Positions 1-64,000 of a DNA stretch of 64,000 nucleotides are shown here, in pieces (position 1 is the first letter of the stretch; the number at the start of each line of letters is the position of its first letter). Location of the stretch: IMG/VR virus record IMGVR_UViG_3300046028_007828, positions 12,533-76,532 of that record. The stretch is one strand, 5' to 3'. The notes below the pieces were generated by a model. That model saw nothing but the letters and a program-made list of their open reading frames with translations, was not told where the DNA came from and ran no database searches. The stretch comes from a virus. The position numbers and the translations under genes were made by a program.

Positions 1-362
1 CGGGCGGCGGAGGCGGCGCACTTGCAACTGGTTCATTCGGTTCACCGTATCCTTCCGGCGGAATTGGAATAAACTATAAGGCTACTAACGGATACGAAGT
101 TGGTTACCTTGGCGGAGGCGGCGGGGGCGGAACGTGGTGGGAAGTTGATTCGTCGGTATCTTATCCCGGCGGATTGGGAGGCGGAGGAAGTGGTTCATAC
201 ACATATTACGTGGGAACTATCGCCAACACAGTATCTGCGCAAAACGGACAAACAAATACGGGAGGTGGTTCGGGTGGAAATAGTTTACCCGATGACGTTC
301 CCCTCGGAGGCAGTGGAGTTGCACTTATATTTTTAGAAAAATATATAAATCCGTTTTATTAA
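1..362 (+). CDS. 3' end of glycine-rich virion/tail-fibre-like protein (5' truncated)
   Basis: The frame starting at nt 3 is open (GGGGGALATGS...GYLGGGGGGG...) and continues into ORF 174..362 (NGQTNTGGGSGG...GGSGVALI), typical of phage Gly-rich domains. Confidence 0.75.
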   Translation, partial: GGGGGALATGSFGSPYPSGGIGINYKATNGYEVGYLGGGGGGGTWWEVDSSVSYPGGLGGGGSGSYTYYVGTIANTVSAQNGQTNTGGGSGGNSLPDDVPLGGSGVALIFLEKYINPFY

Positions 363-1018
363 TAGTTATAACCGAAAGAATCAAAATCTATTTTATAAAA
401 ATTATAGACATTTTTTTTTATTTCTGGAGTATAATATGATAAAAAATCCATTTTGTCTGTCGATTTTAAAATGTGCGGAAATTTATTTTTTCCCGTGAGT
501 ATTAGTAAATCGGAAATACATTCGTCCATATTTTCAAACTTGTAGATTTTATCAATATCCAATAAATTTCCGCGCTCGTTTGCCAAATAAGAAAATTGGG
601 TTTCTAGGTGGCCGTCATATAGCCAATTTCTCGTGGCTGGATTCATTGACAGAGAATTAAAAACAAATTCAGAGAATGGGACATTATGTTTGTATCCAAA
701 CACAGAAAAGTGATATGCAGACACCAGTCTATCATATGGATTTCTAACGACTGTTATTTTTCTGTATTTACTAAACTCTTCCGCACCTAAAATTTTTTTT
801 AATTCCAATAGACTATAGTGTTGCATACTTTTTGACATGCACATTCTATATTCTATGTCACTAAACGCATCAATACCAGTTATTTGTAAAAACGAATTAT
901 TTTTTTCGGTTGTATAAAAATGCTCCGCCGTACTGATATCTAGTATATTTTCAATCGACGTTCCGGCGCATTTTGGTATATGAACGTGGAGTATGTTGTA
1001 GATTTTATTTAATGGCAT
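359..1018 (-). CDS. Sulfotransferase family 2 protein
   Basis: HIPKCAGTS (5'-PSB) and VRNPYDRLVSAY (3'-PB) motifs; C-terminal DFDSFGY. Confidence 0.85.
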   Translation of the reverse strand: MPLNKIYNILHVHIPKCAGTSIENILDISTAEHFYTTEKNNSFLQITGIDAFSDIEYRMCMSKSMQHYSLLELKKILGAEEFSKYRKITVVRNPYDRLVSAYHFSVFGYKHNVPFSEFVFNSLSMNPATRNWLYDGHLETQFSYLANERGNLLDIDKIYKFENMDECISDLLILTGKNKFPHILKSTDKMDFLSYYTPEIKKNVYNFYKIDFDSFGYNY

Positions 1019-2004
1019 ACTATATTGTGTTTTTTGCAGTAATTTAAAATAAAAATATATTTATTTTTTCCGTCCGTGGGCGTCCCCGCAAAATGAATCA
1101 ATGCAGTGTCGTCAATGTGCTGTTTTTCATACAAGTCTTTGGCACACGATACGGCGGGTTTTACGGTTGTTATAGCAACAATATCGTCGAGTAGGTCGTA
1201 TTTAACCAATTCCCCATATACAAAATAATGATTCATAAAAGATTGCTCAAAAAAATATATAGATGGCCAAACGTTCGCCAGCCATCGTATATTTTCAAAA
1301 TGATTTTGCATAGATAGAGTATTGTAGAAAAAAAACTGACCAGCGTTAAATATTTCTAGGTCATTAGTTTTTAACAATTTTAAATCTGTGGCGCTAAAAA
1401 ATGCTAAACTGTGTGTTATTGTGCAAGACTTATACACATCAATCAGCTGGGGGGAGTTTGCATTTAATATGGGGGACCGCTTTGCGTGAAAAAAGTTATC
1501 CGGTTCTTCTAAGAACAATTTTGAGATTTCTCCCACGCAAATTATATCGGCGTCTAAAAATAATATTCTCTTGTACTCATTTATATTTTTAAAATCAAAT
1601 ATCTCCAATTTTTTCATACTCGCTTCCACTCCGTCAATCGGGGATTCCACTTCATGAAATAAAATATTACGCTGTGAGATACACTCCAACGAACATATCA
1701 TTTTCTTCGTCGGTGAATCTGTTATAATTAATACGTCAAATGGTGTGGCCGAAGAAATCGACTTTAAAGACATTTCTAGCAAAGAAATATAGTCCGCACC
1801 AAATGCACAGTAATATATTAAATTTTTTTCTCCTATAAATCCACTCGAAAGAACATTTGCTTGCTTTCGGCGTTTTTCTAGTTCATACAATATTTGGGCT
1901 TTATCGGGCGGAATTCCTTTGTATGGAGAATTTTTATTCTGTCGCATTACATTTTTGCTACCTTTAAATGCAGATAAATTATAATTTCTTGTTGCTTGGT
2001 TCAT
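1009..2004 (-). CDS. Glycosyltransferase family 8-like
   Basis: ILFLDAD DxD motif, FNAG, EQSFMN, IHFAG. Confidence 0.8.
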   Translation of the reverse strand: MNQATRNYNLSAFKGSKNVMRQNKNSPYKGIPPDKAQILYELEKRRKQANVLSSGFIGEKNLIYYCAFGADYISLLEMSLKSISSATPFDVLIITDSPTKKMICSLECISQRNILFHEVESPIDGVEASMKKLEIFDFKNINEYKRILFLDADIICVGEISKLFLEEPDNFFHAKRSPILNANSPQLIDVYKSCTITHSLAFFSATDLKLLKTNDLEIFNAGQFFFYNTLSMQNHFENIRWLANVWPSIYFFEQSFMNHYFVYGELVKYDLLDDIVAITTVKPAVSCAKDLYEKQHIDDTALIHFAGTPTDGKNKYIFILNYCKKHNIVCH

Positions 2005-2064
2005 AATTTATGCGTTTTGATTTTCATATGTATATATATACAAGAACAATAAATTTACATATAT

Positions 2065-2340
2065 ATGGAATTAAAATCAACACAACCAAATCAAATCAAG
2101 TTTACCGACGAAGAAGTAAAAGAACTAGTCGCCTTGCGGAACACATATGACCAAATCACGGTCGAATTGGGAAGAATAGAGTTACAAAAGCGAGATATCA
2201 AAAAGTCCGAAACTATGATATTGGACAGATTGTCTTTTACCGAAACATCCGAAAAAACATTTCTTGACAGGATAGTGGCCAAGTACGGAGAAGGAAATTA
2301 CGACAATGAAACCGGGATTTTTACCCCGAAAAAAGTCTAA
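2065..2340 (+). CDS. Hypothetical coiled-coil phage protein
   Basis: 91-aa ORF with helical heptads; C-terminal KYGEGNYDNETGIFTP. Confidence 0.7.
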   Translation: MELKSTQPNQIKFTDEEVKELVALRNTYDQITVELGRIELQKRDIKKSETMILDRLSFTETSEKTFLDRIVAKYGEGNYDNETGIFTPKKV

Positions 2341-2450
2341 TAATTAAAATATAACAAGAAAGTACTTTTTCTTATATTTTTTATGTTTTGAGTTTTTCTA
2401 ACATACTTATATATAGACTTTTTATCTAACTTTAATAGGAGAAAAAACAT

Positions 2451-5441
2451 ATGGCAATTGAACAAAATGGAAATTACAGCCCTTCGGAACGTATCGTCTC
2501 ACCGGGAGTATTTACCCGAGAAATAGACCAAACGTTTCTTGCACAAGGCGTCGCCGCAATTGGCGGAGTAATCGTGGCACCCTTCAATAAGGGTCCGGGA
2601 TTTTCTCCTACGATAGTAACGAGCGAAGCCGATTTAGTAAGCATCTTCGGAGACCCGGATGGTACATTGTATGGACCAATCACGGCGCAGCAATATTTTC
2701 GCCAGCAAAACCAAGTGACAATCTGTCGCGTTGGTGGTCTTGGCGGATATGAACAAAAAAATGCATTGGTCATCAGCGCAGTTCCGGGACAATATGCAAG
2801 ATTCACCGAATCTGGTTCTTTTACCGGCACTGTTCTTGGAGCTACCACAACATACACAAGCACTCCGGGTGAATTTATCATCTCCGGTTCTCTGTCGTTG
2901 AAATTCTCAAGTGGTATATATTCCGGCTCTACCGTTCTCGTAGGCGACGTGGAATTCATCACAACTGCTGGATTAACAGATTCAAACGGCAGTACATTTA
3001 TTTCTTCGTCGGTCAACTCATTGGCGATTGTAAATACAAATCTCGCCGCACCTTCTGCGCTGATCAGTTCTTCGTTCGTACTGAATCTCGTGGATGGTTG
3101 TAACACGCAACTTGAAGTTGTTGGTAATCTAAGCGGATCATATGGTGCATTAAATACAGCAGTATTTACTCCGTGGGACGTATCGACGGAAGACGCATGT
3201 GGTAGCGCATCGTACGCCACATCCGGCAGCGACGAAGTTGTTCTGGCGGTTTTAGCAAATACTTCTTATGACCGCGGCCAAAATCTATACGGATTCAGTG
3301 GCTCGGTATTGACACCGAAAGATTCATCGGTCGTTGGTGCTGATTATCGGCTACAATTGAACGAGTCGCATTTCGACACGGGATTGAATGTTTATACTAG
3401 CGCATCCTACGGAACCTATGAATTCTCATTGGACCAAGGCGCAAGTTCGTATATCACTTCGGTATTTGGCACCGACGCGAAAGCTGGTTATTACCCAGTA
3501 GCATCAGGACAAAAATTAGAAGTTGCATACACATACGCAAACTTCAAGAACAAGACAAAACAAGTCATCGACGAAATGTTGGCTTCTGGTAGCTGGCAGA
3601 TTAAAGTTACCGCTGTTGATAATATGGCATTCACAGATGGCGTGACTCCAGATGTTGGAACCTCACAATTCGATTTGACTAATGCTTATACTCCATTCAT
3701 CCGTTCGCAATTGGTATCATCCTTTAGCGCCTCGTTTGGGTCTTCTCCGGCGGCATACGATTTGTTCAAAGTACAGACTTTGAGCGACGGTACAAATGCT
3801 AACACGCTATATAAGGTTGAAATCTCCAATGTTCGCTCCGCTGGTTCGATTCCCGGAACGAAATATGGTTCTTTCAGCTTGGCGTTGAGAGAATACACCG
3901 ACACGGACGCTCGTCCAATAGTGCTGGAACGTTACGACAACCTAAACTTGGATGTTAATAGCTCCAATTATGTTTCTCGTCGGATTGGTGATGTTTGGAA
4001 GTATATCGACTTCAACGGAAAGATTGTTGAATTTGGCGACTATTCGAACAAGAGCAAACGCATTCGCGTAGAAATGGCAACATCCCCATGGCCAATTGAC
4101 GCAATTCCATTCGGGTTCGGTCCATACGCTTCGCCGATTGGTGGAGAATATGCTCGCTTAGGTAAACTTGCAGCAATGCAATATACCAGCGCATCTGTGT
4201 ACTCCGCTCAACCGGGTCGTTATGCTTCCGGTATTGTATTCAATCCAGCACCGGCCAATGGCGATTCAGAACTTGTCGCCTTGTATCCAAATGGTTCTTC
4301 AATCGGACCTGAGTTGGATAACAAACAATATTTCTGCCCGCTTCCATTGGGAGCGACAGCAAATGCGAACGTTGGCTTCGACCTAGAAACAAATTGCGGA
4401 TTGTCTCCACTATATATTGCTTCCAACGAAAACACCAACGTCAAAAAGCGCCGCTTCATTCTTGGATTCCAAGGTGGATTCGATGGCCAAAGTCCATCAG
4501 TTCCAGTACTGGTTGGAAATGAAATCTTGCCAACCAACCAACAAGGATTGGATTGCTCGACAAACAAGACCAACGGTTCTTACGCATACAAACAATGTTT
4601 GGCTGCTCTATCGAACTCAGATGAATGGGATTTTAATCTAATCACAACTCCGGGTATTAACTATGACGATCACTCTTACGTCGCATCGTTGGTTGTTGAT
4701 GCATGTGAAAGACGCGGTGACGCATTCTATATCATGGATATCACACACAATCAAATGGCCGGAGAAACATCAATCCAAACCGTGATTGACTTGGCGTCTG
4801 AGTTTGATACCAGCTATGCTGCTACATATTACCCATGGGTTAAAATTATAGAAACCAACACGAACAAAATCATTCCAGTGCCGCCGTCCGTTGTAATGAT
4901 GAGCGTGTTCGCTGCAAGCGATAAAGTCTCCGCCGAATGGTTTGCACCAGCCGGTCTGGGGCGTGGTGGAATCCCAACCGCAGTACAAGTTGTGGACCGT
5001 CTAACGCACACAGAACGCGATTCTCTCTACGAGGGCCGTGTAAATCCAATCGCGGCATTTCCGGGACAAGGTGTAGTAGCATGGGGACAAAAGACCCTAC
5101 AACGCCTACCTTCCGCACTAGACCGCATCAATGTTCGCCGTTTGTTGATTGCATTGAAGAAATTCATCGCATCTTCTTCTCGGTTCTTGGTATTCGAGCA
5201 AAACGTGTCTACGACACGCCAACGTTTCTTGAATATCGTGAATCCATATTTGGAGAGCGTGCAACAACGCAGTGGCATTTACACCTTCAAGGTGGTAATG
5301 GATGACACCAACAACACTCCGGACATGATTGATCGTGGTATCATGTATGGTCAGATTTATATCCAACCAACTCGCACCGCAGAGTTCATCGTACTTGATT
5401 TTAATGTACTCCCGAGCGGTGCTGTTTTTCCGGGCGCATAA
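2451..5441 (+). CDS. Contractile tail sheath protein (T4 gp18-like)
   Basis: SPGVFTREID N-terminus; WFAPAG, RINVRRL, FEQN, QPTRTAEFI C-terminal motifs. Confidence 0.97.
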   Translation: MAIEQNGNYSPSERIVSPGVFTREIDQTFLAQGVAAIGGVIVAPFNKGPGFSPTIVTSEADLVSIFGDPDGTLYGPITAQQYFRQQNQVTICRVGGLGGYEQKNALVISAVPGQYARFTESGSFTGTVLGATTTYTSTPGEFIISGSLSLKFSSGIYSGSTVLVGDVEFITTAGLTDSNGSTFISSSVNSLAIVNTNLAAPSALISSSFVLNLVDGCNTQLEVVGNLSGSYGALNTAVFTPWDVSTEDACGSASYATSGSDEVVLAVLANTSYDRGQNLYGFSGSVLTPKDSSVVGADYRLQLNESHFDTGLNVYTSASYGTYEFSLDQGASSYITSVFGTDAKAGYYPVASGQKLEVAYTYANFKNKTKQVIDEMLASGSWQIKVTAVDNMAFTDGVTPDVGTSQFDLTNAYTPFIRSQLVSSFSASFGSSPAAYDLFKVQTLSDGTNANTLYKVEISNVRSAGSIPGTKYGSFSLALREYTDTDARPIVLERYDNLNLDVNSSNYVSRRIGDVWKYIDFNGKIVEFGDYSNKSKRIRVEMATSPWPIDAIPFGFGPYASPIGGEYARLGKLAAMQYTSASVYSAQPGRYASGIVFNPAPANGDSELVALYPNGSSIGPELDNKQYFCPLPLGATANANVGFDLETNCGLSPLYIASNENTNVKKRRFILGFQGGFDGQSPSVPVLVGNEILPTNQQGLDCSTNKTNGSYAYKQCLAALSNSDEWDFNLITTPGINYDDHSYVASLVVDACERRGDAFYIMDITHNQMAGETSIQTVIDLASEFDTSYAATYYPWVKIIETNTNKIIPVPPSVVMMSVFAASDKVSAEWFAPAGLGRGGIPTAVQVVDRLTHTERDSLYEGRVNPIAAFPGQGVVAWGQKTLQRLPSALDRINVRRLLIALKKFIASSSRFLVFEQNVSTTRQRFLNIVNPYLESVQQRSGIYTFKVVMDDTNNTPDMIDRGIMYGQIYIQPTRTAEFIVLDFNVLPSGAVFPGA

Positions 5442-5460
5442 ATCATAAAAAATTGATTAC

Positions 5461-5492
5461 AAGAAACCCACTAAAAAGTGGGTTTCTTTTTT
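5461..5492 (+). terminator. Intrinsic terminator after tail sheath
   Basis: AAGAAACCCAC-TAAAAA-GTGGGTTTCTT followed by T-run. Confidence 0.85.
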
Positions 5493-5543
5493 ATATAGCA
5501 GGATTTCATCATTTTGCCTACAGGGTCGTATATTTATGTTTAT

Positions 5544-6341
5544 ATGAAAACAAATTATGGAAACCCGAAGTCAATAAATAAAATTTGCGAATGGACTGGT
5601 AAATATTTCACGGTTGATTGGAAGCACAGAAATAAAAGATTCATAGACACAAAAGCCATGTATGCTTGGAGAAAATCGCAAAATCACGAAATTGTAAATT
5701 GCCTAAATTGCAATAAACCGTTTGATAGATATAAAAGAATACTACACCCAAGGTCTGGAAAATTGCAGCAATATTGTTCAAATGAATGTAATGTGAAATC
5801 CAATGAGCACAAAGAGATGTGCAGAAACATATTTTTAACAAACAATCCAATGAATTCAAAAAAGTCTCGATTGAAAATATCAAAAACCAAGCTAGAAAAA
5901 TACGGAAATTATAAATACAACAACCCGGAAAAAGCTGCAAATACTTGTATGAGAAAATACGGAACAGCGTGCTATTTTGATAGCCCATCTGCTATATTAT
6001 CAAACGGAAAACGCATATCTAAGTTTCAAAAACAAACTTATGATCTTGTTTTATTAGAATATCCAGACGCGCGGTTGGAAGAATATCTAAAAGATGCAAG
6101 ATGTTCGGTGGATATATACATACCATCGTTAAAAAAAGCAATAGAATGTTACGGTGATTATTGGCATTGCAATCCATCAAAATGTCAACCGGATTATTAT
6201 AATAAGTCTTTGCGCATGACAGCAAAAGAAAAATGGGACAAGGATGCCATTAAAACAGATAAGTTGATGTTGGCCGGTTATGGTGTTGAAATAGTTTGGG
6301 AAAACTCAAAGAAAAAACTTGTGCATTCAACAAAATCATGA
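5544..6341 (+). CDS. Free-standing homing-endonuclease-like protein (Zn-finger/KYG repeats + Vsr/DUF559-like nuclease)
   Basis: CxxC clusters, KYG repeats, VDIYIP...IECYGDYWH...IVWE; ATG 5544 follows a TATTTAT motif. Confidence 0.75.
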   Translation: MKTNYGNPKSINKICEWTGKYFTVDWKHRNKRFIDTKAMYAWRKSQNHEIVNCLNCNKPFDRYKRILHPRSGKLQQYCSNECNVKSNEHKEMCRNIFLTNNPMNSKKSRLKISKTKLEKYGNYKYNNPEKAANTCMRKYGTACYFDSPSAILSNGKRISKFQKQTYDLVLLEYPDARLEEYLKDARCSVDIYIPSLKKAIECYGDYWHCNPSKCQPDYYNKSLRMTAKEKWDKDAIKTDKLMLAGYGVEIVWENSKKKLVHSTKS

Positions 6342-6353
6342 TATTTATAAGAT

Positions 6354-6917
6354 ATGCATATATTGTTAAAGCACTTATTAAAAGAAGAAATGGAAGGAAA
6401 TGAAAATCCGCTTCAAGTTCAATGCTACGTGGATATGGATGGAGTGCTTGCAGATATGGAAAAAGGATTCAAGGAACTTTCGGGTGGATTGAGTCCAAAA
6501 GAATATGAAGCAAAAAATGGAAAGGGCTCCTTTTGGAAACTAATTGCAAGTAAACCAACATTTTGGATAGAGTTGGAACCAATGCCAGATGCAAAAATAT
6601 TGTGGGATTACATCAAGCAAAATTTCAAAAATCCACAGCCAGTTTTGTTGAGCGCGGGTCAAGGTGCAAAAATTATACAGCAAAAAACGGAATGGGCGCA
6701 CAAACACATCGACCCAAATGTAAAAGTGATTATTGCTTCGGCGGGAATAAAGAAGCCCGAATATATCATACCACATACTGGAAAACGTGTGACCCACTTG
6801 CTCGTAGATGATACTCAAAAGAATATAGATGCGTGGGACAATCCATCCATACATCGCGTAGCTATAAAACATAAAGATGCGGCAAGTAGTATAGTCAAAT
6901 TAAAGACATTTATCTAA
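6354..6917 (+). CDS. HAD-family 5'(3')-deoxyribonucleotidase
   Basis: YVDMDGVLAD motif I; LLVDDT motif IV. Confidence 0.85.
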   Translation: MHILLKHLLKEEMEGNENPLQVQCYVDMDGVLADMEKGFKELSGGLSPKEYEAKNGKGSFWKLIASKPTFWIELEPMPDAKILWDYIKQNFKNPQPVLLSAGQGAKIIQQKTEWAHKHIDPNVKVIIASAGIKKPEYIIPHTGKRVTHLLVDDTQKNIDAWDNPSIHRVAIKHKDAASSIVKLKTFI

Positions 6918-6928
6918 GATTCCAACTA

Positions 6929-7666
6929 ATGAATTACCCACTATATCGAGATACCTTGTGCCCAAAACTTTGGGTGGCCGAAAGCGGACAAATAAAATTG
7001 AACCGAGAAGTAAGAAAATCCTTGTTAAAAATTGCACAGGATTTCATCAAAGAGTTAAAACTAAACAACGAAATAGAAATCAAAGCGACAGATGTTGTTA
7101 TTATAGGTTCAATAACAAATTATAACTGGACGCAGTATTCCGACATAGATTTACATATTGTCGCAGACTATTCTACGTTGAATATGTCAAAAGAGGACGC
7201 TCAAACATTATTTGACGCCATCAAACGTCCGTGGAATGAAACTCACAACATAACAATGAAGGGGCATGACGTTGAACTTTATGTGCAAGATGTGGAATAT
7301 ACACCAACGTCTGCGTCGGAATATTCTGTGCTATCTGATAAATGGTTGATTCCACCAGTTAAAGAAAAACCGAATTTTAATGTGGGGTTAATCAAAAAGA
7401 AGTATAAAGAATACAAAAACAAAATCAACTCGTTGATCAGTTCTAACGATGAAGCCGGTCTTAAGTCTCTACTAGATAAACTTTATAAATTCAGACAAGC
7501 TGGGTTGGATTCTTCCGGAGAACTATCCGAAGAGAACATCGTGTTTAAAATGTTAAGAGCCAAGGGGTTTTTGGATAAAATTAAAGATAGCGCAATTCGA
7601 CTATACGACAAAAGCGCATCTGTAAAAGAAATCACTGGGAAAAAGTGTGCTTATAAATCTCCGTAA
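6929..7666 (+). CDS. Pol-beta superfamily nucleotidyltransferase
   Basis: IIGS...SDIDLH and VELYVQD acidic triad. Confidence 0.75.
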   Translation: MNYPLYRDTLCPKLWVAESGQIKLNREVRKSLLKIAQDFIKELKLNNEIEIKATDVVIIGSITNYNWTQYSDIDLHIVADYSTLNMSKEDAQTLFDAIKRPWNETHNITMKGHDVELYVQDVEYTPTSASEYSVLSDKWLIPPVKEKPNFNVGLIKKKYKEYKNKINSLISSNDEAGLKSLLDKLYKFRQAGLDSSGELSEENIVFKMLRAKGFLDKIKDSAIRLYDKSASVKEITGKKCAYKSP

Positions 7667-8216
7667 TTGCACGCTTTCCGTTTTCGTTAATTTCTCGCGT
7701 TCCAATCCCAGCAAAATTTTTCGTTAGTGTGGGAGGATACAAGCATGGAATAAACTGTCTTTCGCGTTGTGCTCCATCTATATCTGTACAATAGTCAAAG
7801 CCAAACCAGCTATTGACATTTTGCTCAAATAAGTATATTGGAACGTAATTATCGACTGCCATTTGCACTGCCCAGCCAGTTCCACCATCTACAAGTGCGG
7901 TTGAATTTTTTACAAACTTGCCAACCGCAAATACACAATCTGCACCCTTGACCTGAAACCAATTTCTTGCCATCAAGTTTTTTACATATGGTTTATTTTC
8001 GATATATTTCCAAGGTCGTTTCAATGTTTCAGCCGCAATTTTACATTTTTCGTATCCCTCATTCAACTGTTCCTGCGTCAATTTACATTGATTTTTACCG
8101 TACTGTACATGATTGCCAAAAGAATATGCAATAGTTTTTACGCCATATGGTATTCCTTGGTTTTCCCATTCCATGTCAGAACCTGCACATCCACCGCTAT
8201 GATTTGTATAGCTCAT
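7632..8216 (-). CDS. SLOG-fold (YspA/DprA-like) nucleotide-binding protein
   Basis: HSGGCAGSD, RN..QV, GGTGWAV, FAGIGTR motifs; start trimmed to MSYTNH. Confidence 0.65.
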   Translation of the reverse strand: MSYTNHSGGCAGSDMEWENQGIPYGVKTIAYSFGNHVQYGKNQCKLTQEQLNEGYEKCKIAAETLKRPWKYIENKPYVKNLMARNWFQVKGADCVFAVGKFVKNSTALVDGGTGWAVQMAVDNYVPIYLFEQNVNSWFGFDYCTDIDGAQRERQFIPCLYPPTLTKNFAGIGTREINENGKRAITEIYKHTFSQ

Positions 8217-8218
8217 AT

Positions 8219-8653
8219 TTATTCTTTCCACTCGCCAATTCGCTTCAATTCTTTCTCAATAAGAAACCAATCTCCGTTCGGTCCATCAAATCCGGCCTTA
8301 TCATCCAAAATTACGTTGGCATAAAACTTTTTACTAAAGTCGCACAACGCATCATTTGCACATTCTGGATTGCAATTTACATGTTTAAAATTTATATTAT
8401 GTTTTTCAAGATTATCCAACACTTTACTGGCAGGACCAACATGACTACTTGTCCATAGAATCAGTGATATATCTTCACGCTTGCTCCACTGTTGTAAAAC
8501 CTTGATACAGTTGGGCATATAACCAGCACCATCGTTATTCAAATTATATTTACCCTCTAAAATAACATCATGTACATCAACAGCTATGAAGATTTTCTGC
8601 CAACGTCTTTTTGCTTTTTCTGTGAAAGTTCTTTCTATGTTAAATATGTTCAT
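8219..8653 (-). CDS. HAD-like hydrolase/phosphatase
   Basis: IAVDVHDVI, LILWTS, ILDDKAGF. Confidence 0.65.
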   Translation of the reverse strand: MNIFNIERTFTEKAKRRWQKIFIAVDVHDVILEGKYNLNNDGAGYMPNCIKVLQQWSKREDISLILWTSSHVGPASKVLDNLEKHNINFKHVNCNPECANDALCDFSKKFYANVILDDKAGFDGPNGDWFLIEKELKRIGEWKE

Positions 8654-8675
8654 ATTAGACAGCGTATGAAACTGA

Positions 8676-9686
8676 TTACTGGACCTTTTCTCTCTCAAAG
8701 AAGTAGTTGCGAGCAATCTTTGCGATATGTCCGCTTATATCTTTCGCGTCAACCCCGGCTTCCTTGATAGTGTGGGTTTCCTCTTTGGTTACATCGTCGG
8801 TGACAAGTTTGATGAAGTCCCCAACTTTGCTTCGGTCGATTTTTCCTCCGTTCATTAGATCACACGCCTTGTCTAACATTTGCGCTAGCCGCCACTCGGG
8901 AGTAACCTTGACTGCCAAAGTGGTGGCTTTATCAAGTTTCTCCAAATCAATCGGCTTTAGAGTAATAACCTTCGATTTCGAGTGGAGTTCGCCTTTCACT
9001 TTGAAGTAAAATTCTGGCGATTCCCAGCCTTCGGAGACACACTTCCATACAATGCCTTCGCCGATACCGTCAACTCCCATAGCTTTTGCCACAGGGCAGG
9101 ACTCCTCAACCTTAATGGTCAATTCGGAAAGTTTGTTCTGAGAAATTTCTGGCTTGTTGAAGTCGATTTCAATGGTTTCACACGGATAATCGTAAATGTT
9201 GTAAACACCAATGGTTTCGTCTTTTACCTTACTGATGGCTTCTTTTCCAAGCCACTTATCGTCAGCCAACACTCCAAAAACAACAAATCGTTTGGATAGC
9301 TTTGCAATCCCAACGTTGGGTTGAATGTTTCCTCCGCACCACTCACCAAATACGGCATAGTCTTCGCTCGCGGGTTCGATTAAAGAAAACAACTTTCTGA
9401 CAAATTTTCCCTCAAAGTGGCGAACAAACCCTGCATTATCTTTTTCAAGGGCAATGACATTTTCCCGGCTTTGGAACCAAACTTCTCCGGATAAAACATT
9501 TGTACAGATGGCTGCGTTAGTACCATGCAACTTAACCGTGCCTTCATAAGTCAGTACTGGTAAGACTTTAGTGTGATCGTACACGGGGTCACCATTAACA
9601 TCAATACCGGCATGTCTGGCTTTGCAACCGACCTTGTGAATCGCGTTTCTAAACTGTTCGATAGAGGGATATGGAATATGTTTCAT
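8676..9686 (-). CDS. RNA ligase, Rnl2 family
   Basis: VKLHGTN (motif I), FGEW, GEGIVW, FKVKG; own 16-bp-spacer promoter. Confidence 0.85.
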   Translation of the reverse strand: MKHIPYPSIEQFRNAIHKVGCKARHAGIDVNGDPVYDHTKVLPVLTYEGTVKLHGTNAAICTNVLSGEVWFQSRENVIALEKDNAGFVRHFEGKFVRKLFSLIEPASEDYAVFGEWCGGNIQPNVGIAKLSKRFVVFGVLADDKWLGKEAISKVKDETIGVYNIYDYPCETIEIDFNKPEISQNKLSELTIKVEESCPVAKAMGVDGIGEGIVWKCVSEGWESPEFYFKVKGELHSKSKVITLKPIDLEKLDKATTLAVKVTPEWRLAQMLDKACDLMNGGKIDRSKVGDFIKLVTDDVTKEETHTIKEAGVDAKDISGHIAKIARNYFFEREKVQ

Positions 9687-9696
9687 ATTAGGCACA

Positions 9697-9724
9697 ACTA
9701 TACAGACTTTTTATCTCGTGTCAA
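9697..9724 (-). promoter_or_regulatory. Sigma70-type promoter for RNA ligase operon
   Basis: TTGACA-16nt-TATAGT on the minus strand, ~10 nt before ATG. Confidence 0.7.
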
Positions 9725-9727
9725 TAG

Positions 9728-10033
9728 TTATCGCGAATTAACTGGTATAATTTCCATCGGAAGCACAGATTCAACTCGCGTTGGGTTATGTTTTTCGTCG
9801 ATGTGGTTGACCACGATTTTCACTACAATTTTCACATTATCTACTTCCACCGTCGAGGTGAAGTTTTTGAATGGTACGGCTTTGATAAACTCGCCCATGA
9901 ACAACTTTATACCAGCATCAATCTTTTCCGGTAACTCTAAATCCGGCACGGTGAACACACACTTGAACGCAATAGATAAAACGTTTTGTTTAATTGCGTC
10001 TGATAATTGCTGTTCGGTGATTTGATTGCTCAT
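9728..10033 (-). CDS. Hypothetical protein
   Basis: 101-aa ORF co-oriented with neighbours; TTGACG upstream. Confidence 0.6.
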   Translation of the reverse strand: MSNQITEQQLSDAIKQNVLSIAFKCVFTVPDLELPEKIDAGIKLFMGEFIKAVPFKNFTSTVEVDNVKIVVKIVVNHIDEKHNPTRVESVLPMEIIPVNSR

Positions 10034-10063
10034 GGTATGGTTGTAATAGGTTTCTTGTCCGCG

Positions 10064-11620
10064 TCAACACTTTTTCCACACCCACTTCGAATGCCCACAA
10101 TCCCAAATCCGGTCGAACCCGTTCATTTTCATATTTTCCCATTCCGACAAGGCGGGGTCAAACGAAAGGAGTTTGTTGGCAAGTTTGTGTTTCTGCCACC
10201 CCTGTCTCCCGGACAGGGTAGAATATCCATCCACTGTGTAATAATATCCGGGGGGAGTCGTAGAAACGAAATTGAATCCCAACTTTAAATACACTTCACC
10301 CGAGAAGTATCGCCGGTCTCCGTATGTAACAATCGAATTAGGGTTGTGTTTTTTTACAAAATGAGAAAACAGGCGAGAGCTTCCACCTATGACGGTGTGA
10401 CCCAACTTAGAACAAAATCTGCTCATTTCCCACTCAACTGCCGTATCGAATCTGGATTTTACAAATGTCATGACCGACATCAACTCTTTATTGAAATACA
10501 TTCCAAGTTTTATTGTGGCATGGTCGTTTCCTTGGATGTGATTTCTTGCCAGAAATTCCTTTTTTTCTTGAGATGATATATCTCGTATTTCACATTTTCG
10601 TGCGTGAATTTTTATATTACCCTTTATCAATATATTTCTGAGCACGGACTTGACCACTTCCTGTGAATGATTCCATTCGTTTTCAAATATATGTATTAAG
10701 CGTATTCCTTTGAATGCTGCCCCGTTGGTCTTGTTGAGATGGTAATTTCTATTTTTTCCACCGGATATTTCAGTATGCCAGTAAAGTCCATTACATTCTA
10801 TACCAATCTTTTGATTTGGTAAATATATATCTATTTCTCTGGGAAATAATGTGGTTCTATCGTTGGGTATCACGGGGTCATCCGGGACCAGTGTCTTGAT
10901 AAATTCAAATATACTCGACTGAAAGTCCGACATAGTTTTGTCGCACTTAGAACATTTTATAGTTGCTCCATTATTAAGACTGTGTGCTTCTTCTCTATTG
11001 CATCTATTACATTTAAATGAATATGTCATTGTGGAGGAAACAGTCTTTACTCCAAAATAATCTTCTATGTTAAATAACGGAACAAAATGTTTGAACCGCT
11101 CGGACGACACAAACTTTTTGAACATCGTTATTTTATGTGCATCTTTAAATTCACTCGATTTTGACGCATGTGCAACTCCATATTTTATAGCACATGTCTT
11201 TTTGTATTTTTCTTCGTACTCTTTGGATTTTCTGTAATTATCAACCCCATATTTTTCTATCATGGTGGATTTCATTTGTGTCGGGTTATTGTAATTTTCG
11301 TCACCATAACGAGCGGCAAGGGTTTTTTTAACTTTTTCTACGTGGTCTGGCATCCCACCGGCCCATTCCACGCCGTGTGTTGCCATCATCGCGGCTTTGT
11401 AATTCTCCTTGACCGCGTCGGTTTTCATAGCATGTCCACCATATCTAGCGTCGAAAGTTTTAGCAACTCCGAGTTTATTTTTCTCTTTTACCTCCGGAGA
11501 GTTACATGCGCAGACGCGAGAACAATACATTTTCTCTTTCCGTTTTTCGCACGTAAATTCCGATTTGCAGGTCGGGCAAATCTTGTGCAATGTATTATTT
11601 GGGTTCTTTGGTCTGGCCAT
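10064..11620 (-). CDS. Homing-endonuclease-like protein (CxxC/KYG repeats, Vsr/Hef-like nuclease, C-terminal GNAT-like domain)
   Basis: EIDIYLP...IECNGLYWH...IHIFENEW; C-terminal WEMSRFC...YGDRRYF...RIWDCG. Confidence 0.75.
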   Translation of the reverse strand: MARPKNPNNTLHKICPTCKSEFTCEKRKEKMYCSRVCACNSPEVKEKNKLGVAKTFDARYGGHAMKTDAVKENYKAAMMATHGVEWAGGMPDHVEKVKKTLAARYGDENYNNPTQMKSTMIEKYGVDNYRKSKEYEEKYKKTCAIKYGVAHASKSSEFKDAHKITMFKKFVSSERFKHFVPLFNIEDYFGVKTVSSTMTYSFKCNRCNREEAHSLNNGATIKCSKCDKTMSDFQSSIFEFIKTLVPDDPVIPNDRTTLFPREIDIYLPNQKIGIECNGLYWHTEISGGKNRNYHLNKTNGAAFKGIRLIHIFENEWNHSQEVVKSVLRNILIKGNIKIHARKCEIRDISSQEKKEFLARNHIQGNDHATIKLGMYFNKELMSVMTFVKSRFDTAVEWEMSRFCSKLGHTVIGGSSRLFSHFVKKHNPNSIVTYGDRRYFSGEVYLKLGFNFVSTTPPGYYYTVDGYSTLSGRQGWQKHKLANKLLSFDPALSEWENMKMNGFDRIWDCGHSKWVWKKC

Positions 11621-11754
11621 AAGGTTCGTAAGCAATAAAACAGTATATGTTTTTTTGATAATGTCAACATATTTTTTGTTTAATTATTATTTATAATACG
11701 ATGCGATTACGCAGGCAGAAATGAATAACCAAACAATTAACCCTATATAACACC

Positions 11755-12249
11755 ATGGCAGAACTACTAGATGCAAATTCTATATTTTTTACAGCGTATG
11801 AACCAAAAGTTCAAAACCGCTTTATTATCGAGATAGACGGAATTCCCGCATATCTTATCAAAGCGGCGGCGCGTCCAACTATTGTAAACAACTCAATTAC
11901 CCTAGACCACATCAACTTGAAGCGCAAGCTCAAGGGAAAAAGTGAATGGTCCGACGTTGAAGTGACACTGTATGACGCTATTGTTCCGTCCGGCGCTCAA
12001 GCCTGTATGGAATGGGTGCGTCTTGCTCACGAATCCGTGACCGGTCGTAACGGCTATGCGGCATTCTATAAAAAGGATGTCAATATCGTTGTATTGGGTC
12101 CGGTCGGCGATAAAATCGAAAATTGGCAATTGAAGGGCGCATTCCCATCAACAGTCAATTTCAATGGCACGGGACTTGATTGGAGCGCACAAGAAGCTCT
12201 GACCATCAACATGACGCTCACTTACGACTACGCGATACTTCAATATTGA
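11755..12249 (+). CDS. Tail tube protein (T4 gp19-like)
   Basis: EPKVQNRF, GKSEWSDVEVTLYD, YKKDV, WQLKGAFP, LTYDYA. Confidence 0.93.
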   Translation: MAELLDANSIFFTAYEPKVQNRFIIEIDGIPAYLIKAAARPTIVNNSITLDHINLKRKLKGKSEWSDVEVTLYDAIVPSGAQACMEWVRLAHESVTGRNGYAAFYKKDVNIVVLGPVGDKIENWQLKGAFPSTVNFNGTGLDWSAQEALTINMTLTYDYAILQY

Positions 12250-12271
12250 TATAATAAGAAGAATAAGTTTC

Positions 12272-12300
12272 AAGTCCCCTATGAAAATAGGGGATTTTTT
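12272..12300 (+). terminator. Intrinsic terminator after tail tube
   Basis: AAGTCCCCTAT-GAAA-ATAGGGGATTT + T-run. Confidence 0.85.
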
Positions 12301-12301
12301 A

Positions 12302-12329
12302 TTGACATATACAAAATTATCCGCATACT
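12302..12329 (+). promoter_or_regulatory. Promoter for release factor gene
   Basis: TTGACA-16nt-CATACT, 10 nt before ATG 12340. Confidence 0.65.
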
Positions 12330-12339
12330 TATATTCGCT

Positions 12340-13081
12340 ATGAAGACACAAACAACATATTACTCGAATAACTCGGGCAACCCATCGGGAGGCTCTGCTA
12401 GCTCTTGGGGGTCACTTTGACGCGAGAGGTGTGTTGGTTGAAGTAATTTCTGGCGAGGGCGGGGATGATTCAAAATTATTCACCGAGCAACTGTTCATAG
12501 CTTATCTGGCGTTCATGGAAAAAAATGGACTGGAAGCTGAGTTGGAAGAAACCGGACCCAGCAAATTCAGTTTTGTGTGTTCGGATATGAAAGCTGAATC
12601 TTTGTTTGATTCCGAGACTGGGACGCATTGTGTACAACGCATTCCAAAGAACGACCGAGGTGGTAGGAAACATACATCTTACGTTGCCGTGACCGTAACG
12701 AGGTTACTGCAACAGAACAATGAAATGAAGGAATCTGATTTGGAAGAATCATTCCAACGAGGACATGGAAACGGTGGACAACACCAGAACAAAACGTCAA
12801 GTGCAGTGCGACTGAAACACATCCCAACTGGGTTGGAAGTTTTCATTAACGGACGAAGTCAGCAAGCCAATCGAAGAACTGCCAGACTGTGTTTGGCGGG
12901 TAAAATAAAGCAGTTTTCGTCCAAGTCGGGTAATTCTACTAATTATAGCGGCGCTGGTCGCGGAGATAAGGTCCGCACATACAACTATGCTGATAACCGA
13001 ATTACTGACCACAGAAATGGAGCTAAGTGTCACATGATAGACAGTGTTATGAAAGAAGGAAGATTTGAACTTTTACGCTAA
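12340..13081 (+). CDS. Class I peptide chain release factor (RF1-like, lacking domain 1), predicted to be expressed by +1 programmed frameshift: ORF0 12340..12417 joined to 12419..13081 (~246 aa)
   Basis: GGQ motif (GNGGQHQNKTSSAVRLKHIPTG), GEGGDD alpha5 tip, HCVQRIPKNDRGGRKHTS recognition loop, KVRTYNY..NRITDHR; 26-codon ORF0 ends GGG TCA CTT TGA C and the +1 frame runs into ORF 12431. Confidence 0.88.
12406..12421 (+). other. prfB-type +1 ribosomal frameshift cassette
   Basis: TGGGGG-TCA-CTT-TGA-C: SD-like run 3 nt upstream of the slippery CTT, then TGA-C (cf. E. coli prfB AGGGGG TAT CTT TGA C). Confidence 0.85.
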
Positions 13082-13234
13082 TTCTTTCTTATATTCATTT
13101 TGGACTTGACGGAAGTATATAACACTGTGTACAATACTTGAGTTATAACGACAGCAACTAAATAAATTCAGTTAACTAGCATTAAAAATAAAATAAGTTA
13201 TATTTATATATACTAAAAATAATAACAACTTAAA

Positions 13235-13483
13235 ATGAATAAATTTGAATTAAAATCTTTAATAAAAGAGGTTATAAAAGAAGTGAGGAATAAGTCAGAA
13301 ACAAAACAAAAATTGAATAGAGTTGTTAGTTCATATATTACTTCTCCCGGAGAAAAAAATCCTTGCTTATATATTAACATTCAGATTGAAGCAAAAGATA
13401 TGGATTGTGCAGAAAAATGTAGAAAAGATATATTATCAGATTTAGAAAAAAATCACGACATAAAAATCCAAAAGGAAACTTAA
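13235..13483 (+). CDS. Hypothetical, putative head-internal protein
   Basis: N-terminus MNKFELKSLIKEVIKE; TATTTATA at 13201. Confidence 0.65.
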   Translation: MNKFELKSLIKEVIKEVRNKSETKQKLNRVVSSYITSPGEKNPCLYINIQIEAKDMDCAEKCRKDILSDLEKNHDIKIQKET

Positions 13484-13484
13484 T

Positions 13485-13748
13485 ATGAAACACGATGAAT
13501 TAAAGAAATTTATACGGGAAACTATTAAAGACGCAATTGATGAATTTGCACCCCTCGGTGTTGCAGAAGAAGATATGTTACAGGAAAAATCTCCTCCGGG
13601 GTTTCCAGAGAAACTGCATGATAAATTACTGAGTCAATACGATGGAGATGAGGATAAAGCGTATGCCACAATGTGGAAAATTTTTTATGCTAAGAAACGG
13701 GGTCATAAAAAGATGAATGAAATGTGGATGGCTTGGGAAAATAAATAA
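13485..13748 (+). CDS. Hypothetical, putative head-internal protein
   Basis: N-terminus MKHDELKKFIRETIKD; KAYATMWK. Confidence 0.65.
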   Translation: MKHDELKKFIRETIKDAIDEFAPLGVAEEDMLQEKSPPGFPEKLHDKLLSQYDGDEDKAYATMWKIFYAKKRGHKKMNEMWMAWENK

Positions 13749-13751
13749 AAA

Positions 13752-14075
13752 ATGTCATTCACAGATTACAATATTGACGTTGTTCCAATCAGAATCGGCG
13801 GATTTATGATGGATAATTTAGGACCGGAAAAAATAAATTCAAGTGTTCCTACTTTTAATATCGGAGACACAGTTACATTCGTAGCCGAAGAAAAGAGGTA
13901 TTGTTTAGATTATTTTGCAGTGTTTCCACCAAATAAAATTGTAAATCAATCAGATTGGTTTTTAACTATGTTTGGATTTTATGCGTCATTTAACCCAAGA
14001 ATTCAAGTCGAAATGAACACCGCTGCTGACCACACCGGTCAAAACTCGGGAGTAAGAGTAGTATACAGACCATGA
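13752..14075 (+). CDS. Hypothetical protein
   Basis: 107-aa ORF tightly packed in the operon. Confidence 0.6.
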   Translation: MSFTDYNIDVVPIRIGGFMMDNLGPEKINSSVPTFNIGDTVTFVAEEKRYCLDYFAVFPPNKIVNQSDWFLTMFGFYASFNPRIQVEMNTAADHTGQNSGVRVVYRP

Positions 14076-14713
14076 ATAAATCACAACTATCAGAAATTAT
14101 AACCAATATTGTAAAACGTAAATTGGCGGAACACAAAATCGGGCTAAATGAGTTGGAGAACATGCTCACACAGATGGGAGCGCCAACACAGGCACCGTCC
14201 CCGGAGGACAAAAAACTGCAAAAATCCCAGAGTGAATTGGTGAAAGCTCAAAAGGATAAAGAAAAAAATTTAGCAAAGATTGCAAAGTTGGATGCCAGCA
14301 CTTTAAGTGCAAAAACCCGGGCTCAACTTCACGTCAATAAGGCCGAGGAACGTATCGGAACCTCTCAAGATAAAGTCGCCAGAGACGCAGAGACCGCAGC
14401 GAGGAAAGCAAAAGCAACTGGGCAGATATCCGCCGCGCAATTACCATTACAAGAAACTGAGACACCGAGCAAAACTCATAAGTGGAAAGATGGAACCTCC
14501 ATCCCAGTTAATTCCCAAGGCGCACCAATTGAACAAGGATGGCAATCTTTGGGATATGCCAACGGTTGGTCAAGTAGCCCGGAAGACAAACAAAAGTACG
14601 ACCAAAATAAAAATAAAATGTGGTATACCGCAAGACTGAATACAGATGGAACTCAGGAGGCTATATATTGCCCAGAAGCCAAATTATGGTATTTGGTTGA
14701 CTCTGGCGGGTAA
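14072..14713 (+). CDS. Hypothetical, putative head-internal protein
   Basis: N-terminus MNKSQLSEIITNIVKRKLAE; ATGA overlap with upstream gene. Confidence 0.65.
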   Translation: MNKSQLSEIITNIVKRKLAEHKIGLNELENMLTQMGAPTQAPSPEDKKLQKSQSELVKAQKDKEKNLAKIAKLDASTLSAKTRAQLHVNKAEERIGTSQDKVARDAETAARKAKATGQISAAQLPLQETETPSKTHKWKDGTSIPVNSQGAPIEQGWQSLGYANGWSSSPEDKQKYDQNKNKMWYTARLNTDGTQEAIYCPEAKLWYLVDSGG

Positions 14714-14732
14714 TTTAATAACATAGAAACAT

Positions 14733-15659
14733 ATGAAAAAATCAGATCTTAAATTGTTGATTAAGAGTATAGTGACAGAAATATATTCTTCTAAACGCGA
14801 AAGTTTAGAAGAGTCGGAAGCTCTATCTGGGTTTGAAGAAACTTCCGATAAGGCCGAAAATACGGAGATGGTGGTTGATGATAAAAAATTGACTATTGTC
14901 ACAGAACCAAAAGAAAAAGAAGAAGGTAAAAAACTCCCGGTAGTTAAGAAACCGGCGACTCCCAAGATTGTAAAAGAAGATATTCTAGGCATGATTCGCG
15001 AAGCACTCGAACAACGACGAGTTGAAGAAATGGCAAAGCGTCCATCCAAATTTGATGCCGCAACTGGAATCCTCGACGCTTCCGTAAGTCCGGACCGTCG
15101 TAAGTCCGACCCAACATCTCCCACAGGATATCGGCTAGTGGGAGCATTCGAATTAAAAGACCCAGTAACAAAGAAAGTTACTCAGGTTGTACCGGATGGA
15201 ACGCCAATCATGGCACCCTCTGCACAGACTCAAAAGAAATTGGGGACAGTCGCCCCAAAAACTCCGCCATCAACTGTAGCGGGAAGCGGGTCGTCGATAT
15301 TATCTCCACAGACCGTTGCCGCTCAGTCCTCGGCCGATTCGTCGGACGACGGCGAGGAGGAAGACCTAAATATGGGAGTTCCACCGGAAGGAAAACCAAA
15401 CTCAAAGGTCAAAGTTACATTGGACGGAAAGTCTATCGGACAATTTAATTTTCGTTTGCCTTCTGGTAAGATTAGTAGTGATAATATGGAAACGAATCTT
15501 TACCGCACCGAACTTCCGGATTTGCCGCTCGATAAGTCTGTGGGTTCAATGTACGAGAATATGGAAAATATGTTCTTCGATGACAAACTGCCAGCTAACG
15601 CTACATTGAATCTTTTCACCGCAAAGAATGCGACTGGTAAGACCATTATGGCTAAATAA
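14733..15659 (+). CDS. Hypothetical, putative head-internal protein
   Basis: N-terminus MKKSDLKLLIKSIVTE; acidic/low-complexity stretches. Confidence 0.65.
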   Translation: MKKSDLKLLIKSIVTEIYSSKRESLEESEALSGFEETSDKAENTEMVVDDKKLTIVTEPKEKEEGKKLPVVKKPATPKIVKEDILGMIREALEQRRVEEMAKRPSKFDAATGILDASVSPDRRKSDPTSPTGYRLVGAFELKDPVTKKVTQVVPDGTPIMAPSAQTQKKLGTVAPKTPPSTVAGSGSSILSPQTVAAQSSADSSDDGEEEDLNMGVPPEGKPNSKVKVTLDGKSIGQFNFRLPSGKISSDNMETNLYRTELPDLPLDKSVGSMYENMENMFFDDKLPANATLNLFTAKNATGKTIMAK

Positions 15660-15680
15660 TTTAGTTTTTATAACAAACGA

Positions 15681-15712
15681 AAAAGAGATTGCCAACAACA
15701 ATCTCTTTTTTT
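15681..15712 (+). terminator. Probable terminator
   Basis: AAAAGAGATTG-loop-CAATCTCTTTT + T-run. Confidence 0.6.
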
Positions 15713-15752
15713 ATGCTCAAATATATACGAAAACTTTTTGTAATCCATATAT

Positions 15753-16586
15753 ATGGATAACAAACATATTATGGCAGACACAATTATTCCAATCTCGAAA
15801 TCAACTCCGGTAGCACAAAAGTCTAATCAGCCAATTGAAACGGTAACTCTACCGTCAAAAGGATATTTCTATCCGGAGAGTCATCCACTGTCCAAGGGTA
15901 CGGTTGATATTTATCAAGTTACCGCTCGACATGAAGATATTTTGAGCAACACCACCTTATTAAAGAAAGGCACTGTTCTTGACGAATTCTTGAAAGCTTT
16001 GATTGCTACCCCGAATGTATCCGTGGGCGATTTGTTAATAGGCGACCAAAATGCGCTGTATATTGCGGCGAGAAAAAGTGCATATGGAGAAATTTATAGC
16101 CCAAAGATTAAATGTCCCGCGTGCGAAGTAGAATCCACGGTGCGGTTCGATTTGAATACAATAGGAGTAAAGGAATTCAAGCTTGACGGAATAACCAAGG
16201 GAGAAAATCGTCTGACATTTACTCTACCAAAATCCGGACGAGTGATTGGATTTAGTTTAACTACCGTAAAGGACGATGCTGATATTTCAGCGGAAATTAA
16301 AGCTATTGTAAAATTTGGAAACGCCGCAACCATACCGGAAGTTACCACGAAATTAAAATACACCATCAAGACCATTGATGGCGAATCTAACAGAGTAAAA
16401 GTTAAAAACTTTGTTGATGACCAATTGACAGCGATTGACAGTCTGGCCTTGCGCAGATTTATCCGCGAAAGCACGCCGGATATAGACATGTCGTTTAATT
16501 TCGTTTGCCCCGAATGTGAACATTCGGAAAAACTATATATTCCATTGGGACCAAGTTTCTTCTGGCCGAGCACAGCAGAAAACTAA
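15753..16586 (+). CDS. Baseplate hub assembly protein (T4 gp26-like)
   Basis: LPSKGYFY, TARHEDIL, DLLIGD...AAR...YG, two CxxC, FFWP C-terminus. Confidence 0.8.
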   Translation: MDNKHIMADTIIPISKSTPVAQKSNQPIETVTLPSKGYFYPESHPLSKGTVDIYQVTARHEDILSNTTLLKKGTVLDEFLKALIATPNVSVGDLLIGDQNALYIAARKSAYGEIYSPKIKCPACEVESTVRFDLNTIGVKEFKLDGITKGENRLTFTLPKSGRVIGFSLTTVKDDADISAEIKAIVKFGNAATIPEVTTKLKYTIKTIDGESNRVKVKNFVDDQLTAIDSLALRRFIRESTPDIDMSFNFVCPECEHSEKLYIPLGPSFFWPSTAEN

Positions 16587-16597
16587 TAGAATGAGGC

Positions 16598-17512
16598 GTG
16601 AACCTACATTCTGAAATCATAGATTTGGCATCAGAGGGATATTTTTATCCAAGTGGGTCGGCATTATCTAGCGGAAAAGTCAATATTCTTCCAATCACGG
16701 CGGAGTATGAGGAATTGCTTGGAAATGCCAATTTAATAAAGCGGGGACTTCTAGACCGAGAGTTTTTGAATAAAATCGTGGCCGGTGGGATCGACTACGA
16801 CAGTCTATTGGAATGTGATAAGCATTCTATTCTATTGAACGTTCGAATCGCGAATTACGGAATGCATACGAGTGTAAAAACCGGATGTGAAAAGTGCGAT
16901 GCTGAATTTGACCATGACATATCATTCGGATTCAGGTCTATTCCTTTCAACTTTTCCAACTATACTAGAGGAGTGAACGAAATTGAATATCTATTTGAAA
17001 GATGTGAAAAGAAAATAAAGTTTAGGTTGGGAACGTGTCTTGATAATGATATATACGAAAAGTTAGGTTGGTTGGCGTTTGCGAAGCATATTACACTGGA
17101 AATTGATGGTGTAGATAACATATCGGATTTCTATGACTATGAGTTGTCTGTGTCAGATAGTATATCATTTCGAAATTATTATAAAAACAACACTCCGGGA
17201 TATGTGAATGACATCACAATCACTTGCCCGACATGTCGCATACCAAGAATATCCAAGATGGATATAAATGCAAATATATTTGGAATCAGACCAGAGTCCA
17301 AGATGACGATGCATTCTGAAATATTTGATTTGTGTTATTATAGTAACGGGGCATTTACTCAGGATGGAGTATATAAAATGCCAACCAGTTTGCGAAGTTT
17401 TTATATGAAAAAATTGGTGGATGCCAAAAAAGCAGAATCGGATGCGCAAAAATCCACAAACGACGGAGACACAAGCAACAAGATTGCTCGACCTCCCACC
17501 ATCAAAAGTTAA
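16598..17512 (+). CDS. Second gp26-like paralogue with fused C-terminal gp51-like segment
   Basis: LASEGYFY, RIANYG, two CxxC; extra tail MHSEIFDL...VYKMPTSLRSFYMKKL. Confidence 0.7.
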   Translation: MNLHSEIIDLASEGYFYPSGSALSSGKVNILPITAEYEELLGNANLIKRGLLDREFLNKIVAGGIDYDSLLECDKHSILLNVRIANYGMHTSVKTGCEKCDAEFDHDISFGFRSIPFNFSNYTRGVNEIEYLFERCEKKIKFRLGTCLDNDIYEKLGWLAFAKHITLEIDGVDNISDFYDYELSVSDSISFRNYYKNNTPGYVNDITITCPTCRIPRISKMDINANIFGIRPESKMTMHSEIFDLCYYSNGAFTQDGVYKMPTSLRSFYMKKLVDAKKAESDAQKSTNDGDTSNKIARPPTIKS

Positions 17513-17546
17513 TGTGCTATAATATTTATAATATAACACATAGACA

Positions 17547-20500
17547 ATGGCAAAAGACCTAATAGACCCAAAAGATTTAGAATCAGCAATCGCCAAGCTT
17601 TCTTTGCGTGGAAACAAGGAAATGTTGGAGATGGAGAGCATTGCCAAGAACATTGCCAAACAATTTGAAAGAATAAACAAAAATTTAAATTCTGGTATCG
17701 GTAGTATGAAAGAAATGAGGAATTTCTCCAAGGAAATACTCAAAGATACAAAAGCGAGGACTTTGCTTTTGAATGAGATGGAGCAAAGAACGGACTCCGC
17801 CGAGTCTAACTTAATAGCGGCAAAATTGAAAAGAATTCAATTACAAAGTAACGAGATTGGTGGTGAGAAAATTTTAAGTCAGCTAGAACAAGATATTTAT
17901 ACACATAAGCTGAATCAGTTGGCGGTAGAAAACAAGATGTCGGAAATAACGAAAAACCAACAAGATAGAGTTGCATTGTCAGAAGATTCTTATTTCGCGG
18001 AAAAGAAAAAACTTGCATTAGCTGAAAAACTTAAAGACGTTCAAGAAAAAATAACTCGGGCAAGTAGTGCCGGTGAAGATTATTGGGGACAAACTGGTAG
18101 ACTGATGGTACAACAAGTATCCATGTTACGAGAAATAGCACAGACTGATAGTGAAATAGCCGAAATAAATGAGGGGATATCGCGGAATTCGAGAGAGAGT
18201 AATAGCTTAACTGCGGGGCTACTGCAATTGAACGAAGATAATATAAAACTCGCCATCGAGGGAGAAAATATCGCCAGAAGGCAACTGGAATATCAGAAAG
18301 ATATGTCCAAGCAAATTAAATTATCTTCCGGATATATCGCACACTTAAAAGATTCATCAAAGGACATTCTTGCGATTTTCGGTGGAATATCTGGTAAGAT
18401 GCAAACTTTTGTATCCTCTCTGAAAACTGTACCAAAAAGGTTCTTGCTGATAAATTTGCTAATAGAAGAAGGATTGCGTCGATTTGTGTTGTTGGACCAG
18501 ACAGCAGAAAGTTTCAGACGTGAGACTGGGTACACGGCAGACCAGATGGCAAACGTTAGAAAAAATGTAGAGAGCTTGAACGTGGAATTCGCTGATATGG
18601 GAGTCACCATAGAGGCAGCATACAAGTCGGCCAAGGCGTTAACGGATGTTTTTGGTAGAACCTCGCTCGTGACAAAGGAAGCAATGCAAAATATCGCATT
18701 GATGAAAGCCAACCTAAACGTTTCTGAGGAAGATTCAGCCAGTGTGTTGGCAACATTTCAGGGATTGGGTGGAGTAAGCCAGACAGTGGCAATGAACATA
18801 ATGAAGGTTGGGGCAAGCTTCTCTGGCAAAATCGGGGTTCCTTTTCAATTGGTGATGCACGATATAGCAAATGTGTCGGAAGAAACTCTGGCATTGCTGG
18901 GAGCAAATCCAAATGTATTGATGAAGTCGGCTATATCAGCAAGAATGTTTGGTACCGATTTGAACAAGCTGGCGGCAACTCAAAAAAGGCTACTCGACTA
19001 CAGTTCTAGTATAACTGACGAAATGGAAGCGGGTGCATTGTTGGGAAGAGATATAAGTTTCCAAAAAGCAAGACAGTATGCATATGAAGGAAATATAGCA
19101 AAATCCACAGAAGCCATTTTGGAGACCGTAAAATCCATCGGAGATTTTAATGCGCTCGATGTTTATCAAAGACAATCTCTAGCTAAAGCATCCGGAATGG
19201 AATTGAAAGACTTGAGTAAGATGATGGCAATCGAGTCTCAGCGCGAAAAAATTAGATTTAGTGGCACAAAAGAAGAGCGAGAAAAATTGGCAGACCAAGA
19301 AAAGGCACTAAAAACATTGGAAGCCCAGAACGATTTGTCCAATGCTGGATTATTGATAGAAGGCGAGCGAGCAATACGCCAACAACAGATGCAAGGGTTG
19401 TTAACCCGGATGACTGATATGCTTCAAGCCGTTTTGGTGTCTATTGGAGACATATTAGAGCCTATTATAACTCCAATAGTTAGTATTTTATTGCCTGTGT
19501 TGCGTGGAGTTGCGTGGATTATTAAAGGAATTGCGTTCGCATTTAAAGTGTTGGTATTTCCGATTAATTTGGCAGTCGATGCAATTAAATCGTTTGGTGA
19601 ATATTTCCAATGGGTTGGTGAGGGTATTGAGTCGGTTAGTAAAATATTTAAAGATACATTTGGCGGTGCTGAAAATTGGATTAAAGGCATAGCCGGAAGC
19701 GCCGGATTGATTGCATTATTATTCTTTGGAAGCAGTGGTATATCCGGAATGTTGGGAAAATTGAAGGGTGGAATTGGATCGGCATTTAAATTTATGTCGT
19801 CGCCAATCAAATCTATAAAATCCATGTTCGAAAAGAGAGATTTTATCGAACCGATGCAACCAAAAGCGGCGGGCGTTATACCTGACGTGAAACCAGACGC
19901 CAAAGTCGGAAAGGCTGCACAGAGCGGAGCGCGGGCGATGCAATTTTTGACCAACATCGGAAAGGGCATAGCAAATCTTGGTAAAGGAATTGGCAATGCT
20001 ATATCTGGGCTAGTCGGCGGAATATCAAAAAGTATTACATTGATATTTAAAGGTATCGCGCAAGGTGTTGAGAGACTTGCTACACGTAAAGTATTCATGG
20101 GCGCATTGGCGATTGCCGCGCTCGGAGTTTCTATCCTGCCGTTGGTGTACGCGCTAAAACAATTTACTGACATTGATTGGGCTTCCGTAGCAAAGGGCGG
20201 AGCAGCACTTGGTGCGCTAGCTATATCAGCCGGTATAATGGGAGTGTTCGTTAAGCCGATATTGTTGGGAGCCCTCGCAATTGCGGCATTGGGAGTTGCG
20301 TTGATTCCATTCGGAGTTGCGGCGATGTCTGCGGGAAAGGGCGTTCAATATTTTGCACGGGGAATTAAGTCCGCCATCGGACCAATAGAAAAATTGAAAA
20401 ATGTAAATTTGATTAGCACCGCGGTTGGGATTGGTGCACTCGGTGTCGCATTTACCGCGTTCGGTTACGGTAGCGCGGCAGCGGGGCTTGGGTCTTTCGT

Positions 20501-20909
20501 TGGCACTTTTCTTGGCGGAGATCCAATTTCAAAGATGGAACGCCTAGCATCAATCGGAGATAAACTGCAACCGGTTGCAAATTCTATTAAAGATATAGGA
20601 ATCGCCGTCGGTTCGTTCTCGTCCGTGAATTCTTTCTCGGATGCAATTGTAAAACTGGCAGATTCTATTGGAAAATTGAATGACCAACTGAAATCCGTAA
20701 ATACCGAAAATTTAAATAAACTTTCTGCGATATCGAGCGCGACTGGTGCAACAACAACAAAGGAAACAAAACAGACTGGTGCAGTTACATTTGACACATC
20801 CGCACTTGAGGCCAAATTTGATACATTAATTGGCATGATGGTGGATGGTAAAATTGTGGCATCGGTAGACCTAGACAAGCTATCGAGTAGAAGTGCAAGA
20901 AGGTCGTAA
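17547..20909 (+). CDS. Tape measure protein
   Basis: 1120 aa; coiled-coil N-half, Gly/Ala-rich hydrophobic repeats; follows the hub chaperone genes. Confidence 0.85.
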   Translation: MAKDLIDPKDLESAIAKLSLRGNKEMLEMESIAKNIAKQFERINKNLNSGIGSMKEMRNFSKEILKDTKARTLLLNEMEQRTDSAESNLIAAKLKRIQLQSNEIGGEKILSQLEQDIYTHKLNQLAVENKMSEITKNQQDRVALSEDSYFAEKKKLALAEKLKDVQEKITRASSAGEDYWGQTGRLMVQQVSMLREIAQTDSEIAEINEGISRNSRESNSLTAGLLQLNEDNIKLAIEGENIARRQLEYQKDMSKQIKLSSGYIAHLKDSSKDILAIFGGISGKMQTFVSSLKTVPKRFLLINLLIEEGLRRFVLLDQTAESFRRETGYTADQMANVRKNVESLNVEFADMGVTIEAAYKSAKALTDVFGRTSLVTKEAMQNIALMKANLNVSEEDSASVLATFQGLGGVSQTVAMNIMKVGASFSGKIGVPFQLVMHDIANVSEETLALLGANPNVLMKSAISARMFGTDLNKLAATQKRLLDYSSSITDEMEAGALLGRDISFQKARQYAYEGNIAKSTEAILETVKSIGDFNALDVYQRQSLAKASGMELKDLSKMMAIESQREKIRFSGTKEEREKLADQEKALKTLEAQNDLSNAGLLIEGERAIRQQQMQGLLTRMTDMLQAVLVSIGDILEPIITPIVSILLPVLRGVAWIIKGIAFAFKVLVFPINLAVDAIKSFGEYFQWVGEGIESVSKIFKDTFGGAENWIKGIAGSAGLIALLFFGSSGISGMLGKLKGGIGSAFKFMSSPIKSIKSMFEKRDFIEPMQPKAAGVIPDVKPDAKVGKAAQSGARAMQFLTNIGKGIANLGKGIGNAISGLVGGISKSITLIFKGIAQGVERLATRKVFMGALAIAALGVSILPLVYALKQFTDIDWASVAKGGAALGALAISAGIMGVFVKPILLGALAIAALGVALIPFGVAAMSAGKGVQYFARGIKSAIGPIEKLKNVNLISTAVGIGALGVAFTAFGYGSAAAGLGSFVGTFLGGDPISKMERLASIGDKLQPVANSIKDIGIAVGSFSSVNSFSDAIVKLADSIGKLNDQLKSVNTENLNKLSAISSATGATTTKETKQTGAVTFDTSALEAKFDTLIGMMVDGKIVASVDLDKLSSRSARRS

Positions 20910-20927
20910 CGGTAATATTTATAGTAT

Positions 20928-23021
20928 ATGTTAACAGATTTTACGCCACCAAACAATTTGAGCCCGATTGTCAGAAGTACTTCTGATAAACGACTTGCTG
21001 CGTTTTCGGCAAAATCCAACGAAATATATAATAAGTACTCTCCGTATGATGGGTCCAGCAACGGAATAGGATTCAGTCAGCCGTTTGTATATACAAAACT
21101 TACCGATTCAAATACAATAAAGAATCTTACAAAGTATGACAGTCAAGCATTTCCAATTGGTTCTACCGTTCGAGATTTGCAACGAGTTGGAAAGTTTGCG
21201 GCGAGTGGAAATGGAATTTTATATATTGGCACTCAGTATTTGTTGCAAAATACAAATGCATTCAATGAAACTCGGATATATAATCCAATCAGCCTAATTA
21301 AAGCAACAGCCAAACCGGGCTCGTTGGGGTTGATAGATTATCCAATACGCCATCTTGAGACGAGCGGTGGAATATTGAATTTTTTCTTAGACTCATTGAA
21401 GAGTACAATTGGTATGGAGACCAGCGGAGGAAAACAGGCGACGATTGACGGAACTGCAACTGGAAAGAATGGCGTGCTTCCTTATTCCAAATACGCAGGA
21501 GAATTGGGAGGCGCGAAATATGGAATGATAAGATTTGATACTGGGGCCAATGCCAGCAGTAAATTTTCTAGTTTGTGGGTGTCCGGTGCATCCAAGGGTG
21601 GCGGCGGGGGATTCTTGGAAAATATGGGCAAAGCACTTATTGGTAGATTGACCCGATTGATTCCAAGTACAAATCCATACCGATTTGGAAGTGATACATT
21701 AAAATGGGAGTATAGACCAGAATATCCAACTGGTCAGGCCGGCGCATACTACGCATTTCTTGACGACAAGTCGGGATTCTTGACCACTCCCCATCGTGCC
21801 AGTGCTATATTCTACAATGATAAAATTTCGGGGGCTGGTACCGCAAAAACCACCGGAGTCGACACCGTAAAAAATTTCCATCGTTATTATCCCGGAAGGA
21901 AAGACCCGGAAGATACATCGATGATATATGCATCGACTCCAAAAATAACAAACGACGCAGTTGGAGATACAACGTCGGAGATAACTGGCAACGTTGTTAC
22001 TATACAAATAAATAATTTAAAAAAGTTGCACGAGAATATGGAGAAGACCATAGATTCGTATAAAAATGAAGCCCCGCAATTTAGGAAATCGGCGGAAAGA
22101 TATACCGAAGTGAAAGATGCCAACGGTGTATCATATCCAACTTATATGCAAATTCCGGGCAAAGGAAGTTCCCGAGGTACATACACGGATATGTTCGGGG
22201 CGAGTGCTACAATTGAAGAGGCAAACTGGTTTGCAAAATCCAGAGGATTAAAAAAAGAACCGGGCGGTTATACTCCAGAATTTTCCATATACAATACTTA
22301 TGAGGATAGTGAAGATAGGTATAATGCGCTAGGAGTATTGAGCGGTTCTCGGGAAGAAGAACCACGAGAACTAACACAGGGCAGGTTTGGAACCAATAAA
22401 GCCAAGTCTAGGGATATTATATTCTTCTATTTTTATGATTTAATAAATCAAATTTATATTCCATTCAGAGCAACTGTGTCGAGTGTAAACGAACAAAATT
22501 CTGCGGAATGGGAAGACATTAATTACATGGGTCGCGCTGACAAATTGTACCTATATAAAGGGTTCTCTCGCGAAACGGCGTTTTCTTTTACGGTATACGC
22601 CAACAGCTTACAAGAACTTGTTCCTATGTGGAAAAGAATTAATTACTTGGTCGGACTGACTAGGCCGAGCAAATATACCGAACCTGCAATAAACACGGGA
22701 GATTTGAGTGAAAATACAACTGGCAATGAAGGTAGATTCATTTATCCTCCGATGGTAACATTGCGGCTTGGTGATATGTATTACGACCAACCGTGTGTGA
22801 TATTTTCGGTTAGCATAAACATACCCGACGACGCAAATTGGGAAACATATCGCGGGGAAGATTATTCATACAGTGCAAGCCCAACCAAAAGAATAACTAT
22901 AAAAGGCGAAGCATCGAGACAACTTCCAATGAAAGTCGACATCTCAGTTTCCATGAAACTTCTAGAAAAGCAAAAATCGTTGGTCACCAACGAACATTTC
23001 GGGTTTAATTCTCCACTATAA
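20928..23021 (+). CDS. Baseplate/tail-tube initiator-like structural protein
   Basis: C-terminal YIPFRA...AEW..INYMGRADKLYLYKGFSR...PPMVTLRLGD; synteny. Confidence 0.65.
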   Translation: MLTDFTPPNNLSPIVRSTSDKRLAAFSAKSNEIYNKYSPYDGSSNGIGFSQPFVYTKLTDSNTIKNLTKYDSQAFPIGSTVRDLQRVGKFAASGNGILYIGTQYLLQNTNAFNETRIYNPISLIKATAKPGSLGLIDYPIRHLETSGGILNFFLDSLKSTIGMETSGGKQATIDGTATGKNGVLPYSKYAGELGGAKYGMIRFDTGANASSKFSSLWVSGASKGGGGGFLENMGKALIGRLTRLIPSTNPYRFGSDTLKWEYRPEYPTGQAGAYYAFLDDKSGFLTTPHRASAIFYNDKISGAGTAKTTGVDTVKNFHRYYPGRKDPEDTSMIYASTPKITNDAVGDTTSEITGNVVTIQINNLKKLHENMEKTIDSYKNEAPQFRKSAERYTEVKDANGVSYPTYMQIPGKGSSRGTYTDMFGASATIEEANWFAKSRGLKKEPGGYTPEFSIYNTYEDSEDRYNALGVLSGSREEEPRELTQGRFGTNKAKSRDIIFFYFYDLINQIYIPFRATVSSVNEQNSAEWEDINYMGRADKLYLYKGFSRETAFSFTVYANSLQELVPMWKRINYLVGLTRPSKYTEPAINTGDLSENTTGNEGRFIYPPMVTLRLGDMYYDQPCVIFSVSINIPDDANWETYRGEDYSYSASPTKRITIKGEASRQLPMKVDISVSMKLLEKQKSLVTNEHFGFNSPL

Positions 23022-23023
23022 AA

Positions 23024-23326
23024 ATGAATAGATATAATCCAAATGGTAGAAATGTATTTGCTCGCTATGATGGTAAGAGGGTATATAGTACAACGAGATA
23101 TCCAAAAATTCCAATTGGAGCCAATGACATATACATTTACGCAACCGACACAGATTTCTTGGACAGCCTCGCGTTTAAATTTTACAACGATGTTACACTT
23201 TGGTGGGTAATTGCACAGGCCAATGGTATAAAAGCTACACTAAAGGCTCCAACCGGAGAGCAAATAAGAATACCAAAAAATATAGACTTAATTGTTAGCA
23301 ATTTCAAGCGCGAAAATGGAATATAA
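23024..23326 (+). CDS. LysM/gp53-like baseplate wedge protein
   Basis: DFLDSLAFKFYNDVTLWWVIAQAN...GEQIRIP. Confidence 0.8.
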   Translation: MNRYNPNGRNVFARYDGKRVYSTTRYPKIPIGANDIYIYATDTDFLDSLAFKFYNDVTLWWVIAQANGIKATLKAPTGEQIRIPKNIDLIVSNFKRENGI

Positions 23327-23340
23327 TTGTTATAAAAATT

Positions 23341-25767
23341 ATGGCCGACACTAAAATATTTCCATGGGGGCTGCACCCATTAGACGAATGGATTAAAACT
23401 GAACTGAATAACAGAGCGGGTGAATATGATTTCAATCCAAACTTAACCGACGGTAAGCCATACAGTGGACCAAGAACTGCGTGGACTAGAGTATTTTCCA
23501 ATGGAATAAGTGGCGCGGCACCGAATCTAGAGGGATTTGTAATGGGCGGAACAAATGGATTCGACGCTAGCTATGGATTTAAAAACCGCCGCATAACTAT
23601 AGGCGTGGACGCGGTTGGCAATCCACACGAAATTTTGGCGGTCGGCGGGGTAGGAGAATATACTGGCAATGATTTTCCGCATAGACCACCCCCAAGTATA
23701 GTTTCGGTAGAGACCGAGTTTTCCGGCGGAACAAACAGTAGTTTCAATGCGCTGTGTAGAACAACTAAAATAACATGGAAATGTTACTCGTTAGAGCAAT
23801 TGGAGTATTTGACTCCGTACTTTCTGACCCCGAACATAACTTTATTGGTCGAATGGGGATGGAATAATTATAGTAATGAATCTTTGGTAGATTTGCAAGA
23901 TATTGATTGGTTGTATAAAATATATAGTGGAGACCCTGACTACACTTATAAATGGATTAAACAATCCAAGGGAAATTACGATTTGGCTATGGGGCTTATA
24001 AATGACTATGGATATACTCTTGACGCAGCCGGTGGATATAATTGTTTCACCAGCATAACAAATGCAAACCGATTCATCAGTGGACAATCATACCACGGAA
24101 AAAATTCGGCGGCGACCAACCCTACCAATAGCAGCGGCTCCATAAAGTTGAAAGACTTTGTGGAATTTGTGTATGAAGACATAGATAATTTGGGCATAAA
24201 GAATAAGAAGACCGCCGTGCCCGAATTTTCTGTTGTTAATATGGGCGGGATTGGTGGAGTAACCACGGCCAGACAAATTCGCGACGTTTCCAATGATATC
24301 AAAGTATCTACCCGTGGAAGAATATTTAAAAGCGGAGACGCCGGATGGTTTGATTCCGCCAACGCCGATTCTAAAGTGTGGTTTAGAATGGATTTAATCG
24401 TTGATATAATAAATCGGTTTTTTGAAATACAATTTCTTGACCCAGACGATAAGGATACCAATGTCAAGGGAAACTCTCTCGATATTTCCGGAGTGGTAAT
24501 GTGTGCACACCCGGCATTAAAATCCACCAGTAAAAACATATTGATACCAAACCAAATTGCGCCAAGATTTGTTACCGAGGAATCCGCCAGAAAGATCGCG
24601 ATTTCCCCGATTAATATGGGAGGAATTGGTGGCGTGGGGACAATTCGAGAAGTACAGGGACCGAGAGACGCGGCAACACTGAGGAGTATACAGTCTATCG
24701 GGGGAACTGGCACACAAGGAGGGAAGCCAGAAGGCGCTTACTATACGCTGTTTCCAACAATAAAGGCTTTCATAGAGGAGAATAAATTCGATGACACTTA
24801 TGATAATTTACATGAGATAATTAATCCGGAGGGTAGGTCATTTCCGGTATATTCCGATTATGTCCCAAATATCGGACCGGGCAAAGTTGACGCTGGATAT
24901 TGGGGGTATTTGGAAGATATTTATGTATCCGTCGAATTATTTAAATCGCTCGTCTCGAAGAATGACAATGTTCGAACTCTCATAGAAGATTTGTTGCAGC
25001 ACATTTCAAATTCGGTGTGCGATATATCACAATTGAAATTAATCCCACATACCGTAGATAATACTAAGTACTCCGTAATCGATGTAAATTTTACTTCTAT
25101 AACTACGAAAGAATTGGCGGAGACTTTACAAAGAATTTCAGTTGGCGCAGTAAGTTCAGCATATATGAAATCCGCAAATTTGGAAATAAAAATGGCTCCT
25201 GAAATGTCAAATCAAATGATAATGCAGAGCAGCAGCGGCAAAAAAACTCTACCCACCGGATATGGTACTGCCAACTATGACCCAAAGAATATAGTGTATA
25301 GTAAATTATCACGCGGCGATAGAATGTTCGACCGAGCAGTATACACCAAAATCACTCCGGCAAACAGCGAACAAAATAACCCAAATTCAACACAATCAAA
25401 ATATAAGAGACTATTGGCAGATAATAGCAATTTTTATACTTACACGACGGGCAAGGGAGATGCTGTTAAGCAATATATACTGTGCGAATTAGATTCAACA
25501 TTCATGAAATCCATACTGTTGGATATTAAAAACAAAAAATCCATATATACCAACAACAGTCCTATGCCGGGGACTACGTTTAAAATGGAACTACTGGGAA
25601 TTGGTGGAGTGCGGTATCTGGCCCAATTCACGTTGGACCACGTGCCAAGTTCATATGGATATGACCGGGCAGTATGGCAAGTTTCCAATGTATCCCAAAG
25701 AATAGAAAACAAGATATGGATTACGGAAATTTCGGCACAAGCCAGACCGTTGACAATTTTTAAATAA
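23341..25767 (+). CDS. Large baseplate hub-like structural protein
   Basis: ITWKCYSLEQLE...LVEWGW; C-terminal MELLGIGG...WITEI; synteny. Confidence 0.6.
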   Translation: MADTKIFPWGLHPLDEWIKTELNNRAGEYDFNPNLTDGKPYSGPRTAWTRVFSNGISGAAPNLEGFVMGGTNGFDASYGFKNRRITIGVDAVGNPHEILAVGGVGEYTGNDFPHRPPPSIVSVETEFSGGTNSSFNALCRTTKITWKCYSLEQLEYLTPYFLTPNITLLVEWGWNNYSNESLVDLQDIDWLYKIYSGDPDYTYKWIKQSKGNYDLAMGLINDYGYTLDAAGGYNCFTSITNANRFISGQSYHGKNSAATNPTNSSGSIKLKDFVEFVYEDIDNLGIKNKKTAVPEFSVVNMGGIGGVTTARQIRDVSNDIKVSTRGRIFKSGDAGWFDSANADSKVWFRMDLIVDIINRFFEIQFLDPDDKDTNVKGNSLDISGVVMCAHPALKSTSKNILIPNQIAPRFVTEESARKIAISPINMGGIGGVGTIREVQGPRDAATLRSIQSIGGTGTQGGKPEGAYYTLFPTIKAFIEENKFDDTYDNLHEIINPEGRSFPVYSDYVPNIGPGKVDAGYWGYLEDIYVSVELFKSLVSKNDNVRTLIEDLLQHISNSVCDISQLKLIPHTVDNTKYSVIDVNFTSITTKELAETLQRISVGAVSSAYMKSANLEIKMAPEMSNQMIMQSSSGKKTLPTGYGTANYDPKNIVYSKLSRGDRMFDRAVYTKITPANSEQNNPNSTQSKYKRLLADNSNFYTYTTGKGDAVKQYILCELDSTFMKSILLDIKNKKSIYTNNSPMPGTTFKMELLGIGGVRYLAQFTLDHVPSSYGYDRAVWQVSNVSQRIENKIWITEISAQARPLTIFK

Positions 25768-26156
25768 TGAAATACAATGATGCTATAGCTGCGGAATATG
25801 GAGGAAGCTCCGGGAAATTGACTGGCATATCCCCCTCGACAAATAAACCACATCCAAAGGATAGTGATTATAATAATGGATATTTCACGCGGGTTTTTAT
25901 AAAAAAAGTTAACGAGAATATATTGATGGAAATTCGCCCCGAAGACGCAAAAAGCATCAATACAATATTGTACAAAATTGTGTATTTGAATTGGAGAATT
26001 ACGGGAATTAAAGATACGATCAGGTCTAGCTCCATGGTTAATATTATAGGAGTATCGCAACAAAATTTATTCGAGATTGACCGAATAAAAAAAGAACAAG
26101 AACTTGACTTGTCTAGGTTATTGCAGAATCCGTTGGAATATTGGCGCGGATACTAA
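25767..26156 (+). CDS. Hypothetical conserved phage protein
   Basis: DYNNGYFTRVFIKK...WRITG...NPLEYW. Confidence 0.65.
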   Translation: MKYNDAIAAEYGGSSGKLTGISPSTNKPHPKDSDYNNGYFTRVFIKKVNENILMEIRPEDAKSINTILYKIVYLNWRITGIKDTIRSSSMVNIIGVSQQNLFEIDRIKKEQELDLSRLLQNPLEYWRGY

Positions 26157-26161
26157 TTTGG

Positions 26162-26189
26162 TTGACAGATCGAGTCTATTGGTTAGTGT
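26162..26189 (+). promoter_or_regulatory. Promoter for PolA-like gene
   Basis: TTGACA-16nt-TAGTGT, 7 nt before GTG start. Confidence 0.6.
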
Positions 26190-26196
26190 TGGTTAA

Positions 26197-27564
26197 GTGA
26201 CTATTGTAGAAAGTACATTTGATTTATCCTTGCTAACAGCCAACATAAGTACCGACCAATTGGTATTGGACGTAGTGTGTGTAGATGGGCAGAAGCATTA
26301 TCTGAATAATCGTGCAAGTTTGTTGTTTTTCTATTTTCTGTCATCGGACACGGAGTGGTGTGTTCCAATAGAGCACAACGAGTCTTCTCCTTTGCCGGGG
26401 ATATTCGATATCATTCGCCGAGCACTTTCCACATCAATCCAAAGGAAATATACGTTCGACAAAAAAAGCGTAACGCAACTGTTTGGAGAAGATTGCGGTC
26501 TACTAGATATACGACTATTGAGATATCTTAGCACCGGGACCGAAGATGATGACGATGCTACGACTAATTCTCACCGTTTCATAAATTCAATATTTCGGAA
26601 TTTACCTGATACAAATAAGTGTATTCCGTTATTCAAACACGCACGTCTTTTTTCTGACAAAGTTAAACGAGCCCTTCCATTGAATATTTCTATGGTAGAC
26701 GAACCGGGACTCATGTTCGTCAATAATAAAATGACCAACTGTTTTGCTAGGTTGGAGTCCAATGGATTGTATGTTACCGACGATTTCGTGGACGAATTTG
26801 GAAACGAGCAAGAAAAACATATAAAAAATGGAATAATATATTCTCAATATAATTTGTTGACATCGACCGGAAGACCAAGCAACCGGTTTGGTGGAATCAA
26901 TTATGCGGCACTAAATAAATCCGATAACAGCCGAGAATGTTTCGTATCCAGATATGGAAATGAGGGCACATTAATAATGATGGATTATAGCGCATTCCAT
27001 CCAAGATTGATTGCGCACCTTGTCAATTTCCCGATGGATGTTTCGGTGAATCCCTACGAATACTTGGCGAGGTATTATTTCAACAAAGAGGAAATCAACG
27101 AAGAAGATATTGCAGTAGCCAAAGGATTTACATTCACCCAGATATATGGTGGACTAAGTGAAAAATTTCTGCACATCCCGCTATTTGCAAAAATTCAAGA
27201 ATATATAAACCACCGCTGGAAATTTTTCGAGGAGAATGGGTATATAGAAACCCCAAAGTACCGACGCGAGATTAGGGCGTGCCATATTGAAGACGCAACT
27301 CCCAATAAGTTATTCAACTATATATTACAAGCATTCGAGACGGAAATGGCAGTAGATGTTCTGGGAGAATTATTGGATAATTTAGAATCAAAAAAGACCA
27401 AGGCGATATTATATACATACGACAGCATTTTGTTCGATGTCCACAAGGAAGATAAAATAGACACAATACGTAAAATTAAGAATATTATGGAACAAGAAAA
27501 ATTTCCGGTTAAGGTCTATGTTGGAAAATCTTACAAGGATATGCAGCATATCAAAATTTCTTGA
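26197..27564 (+). CDS. Divergent family A DNA polymerase
   Basis: TSTGRPS, MDYSAFHPR (A), AKGFTFTQIYG (B), NYILQ, YTYDSILFD (C). Confidence 0.82.
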   Translation: MTIVESTFDLSLLTANISTDQLVLDVVCVDGQKHYLNNRASLLFFYFLSSDTEWCVPIEHNESSPLPGIFDIIRRALSTSIQRKYTFDKKSVTQLFGEDCGLLDIRLLRYLSTGTEDDDDATTNSHRFINSIFRNLPDTNKCIPLFKHARLFSDKVKRALPLNISMVDEPGLMFVNNKMTNCFARLESNGLYVTDDFVDEFGNEQEKHIKNGIIYSQYNLLTSTGRPSNRFGGINYAALNKSDNSRECFVSRYGNEGTLIMMDYSAFHPRLIAHLVNFPMDVSVNPYEYLARYYFNKEEINEEDIAVAKGFTFTQIYGGLSEKFLHIPLFAKIQEYINHRWKFFEENGYIETPKYRREIRACHIEDATPNKLFNYILQAFETEMAVDVLGELLDNLESKKTKAILYTYDSILFDVHKEDKIDTIRKIKNIMEQEKFPVKVYVGKSYKDMQHIKIS

Positions 27565-27575
27565 TATTTAATAAT

Positions 27576-28559
27576 ATGGTAAATGACATAATCTCGGAGG
27601 TCGGAAACAACTTTAAGAAAATTGACATTGAAGTTATACCGAGGTTAATTGAAATATTGAAGAAAAATCCAAGCTTTGCTGAATTGTATAATAGTTGCGA
27701 ATCGGTGGAAGCGGCGGTCGCGGAATACAACAACGCAAAATATTCCGAGATTATTGATTATATAAATTCACTTTCGAGGAAAAAGAATTTGCATTTCGGT
27801 GAAATACCGTTTGTATTTTTGCTCCGAGGTTGCATTTCCGGGGGAAGTAATATAGGAGATTTAATTTTACCCGGAAACAAAACTGTCGATGTAAAGGCTC
27901 TGGATGATGGGTCAAATATAAAATTAGAGAACGCGTCAATCCACGGATACAAAAATTTGATGTTCACAAAGGCGCTGCGTGCTCTCACTCACATTTTAGA
28001 GAAAAACGAAAATGCCAGAAATTACCTAAAGAGTGTTATAACGGACGACCACAAATTTGAGGGAAGACCCGCAAGTCAGGATGAAAAAGATTATGTTTGT
28101 GATTTTATAGATAATTTAAACGAGGAAGAAATGGGAACAACCGTATTCTCTGGGCTAGAACTTGTAGGAAAACGACTAAATCAAGTCGAGGTTGATGCTC
28201 CAATAAATTACGCAAAACTGCACATAGATGGTAAGGTTATCATAGCTAAGATAGAAAACGGTCCGGAAGTTCTACGAGAAATGGAAAGCAATAAACCGAG
28301 GAAAGTGACTTTAAGTCGAGTGACGGACACACTTGAACATATAACTATTCCAACCCTGAAACAGATTTCATATTTCACCAAGGCGATATCTTGTACAACG
28401 ATTACTGCCGAGTTATTGCCCATGATTCATTATACCGAAGGTATTGTGGTAGTAAACAAGCTCGGAAAAGACGCTTTTTATGTAAAAAAAGAGGAGTTTT
28501 TTAATTATTTTGTGTTCAATCGTCTGTCAAAAGGTATAAAACTCAAAGTGTTTATATAA
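27576..28559 (+). CDS. Hypothetical, possible PD-(D/E)xK nuclease
   Basis: GE...GDLILPGNKTVDVKA. Confidence 0.5.
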   Translation: MVNDIISEVGNNFKKIDIEVIPRLIEILKKNPSFAELYNSCESVEAAVAEYNNAKYSEIIDYINSLSRKKNLHFGEIPFVFLLRGCISGGSNIGDLILPGNKTVDVKALDDGSNIKLENASIHGYKNLMFTKALRALTHILEKNENARNYLKSVITDDHKFEGRPASQDEKDYVCDFIDNLNEEEMGTTVFSGLELVGKRLNQVEVDAPINYAKLHIDGKVIIAKIENGPEVLREMESNKPRKVTLSRVTDTLEHITIPTLKQISYFTKAISCTTITAELLPMIHYTEGIVVVNKLGKDAFYVKKEEFFNYFVFNRLSKGIKLKVFI

Positions 28560-28573
28560 TTATAGAGAAACCC

Positions 28574-29431
28574 GTGAATACTTTTATAGACAATATTATA
28601 ACCGAGGCAGGAATAGACGATAGAATTAACTCCGGCATATTAGACATATACGACCCAGTCCACATTGTGGTATTGATGGAATGTATGATTGACAGAGGAA
28701 TGGATGAATTAACTGTCATGGAGGGCGTTGAAGCGATGATGCTAAAAAACGAGGGAAAGTTTCCGGAACGCCAAGCATTTAACAAAGAAGGCTGGTTGGT
28801 AACATTTCCGTCGATTGAATATAAAAAGGCAGCAATTCAGAAAGGAACTCATTTTGAGTCGGACCCAACTCACGGACAGGGCGGAATGAATCTTTATTAT
28901 AAGAAACGAGGCAAACAAAAGCGCACCAACCAACAAGGACCAAGCGCAACAGAGCCAACCGCCCCGCAAGGCGGAGCCACCCCACCAACAACCCCAGTAA
29001 AAGAACCGGCAGCAGAAAAACAACCGGCAAATATAGGGTCCGCTCCATCTGATAAACCAGCGGTCGTGAAACCGGAACAAAAACCAGCGAGTTCTGGGGC
29101 AAATTCGGGAGTTTCTGATACAATCCCACCGGATGTAACCAAAAACGCTCCCACAGGCAACGGCGGGGCATCTGGTGGGGCATCTGGCGCGACTCCGGGC
29201 GCAACTTCCGCCGTTGGTGCCGGGACAATCCCAACACCTTCCGCCCCAGATTATGTTGCACTGTCGGCCAAATTCGCCCAACAAAAAGGTTGGACCTCTG
29301 TTCCGTACGGAGAATGGAGAAATCCTATGGGAGAAGCTTCGGCGGTCGTCGGAATGACCGGTGAAATTGTTCCAATAAAGAACGTGGACCGGGAAGAATT
29401 TAAAATATTTGCTCAAAAGAATGGTGCATAA
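28574..29431 (+). CDS. Hypothetical protein with Pro/Ala/Gly-rich linker
   Basis: 285-aa ORF with a low-complexity centre. Confidence 0.65.
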   Translation: MNTFIDNIITEAGIDDRINSGILDIYDPVHIVVLMECMIDRGMDELTVMEGVEAMMLKNEGKFPERQAFNKEGWLVTFPSIEYKKAAIQKGTHFESDPTHGQGGMNLYYKKRGKQKRTNQQGPSATEPTAPQGGATPPTTPVKEPAAEKQPANIGSAPSDKPAVVKPEQKPASSGANSGVSDTIPPDVTKNAPTGNGGASGGASGATPGATSAVGAGTIPTPSAPDYVALSAKFAQQKGWTSVPYGEWRNPMGEASAVVGMTGEIVPIKNVDREEFKIFAQKNGA

Positions 29432-29826
29432 TGCGTGAATATGACACACAGTTGTTGTGTACGTTTGCTACATATCAAACATATTTGCAGGAGGTTCGTG
29501 CGTTAGTTCAATATTACGATATACCCGAAAATGCCGTGTATGTATTACAGAGCACATTAGATTTTAATGACATATTTTTAACGTTCAATGCAAAACGTGG
29601 AAAAATTGAGTTTTATCCAAGGACGATGTCAGTGCACCGTAAAAAAGAATATAACGTAATATATTCTATCAATGCACTCAACGAATTGATTAGATCAGAG
29701 ACCGGCGGAATGTCTGGTCGAGAATATCAAGTAGACTGGGAACAATACAGAAACTCTTTCATATCCACAAGCGGAGGAAAATTCCGCGTCACCCCCACAA
29801 AATTGTTAACAATATCTCGACTATAA
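29431..29826 (+). CDS. Hypothetical conserved phage protein
   Basis: QLLCTF...VHRKKEYNVIYSINALN...VDWEQYRN. Confidence 0.7.
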   Translation: MREYDTQLLCTFATYQTYLQEVRALVQYYDIPENAVYVLQSTLDFNDIFLTFNAKRGKIEFYPRTMSVHRKKEYNVIYSINALNELIRSETGGMSGREYQVDWEQYRNSFISTSGGKFRVTPTKLLTISRL

Positions 29827-30026
29827 ACGAGATTTTTTGTTCGATTTTTTGGCGTCTAGATACTTATTAATAACCGAGAAATGCAGTACGGTTGATTAAT
29901 AAAAAGATTAATCTTATTATAGATTGACGAATTGCAATTCTTGGTTCATATTACCGGATATTAACTATTTGGTAACTGAAACTAACTAGCTAAATTAAAC
30001 ATTAAACATTAATAAATAAAAATACT

Positions 30027-30842
30027 ATGGCATTAGACATATCAAAAATTAAAGCTCGCTTGGAGAGCATGAAAGCAAATTCGAACAAATCGACAAGCAT
30101 CTGGAAGCCAACTCCGGGAAAAACCACGGTGAGATTTCTTCCTTATACGCACAGTCCGGAATTTCCATTCGTTGAATTATTGTTTCACTACAACTTAAAC
30201 GGTAAGACATATTTGAGCCCTACGTCGTTTGGTCGACCGGACCCGATTGTGGAGTTTGCAACTAAACTTAAGAAGAATAGTTCAAGCAAAGAAGAGTGGA
30301 CCAAAGCTAGGGCGCTGGACCCAAAACCAAGAACATACGCGCCGATTCTAGTGCGCGGACAAGAAAATGAAGGTGTAAAATTCTGGGGAATGGGCAAGAC
30401 TGTATATCAATCCGTACTTGATATCATGAATGACTCCGACTTCGGAGATATTACCGATTTGAATACTGGTCGCGATATTCTTGTAGAATTTAAGACTGCT
30501 GCCGAGACTGGTAAGAGCTTCCCGGAAACAACTGTTCGTCCGAGGGGAAATACAACTCCGGCATTTGCATCGACGGATAAGGTTCTGTTTGAGAAGGTTA
30601 AGCATCAACGAAACATTGTGGAACTATTTCCAGAACTGTCGTATGATGAATTGACCGCAGTCATGGATACGTGGGTGAATTCCGTCGAAGGAAATCCGGA
30701 CGGAGAAGAAGCTCCCATTCCAACAATCGTTGACGATAGTGAAGCACCAGTGATTGTGAGTTCCACAACAAAGGCATCGGTGAAATCGCCGATATCGCCA
30801 ACTGCGGCAAAGCAAGAGTTCGATGACATGTTCAACTCTTAA
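30027..30842 (+). CDS. Single-stranded DNA-binding protein (gp32-like)
   Basis: WKP..GK..VRFLP, GVKFWGMGK, GDITD...GRD, acidic FDDMF tail; precedes UvsX. Confidence 0.85.
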   Translation: MALDISKIKARLESMKANSNKSTSIWKPTPGKTTVRFLPYTHSPEFPFVELLFHYNLNGKTYLSPTSFGRPDPIVEFATKLKKNSSSKEEWTKARALDPKPRTYAPILVRGQENEGVKFWGMGKTVYQSVLDIMNDSDFGDITDLNTGRDILVEFKTAAETGKSFPETTVRPRGNTTPAFASTDKVLFEKVKHQRNIVELFPELSYDELTAVMDTWVNSVEGNPDGEEAPIPTIVDDSEAPVIVSSTTKASVKSPISPTAAKQEFDDMFNS

Positions 30843-30882
30843 AGTTGAATTAGTCTAACTGATAGATAATAAATGATATAAT

Positions 30883-30911
30883 GATGCGCCAGCCAATGCT
30901 GGCGTATCTTA
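30883..30911 (+). terminator. Stem-loop after ssb
   Basis: GATGCGCCAGC-CAAT-GCTGGCGTATC; weak U tract. Confidence 0.55.
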
Positions 30912-30930
30912 TATTGACCCTTTTACATAT

Positions 30931-32172
30931 ATGGAAAAATTAGAAAAACTTGAAAAGAAGAAACGCGTCGAGGTGGAAATGGATTCACAAGATAATCTTG
31001 GTGAAGTCTTAGCCGAGGCAATTAACAAAGCCCAAGGAGAAAAGGTAGCATTTTTCTTGGACGAGGATGAAGACGCCTCGCAAGTGACGGATTGGATTAC
31101 AACCGGAAACGATTTAGTGGATTTGTCCATCGCAAATCGACCAAATGCGGGAATCCCAGTCGGCAGAATAACCGAATTGACTGGCCTCGAAGGCTCTGGA
31201 AAGAGTTTGATGGCCGCTCATATAATAAAAGCTACCCAACAAAAAGGCGGAATGGCTGTTTTATTTGACACCGAATGCGCAATTGAAAGAAATTGGTTGG
31301 CCGGAATTGGTGTAGACGTCAGCAAGGGAAACTTGATGATTGTAAACATGAATATTCTAGAACACATATTCGACTCAATTGAGCAAATTATTGTGGGAGT
31401 CCGCAAGGCGAATAAAAACAGATTAGTGACGATTATTGTGGATAGCATCGCGGCCACGTCTACGTTGAAAGAAATGGCGGCGGACCACGGTGTAGATGGA
31501 TACGCCACAGGTAAAGCTATCATCACCAGCAAGGCAATGCGAAAAATTACACAATTGATTGCAAAGCAACGAGTATGTCTAATATTTGCAAATCAACTTC
31601 GCCAAAAAATTGGGTTTGTTGGCCTCGGAGATCCGTGGACAACCAGCGGAGGAAAAGCACTCGCATACCACGCATCGCTTAGATTGCGGCTCAAGCCGGT
31701 GGGACAAATCAAGACTGCTGACAAAAATGTCGTTGGCGTGAAGACAAAATGTACGGTGATAAAAAACCGCATGGGACCGCCACTGAAAAGCGTCGAGTTC
31801 AACATTTTCTTCGACCGTGGTATCGACAATTATGGAAATTGGCTTGAAAAATTGCTCGAATGGGATGTAATCACGAACGCGAAGAAGGAAAAGAGCGACG
31901 TGAAAAAGTCCAAGAAGGAAAAAGACGCAGAGAAAGAGGAAGATAAGAAAGCGAAAAGTCTTCAATTCATCATGACAGTCGAGGGCAAAGAGCCCGAGAC
32001 TGTGGTGTTTGAAAAGAAAGAATTCACTAAATTGATAGCCGACAGACAGGAATGTAGAGATTATCTATATACCAAGCTGTGCGATGAGTTTATTATGAAA
32101 TATAGAACTCCGTCTGGCGACGCTGGCGATGACATCGAAATTGATGCTGTTGGCGAGGGTATGGACGAATAA
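30931..32172 (+). CDS. uvsX: RecA/UvsX recombinase
   Basis: GRITELTGLEGSGKS, IIVDSIAA, NQLRQKIG, SGGKAL, KNRMGPP. Confidence 0.93.
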   Translation: MEKLEKLEKKKRVEVEMDSQDNLGEVLAEAINKAQGEKVAFFLDEDEDASQVTDWITTGNDLVDLSIANRPNAGIPVGRITELTGLEGSGKSLMAAHIIKATQQKGGMAVLFDTECAIERNWLAGIGVDVSKGNLMIVNMNILEHIFDSIEQIIVGVRKANKNRLVTIIVDSIAATSTLKEMAADHGVDGYATGKAIITSKAMRKITQLIAKQRVCLIFANQLRQKIGFVGLGDPWTTSGGKALAYHASLRLRLKPVGQIKTADKNVVGVKTKCTVIKNRMGPPLKSVEFNIFFDRGIDNYGNWLEKLLEWDVITNAKKEKSDVKKSKKEKDAEKEEDKKAKSLQFIMTVEGKEPETVVFEKKEFTKLIADRQECRDYLYTKLCDEFIMKYRTPSGDAGDDIEIDAVGEGMDE

Positions 32173-32217
32173 AAATTAATCGCGTGGAGTGAAATACCTC
32201 CACGCGGTTCTCATTAC

Positions 32218-33282
32218 ATGGAAAACGATACTAAGAAAAAATTTACGTCTCTATTTGCTCAAATAAAAGAGGAGCACGCCACGGCTGTAATCACACCGAG
32301 GACTAAAAATAGTGACATACTGGTTATTGATGGTACCAATAATTTTATACGCACTTGGTCGGTAGTCCCAACTCTTAACGATAACGGAGAACACGTCGGC
32401 GGAGTGAGTGGGTTTTTAACTACAATCGGACATGCGATTAAATTACTAACTCCCACGAAGGTCATTATTGTTTTTGATGGAAAGGGCGGGTCGCAGAGAA
32501 GAAAGAAACTATATCCGGACTACAAGAATAAACGGGCAATGAAAGTCCGAGTGAATCGAGCATACGAGGAAATGAGCGACCCACAGACCGAACAGGATTC
32601 TATGATAAATCAACTCATGATGCTCATTGACTATTTAAAGTCTTTGCCGGTGAGTGTGGTAGCTATAGATTATATAGAAGCCGACGACACGATTGGATTT
32701 ATCGCGACTCAAATGTATCCTACGTCACGAATCACAATCATGAGCGCAGACAAGGATTTCTTACAACTGGTAAATGACCGAGTGTCCATTTGGAGCCCCA
32801 CAAAAAAGAAATTGTACGGAGTTCAAGACGTAATAAATGAATACGGAATACACCCAATAAACTTCATATACTACAGAATCCTCGAAGGAGATACATCGGA
32901 TAATATAGGAGGTGTTAAAGGTATCGGACTAATAACAGCAAAAAAGAGATTTCCTGTCCTACTGGACAGCAAAGAAACTTCCGTTGATGCCATCCTGACT
33001 ATCGCCAAGGAACGGGTGAATGAGAGTAAAGTATTCTCAACCGTAGCAGACAGTGCCGATATCTTGGACAGAAATTACAACCTGATGCAATTAAAGACAC
33101 CGAGTTTTTCTCCGACGTTACAACTGAAAATTTTCGACACCGTAGACAACGTTAACAAATATAATAAGCTAGAATTTATGCAGAAGATAGCAATGCGTAA
33201 AATGCAAGCGAGCATCCCAAATTATCTAGCGTGGGTAAATGAAGTATTCAACCCACTATCAGTATTTTCAACGTCAGAATAA
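32218..33282 (+). CDS. 5'-3' exonuclease / T4 RNase H-like
   Basis: IDGTN, VFDG, YK.KR, EADD, SADKDFLQL, GDTSDNI.GVKGIG. Confidence 0.92.
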   Translation: MENDTKKKFTSLFAQIKEEHATAVITPRTKNSDILVIDGTNNFIRTWSVVPTLNDNGEHVGGVSGFLTTIGHAIKLLTPTKVIIVFDGKGGSQRRKKLYPDYKNKRAMKVRVNRAYEEMSDPQTEQDSMINQLMMLIDYLKSLPVSVVAIDYIEADDTIGFIATQMYPTSRITIMSADKDFLQLVNDRVSIWSPTKKKLYGVQDVINEYGIHPINFIYYRILEGDTSDNIGGVKGIGLITAKKRFPVLLDSKETSVDAILTIAKERVNESKVFSTVADSADILDRNYNLMQLKTPSFSPTLQLKIFDTVDNVNKYNKLEFMQKIAMRKMQASIPNYLAWVNEVFNPLSVFSTSE

Positions 33283-33283
33283 T

Positions 33284-34078
33284 ATGAAAGCATTCGTAAA
33301 AACAAACAACGGCACATTTCCAAACATCAATTTTTATTGTGCGTGGGAAGCATTTAACACACTGGGATATGACGTTGTTTGTTTTGAAGAAAAGGATTTG
33401 GATAAACTTGATATAACTATACACACACCCCTGTTCGCCGGAGTGACAGTATTTCGCAAGGCGATTGACAAACTTGGTGTGAATTATCCACCGTTTGATT
33501 GCTATCCAGAGGTGTTAAATCCGCACTACGCCAGAAAAATTGAAAAAAGTACACTCGGAGAAGTGCGGGCAAAGTTTAATGATGACGAGATCCCGGTATT
33601 TGTAAAACCAATCAAGCCGAAAGAATTCAATGGTGTGGTATTAAAGTCGATGTTAGATTTACTTCCAATTTACACCAAGAAGGACGATGTGCCTGTTTAT
33701 GTTTCTGACCCAATTGACATTGTGTCCGAATTTCGTGTTTATGTCATGGAAGGCGAGATTCTAGCGGTTAAGCATTATTATGGCGAGTGGCAAATAGTAC
33801 CAGACATAAATTTTGTGGAAGAAGTCGTAAGAAATTACAAGCCAAGTCCCGTAGCATACGGGGTAGACGTTGGTGTAACCAACAATGGCCAAAATTTTGT
33901 TATAGAGGCTAATGATGGATGCAACTTGGGCAATTACGGCTTAGATTCTATACATTATGGTGAGATGATTATTGCCAGATGGGTAGAAATAGTCGGCGGA
34001 GGAAATAATAAGTCCGACGGCTTGAAGAATTTAATGCAAGCCAGAGCGGAAGAGATTAGAAAAAGTCTCCACCGATAA
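33284..34078 (+). CDS. ATP-grasp protein (DUF4343/R2K-like)
   Basis: PVFVKP..K.F.G, SEFRVYV, YGVDVG, VIEAND. Confidence 0.78.
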   Translation: MKAFVKTNNGTFPNINFYCAWEAFNTLGYDVVCFEEKDLDKLDITIHTPLFAGVTVFRKAIDKLGVNYPPFDCYPEVLNPHYARKIEKSTLGEVRAKFNDDEIPVFVKPIKPKEFNGVVLKSMLDLLPIYTKKDDVPVYVSDPIDIVSEFRVYVMEGEILAVKHYYGEWQIVPDINFVEEVVRNYKPSPVAYGVDVGVTNNGQNFVIEANDGCNLGNYGLDSIHYGEMIIARWVEIVGGGNNKSDGLKNLMQARAEEIRKSLHR

Positions 34079-34095
34079 CGTTTAGTATTTATCAT

Positions 34096-34123
34096 TTGAC
34101 TATGCCCAGATATCGGGTAAGAT
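34096..34123 (+). promoter_or_regulatory. Promoter for helicase
   Basis: TTGACT-16nt-TAAGAT. Confidence 0.65.
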
Positions 34124-34140
34124 AGAGCCATCAACTTATT

Positions 34141-35538
34141 ATGGCACCAGTAATCATCGACAATCTGCACAAGTTTGGCTTGGAATTCCAAGTAAAAATC
34201 ATAGCAGGAATATTAACCGACAAAGTTTTTTTGGAGCGCGTCGTTGACATCATAGATGTCGAAGCGTTCGAAAACGAATCCCATCGCTGGATTCTAAAAG
34301 AAATTATTCAATATCATATACAATACAAGGATTTGCCGACATTCCAAGTTTTCAAGGTTCGCATTGTAACCATAGAGAACGAGGAATTCAAGGCCGCTAT
34401 CACGGAACAACTTAGGTCCGTGCACGCGAAGATTTCTGAAAAAGATTTGCAATTCGTGAGAGAACAATTTTTGGAATTTTGCAAAAATCAAAAATTGAAG
34501 AGTGCCATCATGGACTCCGTTGACCACTTGAAGAGTGGTGAATACGAAAAGATTAAGTCCCTAGTTGACGGCGCAATGAAAGCGGGCATGGAACGAAACC
34601 TTGGCCATAATTATCACGTCGATATAGCAACGCGCATGAGTGAAATGTGCCGAAAAACTATTTCTACGGGATGGGCACCGGTTGATAAATTGTTGGATGG
34701 TGGACTCGGGCCGGGAGAACTTGGCATTGTAGTTGCCCCTGCTGGTATTGGCAAATCTTGGCTGTTGTGCTCACTCGGAGCCCGCGCCATGAAACAAGGC
34801 AAAAATATTGCACATTTCACCTTAGAGTTAAATGAAAATTATGTTGGCCTTCGGTATGACTGCTGCTTCACGGGAATCAACTTCCAAGAGATTAAATATA
34901 AACAGGACGAGGTTGCCGAAAAAATCAAGGGAATCAAAGGTAAACTATTTGTCAAATATTTCCCTCTTAAAACGGTAAGTGCACAATCACTCAAATTCCA
35001 TGTAGAAAGAATACAGGTATTAGAGGGAATCCGCATTGATGAAATGATCGTGGATTACGCCGACATTCTTCGACCAATTGAGAAAGAAAAGAACAGCAAC
35101 AGTTATTCTGAGGCCGGTGGTATATACGAAGAATTGCGCCAAGCGGCTGGAGAATTACAGATTCCGGTTTGGACAGCATCTCAGACCAATCGTGGCGGTG
35201 GCCAAGAGGACGTCGTTCAAGCTCACAACATCGCGGACAGTTATAGAAAGATTATGACTGCGGACTTTGTCATCAGCGTTTCGAGAAATGTGCAGGATAA
35301 AGCAAATAATACCGCCCGGTGCCATATTATAAAAAACCGATTTGGTCCGGATGGAATTACACTTTATGCCAAAATGGACACTGGAAACGGCCAGATTGAT
35401 TTATTTGACGCGGATTCAAAAGAATCCACGGGAATTAAATCTATTATGGAAGGCGATGAAAATACCGTGAAAAGTTCATTGAAGGCGAAGTGGAATGCAT
35501 CGCGCCAAAAGCAAAATGGAGAAAACGCAGATTTATAA
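34141..35538 (+). CDS. DnaB/gp41-like replicative helicase
   Basis: APAGIGKS, TLE, IVDYADI, WTASQTNR, KNRFGPDG. Confidence 0.93.
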   Translation: MAPVIIDNLHKFGLEFQVKIIAGILTDKVFLERVVDIIDVEAFENESHRWILKEIIQYHIQYKDLPTFQVFKVRIVTIENEEFKAAITEQLRSVHAKISEKDLQFVREQFLEFCKNQKLKSAIMDSVDHLKSGEYEKIKSLVDGAMKAGMERNLGHNYHVDIATRMSEMCRKTISTGWAPVDKLLDGGLGPGELGIVVAPAGIGKSWLLCSLGARAMKQGKNIAHFTLELNENYVGLRYDCCFTGINFQEIKYKQDEVAEKIKGIKGKLFVKYFPLKTVSAQSLKFHVERIQVLEGIRIDEMIVDYADILRPIEKEKNSNSYSEAGGIYEELRQAAGELQIPVWTASQTNRGGGQEDVVQAHNIADSYRKIMTADFVISVSRNVQDKANNTARCHIIKNRFGPDGITLYAKMDTGNGQIDLFDADSKESTGIKSIMEGDENTVKSSLKAKWNASRQKQNGENADL

Positions 35539-35619
35539 GAAAAAATTAAAAAATATATTTTCCAATTTTATTTTTTTAATAACTACTTATTTTCACCTTT
35601 AAATACAAAAAACTTTAAC

Positions 35620-36594
35620 ATGACAATTTTTGACGAACAAATCGCACGCAAACCGAACCGCTATCCTTGGGCACAAGAATACATAGACGCCATGTGGGCT
35701 GGACATTGGACTCCAAACGAGTTCACTTTTACGTCCGACTTGCAACAATATAAAACAGAAATGACCGCACAAGAGCAGTTGATTATTAAAAATGCTCTGA
35801 GCGCAATTGGACAAATTGAGATATCAGTAAAGAAGTTTTGGGCCAAATTGGGCGATGTATTACCACATCCAGCCATGAGCGATTTGGGAATAACGATGGC
35901 AAACATCGAAGTTATTCACAATAATGCGTACGAAAAACTACTCGAAGTGCTGCAAATGCAAGACGTATTTGAAGAAAACTTAAAACTTGATATTATTCAA
36001 GGGCGTGTCAAATATTTGCGCAAATATTTAGACAAGAATTACACAGATTCTCGTAAACAGTATATATATTCGCTGACTCTTTTTACGCTATATGTAGAAA
36101 ACGTATCTCTATTTAGTCAATTTTATATTATTAATTGGTTTAATCGTTATAAAGGTCTACTAAAAGATACAGCACAACAAGTTGCATATACAGCAAAAGA
36201 AGAAACACTTCATGGTCTTGCTGGTGTAAAAATTATAAATACAATTCGACAAGAATTGCCGGAGTTATTTGACGCGGAACTTGAAGCTCGTATTTTACAC
36301 GAAGCAGAAGAATCATACAATGCCGAATCAAAATTGATAGATTGGATGATTGGAGATTATAAAGACGACAAAATTAGTGCCGATATTCTTAAAGGATACG
36401 TACAAAGAAGATTGAACGACTCGCTAGAAATGATTGGCTTCAAGAAAATTTTTGATGTACCGCAAGAAATTATTGAGTTGACTATGTGGATGGATGAGGA
36501 TGTAATGGGAAACACTATGACGGATTTCTTTCACAAGCGTCCCGTAGAGTATTCCAAAAAAACGCAATCAATACAAGCAACCGATTTATTTTAA
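35620..36594 (+). CDS. nrdB: Ribonucleotide reductase class I beta subunit
   Basis: HWTPNEF, IEVIH..AY, VENVSLFSQF, KEETLH, TDFF.KRPVEYSK. Confidence 0.95.
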   Translation: MTIFDEQIARKPNRYPWAQEYIDAMWAGHWTPNEFTFTSDLQQYKTEMTAQEQLIIKNALSAIGQIEISVKKFWAKLGDVLPHPAMSDLGITMANIEVIHNNAYEKLLEVLQMQDVFEENLKLDIIQGRVKYLRKYLDKNYTDSRKQYIYSLTLFTLYVENVSLFSQFYIINWFNRYKGLLKDTAQQVAYTAKEETLHGLAGVKIINTIRQELPELFDAELEARILHEAEESYNAESKLIDWMIGDYKDDKISADILKGYVQRRLNDSLEMIGFKKIFDVPQEIIELTMWMDEDVMGNTMTDFFHKRPVEYSKKTQSIQATDLF

Positions 36595-36599
36595 TATAT

Positions 36600-38249
36600 A
36601 TGAGCAAGGATATTTACTGGTTAAACAAAGATTCTGTCACATTTCTTGAACGAGGATATCTTCCCAAAGGCCAAACCGCCGAGGAAAGAATTCACGAAAT
36701 CGCAAAAGCGGCAGAAAAAATTCTAAAGAAAAAAGGATTTTCCGACAAGTTCGAGGCATATATGCATAAGGGATGGTATAGTTTATCATCTCCGATATGG
36801 GCAAATTTTGGAAATGGTCGCGGATTGTCTATTTCGTGTAACGGTTCATATGTGTCTGACACAATGACTTCTATTCTGGAAAAAACTGCCGAGGTTGGTA
36901 TGCTCACAAAGTACGGTGCCGGTACCTCTGGATACTTTGGAGAACTGCGTGCAAGAGGCACTCCAATTAGCGTTGGAGGAACCAGTTCCGGTCCTGTTCA
37001 TTTCATGGAAATGTTTGATAGCGTGACGAGAGTGGTTTCACAATCAAACGTTCGTCGCGGTTCATTTGCAGCATATATGCCGATTGACCACCCGGATATT
37101 ATGGAATTCCTTGGTATTCGCGAAGAAGGTCATGCTATTCAAGATTTGAGCATTGGCGTTTGCGTAAGCAATAAGTTCATGCGCAAGATGATTGATGGGG
37201 ACAAGGATGCTCGGGGTGTTTGGGCCAAGGTTCTTAAGAAACGGTTCGAGTCTGGATATCCTTACATTTTCTTTAGTGACAACGTAAATGATAATGCTCC
37301 TCAAGTATACAAGGACAAGAAGATGAAGATATATGCTTCCAATCTTTGTTCCGAAATCTGCTTGAGTTCTTCACCAGATGAAACATTTGTTTGTAATCTA
37401 TCGTCTATGAACCTGCTTCATTATGACGATTGGAAGACAACGGATGCAGTCGAAACACTGACATACTTCCTCGATGCTGTGATGGAAGATTATATTCATG
37501 CAACTGAAAATATTCCATTCCTCAAGGCCGCTCATAATTTTGCTAAAAATCAACGTGCTCTTGGTATTGGCGTATTGGGTTGGCATTCTTATCTACAAAG
37601 CAAGATGATTGCTTTTGAGAGTATGGAATCCAAAATGCTCAACACCCAAATACATCGCGTTATTCGAGACAAGAGTATTGCTGCAAGTAAAGAAATGGCA
37701 AAGGAATATGGAGAACCGACATTGTTGAAGGGCTACGGATTGAGAAATGTCACTACGATGGCGATTGCTCCAACTACGAGCAGCTCATTTATATTGGGTC
37801 AAGTATCTCCTTCGGTCGAACCGCTTAACAGCAATTATTATACAAAAGATTTGGCTAAAGGCAAGTTCACTTATCGTAATCCATATCTTGAAAATGTATT
37901 GGAAAAGCATAATAAGAACACTCAAGAAGTGTGGAAGACTATTTTGCATAAGGGAGGAAGCGTCCAACATCTTGAGTTCTTGAGCGACCACGAAAAAGAA
38001 GTATTTAAGACTTTCGGTGAAATTTCACAAAAAGAAATTATAATTCAAGCGGCATCACGACAAAAGTATATCGACCAAGGGCAAAGCATAAATTTGCAAA
38101 TTCATCCAAAAACATCTGTGAAGGATGTAAATCAACTAATGATTTTTGCTTGGGAACAGGGCGTAAAGTGCCTTTATTATCAACGAGGAACCAATCCTGC
38201 CCAAGAATTGGGGAGAAGTATCTTAGACTGTAAGAGTTGTGAAGCTTAA
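36600..38249 (+). CDS. nrdA: Ribonucleotide reductase class I alpha subunit (short, no ATP cone)
   Basis: SISC, RRGS, SNLCSE, VCNL, IAPT, IDQGQS, LYYQR, C-terminal CKSC. Confidence 0.95.
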   Translation: MSKDIYWLNKDSVTFLERGYLPKGQTAEERIHEIAKAAEKILKKKGFSDKFEAYMHKGWYSLSSPIWANFGNGRGLSISCNGSYVSDTMTSILEKTAEVGMLTKYGAGTSGYFGELRARGTPISVGGTSSGPVHFMEMFDSVTRVVSQSNVRRGSFAAYMPIDHPDIMEFLGIREEGHAIQDLSIGVCVSNKFMRKMIDGDKDARGVWAKVLKKRFESGYPYIFFSDNVNDNAPQVYKDKKMKIYASNLCSEICLSSSPDETFVCNLSSMNLLHYDDWKTTDAVETLTYFLDAVMEDYIHATENIPFLKAAHNFAKNQRALGIGVLGWHSYLQSKMIAFESMESKMLNTQIHRVIRDKSIAASKEMAKEYGEPTLLKGYGLRNVTTMAIAPTTSSSFILGQVSPSVEPLNSNYYTKDLAKGKFTYRNPYLENVLEKHNKNTQEVWKTILHKGGSVQHLEFLSDHEKEVFKTFGEISQKEIIIQAASRQKYIDQGQSINLQIHPKTSVKDVNQLMIFAWEQGVKCLYYQRGTNPAQELGRSILDCKSCEA

Positions 38250-38267
38250 ATACTATAAAAACATCAC

Positions 38268-38298
38268 AAACCGCCGATAACTCGGCGGTTTTTTGTTT
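38268..38298 (+). terminator. Intrinsic terminator after nrdA
   Basis: AAACCGCCGA-TAAC-TCGGCGGTTT + T-run. Confidence 0.88.
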
Positions 38299-38413
38299 CT
38301 CATTATTTTAAGGAAACTCCCCGGTATTATATGATTTTTAATAGTATTTAGTATAAATTTATAAGCGAAATTGAGAGTTAGGAACTATTTATATACTAAA
38401 CGTATATACACTT

Positions 38414-39121
38414 ATGAATAGAGACGAATTAAAACAAGCCATCAAAAAGATTATATTACAAGAAATCACCAATAATCAGTTTGGTACTCCAAACCACGCC
38501 GACGATGTAGAAGGCGCGAAAGCGGTCGATAAGCTAATAGGCAAAGATGGTAAGACCATAAGTTCTCCGGGGACCGGTAAGGTTGTTGGCGATAAGAAGA
38601 ATCATAATGTAGCATTTTCTCGTCAGAGCGATGATAACTACGACGTAGTGTCAATCACAAATGGGTCGGATAGAAAAACCGCTAAAGGATTGACGTTGGA
38701 CAATGCGGTCAAGTTTGCTAAAGACCACGCGGATACATCCGACACCTCATACGTTGAAAAAGCCCGCGCCAAGTCTATAAACTCCGGCAAAGAAATAAAA
38801 CCGGAAAACCGCGATTCCAAGGTCGAAGACACGATGGAAGAGACTGATGAAGATACACAGAAAGATATTGCGGACGACAATGACAAGAAAGCGGAGGAGA
38901 AAGTTGATAAAGATTTGGCTCCGGTAAATTCAGATGTAGCTAGCCAGATGGGTGGAGCATTGGTGGATAAGATTGAAAAAATTATTGACCGAGTCCTTAA
39001 AGGAAAAGACAAAGTGGAGCCAAAGACGGCGTATTTAAAAACCGACTCTAAAATGGAAAGTCCTGACAAATTAACTGTCAAAGACAAGGGAACCCCTGCA
39101 TTTAAAGAAAAAAAGAAATAA
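38414..39121 (+). CDS. Hypothetical, putative head-internal protein
   Basis: MNRDELKQAIKKIILQE; TATTTATA at 38386. Confidence 0.65.
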   Translation: MNRDELKQAIKKIILQEITNNQFGTPNHADDVEGAKAVDKLIGKDGKTISSPGTGKVVGDKKNHNVAFSRQSDDNYDVVSITNGSDRKTAKGLTLDNAVKFAKDHADTSDTSYVEKARAKSINSGKEIKPENRDSKVEDTMEETDEDTQKDIADDNDKKAEEKVDKDLAPVNSDVASQMGGALVDKIEKIIDRVLKGKDKVEPKTAYLKTDSKMESPDKLTVKDKGTPAFKEKKK

Positions 39122-39124
39122 CAT

Positions 39125-39619
39125 ATGAAAAAATCTGAACTAGCGGAGTTGATTGCCGAAGTTATCTCAGAAATTAAATTGGACGAAAAAAACAGGTGTT
39201 GGACTGGTTATAAACCCACACCCGGCGTAGCGCCATATGAAAAAGGTAGTTGTGAAAAAGTTGAGGAGAACGATAATACCGAATCGGAAGATTTACGCGG
39301 CAGAGTAAAAGAAGTTGTCAAGGGAATGGTAAGAGAAATATTTCAAGGCGAACTTGATGAGGGTGGCACTGCTGACAAAAAAGGACACAAAAGTAAAAAA
39401 GGTGGACTTACTCAAAAAGGAAGAGATTCGTATAACAAAAAAACTGGAAGCAATCTTAAAGCTCCCGTCACAAAATCACATCCAAAGGGCAAAGATAAAT
39501 CACGTAAGGCATCATTCTGTGCAAGAATGTCTGGGGTAGAGGGTCCAATGAAAAAACCAAACGGCGAACCAACCCGCAAGGCTTTGGCCCTGCGCAGATG
39601 GAAATGCCAAGAAGAATAA
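39125..39619 (+). CDS. Putative head-internal protein with DUF6321-like basic domain
   Basis: MKKSELAELIAEVISE; CWTGY motif; GGL..KGR..Y....GSNLKAP...RKASFCARM...ALRRWKC. Confidence 0.7.
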   Translation: MKKSELAELIAEVISEIKLDEKNRCWTGYKPTPGVAPYEKGSCEKVEENDNTESEDLRGRVKEVVKGMVREIFQGELDEGGTADKKGHKSKKGGLTQKGRDSYNKKTGSNLKAPVTKSHPKGKDKSRKASFCARMSGVEGPMKKPNGEPTRKALALRRWKCQEE

Positions 39620-39644
39620 TAATCTTAATCCTATCACTCAATCA

Positions 39645-39672
39645 AAAAACCCACCAAATCAGGTGGGTTTTT
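39645..39672 (+). terminator. Intrinsic terminator
   Basis: AAAACCCACC-loop-GGTGGGTTTT + T-run. Confidence 0.85.
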
Positions 39673-39703
39673 ATTTTTAGTACTAAAAAATGATAAAAAC
39701 TGC

Positions 39704-39731
39704 TTGACTTTCTATATCCGCCGTGTAGGAT
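39704..39731 (+). promoter_or_regulatory. Promoter for rIIA
   Basis: TTGACT-16nt-TAGGAT. Confidence 0.7.
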
Positions 39732-39753
39732 GTGCGACGTAATAACTTAACAC

Positions 39754-41943
39754 ATGATTATCGCCCAAACACAATCGTCTCCTGTTCTGACCAGTGCAAC
39801 CGCCACACCGTCCCGCTTCAAGATTAAAGCGAGTGCGAAGGCATTCAAAATCCTCTCTGGATTTTATTCCGAGCCGGTGCTTGCTATTCCCCGTGAGTTG
39901 GGCGCAAACGCGTGGGATAGCCACGTTAAGGCCAAAAACACGGCAACCCCGTTTCAAGTCCATGCTCCAAATACTCTTGAGCCGTGGTTCTCTGTTCGCG
40001 ATTTTGGTACCGGACTTAGTCCCGAACACATCGAGACTATTTATACCACGTATTTTGAGTCCACCAAAACTGCGGACAACGACTCCGATGGATGTATGGG
40101 ACTTGGCAGCAAGACTCCGTTCAATTACACCGACAATTTTAACGTAACTTCTTGGGTCGACGGGGTCAAGCATGTCTATAACTGCTACATTGACGAGACT
40201 GGTAGTCCGAATATCCTGCACATCATCACCGAACAATCTTCCGAGCCCAATGGGCTGGAAGTTAAGTTTGGTGTTAAGATTGCCGAAATTTCGATGTGGA
40301 TTGACAAAATTACCCGAGCTTACGAACCGTTTCGCCACCGTCCAAAAATTGTCGGCGCAAATATCGAATTTGCTCCGCGAGTTTATCTTTATGAAGGCAA
40401 GAATTGGGGGTATCGCAATACACAAGGTTATTATACTAATCGCTCGTGTAATGCATTCATGGGAAATTATTGCTATCCGGTTTCTCATCAAGCGATGCGG
40501 TCTGCCATCTATGCTGCGTCTGCCAAGGGCTACATTCCCGGCGTAGAAAACGCATTTAGTTACGGCGGGTTCGATTTCTTTTTTGACATCGGTGATATTG
40601 AAGTCGCACCAAATAAGGAACAACTTCAATATGAGGATGGTAATAGCACGGCAGAAAAGTTGCTGGAAGCAGCAACACGTGCCATCGAAGAGTTGAAGGC
40701 GCAAGTTAAACAATCCGTGGAAGTTCCGACCAGTCGATGGAATGCAATGGAATTGCACAATAAATATAATGGGTACAACAACAAGTATACAAACATCAAG
40801 AATTTTATTGGCGACATTTCAATCTCTTACAATGGCGTTACGATTGATTCACCCAACGATAATGTATCGCGGGTGCATAGCGCACTCGGCCTACTGACTG
40901 CGTCAAGTGTCCTTGCGCCTTTTCAACTTCACCTGTTGGAGAGAATCAATGGAAAATTCAAGCGGACTGGTACCTACTGTCCACACGCTGATGGGAAGGA
41001 GATTGTGATTTTTTATACGAATTCTGATTCCATTAAAAAGGCGCGAGTTCGCCACTATCTCAACACCAAGTATCCGACGGGTGCGATTCCACTCTGCTAC
41101 ACAGTTACTGATTTGTCTAACAATGCTGCTACATTTTTTGCACACCAGAAATATTTCGGTTGGAATGATGCATCCATAGTCAACATCGAAACTCTTCCAA
41201 AGCCACCCGCCACCCCTCGCCAAGCTCGTACGGCGACTACTGATGAAATCTTTTATTATTCCTTGGCCGAATTCATCAAACCGATTAAGAATCGTACTCC
41301 GCATGCATACAGGGCATCTCGCGCCGAAGCGATTGATTCGAAAAATACTTATTATTACGTCGATTTTTTGTACTCTGACGCTATGTGGAATGGTAAAAAT
41401 ATTAGTGATGTTATGACACCACTTCTTTCTGCGTTCGTGGATAATAAATTGAATGGCAAGGAAATCGCGGTTTTTGGCATCAATCGAAAGAATCTTCATC
41501 TGATGAAGGTTGGTACGTGGATTAATGTTGCCGACGAAGTTGCTAAGGTCTTGAAAAATGATAAGGCAAAATACGAAGACGAATATTATCGCGCAACGAA
41601 CACAAGCGATGCCCATAATTATTCTAGTTTGTATAACAAACTTATTCGGAGTAAGTCCGAACTCGCAAATATCGCTCGCGTTTCCACCCGGAAAATGTTA
41701 GAGGATTTTATGAGAGCATATTTGGATTCAACAAAGCTGAATCTAGTTTCGCACGAAACTATCATGTTTTATAAAATATTTGGGGTCGAGTCCAAGTCTC
41801 ACGCAAAATGTGGATTTGATTACGTAAAGTTTCAGGCCGACATTGAACAAAAATACATGGGCGTTTTTGACATTGTTTCCGACTATTCCAATGTCACACA
41901 TGGGATTGTGAAAATCATCAACTTTATCGACAAAAATTCCTAA
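39754..41943 (+). CDS. rIIA: rIIA-like protein (GHKL ATPase N-terminus)
   Basis: RELGANAWDSH, VRDFGTGLS, YFESTK, GCMGLGSKTPF. Confidence 0.9.
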   Translation: MIIAQTQSSPVLTSATATPSRFKIKASAKAFKILSGFYSEPVLAIPRELGANAWDSHVKAKNTATPFQVHAPNTLEPWFSVRDFGTGLSPEHIETIYTTYFESTKTADNDSDGCMGLGSKTPFNYTDNFNVTSWVDGVKHVYNCYIDETGSPNILHIITEQSSEPNGLEVKFGVKIAEISMWIDKITRAYEPFRHRPKIVGANIEFAPRVYLYEGKNWGYRNTQGYYTNRSCNAFMGNYCYPVSHQAMRSAIYAASAKGYIPGVENAFSYGGFDFFFDIGDIEVAPNKEQLQYEDGNSTAEKLLEAATRAIEELKAQVKQSVEVPTSRWNAMELHNKYNGYNNKYTNIKNFIGDISISYNGVTIDSPNDNVSRVHSALGLLTASSVLAPFQLHLLERINGKFKRTGTYCPHADGKEIVIFYTNSDSIKKARVRHYLNTKYPTGAIPLCYTVTDLSNNAATFFAHQKYFGWNDASIVNIETLPKPPATPRQARTATTDEIFYYSLAEFIKPIKNRTPHAYRASRAEAIDSKNTYYYVDFLYSDAMWNGKNISDVMTPLLSAFVDNKLNGKEIAVFGINRKNLHLMKVGTWINVADEVAKVLKNDKAKYEDEYYRATNTSDAHNYSSLYNKLIRSKSELANIARVSTRKMLEDFMRAYLDSTKLNLVSHETIMFYKIFGVESKSHAKCGFDYVKFQADIEQKYMGVFDIVSDYSNVTHGIVKIINFIDKNS

Positions 41944-42007
41944 AATAAGATTGACAAATAACAAAGCGACACATAATATATTCAACGTTAAGCAATAAAA
42001 ACTAAAA

Positions 42008-43054
42008 ATGAGCAACACTAAAACTAATATCCCGTACGTCATCAAGACGAATGGTTCCGTAACACTCTATCTTAAGAGCGAGTGTCTTACTGTGGCAACA
42101 GACCACCCTAATTATAGCAAGATTATCGCCGCAATCAAGGCGGGGGAGTTCGACGAGATCGAGAATCTGGTGAATGTTGCAAAGGCAGTCACCCAGTATT
42201 CTGGCAATCGCATTGCCGTCATCAACGGACAAATTTTTGTGAATGGATTTGTTGTACATAATACTCTCACCGACCGCATTTTGAAGATGATGACGGAAGG
42301 ATTTAAGTTCGACCATATGATGAAGTTTCTCGAAAACTTGATGGAAAACCCATCGGCGCGTTCGGTTAACGAAACTTATTGGTTTTTGGAGAACTATGGA
42401 TTGCCAATCACCGAGGACGGCTGTTTTCTCGCGTACAAGGCCGTGAAAAATAACTATACCGATATCTACAGCGGTAAGTTTGACAATTCTATCGGCAAGG
42501 TCGTTGCAATGCCACGAAATATGGTTGATGATAATTATGGCGTCGATTGTTCTCAAGGACTGCACGTCGGGGCGCTGGATTATGTGGTCGGATATGGTCA
42601 CTTTACCAAGGGTGAAGTGCGTGCCGCCGATGGCAATCGACTTCTGATTGTCAAGGTTAATCCTAAGAATGTTGTTTCTGTGCCGAAGTACGAAGGGCAC
42701 ACGAAGATGCGGGTATGCGAATACACCGTTGTTTCTCAAATTACCGACATTGTGAAGGAATTGGACAAGGTGGTTTACACCGCCGACGCCGTCGAGATTT
42801 CTCCCGATTACGATAATTCTGATTGTGGATGCTCGGACAACTGCGGACTTGACAATGCAGACGATTACACCGACGATTACACCGACGAGACCGAGGGCGA
42901 TGACTCCAACAGTGAATATAGTATTGGTTACAAGTTGGGGTCCGACGACATTCTGTCTGGAAAAGAATACCAGTTTTCACTTGACGGAAATGAAACGGAC
43001 GAATTCCACGACGGATATTCCGACGGATATTGCGATAACGAAGTCACCCAGTAA
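42008..43054 (+). CDS. rIIB: rIIB-like protein
   Basis: LMENPS, PITEDGCFLAYK, MPR..VDD, CSQGLHVG, KVNPKNVVSVP, KMRVCEY. Confidence 0.9.
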   Translation: MSNTKTNIPYVIKTNGSVTLYLKSECLTVATDHPNYSKIIAAIKAGEFDEIENLVNVAKAVTQYSGNRIAVINGQIFVNGFVVHNTLTDRILKMMTEGFKFDHMMKFLENLMENPSARSVNETYWFLENYGLPITEDGCFLAYKAVKNNYTDIYSGKFDNSIGKVVAMPRNMVDDNYGVDCSQGLHVGALDYVVGYGHFTKGEVRAADGNRLLIVKVNPKNVVSVPKYEGHTKMRVCEYTVVSQITDIVKELDKVVYTADAVEISPDYDNSDCGCSDNCGLDNADDYTDDYTDETEGDDSNSEYSIGYKLGSDDILSGKEYQFSLDGNETDEFHDGYSDGYCDNEVTQ

Positions 43055-43085
43055 GCAATTATAAACAATCATAAACAATAAAATT

Positions 43086-43490
43086 ATGCCAAATACAACA
43101 AATAAAACTAAGAAAACTCCCATTAACATCGAATGGCCCGAAGGACATTTCACCATTGATGAAATGTGGCAAAAAGTCGGAGGAGTTGCGGTAATCCCAG
43201 CAATTACTCTCCGGTTCCGGCTCAAGAAGGCCGAGGCCGATAACAAGTTGGTGGCCATCGGCAAGATTAAGCCGGTCATTGGCCGTCCAAAGCTGGTGTA
43301 CACCAAGGCGAACCCGTCCAAGGCAGTTCTCGATGCGGCAAAGGCCGCAGGAGTCCTCGAACTGGTCGATAAGAAGTCCACCGTCTCGGTGGGGGATGTC
43401 ACATCCGACAAGAAGAAGGCGGTGGTGCCAGCAACTGCAACGGTCGCCGCCACAGCATCGACAGTGTCCGAACATACGCCAACTGTTTAA
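43086..43490 (+). CDS. Hypothetical basic protein, possible winged-helix DNA binder
   Basis: FTIDEM...ITLRFRL...GRPKLVY. Confidence 0.55.
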   Translation: MPNTTNKTKKTPINIEWPEGHFTIDEMWQKVGGVAVIPAITLRFRLKKAEADNKLVAIGKIKPVIGRPKLVYTKANPSKAVLDAAKAAGVLELVDKKSTVSVGDVTSDKKKAVVPATATVAATASTVSEHTPTV

Positions 43491-43510
43491 AAATAACGTT
43501 ATTACAACCG

Positions 43511-43543
43511 AAAACCGCCGACAAGAAATTTGTCGGCGGTTTT
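43511..43543 (+). terminator. Intrinsic terminator
   Basis: AAAACCGCCGACAA-GAAAT-TTGTCGGCGGTTTT. Confidence 0.88.
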
Positions 43544-43555
43544 CTATTTATACGC

Positions 43556-44188
43556 ATGGACAAAATACCAGTGCAGTACAAGAAGATACCATTGAACGAG
43601 GATTTATTTTACAAATTCAATATGGGAAAAGGTCATTATGTATTATATGACTCTGGAATGGGAGACCCTGTATCTTATGGACAAATAAATAAAGTAGATG
43701 CGCCACTCGTTGCAGAGGCCGAAAAAATTAAAGTTGGAAAGCGCCGTGCGTTTTATGTTTTGGATTATGTCATGAACAACAACGATGGATGGAAACTTGA
43801 CCCAGCAAAACCAAATGAAATGCAAAAAAATCCACCACCCAATTTCATGATGGGAAAAGGCAATTTTAAAATACCAAAATTGAAAAACGATTGGAGTCTC
43901 AATGAAAAACAATTTTATTGGTTTGATATGAAAGACCGACAAGTATTATATGACTCAGATATGGGAACCCCTGTGTCGTATGGAAGCAATGAACTTGTTA
44001 AAGGTTCGATTAAAGGCATAGCAAAGGCAGTTCGAGAAGGCAAACATAGCAAATGTATAATCTGGTATTTTAAACGGGAAATGAACGGACAGTGGAAAAA
44101 ACATATTATGCCTATAACTTTGTCGTGGACACTGGATGATACAGAAAAACGAAATATAGTTAATGAAAAAAAGAATAGTCAAGTGTAA
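43556..44188 (+). CDS. Hypothetical protein with internal tandem duplication
   Basis: Two copies of LNE..FY.F.M....VLYDS.MG.PVSYG. Confidence 0.7.
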   Translation: MDKIPVQYKKIPLNEDLFYKFNMGKGHYVLYDSGMGDPVSYGQINKVDAPLVAEAEKIKVGKRRAFYVLDYVMNNNDGWKLDPAKPNEMQKNPPPNFMMGKGNFKIPKLKNDWSLNEKQFYWFDMKDRQVLYDSDMGTPVSYGSNELVKGSIKGIAKAVREGKHSKCIIWYFKREMNGQWKKHIMPITLSWTLDDTEKRNIVNEKKNSQV

Positions 44189-44224
44189 GATTTAGTTGAC
44201 TAACGCAAATAAACAAGTAATATA

Positions 44225-44434
44225 ATGTATATGATTATTGATATATTGTCTATGGTGAAGAGTTGGGACATGGGATACCAATTCTTTTTTGTTATTATAA
44301 TAGCAACATTGGCTACATTTATAGGATTGGCTATCACGGGCGTTGTGGGAGATTTTTTAAACTGTACAATACCGACATTGGCCCACGGTCGTCCCGTAGA
44401 AACCGAAGATTCTTCGGGTGAATCTGGCAAATAA
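44225..44434 (+). CDS. Small single-TM membrane protein
   Basis: FFFVIIIATLATFIGLAITGVVG; TTGACT-16-TAATAT at 44196..44223 (true start may be a downstream ATG). Confidence 0.55.
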   Translation: MYMIIDILSMVKSWDMGYQFFFVIIIATLATFIGLAITGVVGDFLNCTIPTLAHGRPVETEDSSGESGK

Positions 44435-44474
44435 TTGCCGATTAAGTAAGGCAGTTCACTAATTATAGTGGTCT

Positions 44475-45287
44475 ATGAGCATAATCCTACCATTTAATAC
44501 AAATTTCGCCGGTAATCCGGACGGGCTAATTGATGGTCAAAAGGGAACTCTATTCTACAAGAATGGTAATTTTTATAAGATAAATTATTCTGGAAGTGCG
44601 CATGATAATTGGCATACGGTTGAATTTCAAGCATACAAAACCCCGACATATTTGCGAACAGAAGCGGATGAAAAATTAGTAGAATACGACCAGTCAACAT
44701 ATCTATACATTAAAAATAGCAATCTTGGAATACTCACCGGCTGGGAATTATTGAGCAACAAGGCGGCGTTCATTCCAAAGGAAACTCCTACTCCAACCAC
44801 AACGCCGACGCCAACGGTTACTCCGACAGTTACTCCGACGGTCACAACTACAACGACGGTCACTCCGACGACTACTACCACACCAACGGTAACCCCGACG
44901 ACTACTCCGACAACTACTCCCACGGTTACTCCGACAATCACGGTTACTCCGACAATCACGGTTACTCCGACGGTAACTCACACGCCAAGAGCGTCCGCCA
45001 CACCATTTCCAACGCTCACGGCAACTAGAACTCCGACGCCGACGCCAACGGTCACTCCGACAGTTACTCCGACGGTCACTCCGACTGTATCGTATTCTCC
45101 CACACCCACCCCGACATTAACCCCGACCCCGACCGTCACGCCCACAATTACTAATACTCCCACGGTCACGCCCACACACACCGTGACGAGAACACCAACT
45201 CACACACCAACTCCAACTCCCACAGTAACGCCGACATATGGTGGACTGATGGGATATGCACCGGGCGGCTATATGATTTTTCCATAA
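44475..45287 (+). CDS. Pro/Thr-repeat (mucin-like) protein
   Basis: ~150 aa of TPT(V/I/T) repeats after a globular N-terminal region. Confidence 0.8.
44783..45236 (+). repeat. Degenerate 12-nt coding repeats (e.g. ACTCCGACGGTT) encoding TPTV
   Basis: Tandem repeats visible directly in the DNA. Confidence 0.85.
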
Positions 45288-45303
45288 ATTTTTACTAAAT
45301 GTT

Positions 45304-47742
45304 ATGATTAATCCAAAAGAAATTACATTTGTAATTCCGATATTCAACTTAAAAGAGCATAGGATAAATAATTTAAAATTTATTTTGCCGTATATTCTCA
45401 AGACCGGGTGTGAGGTAATAGTAGCGGAACAAACCGCGAATGGTACCTCAAGTATAACAAATTTGGTCGGAGAGAATTCTGGGGTTAGACATTTGATATA
45501 CAAACATCCCAGTGAGAAAATACACAAGACCGGAATAATAAACTGGGCAACTAAGAATCATGTATCTACGAAATATGTATGGGCGAACGACGCAGATTTT
45601 TACATGAAATTTAGCGAGGCTCTGAACGAATTGCCAGCGGGAGATTTCATTCAACCTTACTCAGCCGCAAAAAAATTGTTTGCCAAAGATACCGAGGAAA
45701 TCATTTCCGGAAATTACTTGACGGTTTCGTACGAGGATGTGACCGCTGAATATCTTTCATTGTATGGGGCATTATCTTTTATATTCAACCGAGATAAATT
45801 TATAGAAATCGGCGGCATGGACGAAACTTTATTTGGCTGGGCAAAAGAAGATGAGGTACTGTCAGCGAAGATTGCATCGCTTGGATATAGCGTAGAAGTG
45901 GGACAGCCGAAAGGAATTCATCTGTGGCATCCTCCGGAGATTGATTCTATTTCTATCGCAATAAAAGACGTCGCAATAATTACTTGTCATTTCAATTGGA
46001 CAAACTATGTAAATCCCGTAAGAAATTTAAATAGATTCTTGGACGAAATGGCAGCGGAAGGAATTCCTGTATATGGAGTGGAACTATCATTGACCGATAC
46101 TTTCGTAACCCGGACTAGAGAAAATTGGAAACATATCCGAGTGGATGAAACTAATGTATGCTTTCAAAAAGAGGCATGTGTAAATTTGGTGGAGAAACTT
46201 GTTCCGGAATGCTATAAAAAAATAGCGTGGATAGACTCAGATTTGCATTTCACGAATAGAAACTGGTATCAAGAAATGTCCAGAAAGTTGGACAAATACA
46301 AGCTTGTTCAATTATACGAGAGTGGAAGTGACACGGACAAATTTGGAAAGATAACTTCTACAATAAGTGGAATTGTGGCGGCGGGAGGACCAAGACTTGG
46401 ACCGAAATATTTTGGACATCCCGGAGGAGCGTGGGCCGCACAGAGAAGTTTTTGGGAGAACGGTGGACTTTATTGTCATTCATTTATGGGGGCTGGCGAC
46501 ACTCTGTTAGTAAATACTATTTATAATATTTATGACGGCAATACTGAGCCGACCGCTGGGATATATTTGGAGTGGAAAAAGAAAATCCAGCTATATGTAA
46601 ATAAACATGAAATTTCGTACGTCAAGGGCAAGTTTATTCATGAGTGGCATGGGGATAAATTTGAGAGAGGATACGGGAGTCGTAATCAAATTGTAGCAAA
46701 AATAGATATTGATAAGCACGTAGTTTTGGATTGCAATGGTATAATAAAAATTAAAGATGTACCCGGAAGTATCTACGAAGAAATATTGTTATACTTTAAT
46801 TCCAGAAAAGAGGACGGGAATTTATCCGGCAACATAAATCAATGGCAAAAAGACATGGCGGTCGTAGCTGTCCATTTTAATTGGGCAGGGTTCGAATCGC
46901 CAGTTAGGAATTTGAATAGATTTATATTAGAGATGGAGTCTGAAAATATACCACTCTATGGCGTTGAACTATCATTGACCGGAAAATTTGTCACTGAACG
47001 ATACCCAAATTGGATTAAGGTTAGGGTAAATAAAGAAAACGTTTGTTTTCAAAAAGAGGCGTGTGTAAATTTAGCCGAGAAATTCATCCCCGATAAGTAC
47101 AAAAAGATTGCGTGGATAGATCACGATATATATTTTAAAAATAGAAACTGGTATCGAGAAACATCCGATAAACTCAACTCCGCGAGAGTAGTTCAAATGT
47201 TTTCAGAAGAAATATTTACCGATAGGTTCGGCGAGGAAATATCCACAATACCTTCTCTTATGAAGATTGGTGGGCCTATGGCGGAAACGGCGGTCGGTAA
47301 ATATATAGGAACCCCCGGCGCAGCGTTGGCTGCGCAAAGAGATTTATGGCGAAATGGCGGAGGGCTATATCCATACTCTATTATGGGAGGAGGAGATACT
47401 GTATTATTGTACACAATATATAGAAATTCGAAGAACACATCCGCAACGTCAGCGTCCGGGGCAGCAAAAAAATTCAAACCCTACGAAATGTGGAAAAACT
47501 CTATCCAAGCATGGGCTCAGGAATCTTGTTCGTGTATAGAAGGAGAAATTGTGCATTCTTGGCACGGAGATAGAAAAAATAGATCATATGTTGACAGGCA
47601 CACCATATCGGCAGAAATTAACTGGGACAAATGTATTTCTATCAACAAACGTGGAATTGTTCAAATAAAAAATGTAACCGATGCAACATACTCCGCAATA
47701 CTAAATTATTTCAATGGTAGAAACGAAGACGGAAAATTATGA
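45304..47742 (+). CDS. Three-domain glycosyltransferase (GT2/GT7-like + two duplicated GT-A domains)
   Basis: ANDAD, IGGMDE.L.GWAKED, HLWH; two copies of D.A....HFNW....PVRNLNRF...CFQKEACVNL...KIAWIDxD...H.WHGD. Confidence 0.8.
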   Translation: MINPKEITFVIPIFNLKEHRINNLKFILPYILKTGCEVIVAEQTANGTSSITNLVGENSGVRHLIYKHPSEKIHKTGIINWATKNHVSTKYVWANDADFYMKFSEALNELPAGDFIQPYSAAKKLFAKDTEEIISGNYLTVSYEDVTAEYLSLYGALSFIFNRDKFIEIGGMDETLFGWAKEDEVLSAKIASLGYSVEVGQPKGIHLWHPPEIDSISIAIKDVAIITCHFNWTNYVNPVRNLNRFLDEMAAEGIPVYGVELSLTDTFVTRTRENWKHIRVDETNVCFQKEACVNLVEKLVPECYKKIAWIDSDLHFTNRNWYQEMSRKLDKYKLVQLYESGSDTDKFGKITSTISGIVAAGGPRLGPKYFGHPGGAWAAQRSFWENGGLYCHSFMGAGDTLLVNTIYNIYDGNTEPTAGIYLEWKKKIQLYVNKHEISYVKGKFIHEWHGDKFERGYGSRNQIVAKIDIDKHVVLDCNGIIKIKDVPGSIYEEILLYFNSRKEDGNLSGNINQWQKDMAVVAVHFNWAGFESPVRNLNRFILEMESENIPLYGVELSLTGKFVTERYPNWIKVRVNKENVCFQKEACVNLAEKFIPDKYKKIAWIDHDIYFKNRNWYRETSDKLNSARVVQMFSEEIFTDRFGEEISTIPSLMKIGGPMAETAVGKYIGTPGAALAAQRDLWRNGGGLYPYSIMGGGDTVLLYTIYRNSKNTSATSASGAAKKFKPYEMWKNSIQAWAQESCSCIEGEIVHSWHGDRKNRSYVDRHTISAEINWDKCISINKRGIVQIKNVTDATYSAILNYFNGRNEDGKL

Positions 47743-48233
47743 AATTAAATACACACGAACAATACATAAAACAGTTGGCCGAGACTCCTTATTTCGATGG
47801 CCGATGGCCATATTACTCGGTTGTTGGACAAGAAGCCGAAAAAATGAATCCCGGTAGCGTGTTGGAGCTTGGGGCCGCAGGATTTCCTATATTTGTCGAC
47901 GGCACGACTATGGATATACATCAAAAGTTTTCTCCTACTGTAAAACATGATGGTCGAGTGTCTCCATGGCCATTCAAGGATAAAACATTCGATTTGTTTA
48001 TTTCTTTACAAGTGTGGGAACACCTAGACAACAAACAAGGTCAAGCCTTCAACGAAGTTCGCCGAGTTGCAAAGTCGGCAATATTAAGCTTTCCGTATAA
48101 GTGGAAAACCGCCGACCCATTAGATTTTCATAACAATTTAGACGAGACTATATTTGCAAAATGGACAGGAAACTTACCGGCCAGAACAATCTTAATCGGA
48201 ACGCGAATGATATATATATTTGATACCTTGTAA
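47739..48233 (+). CDS. Class I SAM-dependent methyltransferase-like
   Basis: VLELGA, WPFKDKTFDL...VWEHL...EVRRV. Confidence 0.7.
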   Translation: MKLNTHEQYIKQLAETPYFDGRWPYYSVVGQEAEKMNPGSVLELGAAGFPIFVDGTTMDIHQKFSPTVKHDGRVSPWPFKDKTFDLFISLQVWEHLDNKQGQAFNEVRRVAKSAILSFPYKWKTADPLDFHNNLDETIFAKWTGNLPARTILIGTRMIYIFDTL

Positions 48234-48847
48234 TGAAGCACATTATAGCAACAAGATGTAGTTTTGAAGACTCGATATTATTCGATAAATATTTATCGGT
48301 GATGCGGTCCGTATACATACCATCATTATCCACACAAACTAACAAAAATTTTTCTGTGTACATAATGATACACCCCCAACATAAAGATGTAATAGAAAAC
48401 GCATTTAAAGATTCTGGTGTGCATATAATAACCTGCGTATGCGGGTCACTATTGGAGTTTTCTAAGTTGCTAATGAATACTGGTGCCGAGATTCAAACTC
48501 GACACGATTGCGACGACTGGATGGCCGACAGTTATATTGACGACATTCAGAAATGTTATTTGGAGGAATCGAAACTTTGCGATACATTTCTAATACAGGC
48601 CCAGCCAACCAAATATGAAATAAGCAGCGGACACGAATACTCAATGACTAAATACGGCCCATTTAAAACTTCTATGTTTTTGAGCCTGTGTCAAAAATTA
48701 AAAGTTCGCGGTATAATGGATTTTAAACATAATGAATACTGGAAACACGTCCCAGTTGTCAAAGATTTGCCTAGTGGACTTGTTAAATGGACGGTTCACG
48801 GGAACAATTTGACCGCCAAGATTAATCCAAACGACAAAAAAATATGA
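48233..48847 (+). CDS. GT-A glycosyltransferase-like (putative rhamnosyltransferase-like)
   Basis: PSL..QTNKNF, TRHDCDD, W..HG.N. Confidence 0.65.
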   Translation: MKHIIATRCSFEDSILFDKYLSVMRSVYIPSLSTQTNKNFSVYIMIHPQHKDVIENAFKDSGVHIITCVCGSLLEFSKLLMNTGAEIQTRHDCDDWMADSYIDDIQKCYLEESKLCDTFLIQAQPTKYEISSGHEYSMTKYGPFKTSMFLSLCQKLKVRGIMDFKHNEYWKHVPVVKDLPSGLVKWTVHGNNLTAKINPNDKKI

Positions 48848-49425
48848 AGACTGCGCACATAGTAGGAAAAGGCACCACGGCAAAGTCGATAAAAAGGGCA
48901 GATTTTCCAAACGACATTTTGGTTGGAATCAACCACGGGGCTATGTTTATAGATGAATTGGACTATATTTTCGCAAACGATGTAGAAGGGTTGGAAGGAA
49001 TGGCCGACGAAAAGTTCAACCATGTTAAAAACATAGCAATACCCGAGCATCCGCACGTACAAGGAATTCCTCGCGCCGATATAACTTATAAGCGAGTAGT
49101 TGATAAATTTCCGGGGAAACCAATAAATTTTATAATCTACAATTTGTTCACATGGAAGCCCCAGAACCCCGATTTGCCAACACCGGAGAGAGCAAATACC
49201 TCGGCTGGAATGGCAGTGGGATATTTATTAAAATATGAAAATGTGAAGCAATTTGAGTTGTATGGGATAGGAAAAGGAAATGGATATCACCAGACCGTAT
49301 TAGATATATTACCAAAAGAACAAGTAAAATTTAAGAACAATTGGGACGGGCAGCGGAAAGATGATTTGATTGAGAGTATAATAAAGGCGTGTGCCAAATA
49401 TAATGCCAAGGTAAATTTTAACTAA
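48844..49425 (+). CDS. Hypothetical, GT29/MAF-like fold candidate
   Basis: AHIVGKG...VGIN...TSAGMAV...LYGI; sits in the glyco cluster. Confidence 0.5.
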   Translation: MKTAHIVGKGTTAKSIKRADFPNDILVGINHGAMFIDELDYIFANDVEGLEGMADEKFNHVKNIAIPEHPHVQGIPRADITYKRVVDKFPGKPINFIIYNLFTWKPQNPDLPTPERANTSAGMAVGYLLKYENVKQFELYGIGKGNGYHQTVLDILPKEQVKFKNNWDGQRKDDLIESIIKACAKYNAKVNFN

Positions 49426-49427
49426 TT

Positions 49428-50054
49428 ATGATAACAATAGCATCTGTATTAAGGTCGGGTGGAGATTATAATGCTTCACATGTCGCTATTCTAGAAGCGT
49501 CCGTAAAAAAACATTTATCGGTCGAACATTCGTTCGTATGTTTATCGGATGTAGAATGTGGAGTTGAGCGAATCCCCCTCACCGACGGCTGGTCCGGTTG
49601 GTGGTCTAAATTGGAACTTTTTAAAATACCGGGACCAGTCATTTATTTTGACTTGGATACTATTATAATAAATAATTTAGATTCTATAGTAGAAAAAATG
49701 TTAGTCCCCGAATTCTGTATATTACGAGATGTTTTCATCGGGAAGAAAGACCCACACTCAATGCAATCAAGTGTGATGTCGTGGCGTGGAGATATGAGTG
49801 AGTTATATAAAACATTTCTGGAGTCTCCCGAGAAATATATTAAATTATACAAAGGAGACCAAGATTTTATATATGCACAACTTGGGAAAACCAGAGCTGC
49901 GTATTATCAAGATATATTGCCAAACAATATTATGAGTTATAAAGCACATCTCAGAGGTAAACCAATACCACCGGAAACTAAAATAGTGATATTTCACGGA
50001 TTACCCAGACCATGGCAACAAACTCAAATTCCTTATGATAATATTAAAAAATAA
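49428..50054 (+). CDS. Glycosyltransferase (GT8-like)
   Basis: GWWSKLELF, YFDLD, GDQDFI, FHGLPRPW. Confidence 0.78.
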   Translation: MITIASVLRSGGDYNASHVAILEASVKKHLSVEHSFVCLSDVECGVERIPLTDGWSGWWSKLELFKIPGPVIYFDLDTIIINNLDSIVEKMLVPEFCILRDVFIGKKDPHSMQSSVMSWRGDMSELYKTFLESPEKYIKLYKGDQDFIYAQLGKTRAAYYQDILPNNIMSYKAHLRGKPIPPETKIVIFHGLPRPWQQTQIPYDNIKK

Positions 50055-50652
50055 TTGGTGGGTTCCTGAAATAGATACACACTGCTTTCAGGCGGTGTTA
50101 AAAGAAGTCGAGGCCGTCGATGAACTCGCCAACCTTTGCAAGACCAAGCGGGTGTGTATCCAAGCGGGAGGAAATCTCGGAATTTGGCCAAAAAAGCTAT
50201 CTACTATATTCGACTCGGTGTACACATTTGAACCCGACTTGGAAAATTGGCAAGCCCTTGAAAAAAATTTGGTCGGTATAAATAATATACATGCAAAAAA
50301 TTGCGCGCTTGGAGCAATTCCGGGAAAAGTATCAATAGATAGACTGAAACCGAATAATGTTGGAGCGCACCAAGTTAAAGATGGGGCGGACACAGAAAGA
50401 ATAACTATAGATAGTTTAAATTTGTCCGAAGTTAGTCTTATACAACTGGACGTGGAGGGAAGTGAACATGATGCGATATTGGGAGCAAAAGCTACTTTAT
50501 TGCGAAGTAATCCTATTGTTGTATTGGAGTTAAAGGGGTTGGGAAAGCGGTATGGACATTCCGACGCAAATACGGTAAAACTGCTCGGAGAGTTGGGATT
50601 TTCTCATATAAAAACCATCAAGCGCGACTGGGTATTTTCGAAACTTTCTTGA
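50035..50652 (+). CDS. FkbM-family methyltransferase
   Basis: QAGGNLG, TFEP, ALG, IQLDVEGSE. Confidence 0.85.
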   Translation: MIILKNNWWVPEIDTHCFQAVLKEVEAVDELANLCKTKRVCIQAGGNLGIWPKKLSTIFDSVYTFEPDLENWQALEKNLVGINNIHAKNCALGAIPGKVSIDRLKPNNVGAHQVKDGADTERITIDSLNLSEVSLIQLDVEGSEHDAILGAKATLLRSNPIVVLELKGLGKRYGHSDANTVKLLGELGFSHIKTIKRDWVFSKLS

Positions 50653-50676
50653 CATCTAATAAAAATTATCTAAGAT
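50649..50676 (+). promoter_or_regulatory. Promoter for kinase/PolB
   Basis: TTGACA-16nt-TAAGAT, 6 nt before ATG (near-leaderless). Confidence 0.7.
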
Positions 50677-50682
50677 GGGTAT

Positions 50683-51129
50683 ATGAAACCCAATTTATTT
50701 GTTATGGTAGGAATTAGCGGCTCTGGAAAGAGCACCTATTCCAACAAGTTGAAGACCGACTTTTCAGCCGAACTGGTCGAGACCGATGCAATTCGCGTGG
50801 AATTGAGCGGAGATGCACAAGACCAGACCCAAAATGGTCGAGTATTTTCCGTTGCCAAGGACCGCGTCGCGAAGTATTTGGCGGAGGGAAAGAATGTTAT
50901 TATCGACGCGACCAGTCTGTCTATCAAGGACCGTAAGGATTGGGTCGAGATTGGCAAAGCCAACTCGGCGCTCATCAATGCTTATTTTGTAGATACGCCA
51001 GTCAATGTCGCTAAACAGAGAAATTCTTCTCGTTTGCGCCAAGTTCCGGAGTGGGTTATCGACAAGCAAGCATCTAAGCTACACGCCCCGACTCGTTCTG
51101 AGGGATTTGATGCGGTTTCCGTGGTATAA
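50683..51129 (+). CDS. Stand-alone P-loop polynucleotide kinase (AAA_33)
   Basis: GISGSGKST, D.IR, IIDAT, R..R..VP; no HAD domain. Confidence 0.82.
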   Translation: MKPNLFVMVGISGSGKSTYSNKLKTDFSAELVETDAIRVELSGDAQDQTQNGRVFSVAKDRVAKYLAEGKNVIIDATSLSIKDRKDWVEIGKANSALINAYFVDTPVNVAKQRNSSRLRQVPEWVIDKQASKLHAPTRSEGFDAVSVV

Positions 51130-51151
51130 CACCGAGTCAAACTGTTCCAAT

Positions 51152-53707
51152 ATGTACCAAGCTATTTACTGCGAGCACAAGACCGGCATTGTTCATCTAT
51201 GGGACGATATAAATGGATATGTAAATTTTAAACACAAGCCATACGCATATAAACGTTCCCAAAATGGGAAGTATATGTCGATTTATGGCGATAAGCTAGA
51301 CCGGGTAGAGAAGTATAATTTCAAAGACCCATCATTATTTGAATCCGACGTTCCGTGGGATACCCGCGTTCTGATTGATGCGTACACCGACAGTGATGAA
51401 ATGAGCATAAATCACCGGATTGCAATTTTGGACATTGAAACGGATTCCACCGGAGGATATCCCAACATAGAAATTCCGGAGCAAAAAATCACCGCTATTG
51501 CATTGAGGGATGATGCGAACGACAAGTATTACTGTCTTGTTTTGGACGAGGAAAACGTTGTGGCGGACGAAGTGACCGGAAATATTAATATTTTAGGATA
51601 TCGAACTGAGCAGTCACTGTTGACGGAGTTTCTTAAGAGATGGCGCAGCGTGAACCCGACGATTGCCACTGGGTGGAATACTGATGGATTTGACTTCATG
51701 TATCTATCGGCTCGATTGGACGCCGTGTTAGGAGATGGCGCAAAAAATGGTTTATCTCCTATCAATGTTTGCTATTTCAATAAATATAAAGACAAGATGA
51801 CGATTGCCGGAGTCAATTGTCTGGATTATCTTGTTCTATATAAAAAGTATAGCGGAAAGAACCTACCAAACTATCGACTAGATACCGTCGCAAAAGAGGA
51901 GTTGAAAGAGGGAAAGATTGTGTATCAAGGGTCGCTTGATAGCTTAAAACGCACAGACATTAAAAAATTCATCGAGTATAATTTACACGACGTTGTGTTA
52001 ATCAAACGACTGAATGATTCTCTCCAATTTATTGAATTGGCGATGTCGATTTGTCACGTATGTCACGTGGGTTATGAAGAGTTTCATGTGTCGTCCAAAT
52101 TCTTGGAAGGCGCGTTGCTAACGTATCTTAGGAGAAAGCATTTGGTTGCACCAAACAAACGACCAAAGTCCGAAGAAGATATAGACGATTTAGCAATTTC
52201 CGACGGAGATGATGATGACGACGACGTTGGATTTGAGGGTGCTTATGTAAAAGACCCAATCCCCGGTAGATACGATTGGATTTGTAGCGCGGACATCAAT
52301 TCGCTGTATCCATCGGTTATTATGAGTTTGAATATTTCGCCCGAGACAAAGCTGGATGTTATAGCCGAGTGGAGTCCTGAGAAATTAATCAAGAAGTCTG
52401 CCGATACAATTCAATTTGCCGGTGACCCATATACATACGCACAGTTCTCGGAAATTGTGACGGAGAACAATCTATCTGTGAGTTCAAACGGCGTAGTTTA
52501 CGATCAAAACAAGCTCGGTTGTATTCCCGATATTTTGAAAACGTGGTTCGCCGAACGTCTGGAGTTTAAAACCAAGATGAAAGACGCGAGCAATCGCATG
52601 AAGAAAAGTAATTCACCGGAGGATAAGGCTGACTACGTTTTCTGGAAGAGGCGACAACACGTGCAGAAGATTCTGTTGAATTCTCTGTATGGTGTATTGG
52701 GATTGTCTGTGTTTAGATTTTACGACTTAGACAATGCCGCCGCAGTTACATTAACTGGGCAAGATATCATTAAAACTTCGGCGAAGTACGTAAATGGTAA
52801 ATTCAATAAACGTTGCAATAGTACAGACAAGGACTATGTAGTTTACATTGATACCGACTCATTGTACTTGGACATAAACTCGCTGGCAATACATGACAAA
52901 ATTGTGGACATTAAACCGTACGCAATTAAAACTATCAAAGAAGTTGAGGCGGATTTAAATAATTTTTACGTCGTCATGATGTTGAGAATGTTCAACTCGA
53001 CCGACAATCGAATCAAAATCGCCGCCGATGTTGTGGCACAGTCCGCTTTCTGGGTTGTTAAAAAGCGTTATGCCATGCATAAAGTGTATAACATGGAAGA
53101 AAGCAAAGACATGGACGACATTGAAATCAAGGGACTAGACGTTGTTAGGTCGTCTTATCCGAGGAAATTCCGAGATTTCATGAGTTCTGTATTGTCCGAT
53201 ATTCTCAAAGGTACTACTAATTTGGCTCTAAACACTAAGGTATTGGAGTTCAAGCGAACAATGCCATCATTCAATTTAGAGGACGTGGCAAAAAATACAT
53301 CCGTTAGATTCATCTCAAATACTGCCGCTAAGACAAACTTTAATCCACCAAGCCGGGAGCCATTCCAGTTTGTGTATGGGGCCACGGCACAATGTAAAGC
53401 TTCACTTGCATATAACGACATGTTGAAGAATTATAATGAGGGTGGAACCGAGCCGATATTGAGCGGAGGAAAAATCAAGTGGGTTTATCTCAGAGACAAT
53501 CCATTTGGGTTGAATGGTATGGCGTTCAAAGATGACGGAAAAGACCCACAAGTAATAATGGATTTTATTTTGACATACATCGACCGAGAAGCTATATGGA
53601 ACTCGGAATTGGAAAAGAAATTGAAAGCATTCTACGAAGCATTGCGTTGGGATTTTTATTGCGACGAAATTGAGGCCGTTCAACAATTTTTCACATTTGA
53701 CGATTAA
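51152..53707 (+). CDS. Family B DNA polymerase (gp43-like)
   Basis: LDIET, GWN.DGFD, YNLHD exonuclease motifs; DINSLYPS, KILLNSLYG, YIDTDS, KKRY; start trimmed to MYQAIY. Confidence 0.96.
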   Translation: MYQAIYCEHKTGIVHLWDDINGYVNFKHKPYAYKRSQNGKYMSIYGDKLDRVEKYNFKDPSLFESDVPWDTRVLIDAYTDSDEMSINHRIAILDIETDSTGGYPNIEIPEQKITAIALRDDANDKYYCLVLDEENVVADEVTGNINILGYRTEQSLLTEFLKRWRSVNPTIATGWNTDGFDFMYLSARLDAVLGDGAKNGLSPINVCYFNKYKDKMTIAGVNCLDYLVLYKKYSGKNLPNYRLDTVAKEELKEGKIVYQGSLDSLKRTDIKKFIEYNLHDVVLIKRLNDSLQFIELAMSICHVCHVGYEEFHVSSKFLEGALLTYLRRKHLVAPNKRPKSEEDIDDLAISDGDDDDDDVGFEGAYVKDPIPGRYDWICSADINSLYPSVIMSLNISPETKLDVIAEWSPEKLIKKSADTIQFAGDPYTYAQFSEIVTENNLSVSSNGVVYDQNKLGCIPDILKTWFAERLEFKTKMKDASNRMKKSNSPEDKADYVFWKRRQHVQKILLNSLYGVLGLSVFRFYDLDNAAAVTLTGQDIIKTSAKYVNGKFNKRCNSTDKDYVVYIDTDSLYLDINSLAIHDKIVDIKPYAIKTIKEVEADLNNFYVVMMLRMFNSTDNRIKIAADVVAQSAFWVVKKRYAMHKVYNMEESKDMDDIEIKGLDVVRSSYPRKFRDFMSSVLSDILKGTTNLALNTKVLEFKRTMPSFNLEDVAKNTSVRFISNTAAKTNFNPPSREPFQFVYGATAQCKASLAYNDMLKNYNEGGTEPILSGGKIKWVYLRDNPFGLNGMAFKDDGKDPQVIMDFILTYIDREAIWNSELEKKLKAFYEALRWDFYCDEIEAVQQFFTFDD

Positions 53708-53752
53708 CGTTGACAAACGTTCTTGGAAATGTAACATCGAACAATATTTATT

Positions 53753-54472
53753 ATGCAAAAAAGCAGCCTACTACGTTTTATTGAGCTATATAATCTATCC
53801 GGCACGGTAGAAAAAGTTAAGTTGGTTTCTGACGGAACCAACCTAAAAGCTAAAATTGTGACCGACGATAAAAGTTTGGCCGGATGCATCGAATACAAAA
53901 ATTTACCAATCGAGGCCGGGGAATATGCAGTCCATGATACTGCACAACTCAAAAAGATGCTGAGTATTTTCGATGACACATTGAATATCGGAATCGACAA
54001 GGTAAACGGAAGAAATGTAAGTTTTTCTTTTAAGGACAAGACAGCAGAATCTTTGTATATGTTGGCCGATTTGTCGGTTATCCCCAGAACAGTGAGTGTT
54101 CCAAACACCATTGTATTCGACTTGGAACTTGCACTGGATGATAGTTTTATGGAAAGATTCATTCGGGCTAAGTCCGCGCTGTTGGAGGCCGAAACATTCA
54201 CCATAATGATGAATGACAAGGGAGCGGTCGAAGTAATCGTTGGACACAGTAACATCAATAGCAATAGGATTAAGTTGGTGGCAACACCAGTCGGAGTGCC
54301 CGCTCCCAAGAAGGATATCACCTTTAATGCCAACTATTTCAAGGATATTTTGTTAAGAAACCGTGGAACGCCAAGTGTATTGAAAATCAACACCGACGGA
54401 ATCGGACACGTGAATTTCACGTGCGCAGATTATGTTGCCGATTACTATTTGTTAAAGACCGCGATTAAATAA
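53753..54472 (+). CDS. Sliding clamp (gp45-like)
   Basis: 239 aa, beta-rich, between PolB and clamp loader; promoter TTGACA-16-TAACAT at 53710..53737. Confidence 0.72.
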   Translation: MQKSSLLRFIELYNLSGTVEKVKLVSDGTNLKAKIVTDDKSLAGCIEYKNLPIEAGEYAVHDTAQLKKMLSIFDDTLNIGIDKVNGRNVSFSFKDKTAESLYMLADLSVIPRTVSVPNTIVFDLELALDDSFMERFIRAKSALLEAETFTIMMNDKGAVEVIVGHSNINSNRIKLVATPVGVPAPKKDITFNANYFKDILLRNRGTPSVLKINTDGIGHVNFTCADYVADYYLLKTAIK

Positions 54473-54473
54473 T

Positions 54474-55427
54474 ATGAGTTTTATAGAAATAGACGAAACT
54501 GCACAATCTCCAGTAGCACATACTCTCTGGGTGGAGAAGTATAGACCTATTGGACTTGACCAATATGTTGGAAACGACACACTAAAAGCAAAAATAAAAC
54601 AATATATCGCGAATAATGATATTCCACATCTGTTGTTTTATGGAAGTGCGGGAACAGGCAAGACGACATTAGCAAAACTAATTGCTAGCAGCATCAAATG
54701 TGATGTAATGTATATCAACGCATCGGATGAAAATGGAATCGAGACGGTTCGCGTAAAAATCAAGAATTTCGCGTCTACAATTGGATTCAACAATTTGAAG
54801 ATTATTATATTGGATGAGGCCGACTATTTTACTCCAGCCGGTCAAGCTGGTTTGCGTAATACGATGGAAACTTTCAGTGAACATACTAGGTTTATATTAA
54901 CCGCAAACCATCACGAGAGAATAGTTGACCCGATTATTTCTCGCTGCCAACTATTCTCAATTACTCCACCGTCGAAAAACGAAGTGGCGATGACGCTATT
55001 AAGAATATTGACCGCAGAAAATGTGAAGTTCGAGAAAAAGGACATCGCGTTAATCGTTCAATCTCATTACCCAGATATCCGGGCGGTGATAAACACAGCC
55101 CAGCGGAATGTGATTAGCGGCGAATTGAAAGTGGCAACGGAGGATGTTGCGCAGGGCGACCTTAAAACGAAGCTACTGGCACACTTGATGAATAAAGATA
55201 CGAAACGGGCGTTCACGGACATTCGGCAATTGATGGCGAATAATTCAATCAAAAGTTATTCCGATTTTTATACATATATGTACGAACAAGTTGAAGTATA
55301 TGCACCCGAGAATGTCGTGGAAGTTGTTGTTATTCTGGCCGACAGCCAGTTCCAAGACGCACAGGTTGTAGACAAGGAAATTTGTTTCGCCGCGTGTATC
55401 AGCAAAGTTTTAAATTCAACCAAATAA
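54474..55427 (+). CDS. Clamp loader AAA+ subunit (gp44/RFC-like)
   Basis: LWVEKYRP, GSAGTGKT, INASDE, ILDEAD, ISRC. Confidence 0.95.
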   Translation: MSFIEIDETAQSPVAHTLWVEKYRPIGLDQYVGNDTLKAKIKQYIANNDIPHLLFYGSAGTGKTTLAKLIASSIKCDVMYINASDENGIETVRVKIKNFASTIGFNNLKIIILDEADYFTPAGQAGLRNTMETFSEHTRFILTANHHERIVDPIISRCQLFSITPPSKNEVAMTLLRILTAENVKFEKKDIALIVQSHYPDIRAVINTAQRNVISGELKVATEDVAQGDLKTKLLAHLMNKDTKRAFTDIRQLMANNSIKSYSDFYTYMYEQVEVYAPENVVEVVVILADSQFQDAQVVDKEICFAACISKVLNSTK

Positions 55428-55431
55428 AATT

Positions 55432-55833
55432 ATGTATTCAGCAGTATTATTAGACGAAAAATCTCAACTTGCTCTATCAGCATGGGCAGATAAAAATATC
55501 AAAATCAATGGCGTTAGATTACCCATTGTTGTTCGTGACAATGGTTGGAAAATGATTTGTCATCATATGACAATAAAGTTTGGCGGCACTCCCGAGTTTG
55601 TTAAACAATATCTTGGCACAGAACAAAACCTTGAAATCACTCATTATGGAATGAGTGACAAGGCTGTTGCTGTGCGTGTTGTTGGTTTTCATAGTGAAAA
55701 CAAAATTCCTCATATCACTGTGGCAGTAAATGTTAAAAATGGTGGAAAGCCAGTTGACAGCAACAAAATCACTGAATGGCTTACAGTTGAAAAAGGACCA
55801 ACGCTAAAAGGCGTCGTGACAGAACTACAATGA
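55432..55833 (+). CDS. 2H phosphoesterase (2',3'-cyclic phosphodiesterase-like)
   Basis: Two HxT motifs: CHHMTI and KIPHITVAV. Confidence 0.8.
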   Translation: MYSAVLLDEKSQLALSAWADKNIKINGVRLPIVVRDNGWKMICHHMTIKFGGTPEFVKQYLGTEQNLEITHYGMSDKAVAVRVVGFHSENKIPHITVAVNVKNGGKPVDSNKITEWLTVEKGPTLKGVVTELQ

Positions 55834-56048
55834 AAATCAACGACGCTGTATTCTTCACAGACAACACAACTGTTCGTCTGGAAACTGACAAGGGCAACTT
55901 TTATCTCACCGATAAAGGCAAGTTTTATAACATGCATCCGATAAACGTGATGGCAGATGAAATCAAGGTAGCAGAATTGAAAGAAATCAAATCTGTTGCC
56001 AAAAAGGGTGGATATAAAAACGACAAAGAAGTGAAGAAATGGTTATGA
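55830..56048 (+). CDS. Hypothetical protein
   Basis: 72-aa ORF with ATGA overlaps on both sides. Confidence 0.6.
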   Translation: MKINDAVFFTDNTTVRLETDKGNFYLTDKGKFYNMHPINVMADEIKVAELKEIKSVAKKGGYKNDKEVKKWL

Positions 56049-56947
56049 ATAAAGACAATGTAAGTGGACTAATTATAGGTTCTCTTGTAGGCGATGCACT
56101 TGGAGTACCGGTAGAATTTCGTCCACGGGAAGTTTTGCGTCAAAATCCCGTCGTTGACATGCGTTCGTTTGGCACACATTTTCAACCAAAAGGAACATGG
56201 TCGGATGATGGTTCATTACTTCTTATAACATTGGAGACGCTTATAAACAAGGAACCACCGGTCGAAGCATTGAAAAAGTTCGTGAAATGGGTCAACGAGG
56301 GATATTGGACTGCACACGGCGACGCATTTGATATTGGAAACACCACAGCAGACGCAATAGCGGGCTTTATGCAGCACGGTAAGCCTTCCGCCCCCCATAC
56401 GCCACAAAGCAACGGAAATGGCGCATTAATGAGGATTGCGCCACTTGCTCTGTTCGTGGATTCAAAGCATACAAAACCGGAAGAGTTATATAAACTCTGT
56501 GGAGAATGGTCTGCACTTACCCATGGACATGAAATATCGGCATTTGCCTGCACTTATTATACAATGTTGATTTCTCTTATTCTAAGTGGATGTTCATTGT
56601 CGGAGGCTCACTTGTATACTTGCTCATTGACTGAAAAATTCGCACCAAAAGAATTTGATAGATTATTGAGTTCGATAAAGCACATCTCAGATTACAACCT
56701 AGAAGATATAAAGTCTGATGGGTATTGTCTACACACACTGGAAGCGGCAGTTTGGGCAGCATTCAATAGTCCATCTTACAAAGACAGTGTGTTGATGGCA
56801 GTAAATATGGGAGAAGACACGGACACGACTGCGAGCGTGTGTGGAGGAATCTTGGGGGCATATTATGGAAAATCTGCAATACCTAAAGAATGGGTACAAT
56901 CTCTGGCAAGACTAAATGATATTGAAAACTTAATCGCAAAAATATGA
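56045..56947 (+). CDS. ADP-ribosylglycohydrolase (DraG/ARH family)
   Basis: GDALGVP.EF, WSDD, DIG.TT, GNGALMR, LTH, GEDTDT. Confidence 0.93.
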   Translation: MNKDNVSGLIIGSLVGDALGVPVEFRPREVLRQNPVVDMRSFGTHFQPKGTWSDDGSLLLITLETLINKEPPVEALKKFVKWVNEGYWTAHGDAFDIGNTTADAIAGFMQHGKPSAPHTPQSNGNGALMRIAPLALFVDSKHTKPEELYKLCGEWSALTHGHEISAFACTYYTMLISLILSGCSLSEAHLYTCSLTEKFAPKEFDRLLSSIKHISDYNLEDIKSDGYCLHTLEAAVWAAFNSPSYKDSVLMAVNMGEDTDTTASVCGGILGAYYGKSAIPKEWVQSLARLNDIENLIAKI

Positions 56948-57243
56948 AATCTAAACTTGACCAAATGTACAATGAGATTGAAACCGGATGGAATGTCGGT
57001 CTAAAAAAGCTTAGAGAAGGAAGCACCCCCTTGACCGAAAGCGCACGAAAGTCGATAGAAGAAACAAGAAATAACGTTGTGGAAGACATGCGCGATGCAA
57101 ACATATATAGACACATTGGAGTTCCGGGTGCAGCGGAATCTTCGGACCCCGGCGATGATATTGAACATTGGCAAGAAATATATGACTGGTGTTCTCGAAT
57201 ATTATCTATAATAGACGAAATGTTAGCACATAAAACTATATGA
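56944..57243 (+). CDS. Hypothetical protein
   Basis: 99-aa ORF with ATGA overlaps. Confidence 0.6.
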   Translation: MKSKLDQMYNEIETGWNVGLKKLREGSTPLTESARKSIEETRNNVVEDMRDANIYRHIGVPGAAESSDPGDDIEHWQEIYDWCSRILSIIDEMLAHKTI

Positions 57244-57497
57244 ATCGTCGTAGATTTCTAACAACATTGTTTGGGTTGGCAGCGGCTCCTGTTATAGTAG
57301 CGAGAGTATTGTCGGCACCACCCAAGCCGACATTATTGGCTTTCAAAGGAAAGCGGTTTATGGAGACTGGATATGTATATGCTCCATACATTCCAATGCT
57401 TATTACACCGATGATAGATATAAAACCAATGAGAAACTCACCACTCGGTAAAGTATTTTACATGAATAAGTATTATACAAAACATACAACCTTGTGA
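57240..57497 (+). CDS. Small protein: twin-arginine-like signal plus major-capsid-like motifs
   Basis: MNRRRFLTTLFGLAAAP; FKGKRFMETGYVYAPYIPM; IKPMRNSPLGKVFY. Confidence 0.65.
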   Translation: MNRRRFLTTLFGLAAAPVIVARVLSAPPKPTLLAFKGKRFMETGYVYAPYIPMLITPMIDIKPMRNSPLGKVFYMNKYYTKHTTL

Positions 57498-57793
57498 TTA
57501 CTGTCGTAAACAAATACAAACACACTCCAACACCAAATGATATTTATATTGGTCGCGGCTCTGCATTTGGAAATCCATATGTGATTGGCAGTGAATATAC
57601 ACGAGATAAAGCAGTGGATGCATATTGTACATACTTGAATGCCAAGCGGCAATATAATGCACAATTTAGACATGAACTGCAAAAGATTGCCGACAAAGCA
57701 AAGATAAGTGACATAAACCTCGTGTGTTATTGCAAGCCACAAAGATGTCATGGAGATATTTTGAAAGAATTGTTAGAGTCGGAGTATTTATAG
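57494..57793 (+). CDS. DUF4326 protein
   Basis: IYIGRGSAFGNPY...LVCYCKPQRCHGDIL. Confidence 0.88.
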   Translation: MITVVNKYKHTPTPNDIYIGRGSAFGNPYVIGSEYTRDKAVDAYCTYLNAKRQYNAQFRHELQKIADKAKISDINLVCYCKPQRCHGDILKELLESEYL

Positions 57794-57897
57794 AAATATT
57801 TCTTTATTATATATTGACAATTTCAATATTTGAAACATAGTTATACTTCGAAGTCACCATTGTGGTGCTAGTAACTAAAATAACAAAAGGTTGAAAT

Positions 57898-58809
57898 ATG
57901 TCATATAAACATGGTATTGGTATGTCCGTTTGCATAAATGGACGAGCAACAAAGGAATATTCTAAAGATGGAACTTCCTTTATAGAAGCAAGGCATGGTA
58001 CTAATTATACCGTGAAACTCAAAAACGATAATGGCTATAAAGTAATGGCTGTATTGTCGGTAGATGGATTGGATGTTGTTACAGGCAAACCAGCCGAAGA
58101 CAGTAACAAAGGCTATATTCTTGATCCATACAGCAGTGTAGAAATAAAAGGCTACAGAATCAGCGACAAAGAATCTGCGGCATTTATTTTTACAAGCAAA
58201 GGCAAGAGTTATGTACAACAAACAAGCGGAGATGCCAGAAATTCTGGTGTAATTGGTGTAAGAGTATTTGGTGAAAAATCAAAACCTCAACCAATTTCGC
58301 AACCATATCCGGTGAGTCCGTGGAATCCATTTCCATATTCAATATCTTATGCAACAGGTAGTGGTTTTACGCAAACATATACAAACTATGTTTCTACGGG
58401 CGGTACAACTACTTGTGCAACAAATGCCGCAACATACACCACATCCAACAATACTCTTGGATGTTATGGAACAAATGCCGCAACATTTACTACCGAAACC
58501 GCAATCACAAGCAGAAATCTCGGACTAAATACCAGATCGGCAATATCAAATACATTTGATACTCCGTTGAGTTACAAACAATTTGACACTGGTACTGGTT
58601 GGGGCAAAAAGTTGGACGACAGAGTAAAAAAAGAATACTTTGATAAAGGAGAACTTCTTGCCGAGATTGTGTCTTATTATGCTTCACGCGAAGCATTGGA
58701 AACTATGGGAATTGATTTGTCTGATAGTCCAAGAGTTACCGAAGAAGAAAAAAAGCCACAGGCATTTGGTAGCAAATATTGCCAACCACCAACTGGATGG
58801 GTCGGCTAA
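57898..58809 (+). CDS. Hypothetical conserved protein with Thr-rich linker
   Basis: VLSVDGLDVVTG...GVIGVRVF.E...GTGWG; promoter TTGACA-16-CATAGT at 57814..57841. Confidence 0.7.
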   Translation: MSYKHGIGMSVCINGRATKEYSKDGTSFIEARHGTNYTVKLKNDNGYKVMAVLSVDGLDVVTGKPAEDSNKGYILDPYSSVEIKGYRISDKESAAFIFTSKGKSYVQQTSGDARNSGVIGVRVFGEKSKPQPISQPYPVSPWNPFPYSISYATGSGFTQTYTNYVSTGGTTTCATNAATYTTSNNTLGCYGTNAATFTTETAITSRNLGLNTRSAISNTFDTPLSYKQFDTGTGWGKKLDDRVKKEYFDKGELLAEIVSYYASREALETMGIDLSDSPRVTEEEKKPQAFGSKYCQPPTGWVG

Positions 58810-58838
58810 AAAATAAACAATCAAATACAAAACTTTAT

Positions 58839-59531
58839 ATGAAAAAAATTATTCACGCACTAACAATCATCGACAAATCAAGCAGTATGAATCCTTATCG
58901 CTCTCGTACCATTGAAGGGATCAATGAAAATATCAACGCTCTCAAAAAAGAAGTAGATGCCGACACGGACATTCTTAATACTCAACTTCAATTCAGTGCA
59001 ACTGGAAATTCTTGGGGATGGAATGGGGGAGCAAAAACCCAAGAAACGGACTTAAAGTTTGTTCGGGTTGGTCAAAAGGTACAAGAATTGACGGATATGA
59101 CCAATGAACAATATGAACCAGCGGGCGGCACTCCATTACTTGATGCTATTGGTCTTGGTATTGAAAAAGTAAAAGATTTCCACGGTGACAAGCTCGGTGA
59201 AGATAATCTCAAGATCATTGTGACAATCTTTACTGACGGAGAAGAAAACTCGTCCATCAAGCATGATCGCGCAAGTATCAAGAAGATGATTGATCATTTT
59301 CAATCTGATGGAAAGTGGACTTTCACTTTCGTTGGCTGTGGATCGTTTGATAATGTAGCGGCAACATCTGCTGCTATGGGGATAAATGCCGCCAATACGA
59401 TTGCAGTCGCTGACAGTGACGCAGGAAGATCAGTTGCCAATGCTAAAATTGCAACCTCATATACAAACTATGTAAGGTCTGCAAAATTGGGAGTGGTTGA
59501 CAACGACCTGTTTACAGAAAAAAGTCTATAA
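58839..59531 (+). CDS. von Willebrand factor A domain protein
   Basis: IIDKSSSM MIDAS, GGTPLLDAIG, FTDGEENSS, W.F.FVG. Confidence 0.88.
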   Translation: MKKIIHALTIIDKSSSMNPYRSRTIEGINENINALKKEVDADTDILNTQLQFSATGNSWGWNGGAKTQETDLKFVRVGQKVQELTDMTNEQYEPAGGTPLLDAIGLGIEKVKDFHGDKLGEDNLKIIVTIFTDGEENSSIKHDRASIKKMIDHFQSDGKWTFTFVGCGSFDNVAATSAAMGINAANTIAVADSDAGRSVANAKIATSYTNYVRSAKLGVVDNDLFTEKSL

Positions 59532-59535
59532 TACG

Positions 59536-59561
59536 AAAACCCACCTTTCGGTGGGTTTTTT
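59536..59561 (+). terminator. Intrinsic terminator
   Basis: AAAACCCACC-TTTC-GGTGGGTTTT. Confidence 0.88.
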
Positions 59562-59599
59562 ATTGACTTATTGTTATTTTGGTTCATGGTAATACAATT

Positions 59600-60625
59600 A
59601 TGAGTGAACGTAAATTAGCATCAATCCAGAAAATAACGGAAATCCTACCAATTGACGGTGCGGATAAGATTGTGTGTGTAAAAATTCTGGGGTGGCAATG
59701 CGTGGCACTAAAGACTGAATTCAAAGTTAATGACCTTTGTGTTTTTTTTGAAATAGATAGTGTTCTTCCCATCGCACAATGGAATGATCATTTGAGAAAA
59801 GAACCAAACAAGCAATTGCGTATAAAAACTATACGTTTGAGAGGCACATTGAGTCAAGGTCTTGCCATGCCACTTTCTATTCTTCCAGACGGACAATATG
59901 AAGTAGGTCAAGATGTTACACAATTGGTTGGCGTAACCAAATATGAACCATTTGTTCCAGCACATCTATCTGGTGTGGCCAAAGGAAACTTTCCAGCATT
60001 TTTACACAAAACCGATGAACCTCGTTTACAATCCAGCCCTAATGTCTTACAAGAAGCCATTGACAAAAATCTTGTGCTTGTTGGCACACTCAAAATGGAC
60101 GGTACAAGTTTTACTGCGTATCGAAGAGACGCTGATTTTGGCGTGTGTTCTCGCAACTTGGATTTGACGCAAACAGAGGACAATGCTCATTGGAAGATGG
60201 CTCGCAAGATCAAACTTGAAGAAATTCTTCGCAGTGAATCTCGCAATCTTTGTGTACAAGGTGAAATGGTTGGTCCCGGTATTCAAGCCAACCGTCTTGG
60301 ATTCAAAGAAGTTGAACTGCATTTATTCAATTTGTATGACATCGACACAGGCAAGTATTTTAGTCATAACGAATTGATTGAATTTGGAAAGAAGCACAAT
60401 ATAAAAGTTGTTGAAACACTTAGTGTTATTCAGTTTAGTAATGATATGGCACCCAGAGATGTTAATTATCTTTTGAACATTGCCAATGAGCTAAACTATT
60501 CCAACGGCACTCCCGCAGAAGGTATTGTTTGGCGTCCAACCGTTGAAACATACAGCGAAGTTCTTAAAGGTCGCATGAGTTTCAAGACCATCAGTAACCG
60601 TTACTTGGAAAAATACAAAGAATGA
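59600..60625 (+). CDS. RNA ligase, DRB0094 family
   Basis: RKLASI..I..I.PI.GADKI N-terminal OB, SQGL, KTDE.RLQ, KMDGTS, QGE..GPGIQ, EGIV, SFK. Confidence 0.92.
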   Translation: MSERKLASIQKITEILPIDGADKIVCVKILGWQCVALKTEFKVNDLCVFFEIDSVLPIAQWNDHLRKEPNKQLRIKTIRLRGTLSQGLAMPLSILPDGQYEVGQDVTQLVGVTKYEPFVPAHLSGVAKGNFPAFLHKTDEPRLQSSPNVLQEAIDKNLVLVGTLKMDGTSFTAYRRDADFGVCSRNLDLTQTEDNAHWKMARKIKLEEILRSESRNLCVQGEMVGPGIQANRLGFKEVELHLFNLYDIDTGKYFSHNELIEFGKKHNIKVVETLSVIQFSNDMAPRDVNYLLNIANELNYSNGTPAEGIVWRPTVETYSEVLKGRMSFKTISNRYLEKYKE

Positions 60626-60876
60626 AAACTTATAAAGGTTTTATCTTTGGACCAAATAAAATACCCAAGAAAGGCGATGCTTTGCTTTGGGTAATAGGAG
60701 ACAGAGTGATCAATGGCGAGTGGCATCTGAAGGTTTCAGCCGACAATCTCACCGCCGTTGTTCCATATACAGGCCAAACTGTTTATAACCTGCGTGCTGC
60801 TCCTTATGAGATGGGCCATGATTATAATGATGTGCTGAAAAGGGTCGAAGCGACTCTTGGCAATCAAACATACTAA
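60622..60876 (+). CDS. Hypothetical protein
   Basis: 84-aa ORF, ATGA overlap with the ligase. Confidence 0.6.
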   Translation: MKTYKGFIFGPNKIPKKGDALLWVIGDRVINGEWHLKVSADNLTAVVPYTGQTVYNLRAAPYEMGHDYNDVLKRVEATLGNQTY

Positions 60877-61046
60877 CAAATATCTCTTCATGATATTATG
60901 AGCACTGAATTGCATGTAAAGTTGTTATAATAAGTGATTTATGTAAAAAAATGCAAAAAAGATGATATTTTTCGAAAAAAGTGTTTGACAATTCATTTTT
61001 TTCCATACATAGTTCTATTTATTAAATAACAGTAATAACAAATTCA

Positions 61047-61178
61047 ATGAGACATTATTCAATCAAATCGCAATCCGTGACCTCCAAGTGGAGTGTGCGC
61101 TTTAATGCGACACAACCTACACTCGGAGCCAATGAAGGCGACTTGTTGGGTGGTCCGGTTGAGGAAAAGATTTTCTAA
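61047..61178 (+). CDS. Putative leader peptide (43 aa, MRHYSIKSQSVTSKWSVRFNATQPTLGANEGDLLGGPVEEKIF); not in ORF track
   Basis: ATG after an A-rich leader, downstream of TTGACA (60985) and TATTTAT (61016); followed by a terminator whose 5' arm is complementary to the ORF 3' part. Confidence 0.6.
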   Translation: MRHYSIKSQSVTSKWSVRFNATQPTLGANEGDLLGGPVEEKIF

Positions 61179-61204
61179 ATAAAAATCAAATCCAAAACCT
61201 CCGG

Positions 61205-61235
61205 AACCACCCTCTAAAAAAGAAGGTGGTTTTTT
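61205..61235 (+). terminator. Intrinsic terminator / attenuator hairpin
   Basis: AACCACC-C-TCT-AAAAA-AGA-A-GGTGGTT + T-run. Confidence 0.75.
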
Positions 61236-61264
61236 AATTTTAGGGAAAGTAAGTAAGAAAAAGT

Positions 61265-61383
61265 TTGACAGAAGATAAAAAAGAGTCAAGGTGACAGAAG
61301 ATAAGAAAAAGAAAGGGTAGCGAAAGAGAAAGTTAAAAAAAGTTCGAAAAGATAGTTGACAGCGAAAGATAAAAGAGTAAGAT
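61265..61383 (+). promoter_or_regulatory. Tandem promoters upstream of tRNA array
   Basis: TTGACA-16-CAAGGT (61265) and TTGACA-16-TAAGAT (61356..61383) in A-rich context; the two spacers are related (GATAAAA..GAG). Confidence 0.6.
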
Positions 61384-61698
61384 GGTCAGCGTTGTAGTAG
61401 CAAAGGCGAAACAACAAAAAGTTTTTTCACAGTACAATTTTGACAGGTAAAAGCGCACCTAGAAAGCGTGCTAAAATAGCCACCGGCCCATTTAGGGACC
61501 GTTTTGTGGGAATCAATATCAATAAGTTCAGGTAGGGTTGAGGTTAGAGTGAGTAACTTTATTGTGAGGCCGAAGTATAAGTTATTTTTAATAAAGTTGG
61601 AGAGATCAACAATAAGATACGCAAGTAGCGTATTGAGTTGGCCTCTCCTAACAATTTCAAGTCGTTCTACTGACCGACTCTAAATAAATCAGTTATAT

Positions 61699-61777
61699 GG
61701 AAGTCAAGCTATTCGGGACGGGCACCTCCCTCTTAAGGAGAACATTCGTGTGGGTTCAACTCCCACGGCTTCCACCA
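61699..61777 (+). tRNA. tRNA-Lys(CTT)
   Basis: GGAAGTC/GGCTTCC acceptor, loop CT-CTT-AA, GTTCAAC T-loop, CCA. Confidence 0.85.
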
Positions 61778-61838
61778 TTTTTTCAAAATAATTGATGTTA
61801 TGTGAGTATATATTATATTTATTTTTACACATCAAATT

Positions 61839-62171
61839 ATGAACGACCATAAAGATTTACTTGGAGAATTTCTGTCCGGTGGATGGATTGTAGCAATAAT
61901 CGGAGCAGCGGGTATGATAGCAAGATTGCTGACCGACGATGTAAAGATTACACTGATGCAACAAGTTAAAAGAATACTTGCCGCATCAATATGTTCTGTC
62001 ATTACATGGTTTTTATTAGAAAATGTAGATTTAAGTAGTCTGACTAAAGCCGTAACATACGGAGTAGTTGGAGTAATCAGTCCAGAAATTTTAGAAGGTT
62101 TGTCGAAGTTGGGAAAGAGTTTTGCAAAAAATCCTTTCAAATTCTTCAGGCGGACAAAAAAGATTGAGTAA
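61839..62171 (+). CDS. Multi-TM membrane protein (holin-like) within the tRNA array
   Basis: Three hydrophobic segments, basic C-terminus; TATTTAT at 61816. Confidence 0.6.
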   Translation: MNDHKDLLGEFLSGGWIVAIIGAAGMIARLLTDDVKITLMQQVKRILAASICSVITWFLLENVDLSSLTKAVTYGVVGVISPEILEGLSKLGKSFAKNPFKFFRRTKKIE

Positions 62172-62175
62172 TAGT

Positions 62176-62252
62176 GCGGGGTTGATGTTTAACGGTTAGC
62201 ATACGAGTTTTCCAAACTTGATGTGGGGGTTCGAATCCCCCACCCCGCTCCA
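62176..62252 (+). tRNA. tRNA-Gly(TCC)
   Basis: GCGGGGT/ACCCCGC, loop TT-TCC-AA, T73, CCA. Confidence 0.92.
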
Positions 62253-62255
62253 ATT

Positions 62256-62318
62256 TGTACTAGGTTTGGTGTTCCAACCATTCCGAAGATATATAGCAAA
62301 CACTAAATACGCAGTACA
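62256..62318 (+). ncRNA. Structured spacer RNA A
   Basis: TGTACT/AGTACA closing stem, 10-bp inner stem GTTTGGTGTT/AACACTAAAT, CGAAG in loop. Confidence 0.45.
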
Positions 62319-62329
62319 GCAAATTTTTT

Positions 62330-62415
62330 GGCTTATTATACCGCTAAGGACGCGGTTCGCACTGTAAATGCGAAGCCCTCGGGCTGGGTTGGTTCGATAC
62401 CGACATAAGCCACCA
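62330..62415 (+). tRNA. tRNA-Tyr(GTA)
   Basis: GGCTTAT/ATAAGCC, loop CT-GTA-AA, long variable arm, CCA. Confidence 0.92.
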
Positions 62416-62422
62416 TTTTTAT

Positions 62423-62498
62423 CCGCTTATAGCTCAATTGGCAGAGCACGCTCTTTATAGGGGCATGGTTGTGGGTTCAACTCCTACTGGGCGGACCA
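62423..62498 (+). tRNA. tRNA-Ile(TAT)
   Basis: CCGCTTA/TGGGCGG, GCTC/GAGC D-stem, loop TT-TAT-AG, A73, CCA. Confidence 0.8.
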
Positions 62499-62509
62499 AT
62501 TTATAATAC

Positions 62510-62597
62510 GGAAAGTTGGCAGAGTGGTCTAATGCAGGACTTTGCTAAAGTCCCGATCCGAAAGGGTCCATAGGTTCGAATCCTATATTTTCCGCCA
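62510..62597 (+). tRNA. tRNA-Ser(GCT)
   Basis: GGAAAGT/ATTTTCC, loop TT-GCT-AA, long variable arm, G73, CCA. Confidence 0.93.
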
Positions 62598-62600
62598 AAT

Positions 62601-62760
62601 TTAGATTCTTGCAAGACGGTGTTCCTTTGAATTGCAATTCAATCGAAGTGACCGCAGCTGAAGTCAGTGGTGAATGATATAATGGCATTATTTCTCCCAT
62701 AAAGGAGAATATCTGGGTTCGACTCCCAGTTTACCGAAAAGCTGACATGAGGCAAAACTT
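62601..62760 (+). ncRNA. Composite RNA containing a tRNA-like domain (62668..62737) with 6-nt anticodon loop and no CCA
   Basis: TGGTGAA/TTTACCG acceptor, TTCTCC-CATAAA-GGAGAA, CTGGG-TTCGACT-CCCAG; enclosed by GTCAG/CTGAC. Confidence 0.55.
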
Positions 62761-62763
62761 TAC

Positions 62764-62838
62764 GCCGAATAAACATAAATGGTAATGTGCTAGTCTTGTA
62801 AACTAGATAAGCGGGTTCGATTCCCGCATTTGGCTCCA
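62764..62838 (+). tRNA. tRNA-Thr(TGT)
   Basis: GCCGAAT/ATTTGGC, loop CT-TGT-AA, CCA. Confidence 0.92.
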
Positions 62839-62840
62839 AT

Positions 62841-62915
62841 TTGTAGGTCGCAATATTCTGAATTATAATTCAGCGAAGATATTCCAATTATTGCGTTAGT
62901 GGAATTCGCCTATAA
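62841..62915 (+). ncRNA. Structured spacer RNA B (possible pseudoknot)
   Basis: TTGTAGG/CCTATAA closing stem; CGCAATA/TATTGCG crossing ATTCCA/TGGAAT; palindrome CTGAATTATAATTCAG; CGAAG. Confidence 0.5.
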
Positions 62916-62923
62916 CAATTTAT

Positions 62924-62999
62924 GCCGTGTGACATAGCTGGTTGTGATGACTCCTCTGCAAAAGGATGGAGATTGGTTCGATTCCAATACGCGGCTCCA
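62924..62999 (+). tRNA. tRNA-Cys(GCA)
   Basis: GCCGTGT/ACGCGGC, loop CT-GCA-AA, T73, CCA; irregular D arm. Confidence 0.8.
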
Positions 63000-63007
63000 A
63001 TTTATAT

Positions 63008-63081
63008 GCGGGATTAGTTTAGTGGTAGAATGTGACATTGCCAATGTCGATACGGGAGTTCGATTCTCCCATCCCGCACCA
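63008..63081 (+). tRNA. tRNA-Gly(GCC)
   Basis: GCGGGAT/ATCCCGC, loop TT-GCC-AA, A73, CCA. Confidence 0.92.
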
Positions 63082-63083
63082 CT

Positions 63084-63209
63084 TTGACAGGATGGAATGG
63101 GCGTCGTATAGTTGGTAAATCAACTTGCAGTCCAACGTGAACCAACCCAGCAGCAACGAAGCGTGAGAAAAGTTGAGTTCTCATGTGAAGCTAGTAGAAG
63201 TTCTGTCAA
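63084..63209 (+). ncRNA. Structured spacer RNA F
   Basis: 10-bp closing stem TTGACAGGAT/GTTCTGTCAA; internal hairpins GTTGG-TAAA-TCAAC and GTGAGAA/TTCTCAT. Confidence 0.5.
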
Positions 63210-63218
63210 TAATTTTAT

Positions 63219-63296
63219 GGCCATGTGACGTAACTGGATAAACGTGTTAGTTTTAGAAACTAAATTCTGTGGGTTCGAGTCCCACCTTGGCTACCA
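63219..63296 (+). tRNA. tRNA-Leu(TAG), short variable loop
   Basis: GGCCATG/CTTGGCT, loop TT-TAG-AA, 5-nt variable region, A73, CCA. Confidence 0.8.
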
Positions 63297-63300
63297 TTTT

Positions 63301-63377
63301 AGGTCGAAACAATGAGTTGCATAAATTCAATGAAACGGTTGGTTAATAACCAACAGCCACTTTTCTTGGCGCGACTT
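63301..63377 (+). ncRNA. Structured spacer RNA D
   Basis: AGGTCG/CGACTT closing stem; three hairpins (TGAGTT/AATTCA, GTTGGTT/AACCAAC, GCCA/TGGC). Confidence 0.45.
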
Positions 63378-63385
63378 TTAATTTT

Positions 63386-63501
63386 GATAGTGTATGTGTT
63401 TTCGTCTCTAAAATCTTACGGCACATGGAAGACGTGTAACGGGTTCAAAGTCCGACCACTTTGCATTGAGCAGAGTGAGTAAGCCAACCATATACATTAT
63501 C
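63386..63501 (+). ncRNA. Structured spacer RNA E
   Basis: 13-bp closing stem GATAGTGTATGTG/CATATACATTATC; T-loop-like GGGTTCAAAGTCC; CACTTTGC/GCAGAGTG hairpin. Confidence 0.55.
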
Positions 63502-63512
63502 AAAAAATTTAT

Positions 63513-63588
63513 GGGAGTTTGGTGAAGGCGGTCCTCACGTCGCACTGAAGATGCGAAGAAGTTGGTTCAATTCCAACAGCTCCCACCA
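63513..63588 (+). tRNA. tRNA-Phe(GAA)
   Basis: GGGAGTT/AGCTCCC, loop CT-GAA-GA, CCA. Confidence 0.9.
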
Positions 63589-63594
63589 TTTTAT

Positions 63595-63668
63595 TGAGAT
63601 ATGTTGTAGTGGTAGCAACGGAGTCTTTGAAACTCTTAGTCTTGGTTCGATTCCAAGTATCTCAGCCA
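63595..63668 (+). tRNA. tRNA-Gln(TTG), copy 1
   Basis: TGAGATA/TATCTCA (U1-A72), loop CT-TTG-AA, G73, CCA. Confidence 0.93.
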
Positions 63669-63811
63669 GTTTGAGAAACCTATACCAATAGGTGTATAAG
63701 CCGAACGGCCCGAGAGGGATGGACGTGAGCTATAGCATGGATGTGTAATCGAAAGAGTATCCACCAAGACTTGTTCTTGGCGCAAAAATCCATTGTGACA
63801 ACACCTCAAAC
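63669..63811 (+). ncRNA. Structured spacer RNA G
   Basis: GTTTGAG/CTCAAAC closing stem; hairpins ACCTAT/ATAGGT, CCC-GAGA-GGG, TGGAT/ATCCA, CCAAGA/TCTTGG. Confidence 0.5.
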
Positions 63812-63817
63812 ATTTAT

Positions 63818-63893
63818 CGGAGTGTGGTGACAAAGGTTGTCGATTCGTTTTGGAAACGAAATTATGCAGGTTCGAGTCCTGTCACTCCGACCA
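63818..63893 (+). tRNA. tRNA-Pro(TGG)
   Basis: CGGAGTG/CACTCCG, loop TT-TGG-AA, A73, CCA; weak D-stem. Confidence 0.88.
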
Positions 63894-63900
63894 CTTTTAT

Positions 63901-63974
63901 TGAGATATGTTGTAGTGGTAGCAACGGAGTCTTTGAAACTCTTAGTCTTGGTTCGATTCCAAGTATCTCAGCCA
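63901..63974 (+). tRNA. tRNA-Gln(TTG), copy 2 (identical to copy 1)
   Basis: Exact repeat of 63595..63668. Confidence 0.93.
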
Positions 63975-64000
63975 TTTTTATTGCGATATAGTGTTAAGTC

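Follow-up and report, generated by a model that had tools for sequence, protein, structure and literature searches.

The textbook mechanism of RF2 autoregulation is a programmed +1 shift at CUU-UGA. In the bacterial RF2 gene, prfB, the autoregulatory +1 site consists of an SD-like GGGGG, a gap of 3 nt and the sequence CUU UGA C at approximately codon 26 (PMC12421855, PMC5009743, PMC10798248). The SD-blind host Flavobacterium johnsoniae shifts at prfB with an efficiency of only about 7%, and the SD is not needed there (PMC10798248). The RF1 family was stated in 2006 not to use frameshifting (PMC1586002), and a frameshifting review from 2016 treats the CUU-UGA device under RF2 only (PMC5009743). 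A release factor can recognize codons and release peptides without its domain 1, which is needed for RF3 coupling (PMC1586002); PrfH (RF-H), which is paired with RtcB2, is a release-factor paralog lacking this domain (PMC1586002; PDB 9mor). Among phages, the recoded Lak, Agate and Jade carry full-length RF1/RF2 in code-change modules together with suppressor tRNAs (bioRxiv 10.1101/2021.08.26.457843). In the searchable literature we found frameshifting described neither for RF1-type nor for phage release factors, and no account of frameshift-gated, domain-1-less phage release factors.

The locus analyzed here lies in a 64,000-nucleotide stretch (the window) of a 76.5 kb IMG/VR record, estimated to be 32% complete, whose source is a T4-like giant phage of lake water. 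We consider it probable that a monocistronic gene occupies 12302-13081 and encodes a supplementary release factor whose synthesis is gated by termination; the fused product, predicted to be 246 aa long, is RF1-derived and lacks domain 1. The sequence comparisons below support a prfB-type +1 frameshift cassette as the gate of this RF1-like body, while an actual shift of the ribosome, a dependence of that shift on RF2 and a benefit to the phage are what we infer.

Compared with prfB, the cassette is base-for-base the same in the defining positions, the leader is of similar length, and a class-I release factor follows in the +1 frame. The product of prfB is, however, RF2, with a leader that forms the N-terminus of domain 1, whereas here the factor is RF1-derived and phage-borne and the leader is a low-complexity tag; in addition to the UGA gate of prfB, the family described below also has UAG or UAA gates, sometimes doubled. 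PrfH similarly lacks domain 1 and keeps GGQ and the domain 2/4 body, but the match to it is weak, the RF1-type GEGGDD, VQR, HTS and RTYN are retained here, and the upstream gene encodes a tail tube and is not rtcB; no frameshift has been reported for prfH, unlike the phage factor. The factors of Lak, Agate and Jade are likewise class-I release factors encoded by phages, with a presumed role in adjusting termination while the infection runs, but the present contig has the standard code, all three stops in use and no suppressor tRNA, and its factor is truncated and, by prediction, frameshift-gated. Closest in sequence and fold is canonical RF1 (prfA), the sister clade in trees, from which the factor differs by scores below the equivalog cut-offs, by the missing domain 1 and by PKN in place of PxT; distant family members have PxT. 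In this family, the switch known from RF2 stands in front of an RF1-derived truncated phage factor.

The shift cassette and its transcription unit

The features of the unit are listed below in window positions. The clade referred to comprises eight distinct close relatives with DNA, at 63-78% identity.

11755-12249: tail-tube gene
12272-12297, + strand: intrinsic-terminator-like hairpin 3' of the tail-tube gene, an 11-pair stem with a T run; upstream boundary of the unit
12302-12329, + strand: sigma-70-like promoter, TTGACA at 12302-07, a 16-nt spacer and CATACT at 12324-29; 10/12 matches
12340-12420, + strand: leader ORF in frame 0, 26 codons plus TGA, with a frame-0 third-position excess and a kept ...WGSL end
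12388-12392, + strand: upstream SD-like GGAGG, inside GGGAGGC (12387-93); invariant in six clade members
12407-12411, + strand: SD-like GGGGG, 3 nt 5' of the slippery CTT, in the position of the prfB stimulator
12415-12421, + strand: shift site CTT TGA C, with CTT at 12415-17, TGA at 12418-20 and C at 12421
12419-13081, + strand: +1-frame ORF of the release-factor body, 220 residues long (DARGVLVEV...FELLR) and closed by TAA
12431-12436, + strand: GTG 12431 and TTG 12434, the sole canonical starts near the 5' end of the body frame
12452-12469, + strand: GEGGDD, the RF1-type helix alpha-5 tip, which reads U1 of the stop codon
12644-12652, + strand: PKN tripeptide, aligned with RF1 PxT (PVT of Thermotoga maritima RF1)
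12773-12781, + strand: GGQ catalytic motif, invariant in both family alignments

The initial annotation had proposed a 26-codon ORF leading through a prfB-type shift site into a release-factor ORF, and the sequence bears this out. On the plus strand, ATG 12340-12342 opens 26 sense codons for the peptide MKTQTTYYSNNSGNPSGGSASSWGSL, followed by TGA, and the 3' end of this leader reads TGG GGG TCA CTT TGA C, i.e. a weak stop context in which UGA is followed by C (12421). From 12419 the +1 frame continues as GAC GCG AGA GGT GTG (12431), the proposed D-A-R-G-V, and runs into the GGQ ORF with no break until TAA 13079-81. Upstream, this frame is limited by TGA 12341-43 and open from 12344, and in that open stretch no ATG, GTG or TTG occurs 5' of GTG 12431. 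The predicted junction peptide of the shifted product is TQTTYYSNNSGNPSGGSASSWGSLDAR. Salmonella prfB, our reference gene, matches at every defining position (GGGGG tat CTT TGA c, with a leader of 25 codons); the claim that the site lies near codon 26 was right as to its position, the UGA being codon 27 here versus codon 26 in enterobacterial prfB. Since GGGGGNNNCTTTGA has a single occurrence in the 64 kb, both strands counted, and appeared in 0 of 100 dinucleotide-preserving shuffles, the presence of the cassette before a release-factor body is not due to chance.

The segment GGGAGGC (12387-12393), situated 19 nt 5' of GGGGG, is invariant in six clade members though the neighboring codons vary, and it has no counterpart in the Salmonella prfB leader used as reference. 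A relic first gate in the leader of the window (GGGAGGCTCTGCTAGC) was considered and dropped, being inconsistent among clade members. Like GGAGG, TGGGGG (12406-11 in the window) is invariant in six clade members, and such nucleotide invariance, in six sequences whose synonymous sites are heavily substituted elsewhere, argues that GGAGG (12388-92) and TGGGGG may act as RNA elements.

The 3' end of the predicted promoter lies 10 nt from the leader ATG, with the same spacing in six of the eight clade members, so that the mRNA would be almost leaderless and the leader is probably translated from such an mRNA. This near-leaderless arrangement fits the contig as a whole, in which SD-like 4-mers precede only 3 of 78 crude ORFs; the earlier remark that clear SDs are few elsewhere, yet that an SD-like run is present at the shift site, is thereby confirmed. 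The sigma-70-like promoter also hints that the release-factor gene belongs to a different (earlier) transcription class than its structural neighbors. The neighbor on the 5' side is the tail-tube gene, and the ORFs that come next on the 3' side are short. TATTTATA stands ahead of the following gene, which has its ATG at 13235 (window 13201-13208 and 13106-13135).

An RF1-type body without domain 1

The body was compared with Pfam and NCBIfam profiles, solved structures and trees. With Pfam, RF-1 (PF00472) was found above its gathering score (75.4 bits, cut-off 35), as was PCRF (PF03462; 63.8 bits, cut-off 24), the latter match being to the C-terminal half of the profile (positions 98-194 of 194). 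The NCBIfam RF1 models scored highest, at 161.8 bits for NF001859 (cut-off 400) and 151.4 for TIGR00019 (cut-off 423.25), i.e. below the equivalog level, followed by RF2 (TIGR00020; 119.6-123.7 bits, cut-off 370), PrfH (TIGR03072; 62.5 bits, cut-off 166.65) and ArfB (35 bits). Coverage of the RF1 model extends over positions 102-329 of 347, and since the matches start at 102-110, domain 1 is absent. The SPF tripeptide of RF2 is missing as well, and beside PKN the factor retains HTS and the glutamine of VQR. The region of helix 7 and the switch loop is shorter than in canonical RF1.

Structure comparison gave a similar picture. The best solved-structure match is RF1 with 119 bits, against 82 for RF2 and 45.5 for PrfH, and the AlphaFold2 model (pLDDT 87) superposes on domains 2-4 of free RF1/RF2, with Foldseek TM values of 0.80 to 1rq0 (RF1) and 0.83 to 2ihr (RF2). 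In trees with canonical RF1 references, taken from a generic GGQ-pattern scan of genome contigs, and with RF2 as outgroup, the short factors form one clade beside canonical RF1 (FastTree SH-like 99; IQ-TREE SH-aLRT 98). By these profile, structure and tree comparisons the body is RF1-derived (162 bits for RF1 versus 120 for RF2), a sister clade of canonical RF1 and not of RF2, and without domain 1, in agreement with the original description of an RF1-like body. That description had also called the leader low-complexity in place of RF domain 1, and this holds too, as it is a Ser/Gly/Asn/Thr-rich 26-mer unrelated to that domain. Taken together, the RF1 scores, structure matches and trees indicate an RF2-style switch attached to an RF1-derived, domain-1-less protein.

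Conservation and variation of the gate

In the clade, TTTGA stands in register at all eight loci, as CTT TGA at seven and as GTT TGA at one (L010), and a leader ATG is found 22-27 codons upstream at each of them, with the ...WGSL leader end kept. The alignment of related loci that had been suggested as a check for a conserved shift site behind a variable leader therefore came out positive. The GTT TGA of L010 is a poorer slip site and counts against the frameshift reading. In another eight clade proteins, whose calls begin at alternative starts upstream, the predicted junction reads F-[DE], which is the translation of C-TTT-GAN; for P0014, P0015, P0018, P0024, P0032 and P0021 the sites were deduced solely from this protein-level F-[DE] read-through.

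Substitution patterns allow the two frames to be told apart. The spacer codon is always Ser, encoded by TCA, TCG, TCT or AGT, and the maintenance of Ser across codon families (TCN vs AGT) points to selection on the frame-0 peptide. Among four leaders of equal length, differences on frame-0 codon positions 1, 2 and 3 number 32, 31 and 57, and the synonymous share, 34% in frame 0, drops to 17% and 8% when the other two frames are read. Residues of the +1 frame are conserved from the shift site on ([DE]-A-R-G-V), and downstream of the site this frame has 120 synonymous versus 51 non-synonymous differences. Judging from these comparisons, the coding-frame signal moves from frame 0 to +1 at the shift site, and the body 3' of it is under purifying selection.

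The wider family comprises 108 distinct homologous loci for which sufficient upstream sequence was available. They were drawn from metagenomes, from viral contigs in IMG/VR (up to 570 kb) and from one published huge-phage genome, and most of them lie on large phage contigs. Out of these, 75 are gated (56 by a single site and 19 by a tandem pair), a plain ATG is seen in 27, and the other 6 were left unassigned; among the distinct IMG/VR viral loci, 30 of 41 are gated. The body-proximal stop of the 75 gated loci is TGA in 47, TAG in 27 and TAA in one, and an outermost leader with ATG is present in 74. Counted by site, the P-site codon is CTT at 89 of 94, with an SD-like run upstream at 55 of 94. 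Family-wide, the base after the stop is most often C or G (TGAC 23, TGAG 20, TAGC 28), while A is rare. The switch is kept in family members down to about 35% identity. As a separate observation, TGT (Cys) occupies the E site ahead of CTT in 39 of the 94 cases, mostly where an SD-like run is lacking.

In the tandem loci the two +1 sites are 35-70 nt apart, with GGAGG or GGGGG 3 nt 5' in most, and the stop combinations are TAG+TAG, TAA+TAG, TAA+TGA, TAG+TGA and TGA+TGA. Since the frame between the sites contains no ATG, expression would need two successive slips. One example is L171:2880-3010, on the 595-kb huge phage LR756511.1; further tandem loci are L054, L036, L014, L066, L035, L018, L023, L034, L045, L039 and L032, as well as L037, L069, L050, L081, L077, L187, L190, L192, L195, L198 and L209. 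TAA is frequent at the first gate of tandems (6/19) and nearly absent in the body-proximal position (1/75). L059:300-395 possibly has three serial sites with all three stops (CTT TAA C, CTT TAG C and CTT TGA T); its intermediate frames contain ATGs, so obligatory shifts may be fewer than three. Two database proteins labeled as from Planctomycetota MAGs raised the idea of the short factor as a chromosomal gene in that group. In 151 sampled Planctomycetota genomes, with at most two matches per genome, the short factor was not found, and this origin was set aside, as the matches listed were full-length and some ended at a contig edge.

Alternative readings and the role of the gate

A one-base disruption of the frame near the 5' end has the look of an indel, and the gene could in principle be broken, by pseudogenization or by an assembly or sequencing error. 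Across many samples, however, 75 of the 108 independent loci share this disruption at the same hexamer, the exact stretch was recovered from 23 lake-water metagenome runs over five years (2020-2025), and the body is under purifying selection 3' of the site; conservation and recurrence therefore exclude this reading as nearly as can be said. It is also very improbable that no frameshift takes place, with the protein starting at GTG 12431 or TTG 12434, either directly with GAGAGG as SD or by reinitiation once the ribosome has terminated at the leader's UGA, and the prfB likeness being incidental. In the window both start codons do lie 11-14 nt after the UGA, and the TTG is kept in five of the eight clade members. 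The codons of other relatives at these two positions are, however, GTT/GTA and CTT/CTC/TTA, and L004, L009 and L087, which retain both CTT TGA and the leader, lack any ATG, GTG or TTG where the body begins; in many distant homologs a body-frame start is wholly absent. Furthermore, conservation of the +1 frame begins at the site itself, and the first beta-strand of the AlphaFold2 model begins at residue 2 past it. The initial annotation had named homologs starting at GTG or TTG without a conserved CTTTGA as the observation that would speak for such starts; across the clade and the wider loci examined, the outcome favors the frameshift. With GAGAGG just upstream, GTG 12431 or TTG 12434 could give some frameshift-independent product in this window, possibly as a minor route, which cannot explain the relatives.

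Given a frameshift, the question is which factor closes the gate. The Gln of VQR and the overall RF1 character suggest a factor reading UAA and UAG only, in which case the gate would report on host RF2. The proposal of the initial annotation that the factor is made only when host RF2 activity falls, for instance under defense or shut-off, goes further than these comparisons support directly. A closed loop as in prfB, where the factor reads UGA, shuts its own gate and sets its own level, is possible, though we think it rather unlikely; the change from Thr to Asn in the tripeptide (PKN) would then perhaps relax the reading of stop-codon position 2. Such a loop is the established prfB logic, a TGA gate is present in every member of the window's PxN clade with a readable site, and TAG is almost unused as a stop in the contig; for TAG-gated family members with a PxT loop, self-recognition is the default expectation. 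On the other hand, the TGA gate is older than the T-to-N change, as L009 and P0032 have PHT with TGA, and one PxN lineage (L186, PDN) has a TAG gate, while the Gln of VQR is of RF1 type. Counted by lineage, PxN goes with TGA in four and with TAG in one, which is indistinguishable from background. Gates also differ between proteins that are about 80% identical and have the same recognition loops, e.g. L078 (TGA) vs L079 and L072 (TAG), or L031 (TAG) vs L068 (TGA), and the tree requires at least 12 changes between TAG and TGA gates. As the gate codon flips with constant loops, its identity does not track the known specificity determinants, which fits either a sensor of host capacity or an omnipotent factor. 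Nor is there a clear association of the gate stop with stop usage in flanking ORFs, which in these crude and small gene sets is 73/35/31 (TAA/TGA/TAG) at TGA-gated and 46/43/34 at TAG-gated loci. The omnipotent version, which we consider unlikely, holds that PKN lets the factor read G as well as A at stop position 2, so that it would be UGA-terminating (RF2-like or omnipotent) with its own feedback loop, mixed and tandem gates setting the gain. If this were true, the family would include a natural, self-limiting release factor of bacterial type that terminates at UGA too.

The phage itself has the standard code and a coding density of 91%, and the 78 crude ORFs of the whole contig end in TAA (60), TGA (17) or TAG (1); in the flanks of close relatives, TAG is used by 6 of 32 ORFs. 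Its tail tube is nearest to that of Microcystis phage Mel-JY01 (62%), followed by Flavobacterium phages (50%), and the host lineage probably makes little use of SD sequences. At least 14 tRNA genes are present on the contig, and no suppressor tRNA is found among the contig's 14 tRNAs. A tRNA-Leu with anticodon UAG is encoded at window 63219-63296. At the Ty1 +1 site of yeast, the tRNA that slips is a tRNA-Leu(UAG) decoding CUU through wobble, and the phage tRNA-Leu(UAG) might similarly decode the shift-site CUU and favor slippage. Another predicted tRNA, of 70 nt (window 62668-62737), was reported by ARAGORN with its identity uncalled and a two-base anticodon (ta); by eye its loop reads CATAAAG, with A and not U at position 33.

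In the reading preferred here, that of a termination-gated supplementary factor, ribosomes would initiate at ATG 12340 on the nearly leaderless transcript, translate 26 codons and then pause, the P site being occupied by peptidyl-tRNA-Leu on CUU and the A site by UGA-C. A fast RF2-type factor would then release a useless 26-residue peptide, whereas slow termination would allow the tRNA to slip from CUU to UUU (12416-18), with GAC (12419-21) as the next codon and domains 2-4 with an intact GGQ as the product. Pairing of GGGGG, 3 nt upstream, with the 16S rRNA tail would assist the slip where the host allows it; given the SD-poor genome and the case of F. johnsoniae prfB, GGGGG may not act in the real host. 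As release by the RF2-type factor competes with the slip, full-length output would, by analogy with the known prfB mechanism, rise as UGA-termination capacity falls. The factor would thereby serve a giant phage equipped with a tRNA array as well, and we suggest that it tops up termination once host shut-off stops the renewal of host factors. A PKN factor that is RF1-like (UAA/UAG) cannot restore UGA termination, which leaves the physiological logic incomplete.

Lastly, the RF2-type cassette on an RF1-derived phage factor suggests that the device either evolved convergently or was captured. Such genes are truncated or given wrong starts by gene callers, and database entries begin at varied internal or upstream alternative codons. 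The natural variants, i.e. single and double gates, three stops and PxT or PxN loops, make the encoding of release-factor specificity testable, and likewise the roles of domain 1 and RF3 coupling and the tuning of frameshift sensors in hosts without Shine-Dalgarno pairing. From the family as a whole it seems that large phages sense how much termination capacity the cell has and supplement it.

Follow-up and report, generated by a model that had tools for sequence, protein, structure and literature searches.

The window, by which we mean the whole 64,000-nucleotide stretch of viral DNA that was analysed, carries a small forward-strand gene (hereafter the mini-gene) whose reading frame and 85-residue product were confirmed as a sequence-only reading of this DNA had drawn them. 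The gene is packed in a run of same-strand genes and overlaps both of its neighbours by 4 bp, its ATG sharing letters with the stop codon of the 99-aa gene that precedes it (ATGA) and its own stop codon with the GTG of a downstream DUF4326 gene (GTGA; Table 1). No family match was found for the 99-aa gene. Farther upstream lie a gene for an ADP-ribosylglycohydrolase (ARH, E 4e-68), a 72-aa gene and a weak match to 2H phosphoesterases (E 2.5e-4), and the DUF4326 gene is followed by a DUF7918-like gene and then by a vWA-like gene. The earlier reading had set the mini-gene among ARH, 2H and DUF4326 genes far from any structural gene; the ARH and DUF4326 assignments are borne out, the 2H assignment holds at the level of that weak match only, and the site does belong to an accessory region, with no capsid gene nearby or anywhere else on the source IMG/VR contig (76.5 kb, estimated 32% complete). 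As a separate observation on this stretch (window 56048 to ~57796), in short contigs from two lake runs (X1, X22) the end of the 72-aa gene is followed, after 13-18 other letters, by the region just past the DUF4326 gene; one flank is only 19 nt long, and this weak evidence would correspond to a relative without the whole ARH-99aa-mini-DUF4326 block.

Table 1. Features of the mini-gene and its coupled neighbours (positions in the window)
Feature	Position	Strand	Description
Whole mini-gene	57240..57497	+	85 codons + stop; 7 close homologues, at least 341 family representatives
Twin-arginine-type leader, residues 1-26	57240..57317	+	MNRRRFL, 16 uncharged residues, R22; family statistics, AlphaFold helix
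Capsid piece C, residues ~27-56	57318..57407	+	Copy of the C-terminal P-domain beta-hairpin, ..FKG..G.VYAPYIPM then LITP
Capsid piece A, residues ~57-79	57408..57476	+	Copied N-proximal strand (DIKPMRNSPLGKVFYMNKYY); Gol maps to this region of gp23
Short C-terminal tail TKHTTL	57477..57494	+	Common to close homologues P0002-P0005
Upstream coupled gene, 99 aa	56944..57243	+	Occupies the slot of the leader + N-proximal-piece gene in L086 and L104
Downstream coupled gene, DUF4326	57494..57793	+	E 4e-20; syntenic in L086 and L104

The leader of the window protein reads N-R-R-R-F-L-T against the Tat consensus S/T-R-R-x-F-L-K and continues into a hydrophobic region of 16 uncharged residues (at least 13 being the threshold of the test) that is closed by the basic residue R22, and by this rule it is twin-arginine-like, as had been proposed. 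The same design recurs across 144 small members of the family described below, in which no part is more conserved than the leader: 140 of them carry RR, usually at positions 3-4, and it is followed by F in 94%, then by L or F in 94% and by K or R at the next position (+4) in 47%, while the hydrophobic region has a median of 16 uncharged residues and a basic residue comes first after it in 103 of 134 members (77%). The TAT-signal HMMs PF10518 and TIGR01409 gave no match (Pfam at E<=1, NCBIfam at E<=10) in searches sped up by filters that discard weak hits on short models, and neither a lipobox nor a conserved cleavage site (AxA) was found in the family leaders; look-alikes in the protein atlas include Tat substrates, at lead-level scores only. 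In the window protein and some relatives a proline stands past the likely cleavage site (LSA-PP), and a proline directly past a cleavage site blocks signal peptidase I. The window holds no second Tat-leader ORF.

A closely similar N-terminus, MNR[KST]xFF.TLFG.., was also seen in small proteins with unrelated passengers at L083:5636-5998 (+), in L084, L092 and L099 (97 aa), in L085 and L097 (121 aa, Cys-rich) and at L090:70-504 (-), some of these look-alikes having a single arginine. This may represent a leader module on other cargo or merely a common signal-peptide shape, the DNA pattern used in the search being one that forces likeness. The degenerate DNA pattern of the leader did return further copies in metagenomes, and a combined pattern of leader and hairpin with a gap of 100-130 nt had no match in IMG/VR.

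Downstream of the leader, the first segment of the mature part (~residues 26-59) carries the motif G[YF]KG...YAPYIP, as in gp23-type major capsid proteins. For comparison, 79 capsid genes were extracted from 80 IMG/VR loci, and an HMM of the 31 non-redundant proteins among them matched this segment with an i-E-value of 4e-13, placing it on the capsid C-terminal hairpin. This placement was further supported by Smith-Waterman scores of ~89 on the hairpin vs 26 +/- 4 in shuffles, by a co-linear hhalign match of the subfamily to the capsid alignment (E 9e-12, with high confidence over the hairpin only), by a match of family profile positions 31-58 to T4 gp23* 365-392 (full-length 430-457), and by tblastn matches of residues 32-59 to capsid proteins of Flavobacterium, Microcystis and huge uncultured phages. 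The claim that this segment derives from the C-terminal motif of gp23 is thus well founded. The Pfam model Gp23 (PF07068) matches residues 29-66 with E 3.3e-4 and 20.6 bits (17.3 bits in another search), below its curated cut-off of 24.4, and covers only positions 301-334 of the 376 in the profile; judged from sequence, the mini-protein is a fragment derivative of the capsid protein and not a member of the Gp23 family.

At the DNA level, contigs of other lake phages share 36 nt of the hairpin-coding sequence (window 57359-57409) and run on as capsid-like sequence, for example with ..MGYKGSN.. before and ..YDPNTFTP.. after it. YAPYIP-coding DNA that is common to co-occurring phages is a possible substrate for recombination.

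The second segment (~residues 57-79) carries a strand of the VQPM..P.G.VF type that lies near the N-terminus in capsid proteins, and its assignment draws on region-specific and family-level tests, since with the full-length capsid HMM and the window protein alone it appears as a second domain at a non-significant i-E of 0.27. When the tail of the window protein (residues 54-85) was compared with separate profiles, it scored 13.3 bits on the capsid N-proximal profile (E 2.3e-6, one-sequence search) vs 1.1 bits on the profile of the capsid C-terminal tail, and the tail of a hairpin-type gene in the related genome L086 showed the reverse pattern, favouring the C-terminal-tail profile over the N-proximal one. 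Smith-Waterman scores of the segment averaged 39.5 on the N-proximal 220 residues vs 21 +/- 3.5 in shuffles (z ~5) and stayed at shuffle level on the capsid tail past YAPY. Likewise, an alternative hhalign match (E 1.7e-6) set residues 55-76 on capsid residues 88-107 with high posterior, and family profile positions 55-80 weakly matched T4 gp23* 38-63 (full-length 103-128, 'IPNLIAFDICGVQPMNSPTGQVFALR').

Because each segment was placed by its own separate tests, the swapped order of the two capsid pieces is real, and the sequence-only reading, which had named both motifs and their permutation, is sustained on these points: the protein resembles gp23 profiles significantly, and its ORF is a conserved one. 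A plainer candidate, a co-linear copy of the capsid C-terminus, had been suggested by gapped tblastn against the 80 IMG/VR loci, in which residues 26-85 aligned co-linearly with the capsid C-terminus, and by the top hhalign match. It was ruled out by the segment-wise tests; the co-linear alignment rests on the hairpin and on 'LTP', and crosses the second segment only with gaps and at low posterior. It follows from published domain descriptions, which assign both stretches to the same P domain, that the two segments would be spatially adjacent in the capsid fold.

A comparison of gene order with related genomes places this composite protein in a broader setting. In L086 the order runs 2H, 72-aa gene, X, mini-N, mini-C, DUF4326, DUF7918-like and vWA, where mini-N encodes a leader with the N-proximal piece (8899-9162, +) and mini-C a leader with the hairpin (9159-9440, +); in L104 it runs clamp loader, 2H, 72-aa gene, DUF4326, 86-aa gene, mini-N (4509-4724, -), mini-C (4228-4512, -) and, farther on, DUF7918-like and vWA. 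In both genomes the two genes overlap by 4 nt, and the same tandem pair is present in L103. The mini-N piece matches the capsid protein over residues 62-116 (hhalign E 1.8e-12). The leader and hairpin part of the window protein match the mini-C genes at z 11-19, and for its tail z is 5.3-6.9 against the mini-N genes vs 1.5 and -1.3 against the tails of mini-C; the window itself contains no separate mini-N gene. By these sequence comparisons, the mini-gene has arisen as a natural fusion, its two parts being separate, translationally coupled genes in syntenic relatives, at a position conserved in three genomes (the window, L086 and L104). Where two pieces are encoded apart in some genomes and joined in others, they usually act together, and this pattern suggests that the two capsid pieces do so as well. 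Also conserved downstream is a DUF7918-like gene with a vWA-like gene (phrog_7371) after it, at window 57898-59531, L086:9975-11606 and L104:1286-2980.

The protein had been regarded as a one-off assembly of capsid motifs, and it is here that the earlier view has to be replaced, as the fusion belongs to a large modular family in which its pieces also occur separately. Seven close homologues share 56-99% identity with it, the nearest (P0001, 99% identical) lying on a 236-kb contig, and it is this twin that gives the window protein its score of 139.6 bits on the family profile. An exhaustive profile search with an E-value limit of 1e-3 recovered at least 341 cluster representatives, and among the best 150 of them ~135 are 58-142 residues long and are matched from residue 1. 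When 144 small members were mapped onto the capsid HMM, the passenger behind the leader was the hairpin alone in 91 members and the hairpin with its co-linear C-terminal tail in 25; the arrangement of the window protein, hairpin then N-proximal strand, was found in 6, with the window's closest homologues falling just under threshold. The remaining architectures comprise the hairpin followed by strand and spine helix (3 members), strand and spine helix followed by the hairpin (3), strand and spine helix alone (4) and the N-proximal strand alone (2), the spine helix being present in 10 members in all. Every recruited piece belongs to the discontinuous P domain of the capsid protein, and capsid-invariant residues are kept in the mini-proteins. 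On sequence grounds, therefore, the family is one of small proteins of uncultured gp23-type (T4-like) phages that join a conserved leader to one or two P-domain pieces, and the window protein, with its MNRRxF[LF] leader, gp23 P-domain piece and length within ~60-140 residues, is a member of it. A published description of such a family of capsid-fragment mini-proteins was not found in full-text searches of the literature; what is new for this gene is its fused and permuted form, together with its syntenic two-gene counterparts and the count of architectures.

Another reading is that capsid beta-strands were simply co-opted as generic modules for strand pairing or plugging, at work in the periplasm or at the translocon, in an envelope function that involves no capsid recognition; superinfection exclusion, interference with the insertion of outer-membrane proteins, and saturating the Tat pathway or signal peptidase would be examples. 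The conservation of the leader, the occurrence of similar leaders on unrelated small passengers and the LSA-PP proline would all agree with it; left unexplained are the repeated recruitment of three or four pieces of one protein's P domain and the retention of capsid-invariant residues, both of which argue against a role unrelated to the capsid, and we hold this reading to be unlikely.

The distribution of the mini-gene is patchy. It is missing from four large gp23-type genomes, including two with a completeness of at least 93%, and three protein queries against 50,697 cultured-phage records returned full-length capsid genes only and no mini-genes. Two cultured-phage candidates, H13 and H54, were mini-gene-like by coverage and turned out to be capsid genes. 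Outside the window's clade the gene contexts differ, the contig of L082 has no capsid gene, and the copy in L098 is a degenerate 68-aa family member; near this last copy, neighbouring genes at L098:5526-6748 (-) resemble by eye a bilin reductase and a heme oxygenase, like the auxiliary genes of cyanophages. A single 21.5-kb contig (G008) holds both kinds of gene, a 72-aa mini-gene (L106:9991-10209) and, ~14 kb away, a complete gp23-type capsid gene of 468 aa (L112). In its mini-protein the first hairpin strand has decayed, the stretch 'DAGYFYAPYIP' is identical in the capsid protein of the same contig, and overall the mini-protein is no closer to this capsid protein than to two others. The G008 mini-gene adjoins resolvase-like and transposase-like genes, as read by eye from their N-terminal sequences. 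In view of its absence from these genomes and from the cultured phages searched, the varied contexts and the degenerate copies, the mini-gene behaves like a non-essential, fast-changing accessory gene.

The mosaic and permuted architecture and degenerate copies such as that of L098 might be expected of functionless debris left by recombination with a capsid gene. This is very improbable in view of the 341 cluster representatives with intact frames, the RR retained almost throughout the small members (140/144), the 4-bp overlaps kept with both neighbours and the conserved position in three syntenic genomes. The stretch is, in addition, nearly unchanged in 24 lake-water DNA runs dated 2020-2025, of which 23 may be source samples; no natural variants of the mini-gene occur in four lake runs, and no RNA runs are among the listed runs that hold the stretch.

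An accessory, fast-changing gene in a phage that shares its lakes with many related phages, whose capsid genes have a DNA motif in common with it, could also be a weapon against co-infecting relatives, its fragments acting as dominant negatives on the head assembly of a competitor and its leader limiting self-harm. The fragments resemble the capsid proteins of the phage's own wider lineage, so that self-poisoning would be expected, and export would take the poison away from the site of assembly; we consider a weapon of this kind distinctly improbable.

Structure prediction bears on how the two halves of the protein may work. With AlphaFold, run on 10 and then on 86 sequences, a helix was predicted for the leader (residues 3-25, pLDDT >80 with 86 sequences). 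The capsid-derived part stayed at pLDDT 50-66 with no predicted structure, and it is accordingly probably either a peptide motif or a segment that folds only on a partner. One such partner could be the capsid protein itself, the mini-protein serving as a membrane-tethered helper or regulator of head assembly or capsid folding in its own phage: the leader would dock at the inner membrane or the Tat receptor, and the P-domain pieces would complement strands of unfolded or newly made capsid protein, thereby tethering, timing or chaperoning it. T4 proheads assemble on the inner membrane, all pieces derive from the P domain, the split and fused forms suggest that the pieces associate, and the mature part is predicted to need a partner to fold. 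Moreover, sequence alignment places A455 in the hairpin piece and G292, V306 and V307 in the spine-helix piece, and these are T4 gp31-bypass sites that govern the chaperonin dependence of gp23 folding (PMC9546572). Against an assembly helper stand the absence of the gene from the four large gp23-type genomes and from the cultured phages searched, its location in accessory regions outside head modules, the rapid turnover of its architecture and the expectation that translocation by Tat would leave the passenger on the periplasmic side, remote from the site of assembly. An accessory, fast-changing gene argues against an essential assembly role in particular, and we rate this explanation as doubtful.

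Among the readings considered, the most likely, which we put forward tentatively, is that the mini-protein is an envelope-targeted mimic of capsid motifs, acting as a decoy or competitor. In its best-supported step, the leader would route the protein to the Tat pathway, after which the protein would either keep an uncleaved leader as its anchor in the inner membrane or be released into the periplasm. The capsid-derived part of ~55 residues would have no fold of its own and would act as a linear or partner-dependent motif. In the least supported step, to which our tentative rating applies, the protein would mimic the capsid protein towards something that recognises its conserved motifs; the likeliest partner would be a host factor or an immune sensor, with the mini-protein serving in an arms race as decoy or competitor rather than as a building block of the head. 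Mimicry is suggested because the pieces correspond to the most conserved capsid motifs with their invariant residues kept, and this reading is rated above the others because of the precedent of the Gol peptide and the role of capsid proteins as immune triggers. The Gol stretch, a 29-residue peptide that binds domains II and III of EF-Tu, is the most conserved part of gp23 (PMC3014915), and capsid proteins are common triggers of immunity (PMC9712102; PMC13581612).

The compartment poses a difficulty for the mimic, as a Tat leader would bring the capsid-like part to the periplasmic side. To our knowledge, every known capsid sensor (Lit/Gol-EF-Tu, CapRel, Avs7) acts in the cytoplasm, which argues against a decoy, and we know of no defence system that is blocked by a capsid fragment. 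A more specific proposal, which we judge rather less probable still than the assembly and envelope explanations, is a modular display system in T4-like phages: one Tat leader, combined with invariant P-domain motifs in coupled genes or fusions, would bring peptides that resemble the capsid protein to the inner membrane or past it, where they would neutralise a hypothetical envelope-associated sensor of head proteins or export a cytoplasmic capsid-binding host factor by Tat 'hitch-hiking'. If true, this would amount to a new principle of counter-defence. Capsid proteins are major triggers of bacterial immunity, and we know of no described phage counter-measure that is made of capsid fragments. 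A widespread family that pairs capsid motifs with an export leader points to unfamiliar envelope biology, whether decoy, assembly aid or inter-phage warfare, and the fusion in the window, which unites separately encoded pieces in one small construct, is an argument for their joint action.

Among the known systems nearest to the mini-protein is T4 gp23 (PF07068; PDB 5VF3, 7VS5, 8T9R): residues ~27-56 of the mini-protein correspond to gp23 430-457, the P-domain hairpin with A455, and residues ~57-79 to gp23 ~103-128, with capsid-invariant residues kept. The mini-protein differs in having ~50 of the ~520 residues, in swapped order and behind an export-type leader, and it lacks the A domain, the insertion domain, the spine helix and a predicted fold. 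The system of Gol, Lit (of prophage e14) and EF-Tu offers a second point of comparison, in that the second segment is a stand-alone copy of a conserved stretch from the first quarter of gp23, where Gol lies. Taking Gol to span residues ~93-122 of T4 gp23, as we presume, the ~20 residues of the mini-protein probably overlap only its C-terminal half, and the leader implies another compartment; the likeness to a Gol-type Lit trigger lies in sequence overlap with gp23 ~103-128. Bacterial Tat signal peptides, among them signal-anchors that stay uncleaved as in the Rieske protein, share with the leader the RRxF[LF](K) motif, a moderately hydrophobic region of 16 residues and a basic residue after it; the leader departs from them in a very short n-region ('MN'), its unusual conservation, an unusually short and unstructured passenger and the lack of a conserved AxA. 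Finally, DSAD1, which acts against DSR2 (PMC11087589), is likewise a small accessory phage protein that blocks the sensing of a structural protein, as the mini-protein may do for a conserved virion protein; DSAD1, for its part, is no piece of the protein that is sensed, and it bears no export leader.

Follow-up and report, generated by a model that had tools for sequence, protein, structure and literature searches.

A putative ribosome-mediated transcription attenuator at the head of a giant-phage tRNA array

Why phages carry large tRNA sets is still debated, and little is known of how those sets are controlled. The locus described here raises the question of whether a phage tRNA array can be governed by the state of translation. 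The window analysed, a stretch of 64,000 nucleotides, ends an IMG/VR contig of 76.5 kb whose completeness is estimated at ~32%. Its source is an uncultured giant phage that encodes a tail sheath along with DnaB-like and PolA-like proteins. A DNA similarity search of phage records with positions 60880-61700 gave zero matches, and a large protein from the window gave a single weak match, to an uncultured phage, with no close cultured relative. Among sequencing runs, none from RNA was listed for the sequence, and one wastewater run contained a 0.04 share of its words.

The element and its promoter

The element sits between a small ORF, itself downstream of an RNA ligase gene (PF09414), and a tRNA array on the same strand. 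A first-pass annotation of the sequence had proposed a leader-peptide attenuator at this place, with the 1:2 / 2:3 / 3:4 pairing layout, and had suggested that it acts as a general sensor of translation stress or tRNA depletion. The parts of the element, as revised here, are as follows.

60945-60984, + strand: A/T-rich, UP-element-like region, conserved in the alignments of relatives
60985-60990, + strand: -35 box of promoter P1, TTGACA; TTGAC is invariant in all homologs
61008-61013, + strand: -10 box of P1, CATAGT, after a 17-nt spacer; CATAGT, CATCGT or CATATT in homologs
61020-61046, + strand: predicted A/U-rich 5′ UTR lacking a Shine-Dalgarno sequence, from a putative start site
61047-61178, + strand: leader ORF of 43 codons with an ATG start, encoding 19 amino-acid types
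61043-61071, + strand: proposed segment 1 (anti-antiterminator strand), predicted to pair with 61138-61163 before segment 3 is made
61076-61134, + strand: central hairpin in the ORF (CUCC../..GGAG), which includes the segment 1 of the first-pass annotation
61148-61165, + strand: segment 2, the 5′ strand of the antiterminator, ORF codons 34-40
61166-61195, + strand: top of the antiterminator, where the stop codon (61176-61178) lies in a small A/U hairpin
61196-61212, + strand: segment 3, the 3′ strand of the antiterminator, of which 61203-61212 doubles as the 5′ arm of the terminator
61203-61241, + strand: intrinsic terminator, a hairpin (61203-61233) with one C.A mismatch, then T6-AA-T4

The TTGACA at 60985 was present as annotated. 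The sequence first taken as its -10 box (TATTTAT, 61016) lies 25 nt past the -35 box, and the role is better assigned to CATAGT, which is both conserved and well spaced. The A/T-rich motif upstream of the -35 box also recurs elsewhere in a complete relative genome. A promoter-family pattern scan of the window returned no more sites than expected by chance.

Homologs in related giant phages

Three kinds of query were used to find homologs: the RNA ligase encoded nearby, a pair of DNA patterns and a profile. A protein collection extended the set of peptides to 36 long forms, and the DNA of the extra variants was obtained by pattern scan. The 26 distinct DNA versions of the element found in total come from related giant phages of at least seven sequence groups. 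Each genome, among them a complete one of 297 kb, has a single strong copy. A pattern scan of metagenomes added four true homologs amid chance matches. Weak extra matches to the covariance model, e.g. L005:2111-2203 (E = 0.05), were taken as noise.

Wherever the fetched DNA of a group was examined for tRNA genes, it held 8-29 of them in an array that the element leads on the same strand; one such array serves all 20 amino acids. The RNA ligase gene is found within ~400 nt upstream in the window and in some relatives (L005/L006), while ~5.5 kb intervenes in others. The upstream neighbours therefore vary and the array is constant, which indicates that synteny tracks the tRNA array.

One version is markedly shorter than the rest (L011:7902-8077, identical in L012, L013 and L014), with 23 codons and 13 amino-acid types. 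A 45-nt in-frame deletion takes out the central hairpin and the conserved core of the peptide. This short form still has its start, its one Trp codon, a 1:2 helix of 10 bp and both alternative hairpins, antiterminator and terminator.

Antiterminator and terminator

The terminator that had been proposed was found as a hairpin followed by a T-run, and it folds as such. A consensus scan missed it in the window owing to the internal mismatch, and folding recovered the hairpin. All homologs retain the terminator as a G+C-rich hairpin despite altered stem sequences. As the register of the stem shifts between groups, covariation within the terminator was not counted on one alignment, and per-sequence folds were used instead.

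The complementarity of segments 2 and 3 was likewise borne out. When segment 3 was matched against the upstream 171 nt, the best duplex (-22.7 kcal/mol) fell on segment 2, compared with -11.3 ± 2.3 kcal/mol for dinucleotide-shuffled versions of the same 171 nt (P = 0.001), so that the pairing is above chance in the single sequence. When segment 4 was omitted, folding of each group gave the antiterminator as the structure of lowest energy (-17 to -30 kcal/mol), and an apical hairpin of group-specific sequence was found at the same place in each. The RNA was strongly structured (z = -3.7).

The family also conserves this pairing, with compensatory changes. RNAalifold on plain MAFFT alignments recovered only helix fragments because indels misalign segment 3, and it was replaced by an alignment guided by a covariance model. 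An earlier covariation test had used 14 rows. Across 19 distinct rows, 91.4% of cells were paired and nine pairs were changed on both sides. The covariation score was 0.150, compared with 0.059 for shuffled alignments (0/500) and with at most 0.073 when the partner strand was slid. One pair is particularly informative. At pair 12:86, most groups have G-C, one has A-U and the short form has U-A, yet column 86 is a mismatch or a loop base in the terminators of most groups. Since the pair covaries even though column 86 is unpaired in most terminators, the 2:3 pairing has been selected in its own right.

The energies of the alternative folds were compared in 13 representatives. For full-length transcripts, the difference between the antiterminator and terminator folds ranged from -6.9 to +4.8 kcal/mol, and for transcripts ending just past segment 3 the antiterminator was ahead by 5-16 kcal/mol. 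The two mutually exclusive folds are thus predicted to be nearly isoenergetic.

It might be argued that the terminator merely insulates the tRNA operon from upstream transcription and that neither the ORF nor the pairing regulates anything, the element being an ordinary terminator with features due to chance. Transcription units are often separated by terminators, and a simple consensus scan found the region to be no richer than expected in sites resembling promoters or terminators, both of which would suit such an arrangement. However, the element has its own conserved promoter, and simple insulation would not account for a 2:3 complementarity that stands out in a single sequence and covaries in the family, nor for folds so closely balanced in all 13 representatives. 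We regard this explanation as highly improbable.

Upstream pairing and the central hairpin

The annotated layout was upheld in part. Pairing 2:3 and the terminator stood, as described above, and the named segment 1 did not. The sequence at 61123-61131 that had been given this role is the 3′ strand of the central hairpin, and its pairing with segment 2 is lost in relatives, where only GCCA:UGGC persists. The basal stem of the central hairpin has three base pairs changed on both sides.

A different partner for segment 2 was suggested by folding of the nascent transcript. In the minimum-energy folds, segment 2 pairs with codons 3-7 in most groups folded; this pairing was absent in L035 and weak in L041. 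The family consensus for this 1:2 helix, UCACAY:GUGUGG, was 95% paired, with changes that were one-sided and wobble-compatible only, none of them compensatory. At the corresponding place, the window has a complementary 1:2 pair of its own, and so does the short form. A 1:2 helix between the start of the ORF and segment 2 is therefore plausible on these predicted folds.

Conservation of the leader ORF

The 43-codon ORF was present as annotated; in relatives the ORF is likewise conserved, open and placed ahead of the tRNA arrays. A leader ORF of 23-43 codons was open in 26/26 distinct DNA versions, while the other two frames carried 1-4 stops. Indels of 3, 3, 15 and 45 nt were observed, and each was in frame. 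Between groups, pN/pS was 0.35-0.9. Translatability has been kept while the sequence itself was only weakly constrained, as expected for a regulatory leader. These features suggest that the leader is translated. The missing Shine-Dalgarno sequence is no argument against this, because other gene starts of the phage share an A-rich context free of such sequences.

The stop codon also fell within the antiterminator throughout. Across versions, segment 2 comprises the final 3-4 codons of the ORF, and a stop codon (TAA or TAG) follows immediately 3′ of it in 25/26. The exception is the window, in which this stop is lost and the frame runs seven codons further, into the apical loop of the antiterminator. 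Judged from this geometry, a terminating ribosome would sit on the antiterminator in every version. In two versions (L071:9901-10129 and L080:8410-8636) the leader stop is TAG and not TAA, with segment 2 and the antiterminator unaltered.

The strong RNA structure, the covarying helices and the location beside tRNA genes could be features of a non-coding RNA switch or small RNA, set by a factor in trans (a protein, a tRNA as in a T-box, or a ligand), in which the reading frame is incidental. Segment 2 of the window (GGGUGGUCCGG) also bears a loose likeness to the T-box motif. An untranslated RNA would leave unexplained the frame open in every version, the exclusively in-frame indels, the stops in the other frames and a stop codon always placed inside the antiterminator, and selection for a complete set of amino acids, as described below, would be meaningless for it. 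Nor was any Rfam family, T-box included, matched by the element at E ≤ 1. A role as a non-coding RNA is accordingly quite unlikely in our judgement. A T-box riboswitch in particular was rejected, as were other known leaders: an Rfam search of 60000-64000 at E ≤ 1 gave only tRNAs and chance matches, and the element has a conserved ORF, which T-box leaders lack.

Amino-acid composition of the leader peptide

Unlike the leader peptides of classical attenuators, that of the window had been reported to have no run of a single amino acid. No runs were seen on re-examination, each amino acid occurring about once or twice. Hand counts of 19 amino-acid types in the first 34 residues and 34 distinct codons in 43 were both correct, and both lay moderately above the background of same-length windows of the phage's genes (P = 0.010 and P = 0.013, respectively).

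To place these values in the family, the 36 distinct long-form peptides (36-43 aa) were considered. Each contained 17-20 amino-acid types, with all 20 present in 19/36 and at least 19 in 34/36. In 37-residue windows of the phage's own proteins, by comparison, all 20 types occurred at a frequency of 0.003 and at least 19 at 0.019. A null model was used that keeps the pattern of each column across sequences, and hence the phylogeny, along with the majority residue, and redraws the minority residues. It predicted 2.7 complete peptides where 19 were observed (P < 2.5 × 10−4). When only 13 group representatives were used, seven had all 20 amino acids where 1.25 were expected (P = 3 × 10−4). Distinct codons per leader numbered 28-34, against a background mean of 25-27.6.

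The way in which completeness is maintained can be followed in individual residues. Tyr, Arg, Cys and Ile shift position between groups yet are retained: different groups have Tyr at residue 4, 9 or 14, and Arg at 2, 10, 17, 18, 25 or 31. Cys shifts from 18 to 25 exactly where Arg occupies 18. In the window peptide, Ile20 and His6 are lost, and Ile6 and His3 are present. These data support selection on the leader peptide for amino-acid completeness, as far as a comparison of sequences can do so. The leader family would then be a clear example from nature of a peptide selected for its composition and not for its sequence.

Two observations limit how completeness may be used. Before segment 2, 18-20 amino-acid types were found in 35/36 peptides, and at least four codons before segment 2 only 16-19. 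A stalled ribosome would leave segment 2 fully free only if it stopped at least four codons upstream, so that 16-19 types are usable, and this counts against sensing of all 20. The short form has the switch without the completeness, and this too counts against a pan-amino-acid reading. One leader was compared by hand with the anticodons of the phage; most codons were readable, a result that is non-discriminating as the tRNA set is nearly complete.

The peptide also has a conserved core, W..CFI.QP..GA.EGD..GVA. The conservation of the motif CFI.QP..GA.EGD goes beyond what a pure sampler of codons would need and counts against the attenuator model, though RNA structure may be a partial cause of it. 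This core, a pN/pS below 1 and a conserved promoter 3′ of the terminator (see below) are what would be expected of a stand-alone small-protein gene with a functional product of 37-43 aa, whose pairing tunes its own mRNA, e.g. its stability or the coupling of termination with translation, the array being served by the downstream promoters. There is precedent for products of this kind acting in trans, as is reported for the leader peptide peTrpL and the attenuator RNA rnTrpL (PMC7968998, PMC6614838).

The same data contain difficulties for a small-protein gene. The leader peptide was unmatched in Pfam, and a search of the protein collection, which holds 22 clusters of leader peptides of 36-43 aa, returned only phage-derived orphans. 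The pN/pS values are high for a functional protein, and the short form dispenses with the core and still keeps the start, stop, antiterminator and terminator. Residue types are kept while their positions move, which fits conserved composition and not a fold or a binding surface. Covariation of the antiterminator independent of the terminator would also be left unexplained. We therefore consider a stand-alone small-protein gene unlikely.

Proposed mechanism

Judged by its sequence features, the element that heads the phage tRNA array probably attenuates transcription in a ribosome-mediated manner. P1 (60985-61013) would start a transcript headed by the short translated ORF. The antiterminator and terminator hairpins compete for one strand, 3′ in the first and the 5′ arm of the second, so that only one of the two could form. 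A ribosome keeping pace with the polymerase would reach the stop codon inside the antiterminator and cover segment 2, whereupon the terminator would form and the transcript would end near 61240. If the ribosome were instead delayed at an upstream hungry codon, segment 2 would be free to pair with segment 3, and transcription would read through into the tRNAs. Where the ORF is left untranslated, either termination by way of 1:2 pairing or read-through may follow. This scheme assumes that transcription and translation are coupled in whichever host the phage infects.

With nearly all 20 amino acids in the leader, almost any shortage of charged tRNA could delay the ribosome. The general sensor of translation stress or tRNA depletion that was first proposed is favoured by the ORF, by the 2:3 covariation and by an amino-acid diversity beyond that due to phylogeny. 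Gated in this way, the phage would gauge decoding capacity and adjust its tRNA supply, and the switch would link phage tRNAs to translation stress, possibly including host defences that target tRNA. A more specific reading, which we offer tentatively and with some doubt, is that the leader is a pangram of the genetic code, such that loss of any charged tRNA, e.g. through a host anticodon nuclease or a defence that depletes tRNA, stalls the ribosome, frees the antiterminator and raises transcription of the phage tRNAs. If this were true, the element would be a sensor of damage to any tRNA, tied to its remedy, and abundant phage tRNAs would restore termination in a feedback loop.

Comparison with known systems

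By mechanism, the closest published system is the uORF attenuator of whiB7/wblC in Actinobacteria. [quoted passage not shown] It thus offers a precedent for the sensing of many amino acids proposed here. Common to both systems would be a translated uORF, mutually exclusive antiterminator and terminator hairpins, and stalling that leads to read-through (PMC10274678). The output of whiB7 is a transcription factor, whereas the present element is phage-encoded and precedes a tRNA array. The whiB7 uORF is enriched in alanine and free in its amino-acid content, whereas the completeness of the phage leader is apparently selected; the phage ORF is also much shorter and ends inside the antiterminator. 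A sequence relationship between the two is not evident, and they are likened by mechanism alone.

In the enterobacterial attenuators trpL, hisL, leuL and pheL, and in the multivalent thrL and ilvL, segment 2 is masked once the ribosome sits at the stop codon. The phage element would share with the trpL type a promoter, a short ORF, antiterminator and terminator hairpins with a strand in common, and possibly the 1:2 helix. It differs in having no run of regulatory codons and in the position of the putative segment 1 at the very start of the ORF. Attenuators of the trpL type regulate biosynthetic enzymes, whereas the phage leader precedes tRNAs and has a second promoter behind the terminator.

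Short upstream ORFs that sense drug-stalled ribosomes are described for toiL-topAI (PMC12121999) and vmlR (PMC9226507), where they are reported to control resistance or toxin genes. The upstream ORF of the phage would have in common with toiL and vmlR its use as a generic sensor of translation trouble that relieves premature termination. Neither is reported to gate tRNA genes. Reportedly, toiL acts through Rho and translation, not through an intrinsic terminator.

A long tRNA array is also found in the trn operon of Anabaena PCC 7120, which is up-regulated when translation is impaired, with rtcB co-regulated (PMC8421152, PMC10272220). Induction there occurs via a repressor and promoter repeats (PMC8421152, PMC10272220). 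Both loci have a long accessory array, and in the window an RNA ligase gene lies just upstream. The words attenuator, leader and terminator are absent from the account of the Anabaena operon.

In a limited literature search, we found no published account of leader-peptide attenuation acting on tRNA genes, and no published leader peptide selected for completeness. The architecture of the phage element is that of leader-peptide attenuators. The element is short (~220 nt) and modular.

Downstream promoters and the tRNA array

The region past the terminator contains the following features.

61266-61445, + strand: three promoter-like TTGACA sites (61266, 61356 and 61440), 3′ of the terminator
61446-61580, + strand: conserved structured RNA of ~135 nt, between the downstream promoters and the first tRNA
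61699-63974, + strand: tRNA array with 14 ARAGORN calls, truncated at the edge of the contig; read-through presumably targets this array

Further promoter-like sites beyond the terminator had been anticipated in the first-pass annotation, and three were seen. The first is conserved in every group as TTGACA-N16-TAGAGT, 25-45 nt past the terminator. Because a conserved promoter lies past the terminator, the switch can be only one input, and the array does not depend on read-through. Read-through would perhaps be an added input, as in tandem arrangements of a regulated and a basal promoter.

In the window, a promoter-like unit (an A-run, TTGACAG and AAGATAA) is present in about three repeats at 61258-61390, where relatives have one. 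This looks like a local tandem amplification.

The structured RNA at 61446-61580 had compensatory changes in 7/20 predicted pairs, e.g. CCACCGG../..CCG..GUGG, and its homologs include L005:6935-7065 and L035:418-605. It gave no match in Rfam. The block may serve as a leader on the tRNA precursor, or it may be a small RNA in its own right.

Within the array, ARAGORN made a tRNA-like call at 62668-62737 with an undetermined two-base anticodon, at which the Rfam tRNA model found no match. An ORF of 110 codons with hydrophobic stretches (61839-62171) lies between tRNA-Lys and tRNA-Gly in the window. It had no Pfam match, and the complete relative genome has an ORF of similar size, 105 codons, in the corresponding position (L035:740-1057).

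A Shine-Dalgarno sequence was absent at 18/18 inspected gene starts in the window (44475-61839), and the regions upstream of these starts are A/T-rich. Gene starts that are A/T-rich and free of Shine-Dalgarno sequences are typical of hosts such as Bacteroidota. The conserved promoters of this region are nonetheless of the TTGACA-N17-TAnnnT type, in contrast to the Bacteroidota-like gene starts.

Follow-up and report, generated by a model that had tools for sequence, protein, structure and literature searches.

Folded RNA cassettes between the tRNA genes of a giant T4-like phage from freshwater

Annotations of phage tRNA arrays usually list the tRNAs and treat what separates them as meaningless. 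We asked what the long spacers of one such array encode. The window (the whole stretch of DNA analysed, 64,000 nt) comes from an uncultured freshwater (lake-water) T4-like giant phage; this record (G000) is 32% complete, and a relative of 297 kb (G001) is 100% complete. The closest cultured match to the phage ligase is only 42% identical, so an annotated model phage for comparison is lacking. A sequence-only reading of the window had described nearly every long spacer between the tRNAs as a structured non-tRNA RNA, and the eight intervals that it listed all exist as described, in the positions it assigned to them (Table 1).

ARAGORN called 14 tRNAs in the window, all on the + strand, and the array occupies 61699-63974. 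The gaps between its tRNAs are bimodal, being either linkers of 6-11 nt or spacers of 77-216 nt that hold discrete elements; in the complete relative the short junctions measure 5-11 nt and the remaining gaps range from 57 nt to several kb. The elements were said to be delimited by A/T-rich linkers like those that flank the tRNAs, and the linkers are indeed the same as where two tRNAs adjoin directly (5' side CCA-NUUU(G/A), 3' side (A)UUUAU). CCA is encoded in 13/13 standard tRNAs of the array. Whole cassettes are present or absent between related haplotypes, and in the window the array holds at least eight folded cassettes of different classes, 57-210 nt in size.

Table 1. Folded elements of the tRNA array, with folding z-scores against dinucleotide shuffles
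Element	Position	Strand	Description	Basis	z	z, range or approximate value
Head RNA	61446-61652	+	~210 nt; modules A and B			
Head RNA, module A	61446..61584	+	helices H1, H2, H3			
Head RNA, module B (H4)	61596..61652	+	long bulged hairpin GGAGAG...CUCUCC	folding, covariation	-5.7	-5.7 to -6.7
S2	62256..62318	+	three-way junction; closing helix GUAC(U)/(A)GUAC, two hairpins		-1.4	
S3a	62601..62660	+	hairpin UUGAAU-UGCA-AUUCAA, then UCGAAGUGA			about 0
S3b	62668..62737	+	non-canonical tRNA(-like) gene	ARAGORN, Rfam RF00005		
S4	62841..62915	+	three-way junction; closing helix UAGG(U)CG/CGCCUA		-1.55	about -1.5
S5	63084..63209	+	closed by UUGACAGGAU/GUUCUGUCAA; two internal hairpins	fold	-1.65	-1.65 to -1.7
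S6a	63301..63377	+	cloverleaf-shaped four-way junction; closing helix AGGUCG/CGACUU, three hairpins		-3.4	-2.8 to -3.4
S6b	63386..63501	+	14-17-bp closing helix	covariation, strand-specific model score	-3.2	-3.2 to -5.0
S7	63669..63811	+	closed by GUUUGAG/CUCAAAC	fold	-2.1	-2.1 to -2.5

The cassettes are discrete and folded. Their z-scores (Table 1; S3 as a whole, -0.8) were compared with those of 12 tRNAs from the array (mean -1.8) and 120 coding segments (mean -0.35, sd 1.05). Collectively the elements fold like tRNAs and better than the coding controls; taken singly, only three pass the 5% control tail. Five classes are found again in related contigs from IMG/VR and metagenomes, and four of them show compensatory base changes (head RNA 23/42 pairs, S6b 9/34, S6a 4/22 and S2 4/17, the changes in the last three coming from three or four independent lineages). 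For S3, S5 and S7, neither blastn in ~95 related loci nor four exact-core scans of IMG/VR found a homologue, and support for these three is therefore limited to their modest folding scores.

The best-supported structured RNA of the set is module A of the head RNA, which lies directly 5' of the first interval listed (H4) and which the sequence-only reading had overlooked. Its z-score is +0.4, so thermodynamics alone would have missed it. Module A consists of H1 (GGU/ACC), H2 (CCAC-CGG...CCG-GUGG) and H3, which varies in length, and its single strands GGUAAAA, UAAAAUAG, GGGAAUCAAUAUCA and UGUGAGGCCGAAGU are invariant. A 3-bp pseudoknot of CGC with GCG is possible, judging from the variants, 6/28 of which carry UGC/GCA at these places. 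The head RNA occurs in 36 contigs of IMG/VR and in 19 from metagenomes, while bacterial genomes gave 0; RNAalifold analysis of 22 distinct sequences placed its 42 pairs over both modules, and most H4 pairs covary across relatives (alignment columns 169-221). More than 60 positions are invariant, tRNA features are absent and no Rfam family matched. The head RNA is single copy both in this record and in the complete relative and is always the first element after the promoters. As H4 has no downstream U-tract, it is not a terminator. Two other identities were rejected. The head RNA is not the 5' UTR of ORF110, as distant ORF110 homologues without tRNAs also lack it. A segment of it, GGUAAAAGCGCACC, matches E. 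coli rnpB (GGUAAGAGCGCACC) at 13/14 positions, but kinship with the RNase P specificity domain was dismissed as a probable chance match, because 5/500 shuffles score equally, the rnpB partner strand is absent and Rfam is negative.

S6b was found in 14 IMG/VR contigs, which reduce to 12 distinct variants. Within its closing helix lie a stem CGUCU/AGACG that bears a conserved 22-nt loop, a T-loop hairpin (CGGG-UUCAAAG-UCCG in the window, loop consensus UUCRAAR), one hairpin of variable sequence and a conserved 12-nt single strand, AGUAAGCCAACC; the T-loop hairpin is the T-loop-like arm that had been noticed in one of the spacers. Across the variants 97% of cells in the alignment of its 34 pairs are paired, 0/500 shuffles did as well, and the S6b model scores 171 bits on the + strand versus 20 bits on the - strand. 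In most relatives S6b, its 22-nt loop and 12-nt strand included, shows 98-100% identity; in three lineages the figure is ~80%. In the relatives where it is 98-100% identical, tRNA-Phe and tRNA-Thr reach 99-100%, whereas ORF110 and the ligase gene reach 66-80%. In both the head RNA and S6b, long unpaired stretches stay the same, which points to sequence-specific contacts. A pseudoknot CUUAC/GUAAG was considered for S6b and rejected, as the variants show no compensation. In one relative (L069) a truncated S6b is fused to a tRNA.

Three further cassettes, S6a, S2 and S4, are of tRNA size. S6a begins with AGGUCGAA in the window and has a middle hairpin of 5 bp with a 7-nt loop, UUAAUAA; T-loop and D-loop signatures and CCA are all absent, and the tRNA model gives no match. 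Its pairs were assessed on four distinct variants (window, L006, L001 and L047), and it is missing from many relatives and from a co-occurring haplotype. S2 carries a conserved CCGAAGAU between its two hairpins, and its homologues, 73-75% identical, lie downstream of tRNA-Gly(UCC) in L001, L009, L019, L054, L071 and L072. The 3' end of S2 reads ...GUACA-CCA in four relatives; the window has GCA in place of CCA, and outside those four either GCA or UCA is found. In S4 the hairpin CUGAAU-UAUA-AUUCAG is followed by CGAAGAUA and the hairpin UUCCA...UGGAA, and one relative (L009/L053) has S4 at the same Thr-to-Cys site with 97.6% identity. Descent of S2, S4 and S6a from tRNAs was not detected at the sequence level, as the similarity of the three to 239 array tRNAs does not exceed that of random tRNA pairs. 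Relaxed and mitochondrial modes of ARAGORN were uninformative, with many inconsistent calls spread over the two strands.

Most spacers had been described as closed by a terminal helix, which applies to H4, S2, S4, S5, S6a, S6b and S7; S3 instead consists of two modules. S3a had no homologue in the fetched related contigs or in IMG/VR, and one RNA-library contig contains it with A62631G and T62638C, a compensatory change from an A-U to a G-C pair. S3b has a 7-bp acceptor stem, a GG-bearing D-loop and a canonical T-arm, and matches Rfam RF00005 at 38.9 bits (gathering 29; model positions 1-71; E = 1.7e-07), a match that needs relaxed filters and is missed under default ones. Unlike a standard tRNA it has an anticodon loop of six rather than seven nucleotides (CAUAAA), for which ARAGORN reports 'tRNA-???' with a two-base anticodon, it encodes no CCA (3' end ...ACCG-A-AAAG), and an additional helix (GUCAG 62663-62667 with CUGAC 62743-62747) buries its ends. 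Its nearest counterpart among the 239 array tRNAs is a tRNA-Trp at a marginal 71%, and no other element resembles these tRNAs above background. In related haplotypes tRNA-Ser is directly joined to tRNA-Thr.

The first 29 nt of S5 (63084-63112) form a near-consensus sigma-70-type promoter, TTGACA-17-TATAGT, which matches the consensus at 11/12 positions and is unsurpassed in 3.4 kb; S5 may be no more than a promoter. One related haplotype omits tRNA-Gly(GCC) and S5 together. S7 is composed of ~6 short hairpins, among them GCC-GAAC-GGC and CCC-GAGA-GGG, and its Rfam matches are at noise level only.

Do the elements belong together, or to a known family? The word 'family' does not hold in the sense of relatedness: the S2 covariance model misses S4 and S3a, and the S6b model matches S6b alone, so a single shared family was rejected. 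Rfam was searched over the whole window at gathering thresholds and then over the region and each spacer at E <= 10; apart from S3b, no element reached any family threshold, and the remaining matches were tRNAs and noise. The elements had been called non-tRNA RNAs that could not be assigned to a known family, and both descriptions stand with the exception of S3, which holds a tRNA by the Rfam threshold.

The elements lie on the strand of the tRNAs, in a run with zero terminators downstream of promoter-like sites, which agrees with the proposed array of co-transcribed RNAs; the total of promoter-like sites (10 versus 8.1 expected from shuffles) is not above expectation. S6b together with tRNA-Phe, S3a, and a portion of the head RNA are present in RNA-library contigs, in which DNA carry-over is possible. 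These contigs come from a small coverage (two RNA runs, ~5% of words, assembled contigs only), and as they end where DNA contigs end, discrete RNA ends cannot be read from them. The reading that we favour, with a probability of about 0.6, is that the long spacers hold RNA cassettes that are diverse and independent of one another, co-transcribed and co-processed with the tRNAs and partly tRNA-derived, and that the strongly conserved ones are non-decoding. The array, cassettes included, would be read as one polycistronic + strand tRNA operon. Because the cassettes share the NUUUAU linker with the tRNAs, the cuts that free the tRNAs would release the cassettes as small RNAs: RNase P could make one cut at the 5' end of the next tRNA, and RNase E-type or exonuclease trimming after the preceding CCA could supply the other step. 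The terminal helix would then shield the released cassette from 3' exonucleases. Most cassettes probably derive from tRNA genes, and the strongly conserved ones may now serve, without decoding, as binding partners of tRNA-handling or other proteins. The head RNA, single copy at the 5' end of the operon, could instead be a cis-acting leader.

The likeness to tRNAs is uneven: S3b passes the gathering score, S6a has a cloverleaf outline and S6b a T-loop, but S6a, S6b, S2 and S4 do not score with RF00005. It could mean that the cassettes are decaying tRNA genes and neutral filler, constrained only so as to spare the folding and processing of neighbouring tRNAs. This account assumes a fast turnover of tRNA arrays in which dead copies persist as tRNA-sized hairpin clusters. 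We consider it doubtful, though several observations fit it: S3b resembles a damaged tRNA, S6a is a cloverleaf stripped of tRNA signatures, S2 ends in CCA in some relatives and in GCA or UCA in others, S2, S4 and S6a have the size of a tRNA, cassettes are gained and lost between haplotypes, S3, S5 and S7 are found in this phage alone, and homing-endonuclease-type ORFs within the arrays of relatives indicate high turnover. Decay does not readily explain, however, why S6b is nearly identical among relatives down to its 22-nt loop and 12-nt single strand, why the head RNA keeps so many invariant positions with no tRNA features, or why no element besides S3b rises above background against the array tRNAs, and the compensatory changes in S2 and S6a indicate structural selection.

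Independent cassettes are also preferred over the idea that some elements are cis signals, S5 being an internal promoter with leader and the head RNA a 5' leader of the operon, a riboswitch-like sensor or stabiliser. The S5 promoter, the single copy and constant first place of the head RNA, its absence from relatives that have ORF110 without tRNAs, and its invariant A-rich single strands, which resemble ligand or tertiary-contact sites, all fit this idea. We nevertheless judge it improbable, as H4 lacks a U-tract, an expression platform is not to be seen, no conserved equivalent confirms the S5 promoter, promoter-like sites are no more numerous than in shuffles, and S2, S4, S6a, S6b and S7 are left unexplained. 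A more specific proposal, about equally improbable, is that S6b and S3b are decoys or sponges that engage either tRNA-handling enzymes or those defence nucleases of the host that are aimed at tRNAs, and that the head RNA is a ligand- or tRNA-sensing leader. Here S6b would present a T-loop elbow without an anticodon arm, S3b would be a molecule not normally chargeable or decoding, and both would work alongside phage RNA-repair genes.

Ro binding had been suggested as well, that is, that the elements are YrlA-type Y RNAs which bind Ro60/Rsr through a GNCGAA strand and carry a tRNA-like module. YrlA and Ro60 genes are same-strand neighbours, within 4 kb of each other (PMC4201824), but PF05731 (TROVE/Ro60) had no match at E <= 1 in either this record or the complete relative, where controls matched. 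The YrlA model (RF02553, gathering 69 bits) gave a sole match of 18.8 bits at 62361-62478, across tRNA-Tyr/tRNA-Ile; it found nothing on any spacer, nor on S6a and S6b even with relaxed filters. S6b partly resembles YrlA in layout, in that the two ends of the RNA form a long helix around a T-arm module and a further hairpin. The order and identity of its arms differ from the V-T-AS-D layout of YrlA, however: a GG-loop stem precedes the T-arm, the hairpin after the T-loop hairpin, which is acceptor-like, is followed by no D-arm, and no GNCGAA occurs near the 5' end. The motif GNCGAAN0-1G is fully matched by S6a in L006 and L047 (GUCGAAAG), but S6a of the window reads GUCGAAAC and fails at the last G. 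We regard the Y-RNA proposal as very improbable and largely refuted.

GOLLD was reportedly first seen in lake metagenomes. GOLLD and ROOL are structured ncRNAs that often lie beside tRNAs in phages and prophages and are perhaps co-transcribed with them (PMC5737381), but they are single RNAs of ~580-800 nt, whereas the elements of the window are numerous and measure 57-210 nt, and neither the gathering threshold nor E <= 10 brought up a match to the GOLLD or ROOL model. Another parallel is T4, the tRNA region of which yields the small stable RNAs RNAC and RNAD (species 1 and 2 RNAs), whose roles are still unknown (PMC3014915, PMC9697503). In both cases a T4-type phage would make small non-tRNA RNAs from among its tRNA genes, although processing is presumed here and T4 has two such RNAs against at least eight cassettes of different classes in the window. 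Homology to RNAC or RNAD was not seen, as a blastn search (word size 11) with 60850-64000 as the query matched only tRNAs among 50,697 phage records. In this clade of lake-water giant phages other folded RNAs make up a large share of the tRNA array, two of these RNAs equal the tRNAs in strength of conservation and have no Rfam entry, and the head RNA, S6b, S6a and S2 are candidate RNA families. They bear on the old question of what non-tRNA RNAs do in T4-type tRNA clusters; the tRNA-like features and the adjacent RNA-repair genes suggest a candidate role against host tRNA-targeting defences, an idea that can be tested.

A further observation concerns the CGAA(G) motif that had been noticed next to hairpins. 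CGAAG is present in the head RNA, S2, S3, S4 and S5 (5 versus 0.87 expected, p = 0.002 uncorrected), but its enrichment is not significant across 1024 pentamers. The same pentamer also lies at the junction of the anticodon stem and variable loop of tRNA-Tyr and tRNA-Phe.

The elements between the tRNAs of this phage are conserved, strand-specific, discrete structures within a terminator-free tRNA operon. The 76.5-kb virus record, of which the window is the final 64 kb, stops within the array, where ARAGORN called 14 tRNAs on the + strand (61699-63974); no terminator-like site was found on that strand within it. Using the ligase protein as a query, we retrieved 23 IMG/VR loci (74-82% identity), most of which share the gene order and the array and one of which lies on a complete 297-kb contig. 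No close cultured phage was found (the top ligase match was only 42% identical), and the public runs containing the window DNA were lake-water metagenomes. ORF110 had no Pfam match and is kept in all relatives, and ∼52% identical copies also occur in phages without nearby tRNAs.

Features of the array region, with folding z-scores against dinucleotide shuffles
Feature	Window position	Folding z-score	Remarks
RNA ligase gene			ends ∼1 kb upstream of array; domains PF09414 and PHA02142 OB domain
Promoter-like sites	60985; 61356		upstream of array
Head RNA	61446-61652		upstream of tRNA-Lys
H4	61596-61652	-5.7	
ORF110	61839-62171		110 aa; between tRNA-Lys and tRNA-Gly, inside array; hydrophobic stretches
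S2	62256-62318	-1.4	
S3	62601-62760	-0.8	
S3b	62668-62737		within S3
S4	62841-62915	-1.55	
S5	63084-63209	-1.65	
Sigma-70-type promoter, near-consensus	63084-63112		TTGACA-17-TATAGT, 11/12; region's best match, opens S5
S6a	63301-63377	-3.4	
S6b	63386-63501	-3.2	
tRNA-Gln(UUG), two identical copies	63595-63668; 63901-63974		
S7	63669-63811	-2.1	
Twelve tRNAs		-1.8 (mean)	
120 coding controls		-0.35 (sd 1.05)	

Two size classes of gap separate the tRNAs in the window, 6-11 nt and 77-216 nt. Short junctions (5-11 nt) also occur in the complete relative, where the remaining gaps range from 57 nt to several kb. Direct junctions read CCA-NUUUAU-tRNA and long spacers CCA-NUUU(G/A)-[element]-(A)UUUAU-tRNA. 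Because the spacer borders read like direct junctions, each element resembles an extra cassette with its own linker. The sequence-only reading had placed discrete elements in the long spacers, and this proved correct, with tRNA-like linkers throughout and a terminal helix closing seven of its eight intervals. Its expectation that they fold better than shuffled controls held for the group, which folds like tRNAs, but individually only three elements stand out. The record ends 26 nt past the second tRNA-Gln(UUG), so the array extends past the contig end, probably with more cassettes; the tRNA-Gln(UUG) repeat may have broken the assembly.

The head RNA is kept in every relative, with one copy in the window's record and one in the complete relative. 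A search with its two-part pattern matched 36 IMG/VR contigs, 19 metagenome contigs and zero bacterial genomes, and it was missing beside ORF110 homologues in phages without a tRNA array. It is predicted to form four helices, the fourth being the hairpin at 61596-61652, and 23 of its 42 pairs show compensatory changes (RNAalifold, 22 distinct sequences). Its long single strands GGUAAAA, UAAAAUAG, GGGAAUCAAUAUCA and UGUGAGGCCGAAGU are invariant. A 3-bp CGC/GCG pairing, changed to UGC/GCA in 6 of 28 variants, is a possible pseudoknot. The most divergent variant (loci L086:3105-3252, - strand, and L093) has an additional short hairpin, CAUG-ACAG-CAUG, inserted between the proposed pseudoknot strands and retains the flanking CGC and GCG. 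Separately, GGUAAAAGCGCACC in the head RNA (61446-61459) shares 13 of 14 positions with GGUAAGAGCGCACC of E. coli rnpB (L078, - strand) and is followed by a similar second motif, GCUAAAAUAGCCACC; this likeness is probably due to chance, as 5 of 500 shuffles score equally and the structural context differs.

S6b is present in 14 IMG/VR contigs. In most relatives it is 98-100% identical, as compared to 99-100% for tRNA-Phe and tRNA-Thr and 66-80% for ORF110 and the ligase gene, and the covariation test rests on three diverged lineages (L001, L043/L047 and L073). In the proposed structure of 34 pairs, 97% of cells are paired and 9 pairs show compensatory changes; none of 500 shuffles did as well, shifted controls collapsed, and the + strand scored 171 bits versus 20 for the - strand. 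It consists of a closing helix of 14-17 bp, in which a two-base-pair deletion is matched on both sides, a stem CGUCU/AGACG, a T-loop hairpin and a variable hairpin. The T-loop-like arm reported earlier is a true T-loop hairpin (UUCAAAG, UUCGAAG or UUCGAAA), in an RNA without an anticodon arm. On one IMG/VR contig (L069:1616-1754, - strand) S6b breaks off after its first 46 nt and runs directly into a tRNA, which reflects either natural deletion or recombination, or else a chimeric assembly.

S6a is a cloverleaf-shaped four-way junction (22 pairs, 4 compensatory, four variants) with a tRNA-like outline and no tRNA signatures. S2 homologues follow tRNA-Gly(UCC) in at least six relatives (17 pairs, 4 compensatory) and terminate in CCA in four. 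An S4 homologue (97.6% identity) occurs in only one relative, and none was found for S3, S5 or S7 in ∼95 related loci or IMG/VR. The covariation check yielded compensatory pairs for the head RNA, S6b, S6a and S2, observations that are real and beyond chance; S4, S5 and S7 are plausible and unsupported as structured RNAs. S3 is partly tRNA: S3b scored 38.9 bits on the tRNA model (gathering score 29, relaxed filters), has a 6-nt anticodon loop, lacks CCA and is enclosed by an extra helix, and is a non-canonical or disabled tRNA. The promoter match forms the 5' strand of the S5 closing helix and could start transcription inside the array, ahead of tRNA-Leu.

What are these RNAs? The single family originally proposed was not borne out, as the S2 and S6b models do not unite the elements. 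That they could not be assigned to a known family holds except for S3b; no other element reached an Rfam threshold. A Ro-binding, Y-RNA-like identity is not supported: YrlA shares the general idea of a T-arm and paired ends, whereas here no Ro60 gene was found in this record or in the complete relative, the YrlA model had no match and the arm order differs. GOLLD and ROOL likewise lie beside tRNAs in phages (PMC5737381), but the elements differ from them in size and do not match their models. Most similar among known systems are RNAC and RNAD of T4, small RNAs that derive from its tRNA region and have no established role (PMC3014915, PMC9697503). Our elements have no sequence similarity to them. 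CGAAG does follow a hairpin in S2, S3 and S4, as had been noted, and its placement resembles that at the anticodon-stem/variable-loop junction in tRNA-Tyr and tRNA-Phe. This hints at tRNA ancestry, which sequence comparison with 239 array tRNAs did not confirm. The head RNA, S6b, S6a, S2 and their fellow elements are new RNA classes of an already known kind. We favor non-decoding small RNAs, partly tRNA-derived, with the head RNA possibly cis-acting. Each cassette would be freed when RNase P cuts at the tRNA downstream of it and the 3' trailer of the tRNA upstream is trimmed, and the terminal helix would shield it from exonucleases. As their sequence conservation is near-total, S6b and the head-RNA single strands probably have specific partners. 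The elements merit experimental follow-up, any function of theirs being putative.

We also compared haplotypes by aligning contigs from four runs to the array. In co-occurring haplotypes tRNA-Ser is joined straight to tRNA-Thr (S3 absent), tRNA-Leu straight to S6b (S6a absent), or tRNA-Gly(GCC) and S5 are skipped together, indicating that cassettes are gained and lost whole. When 118 spacers from related loci were compared all-against-all, they fell into at least 15 sequence classes; non-tRNA cassettes are therefore a clade-wide feature. S6b and tRNA-Phe share a freshwater metatranscriptome contig and part of the head RNA lies on another, but their breakpoints coincide with those of DNA contigs and RNA libraries can contain DNA, so these contigs do not prove transcription or RNA ends. 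A marine metatranscriptome contig with tRNA-Ser and S3a carries A62631G and T62638C, which together give the S3a hairpin a G-C pair in place of A-U.

In the relatives only, a 117-nt tRNA-like cassette (L001:10568-10684; also L002, L015, L016 and L020) has an acceptor stem, a D-arm with AGUGGUAGA, a canonical T-arm and an anticodon-stem loop of ∼31 nt versus 7. The L015:19810-19894 'spacer' appears to be a tRNA-Asp(GUC), uncalled there by ARAGORN and called in L009, and thus some long gaps in relatives are missed tRNAs. Longer gaps also hold ORFs (L004:13553-14194, L002:10407-10847, L004:8940-9548 and L020:11179-11790), some with homing-endonuclease-type motifs (NUMOD3; a weak HNH_3 match) and two with an AMOP domain.
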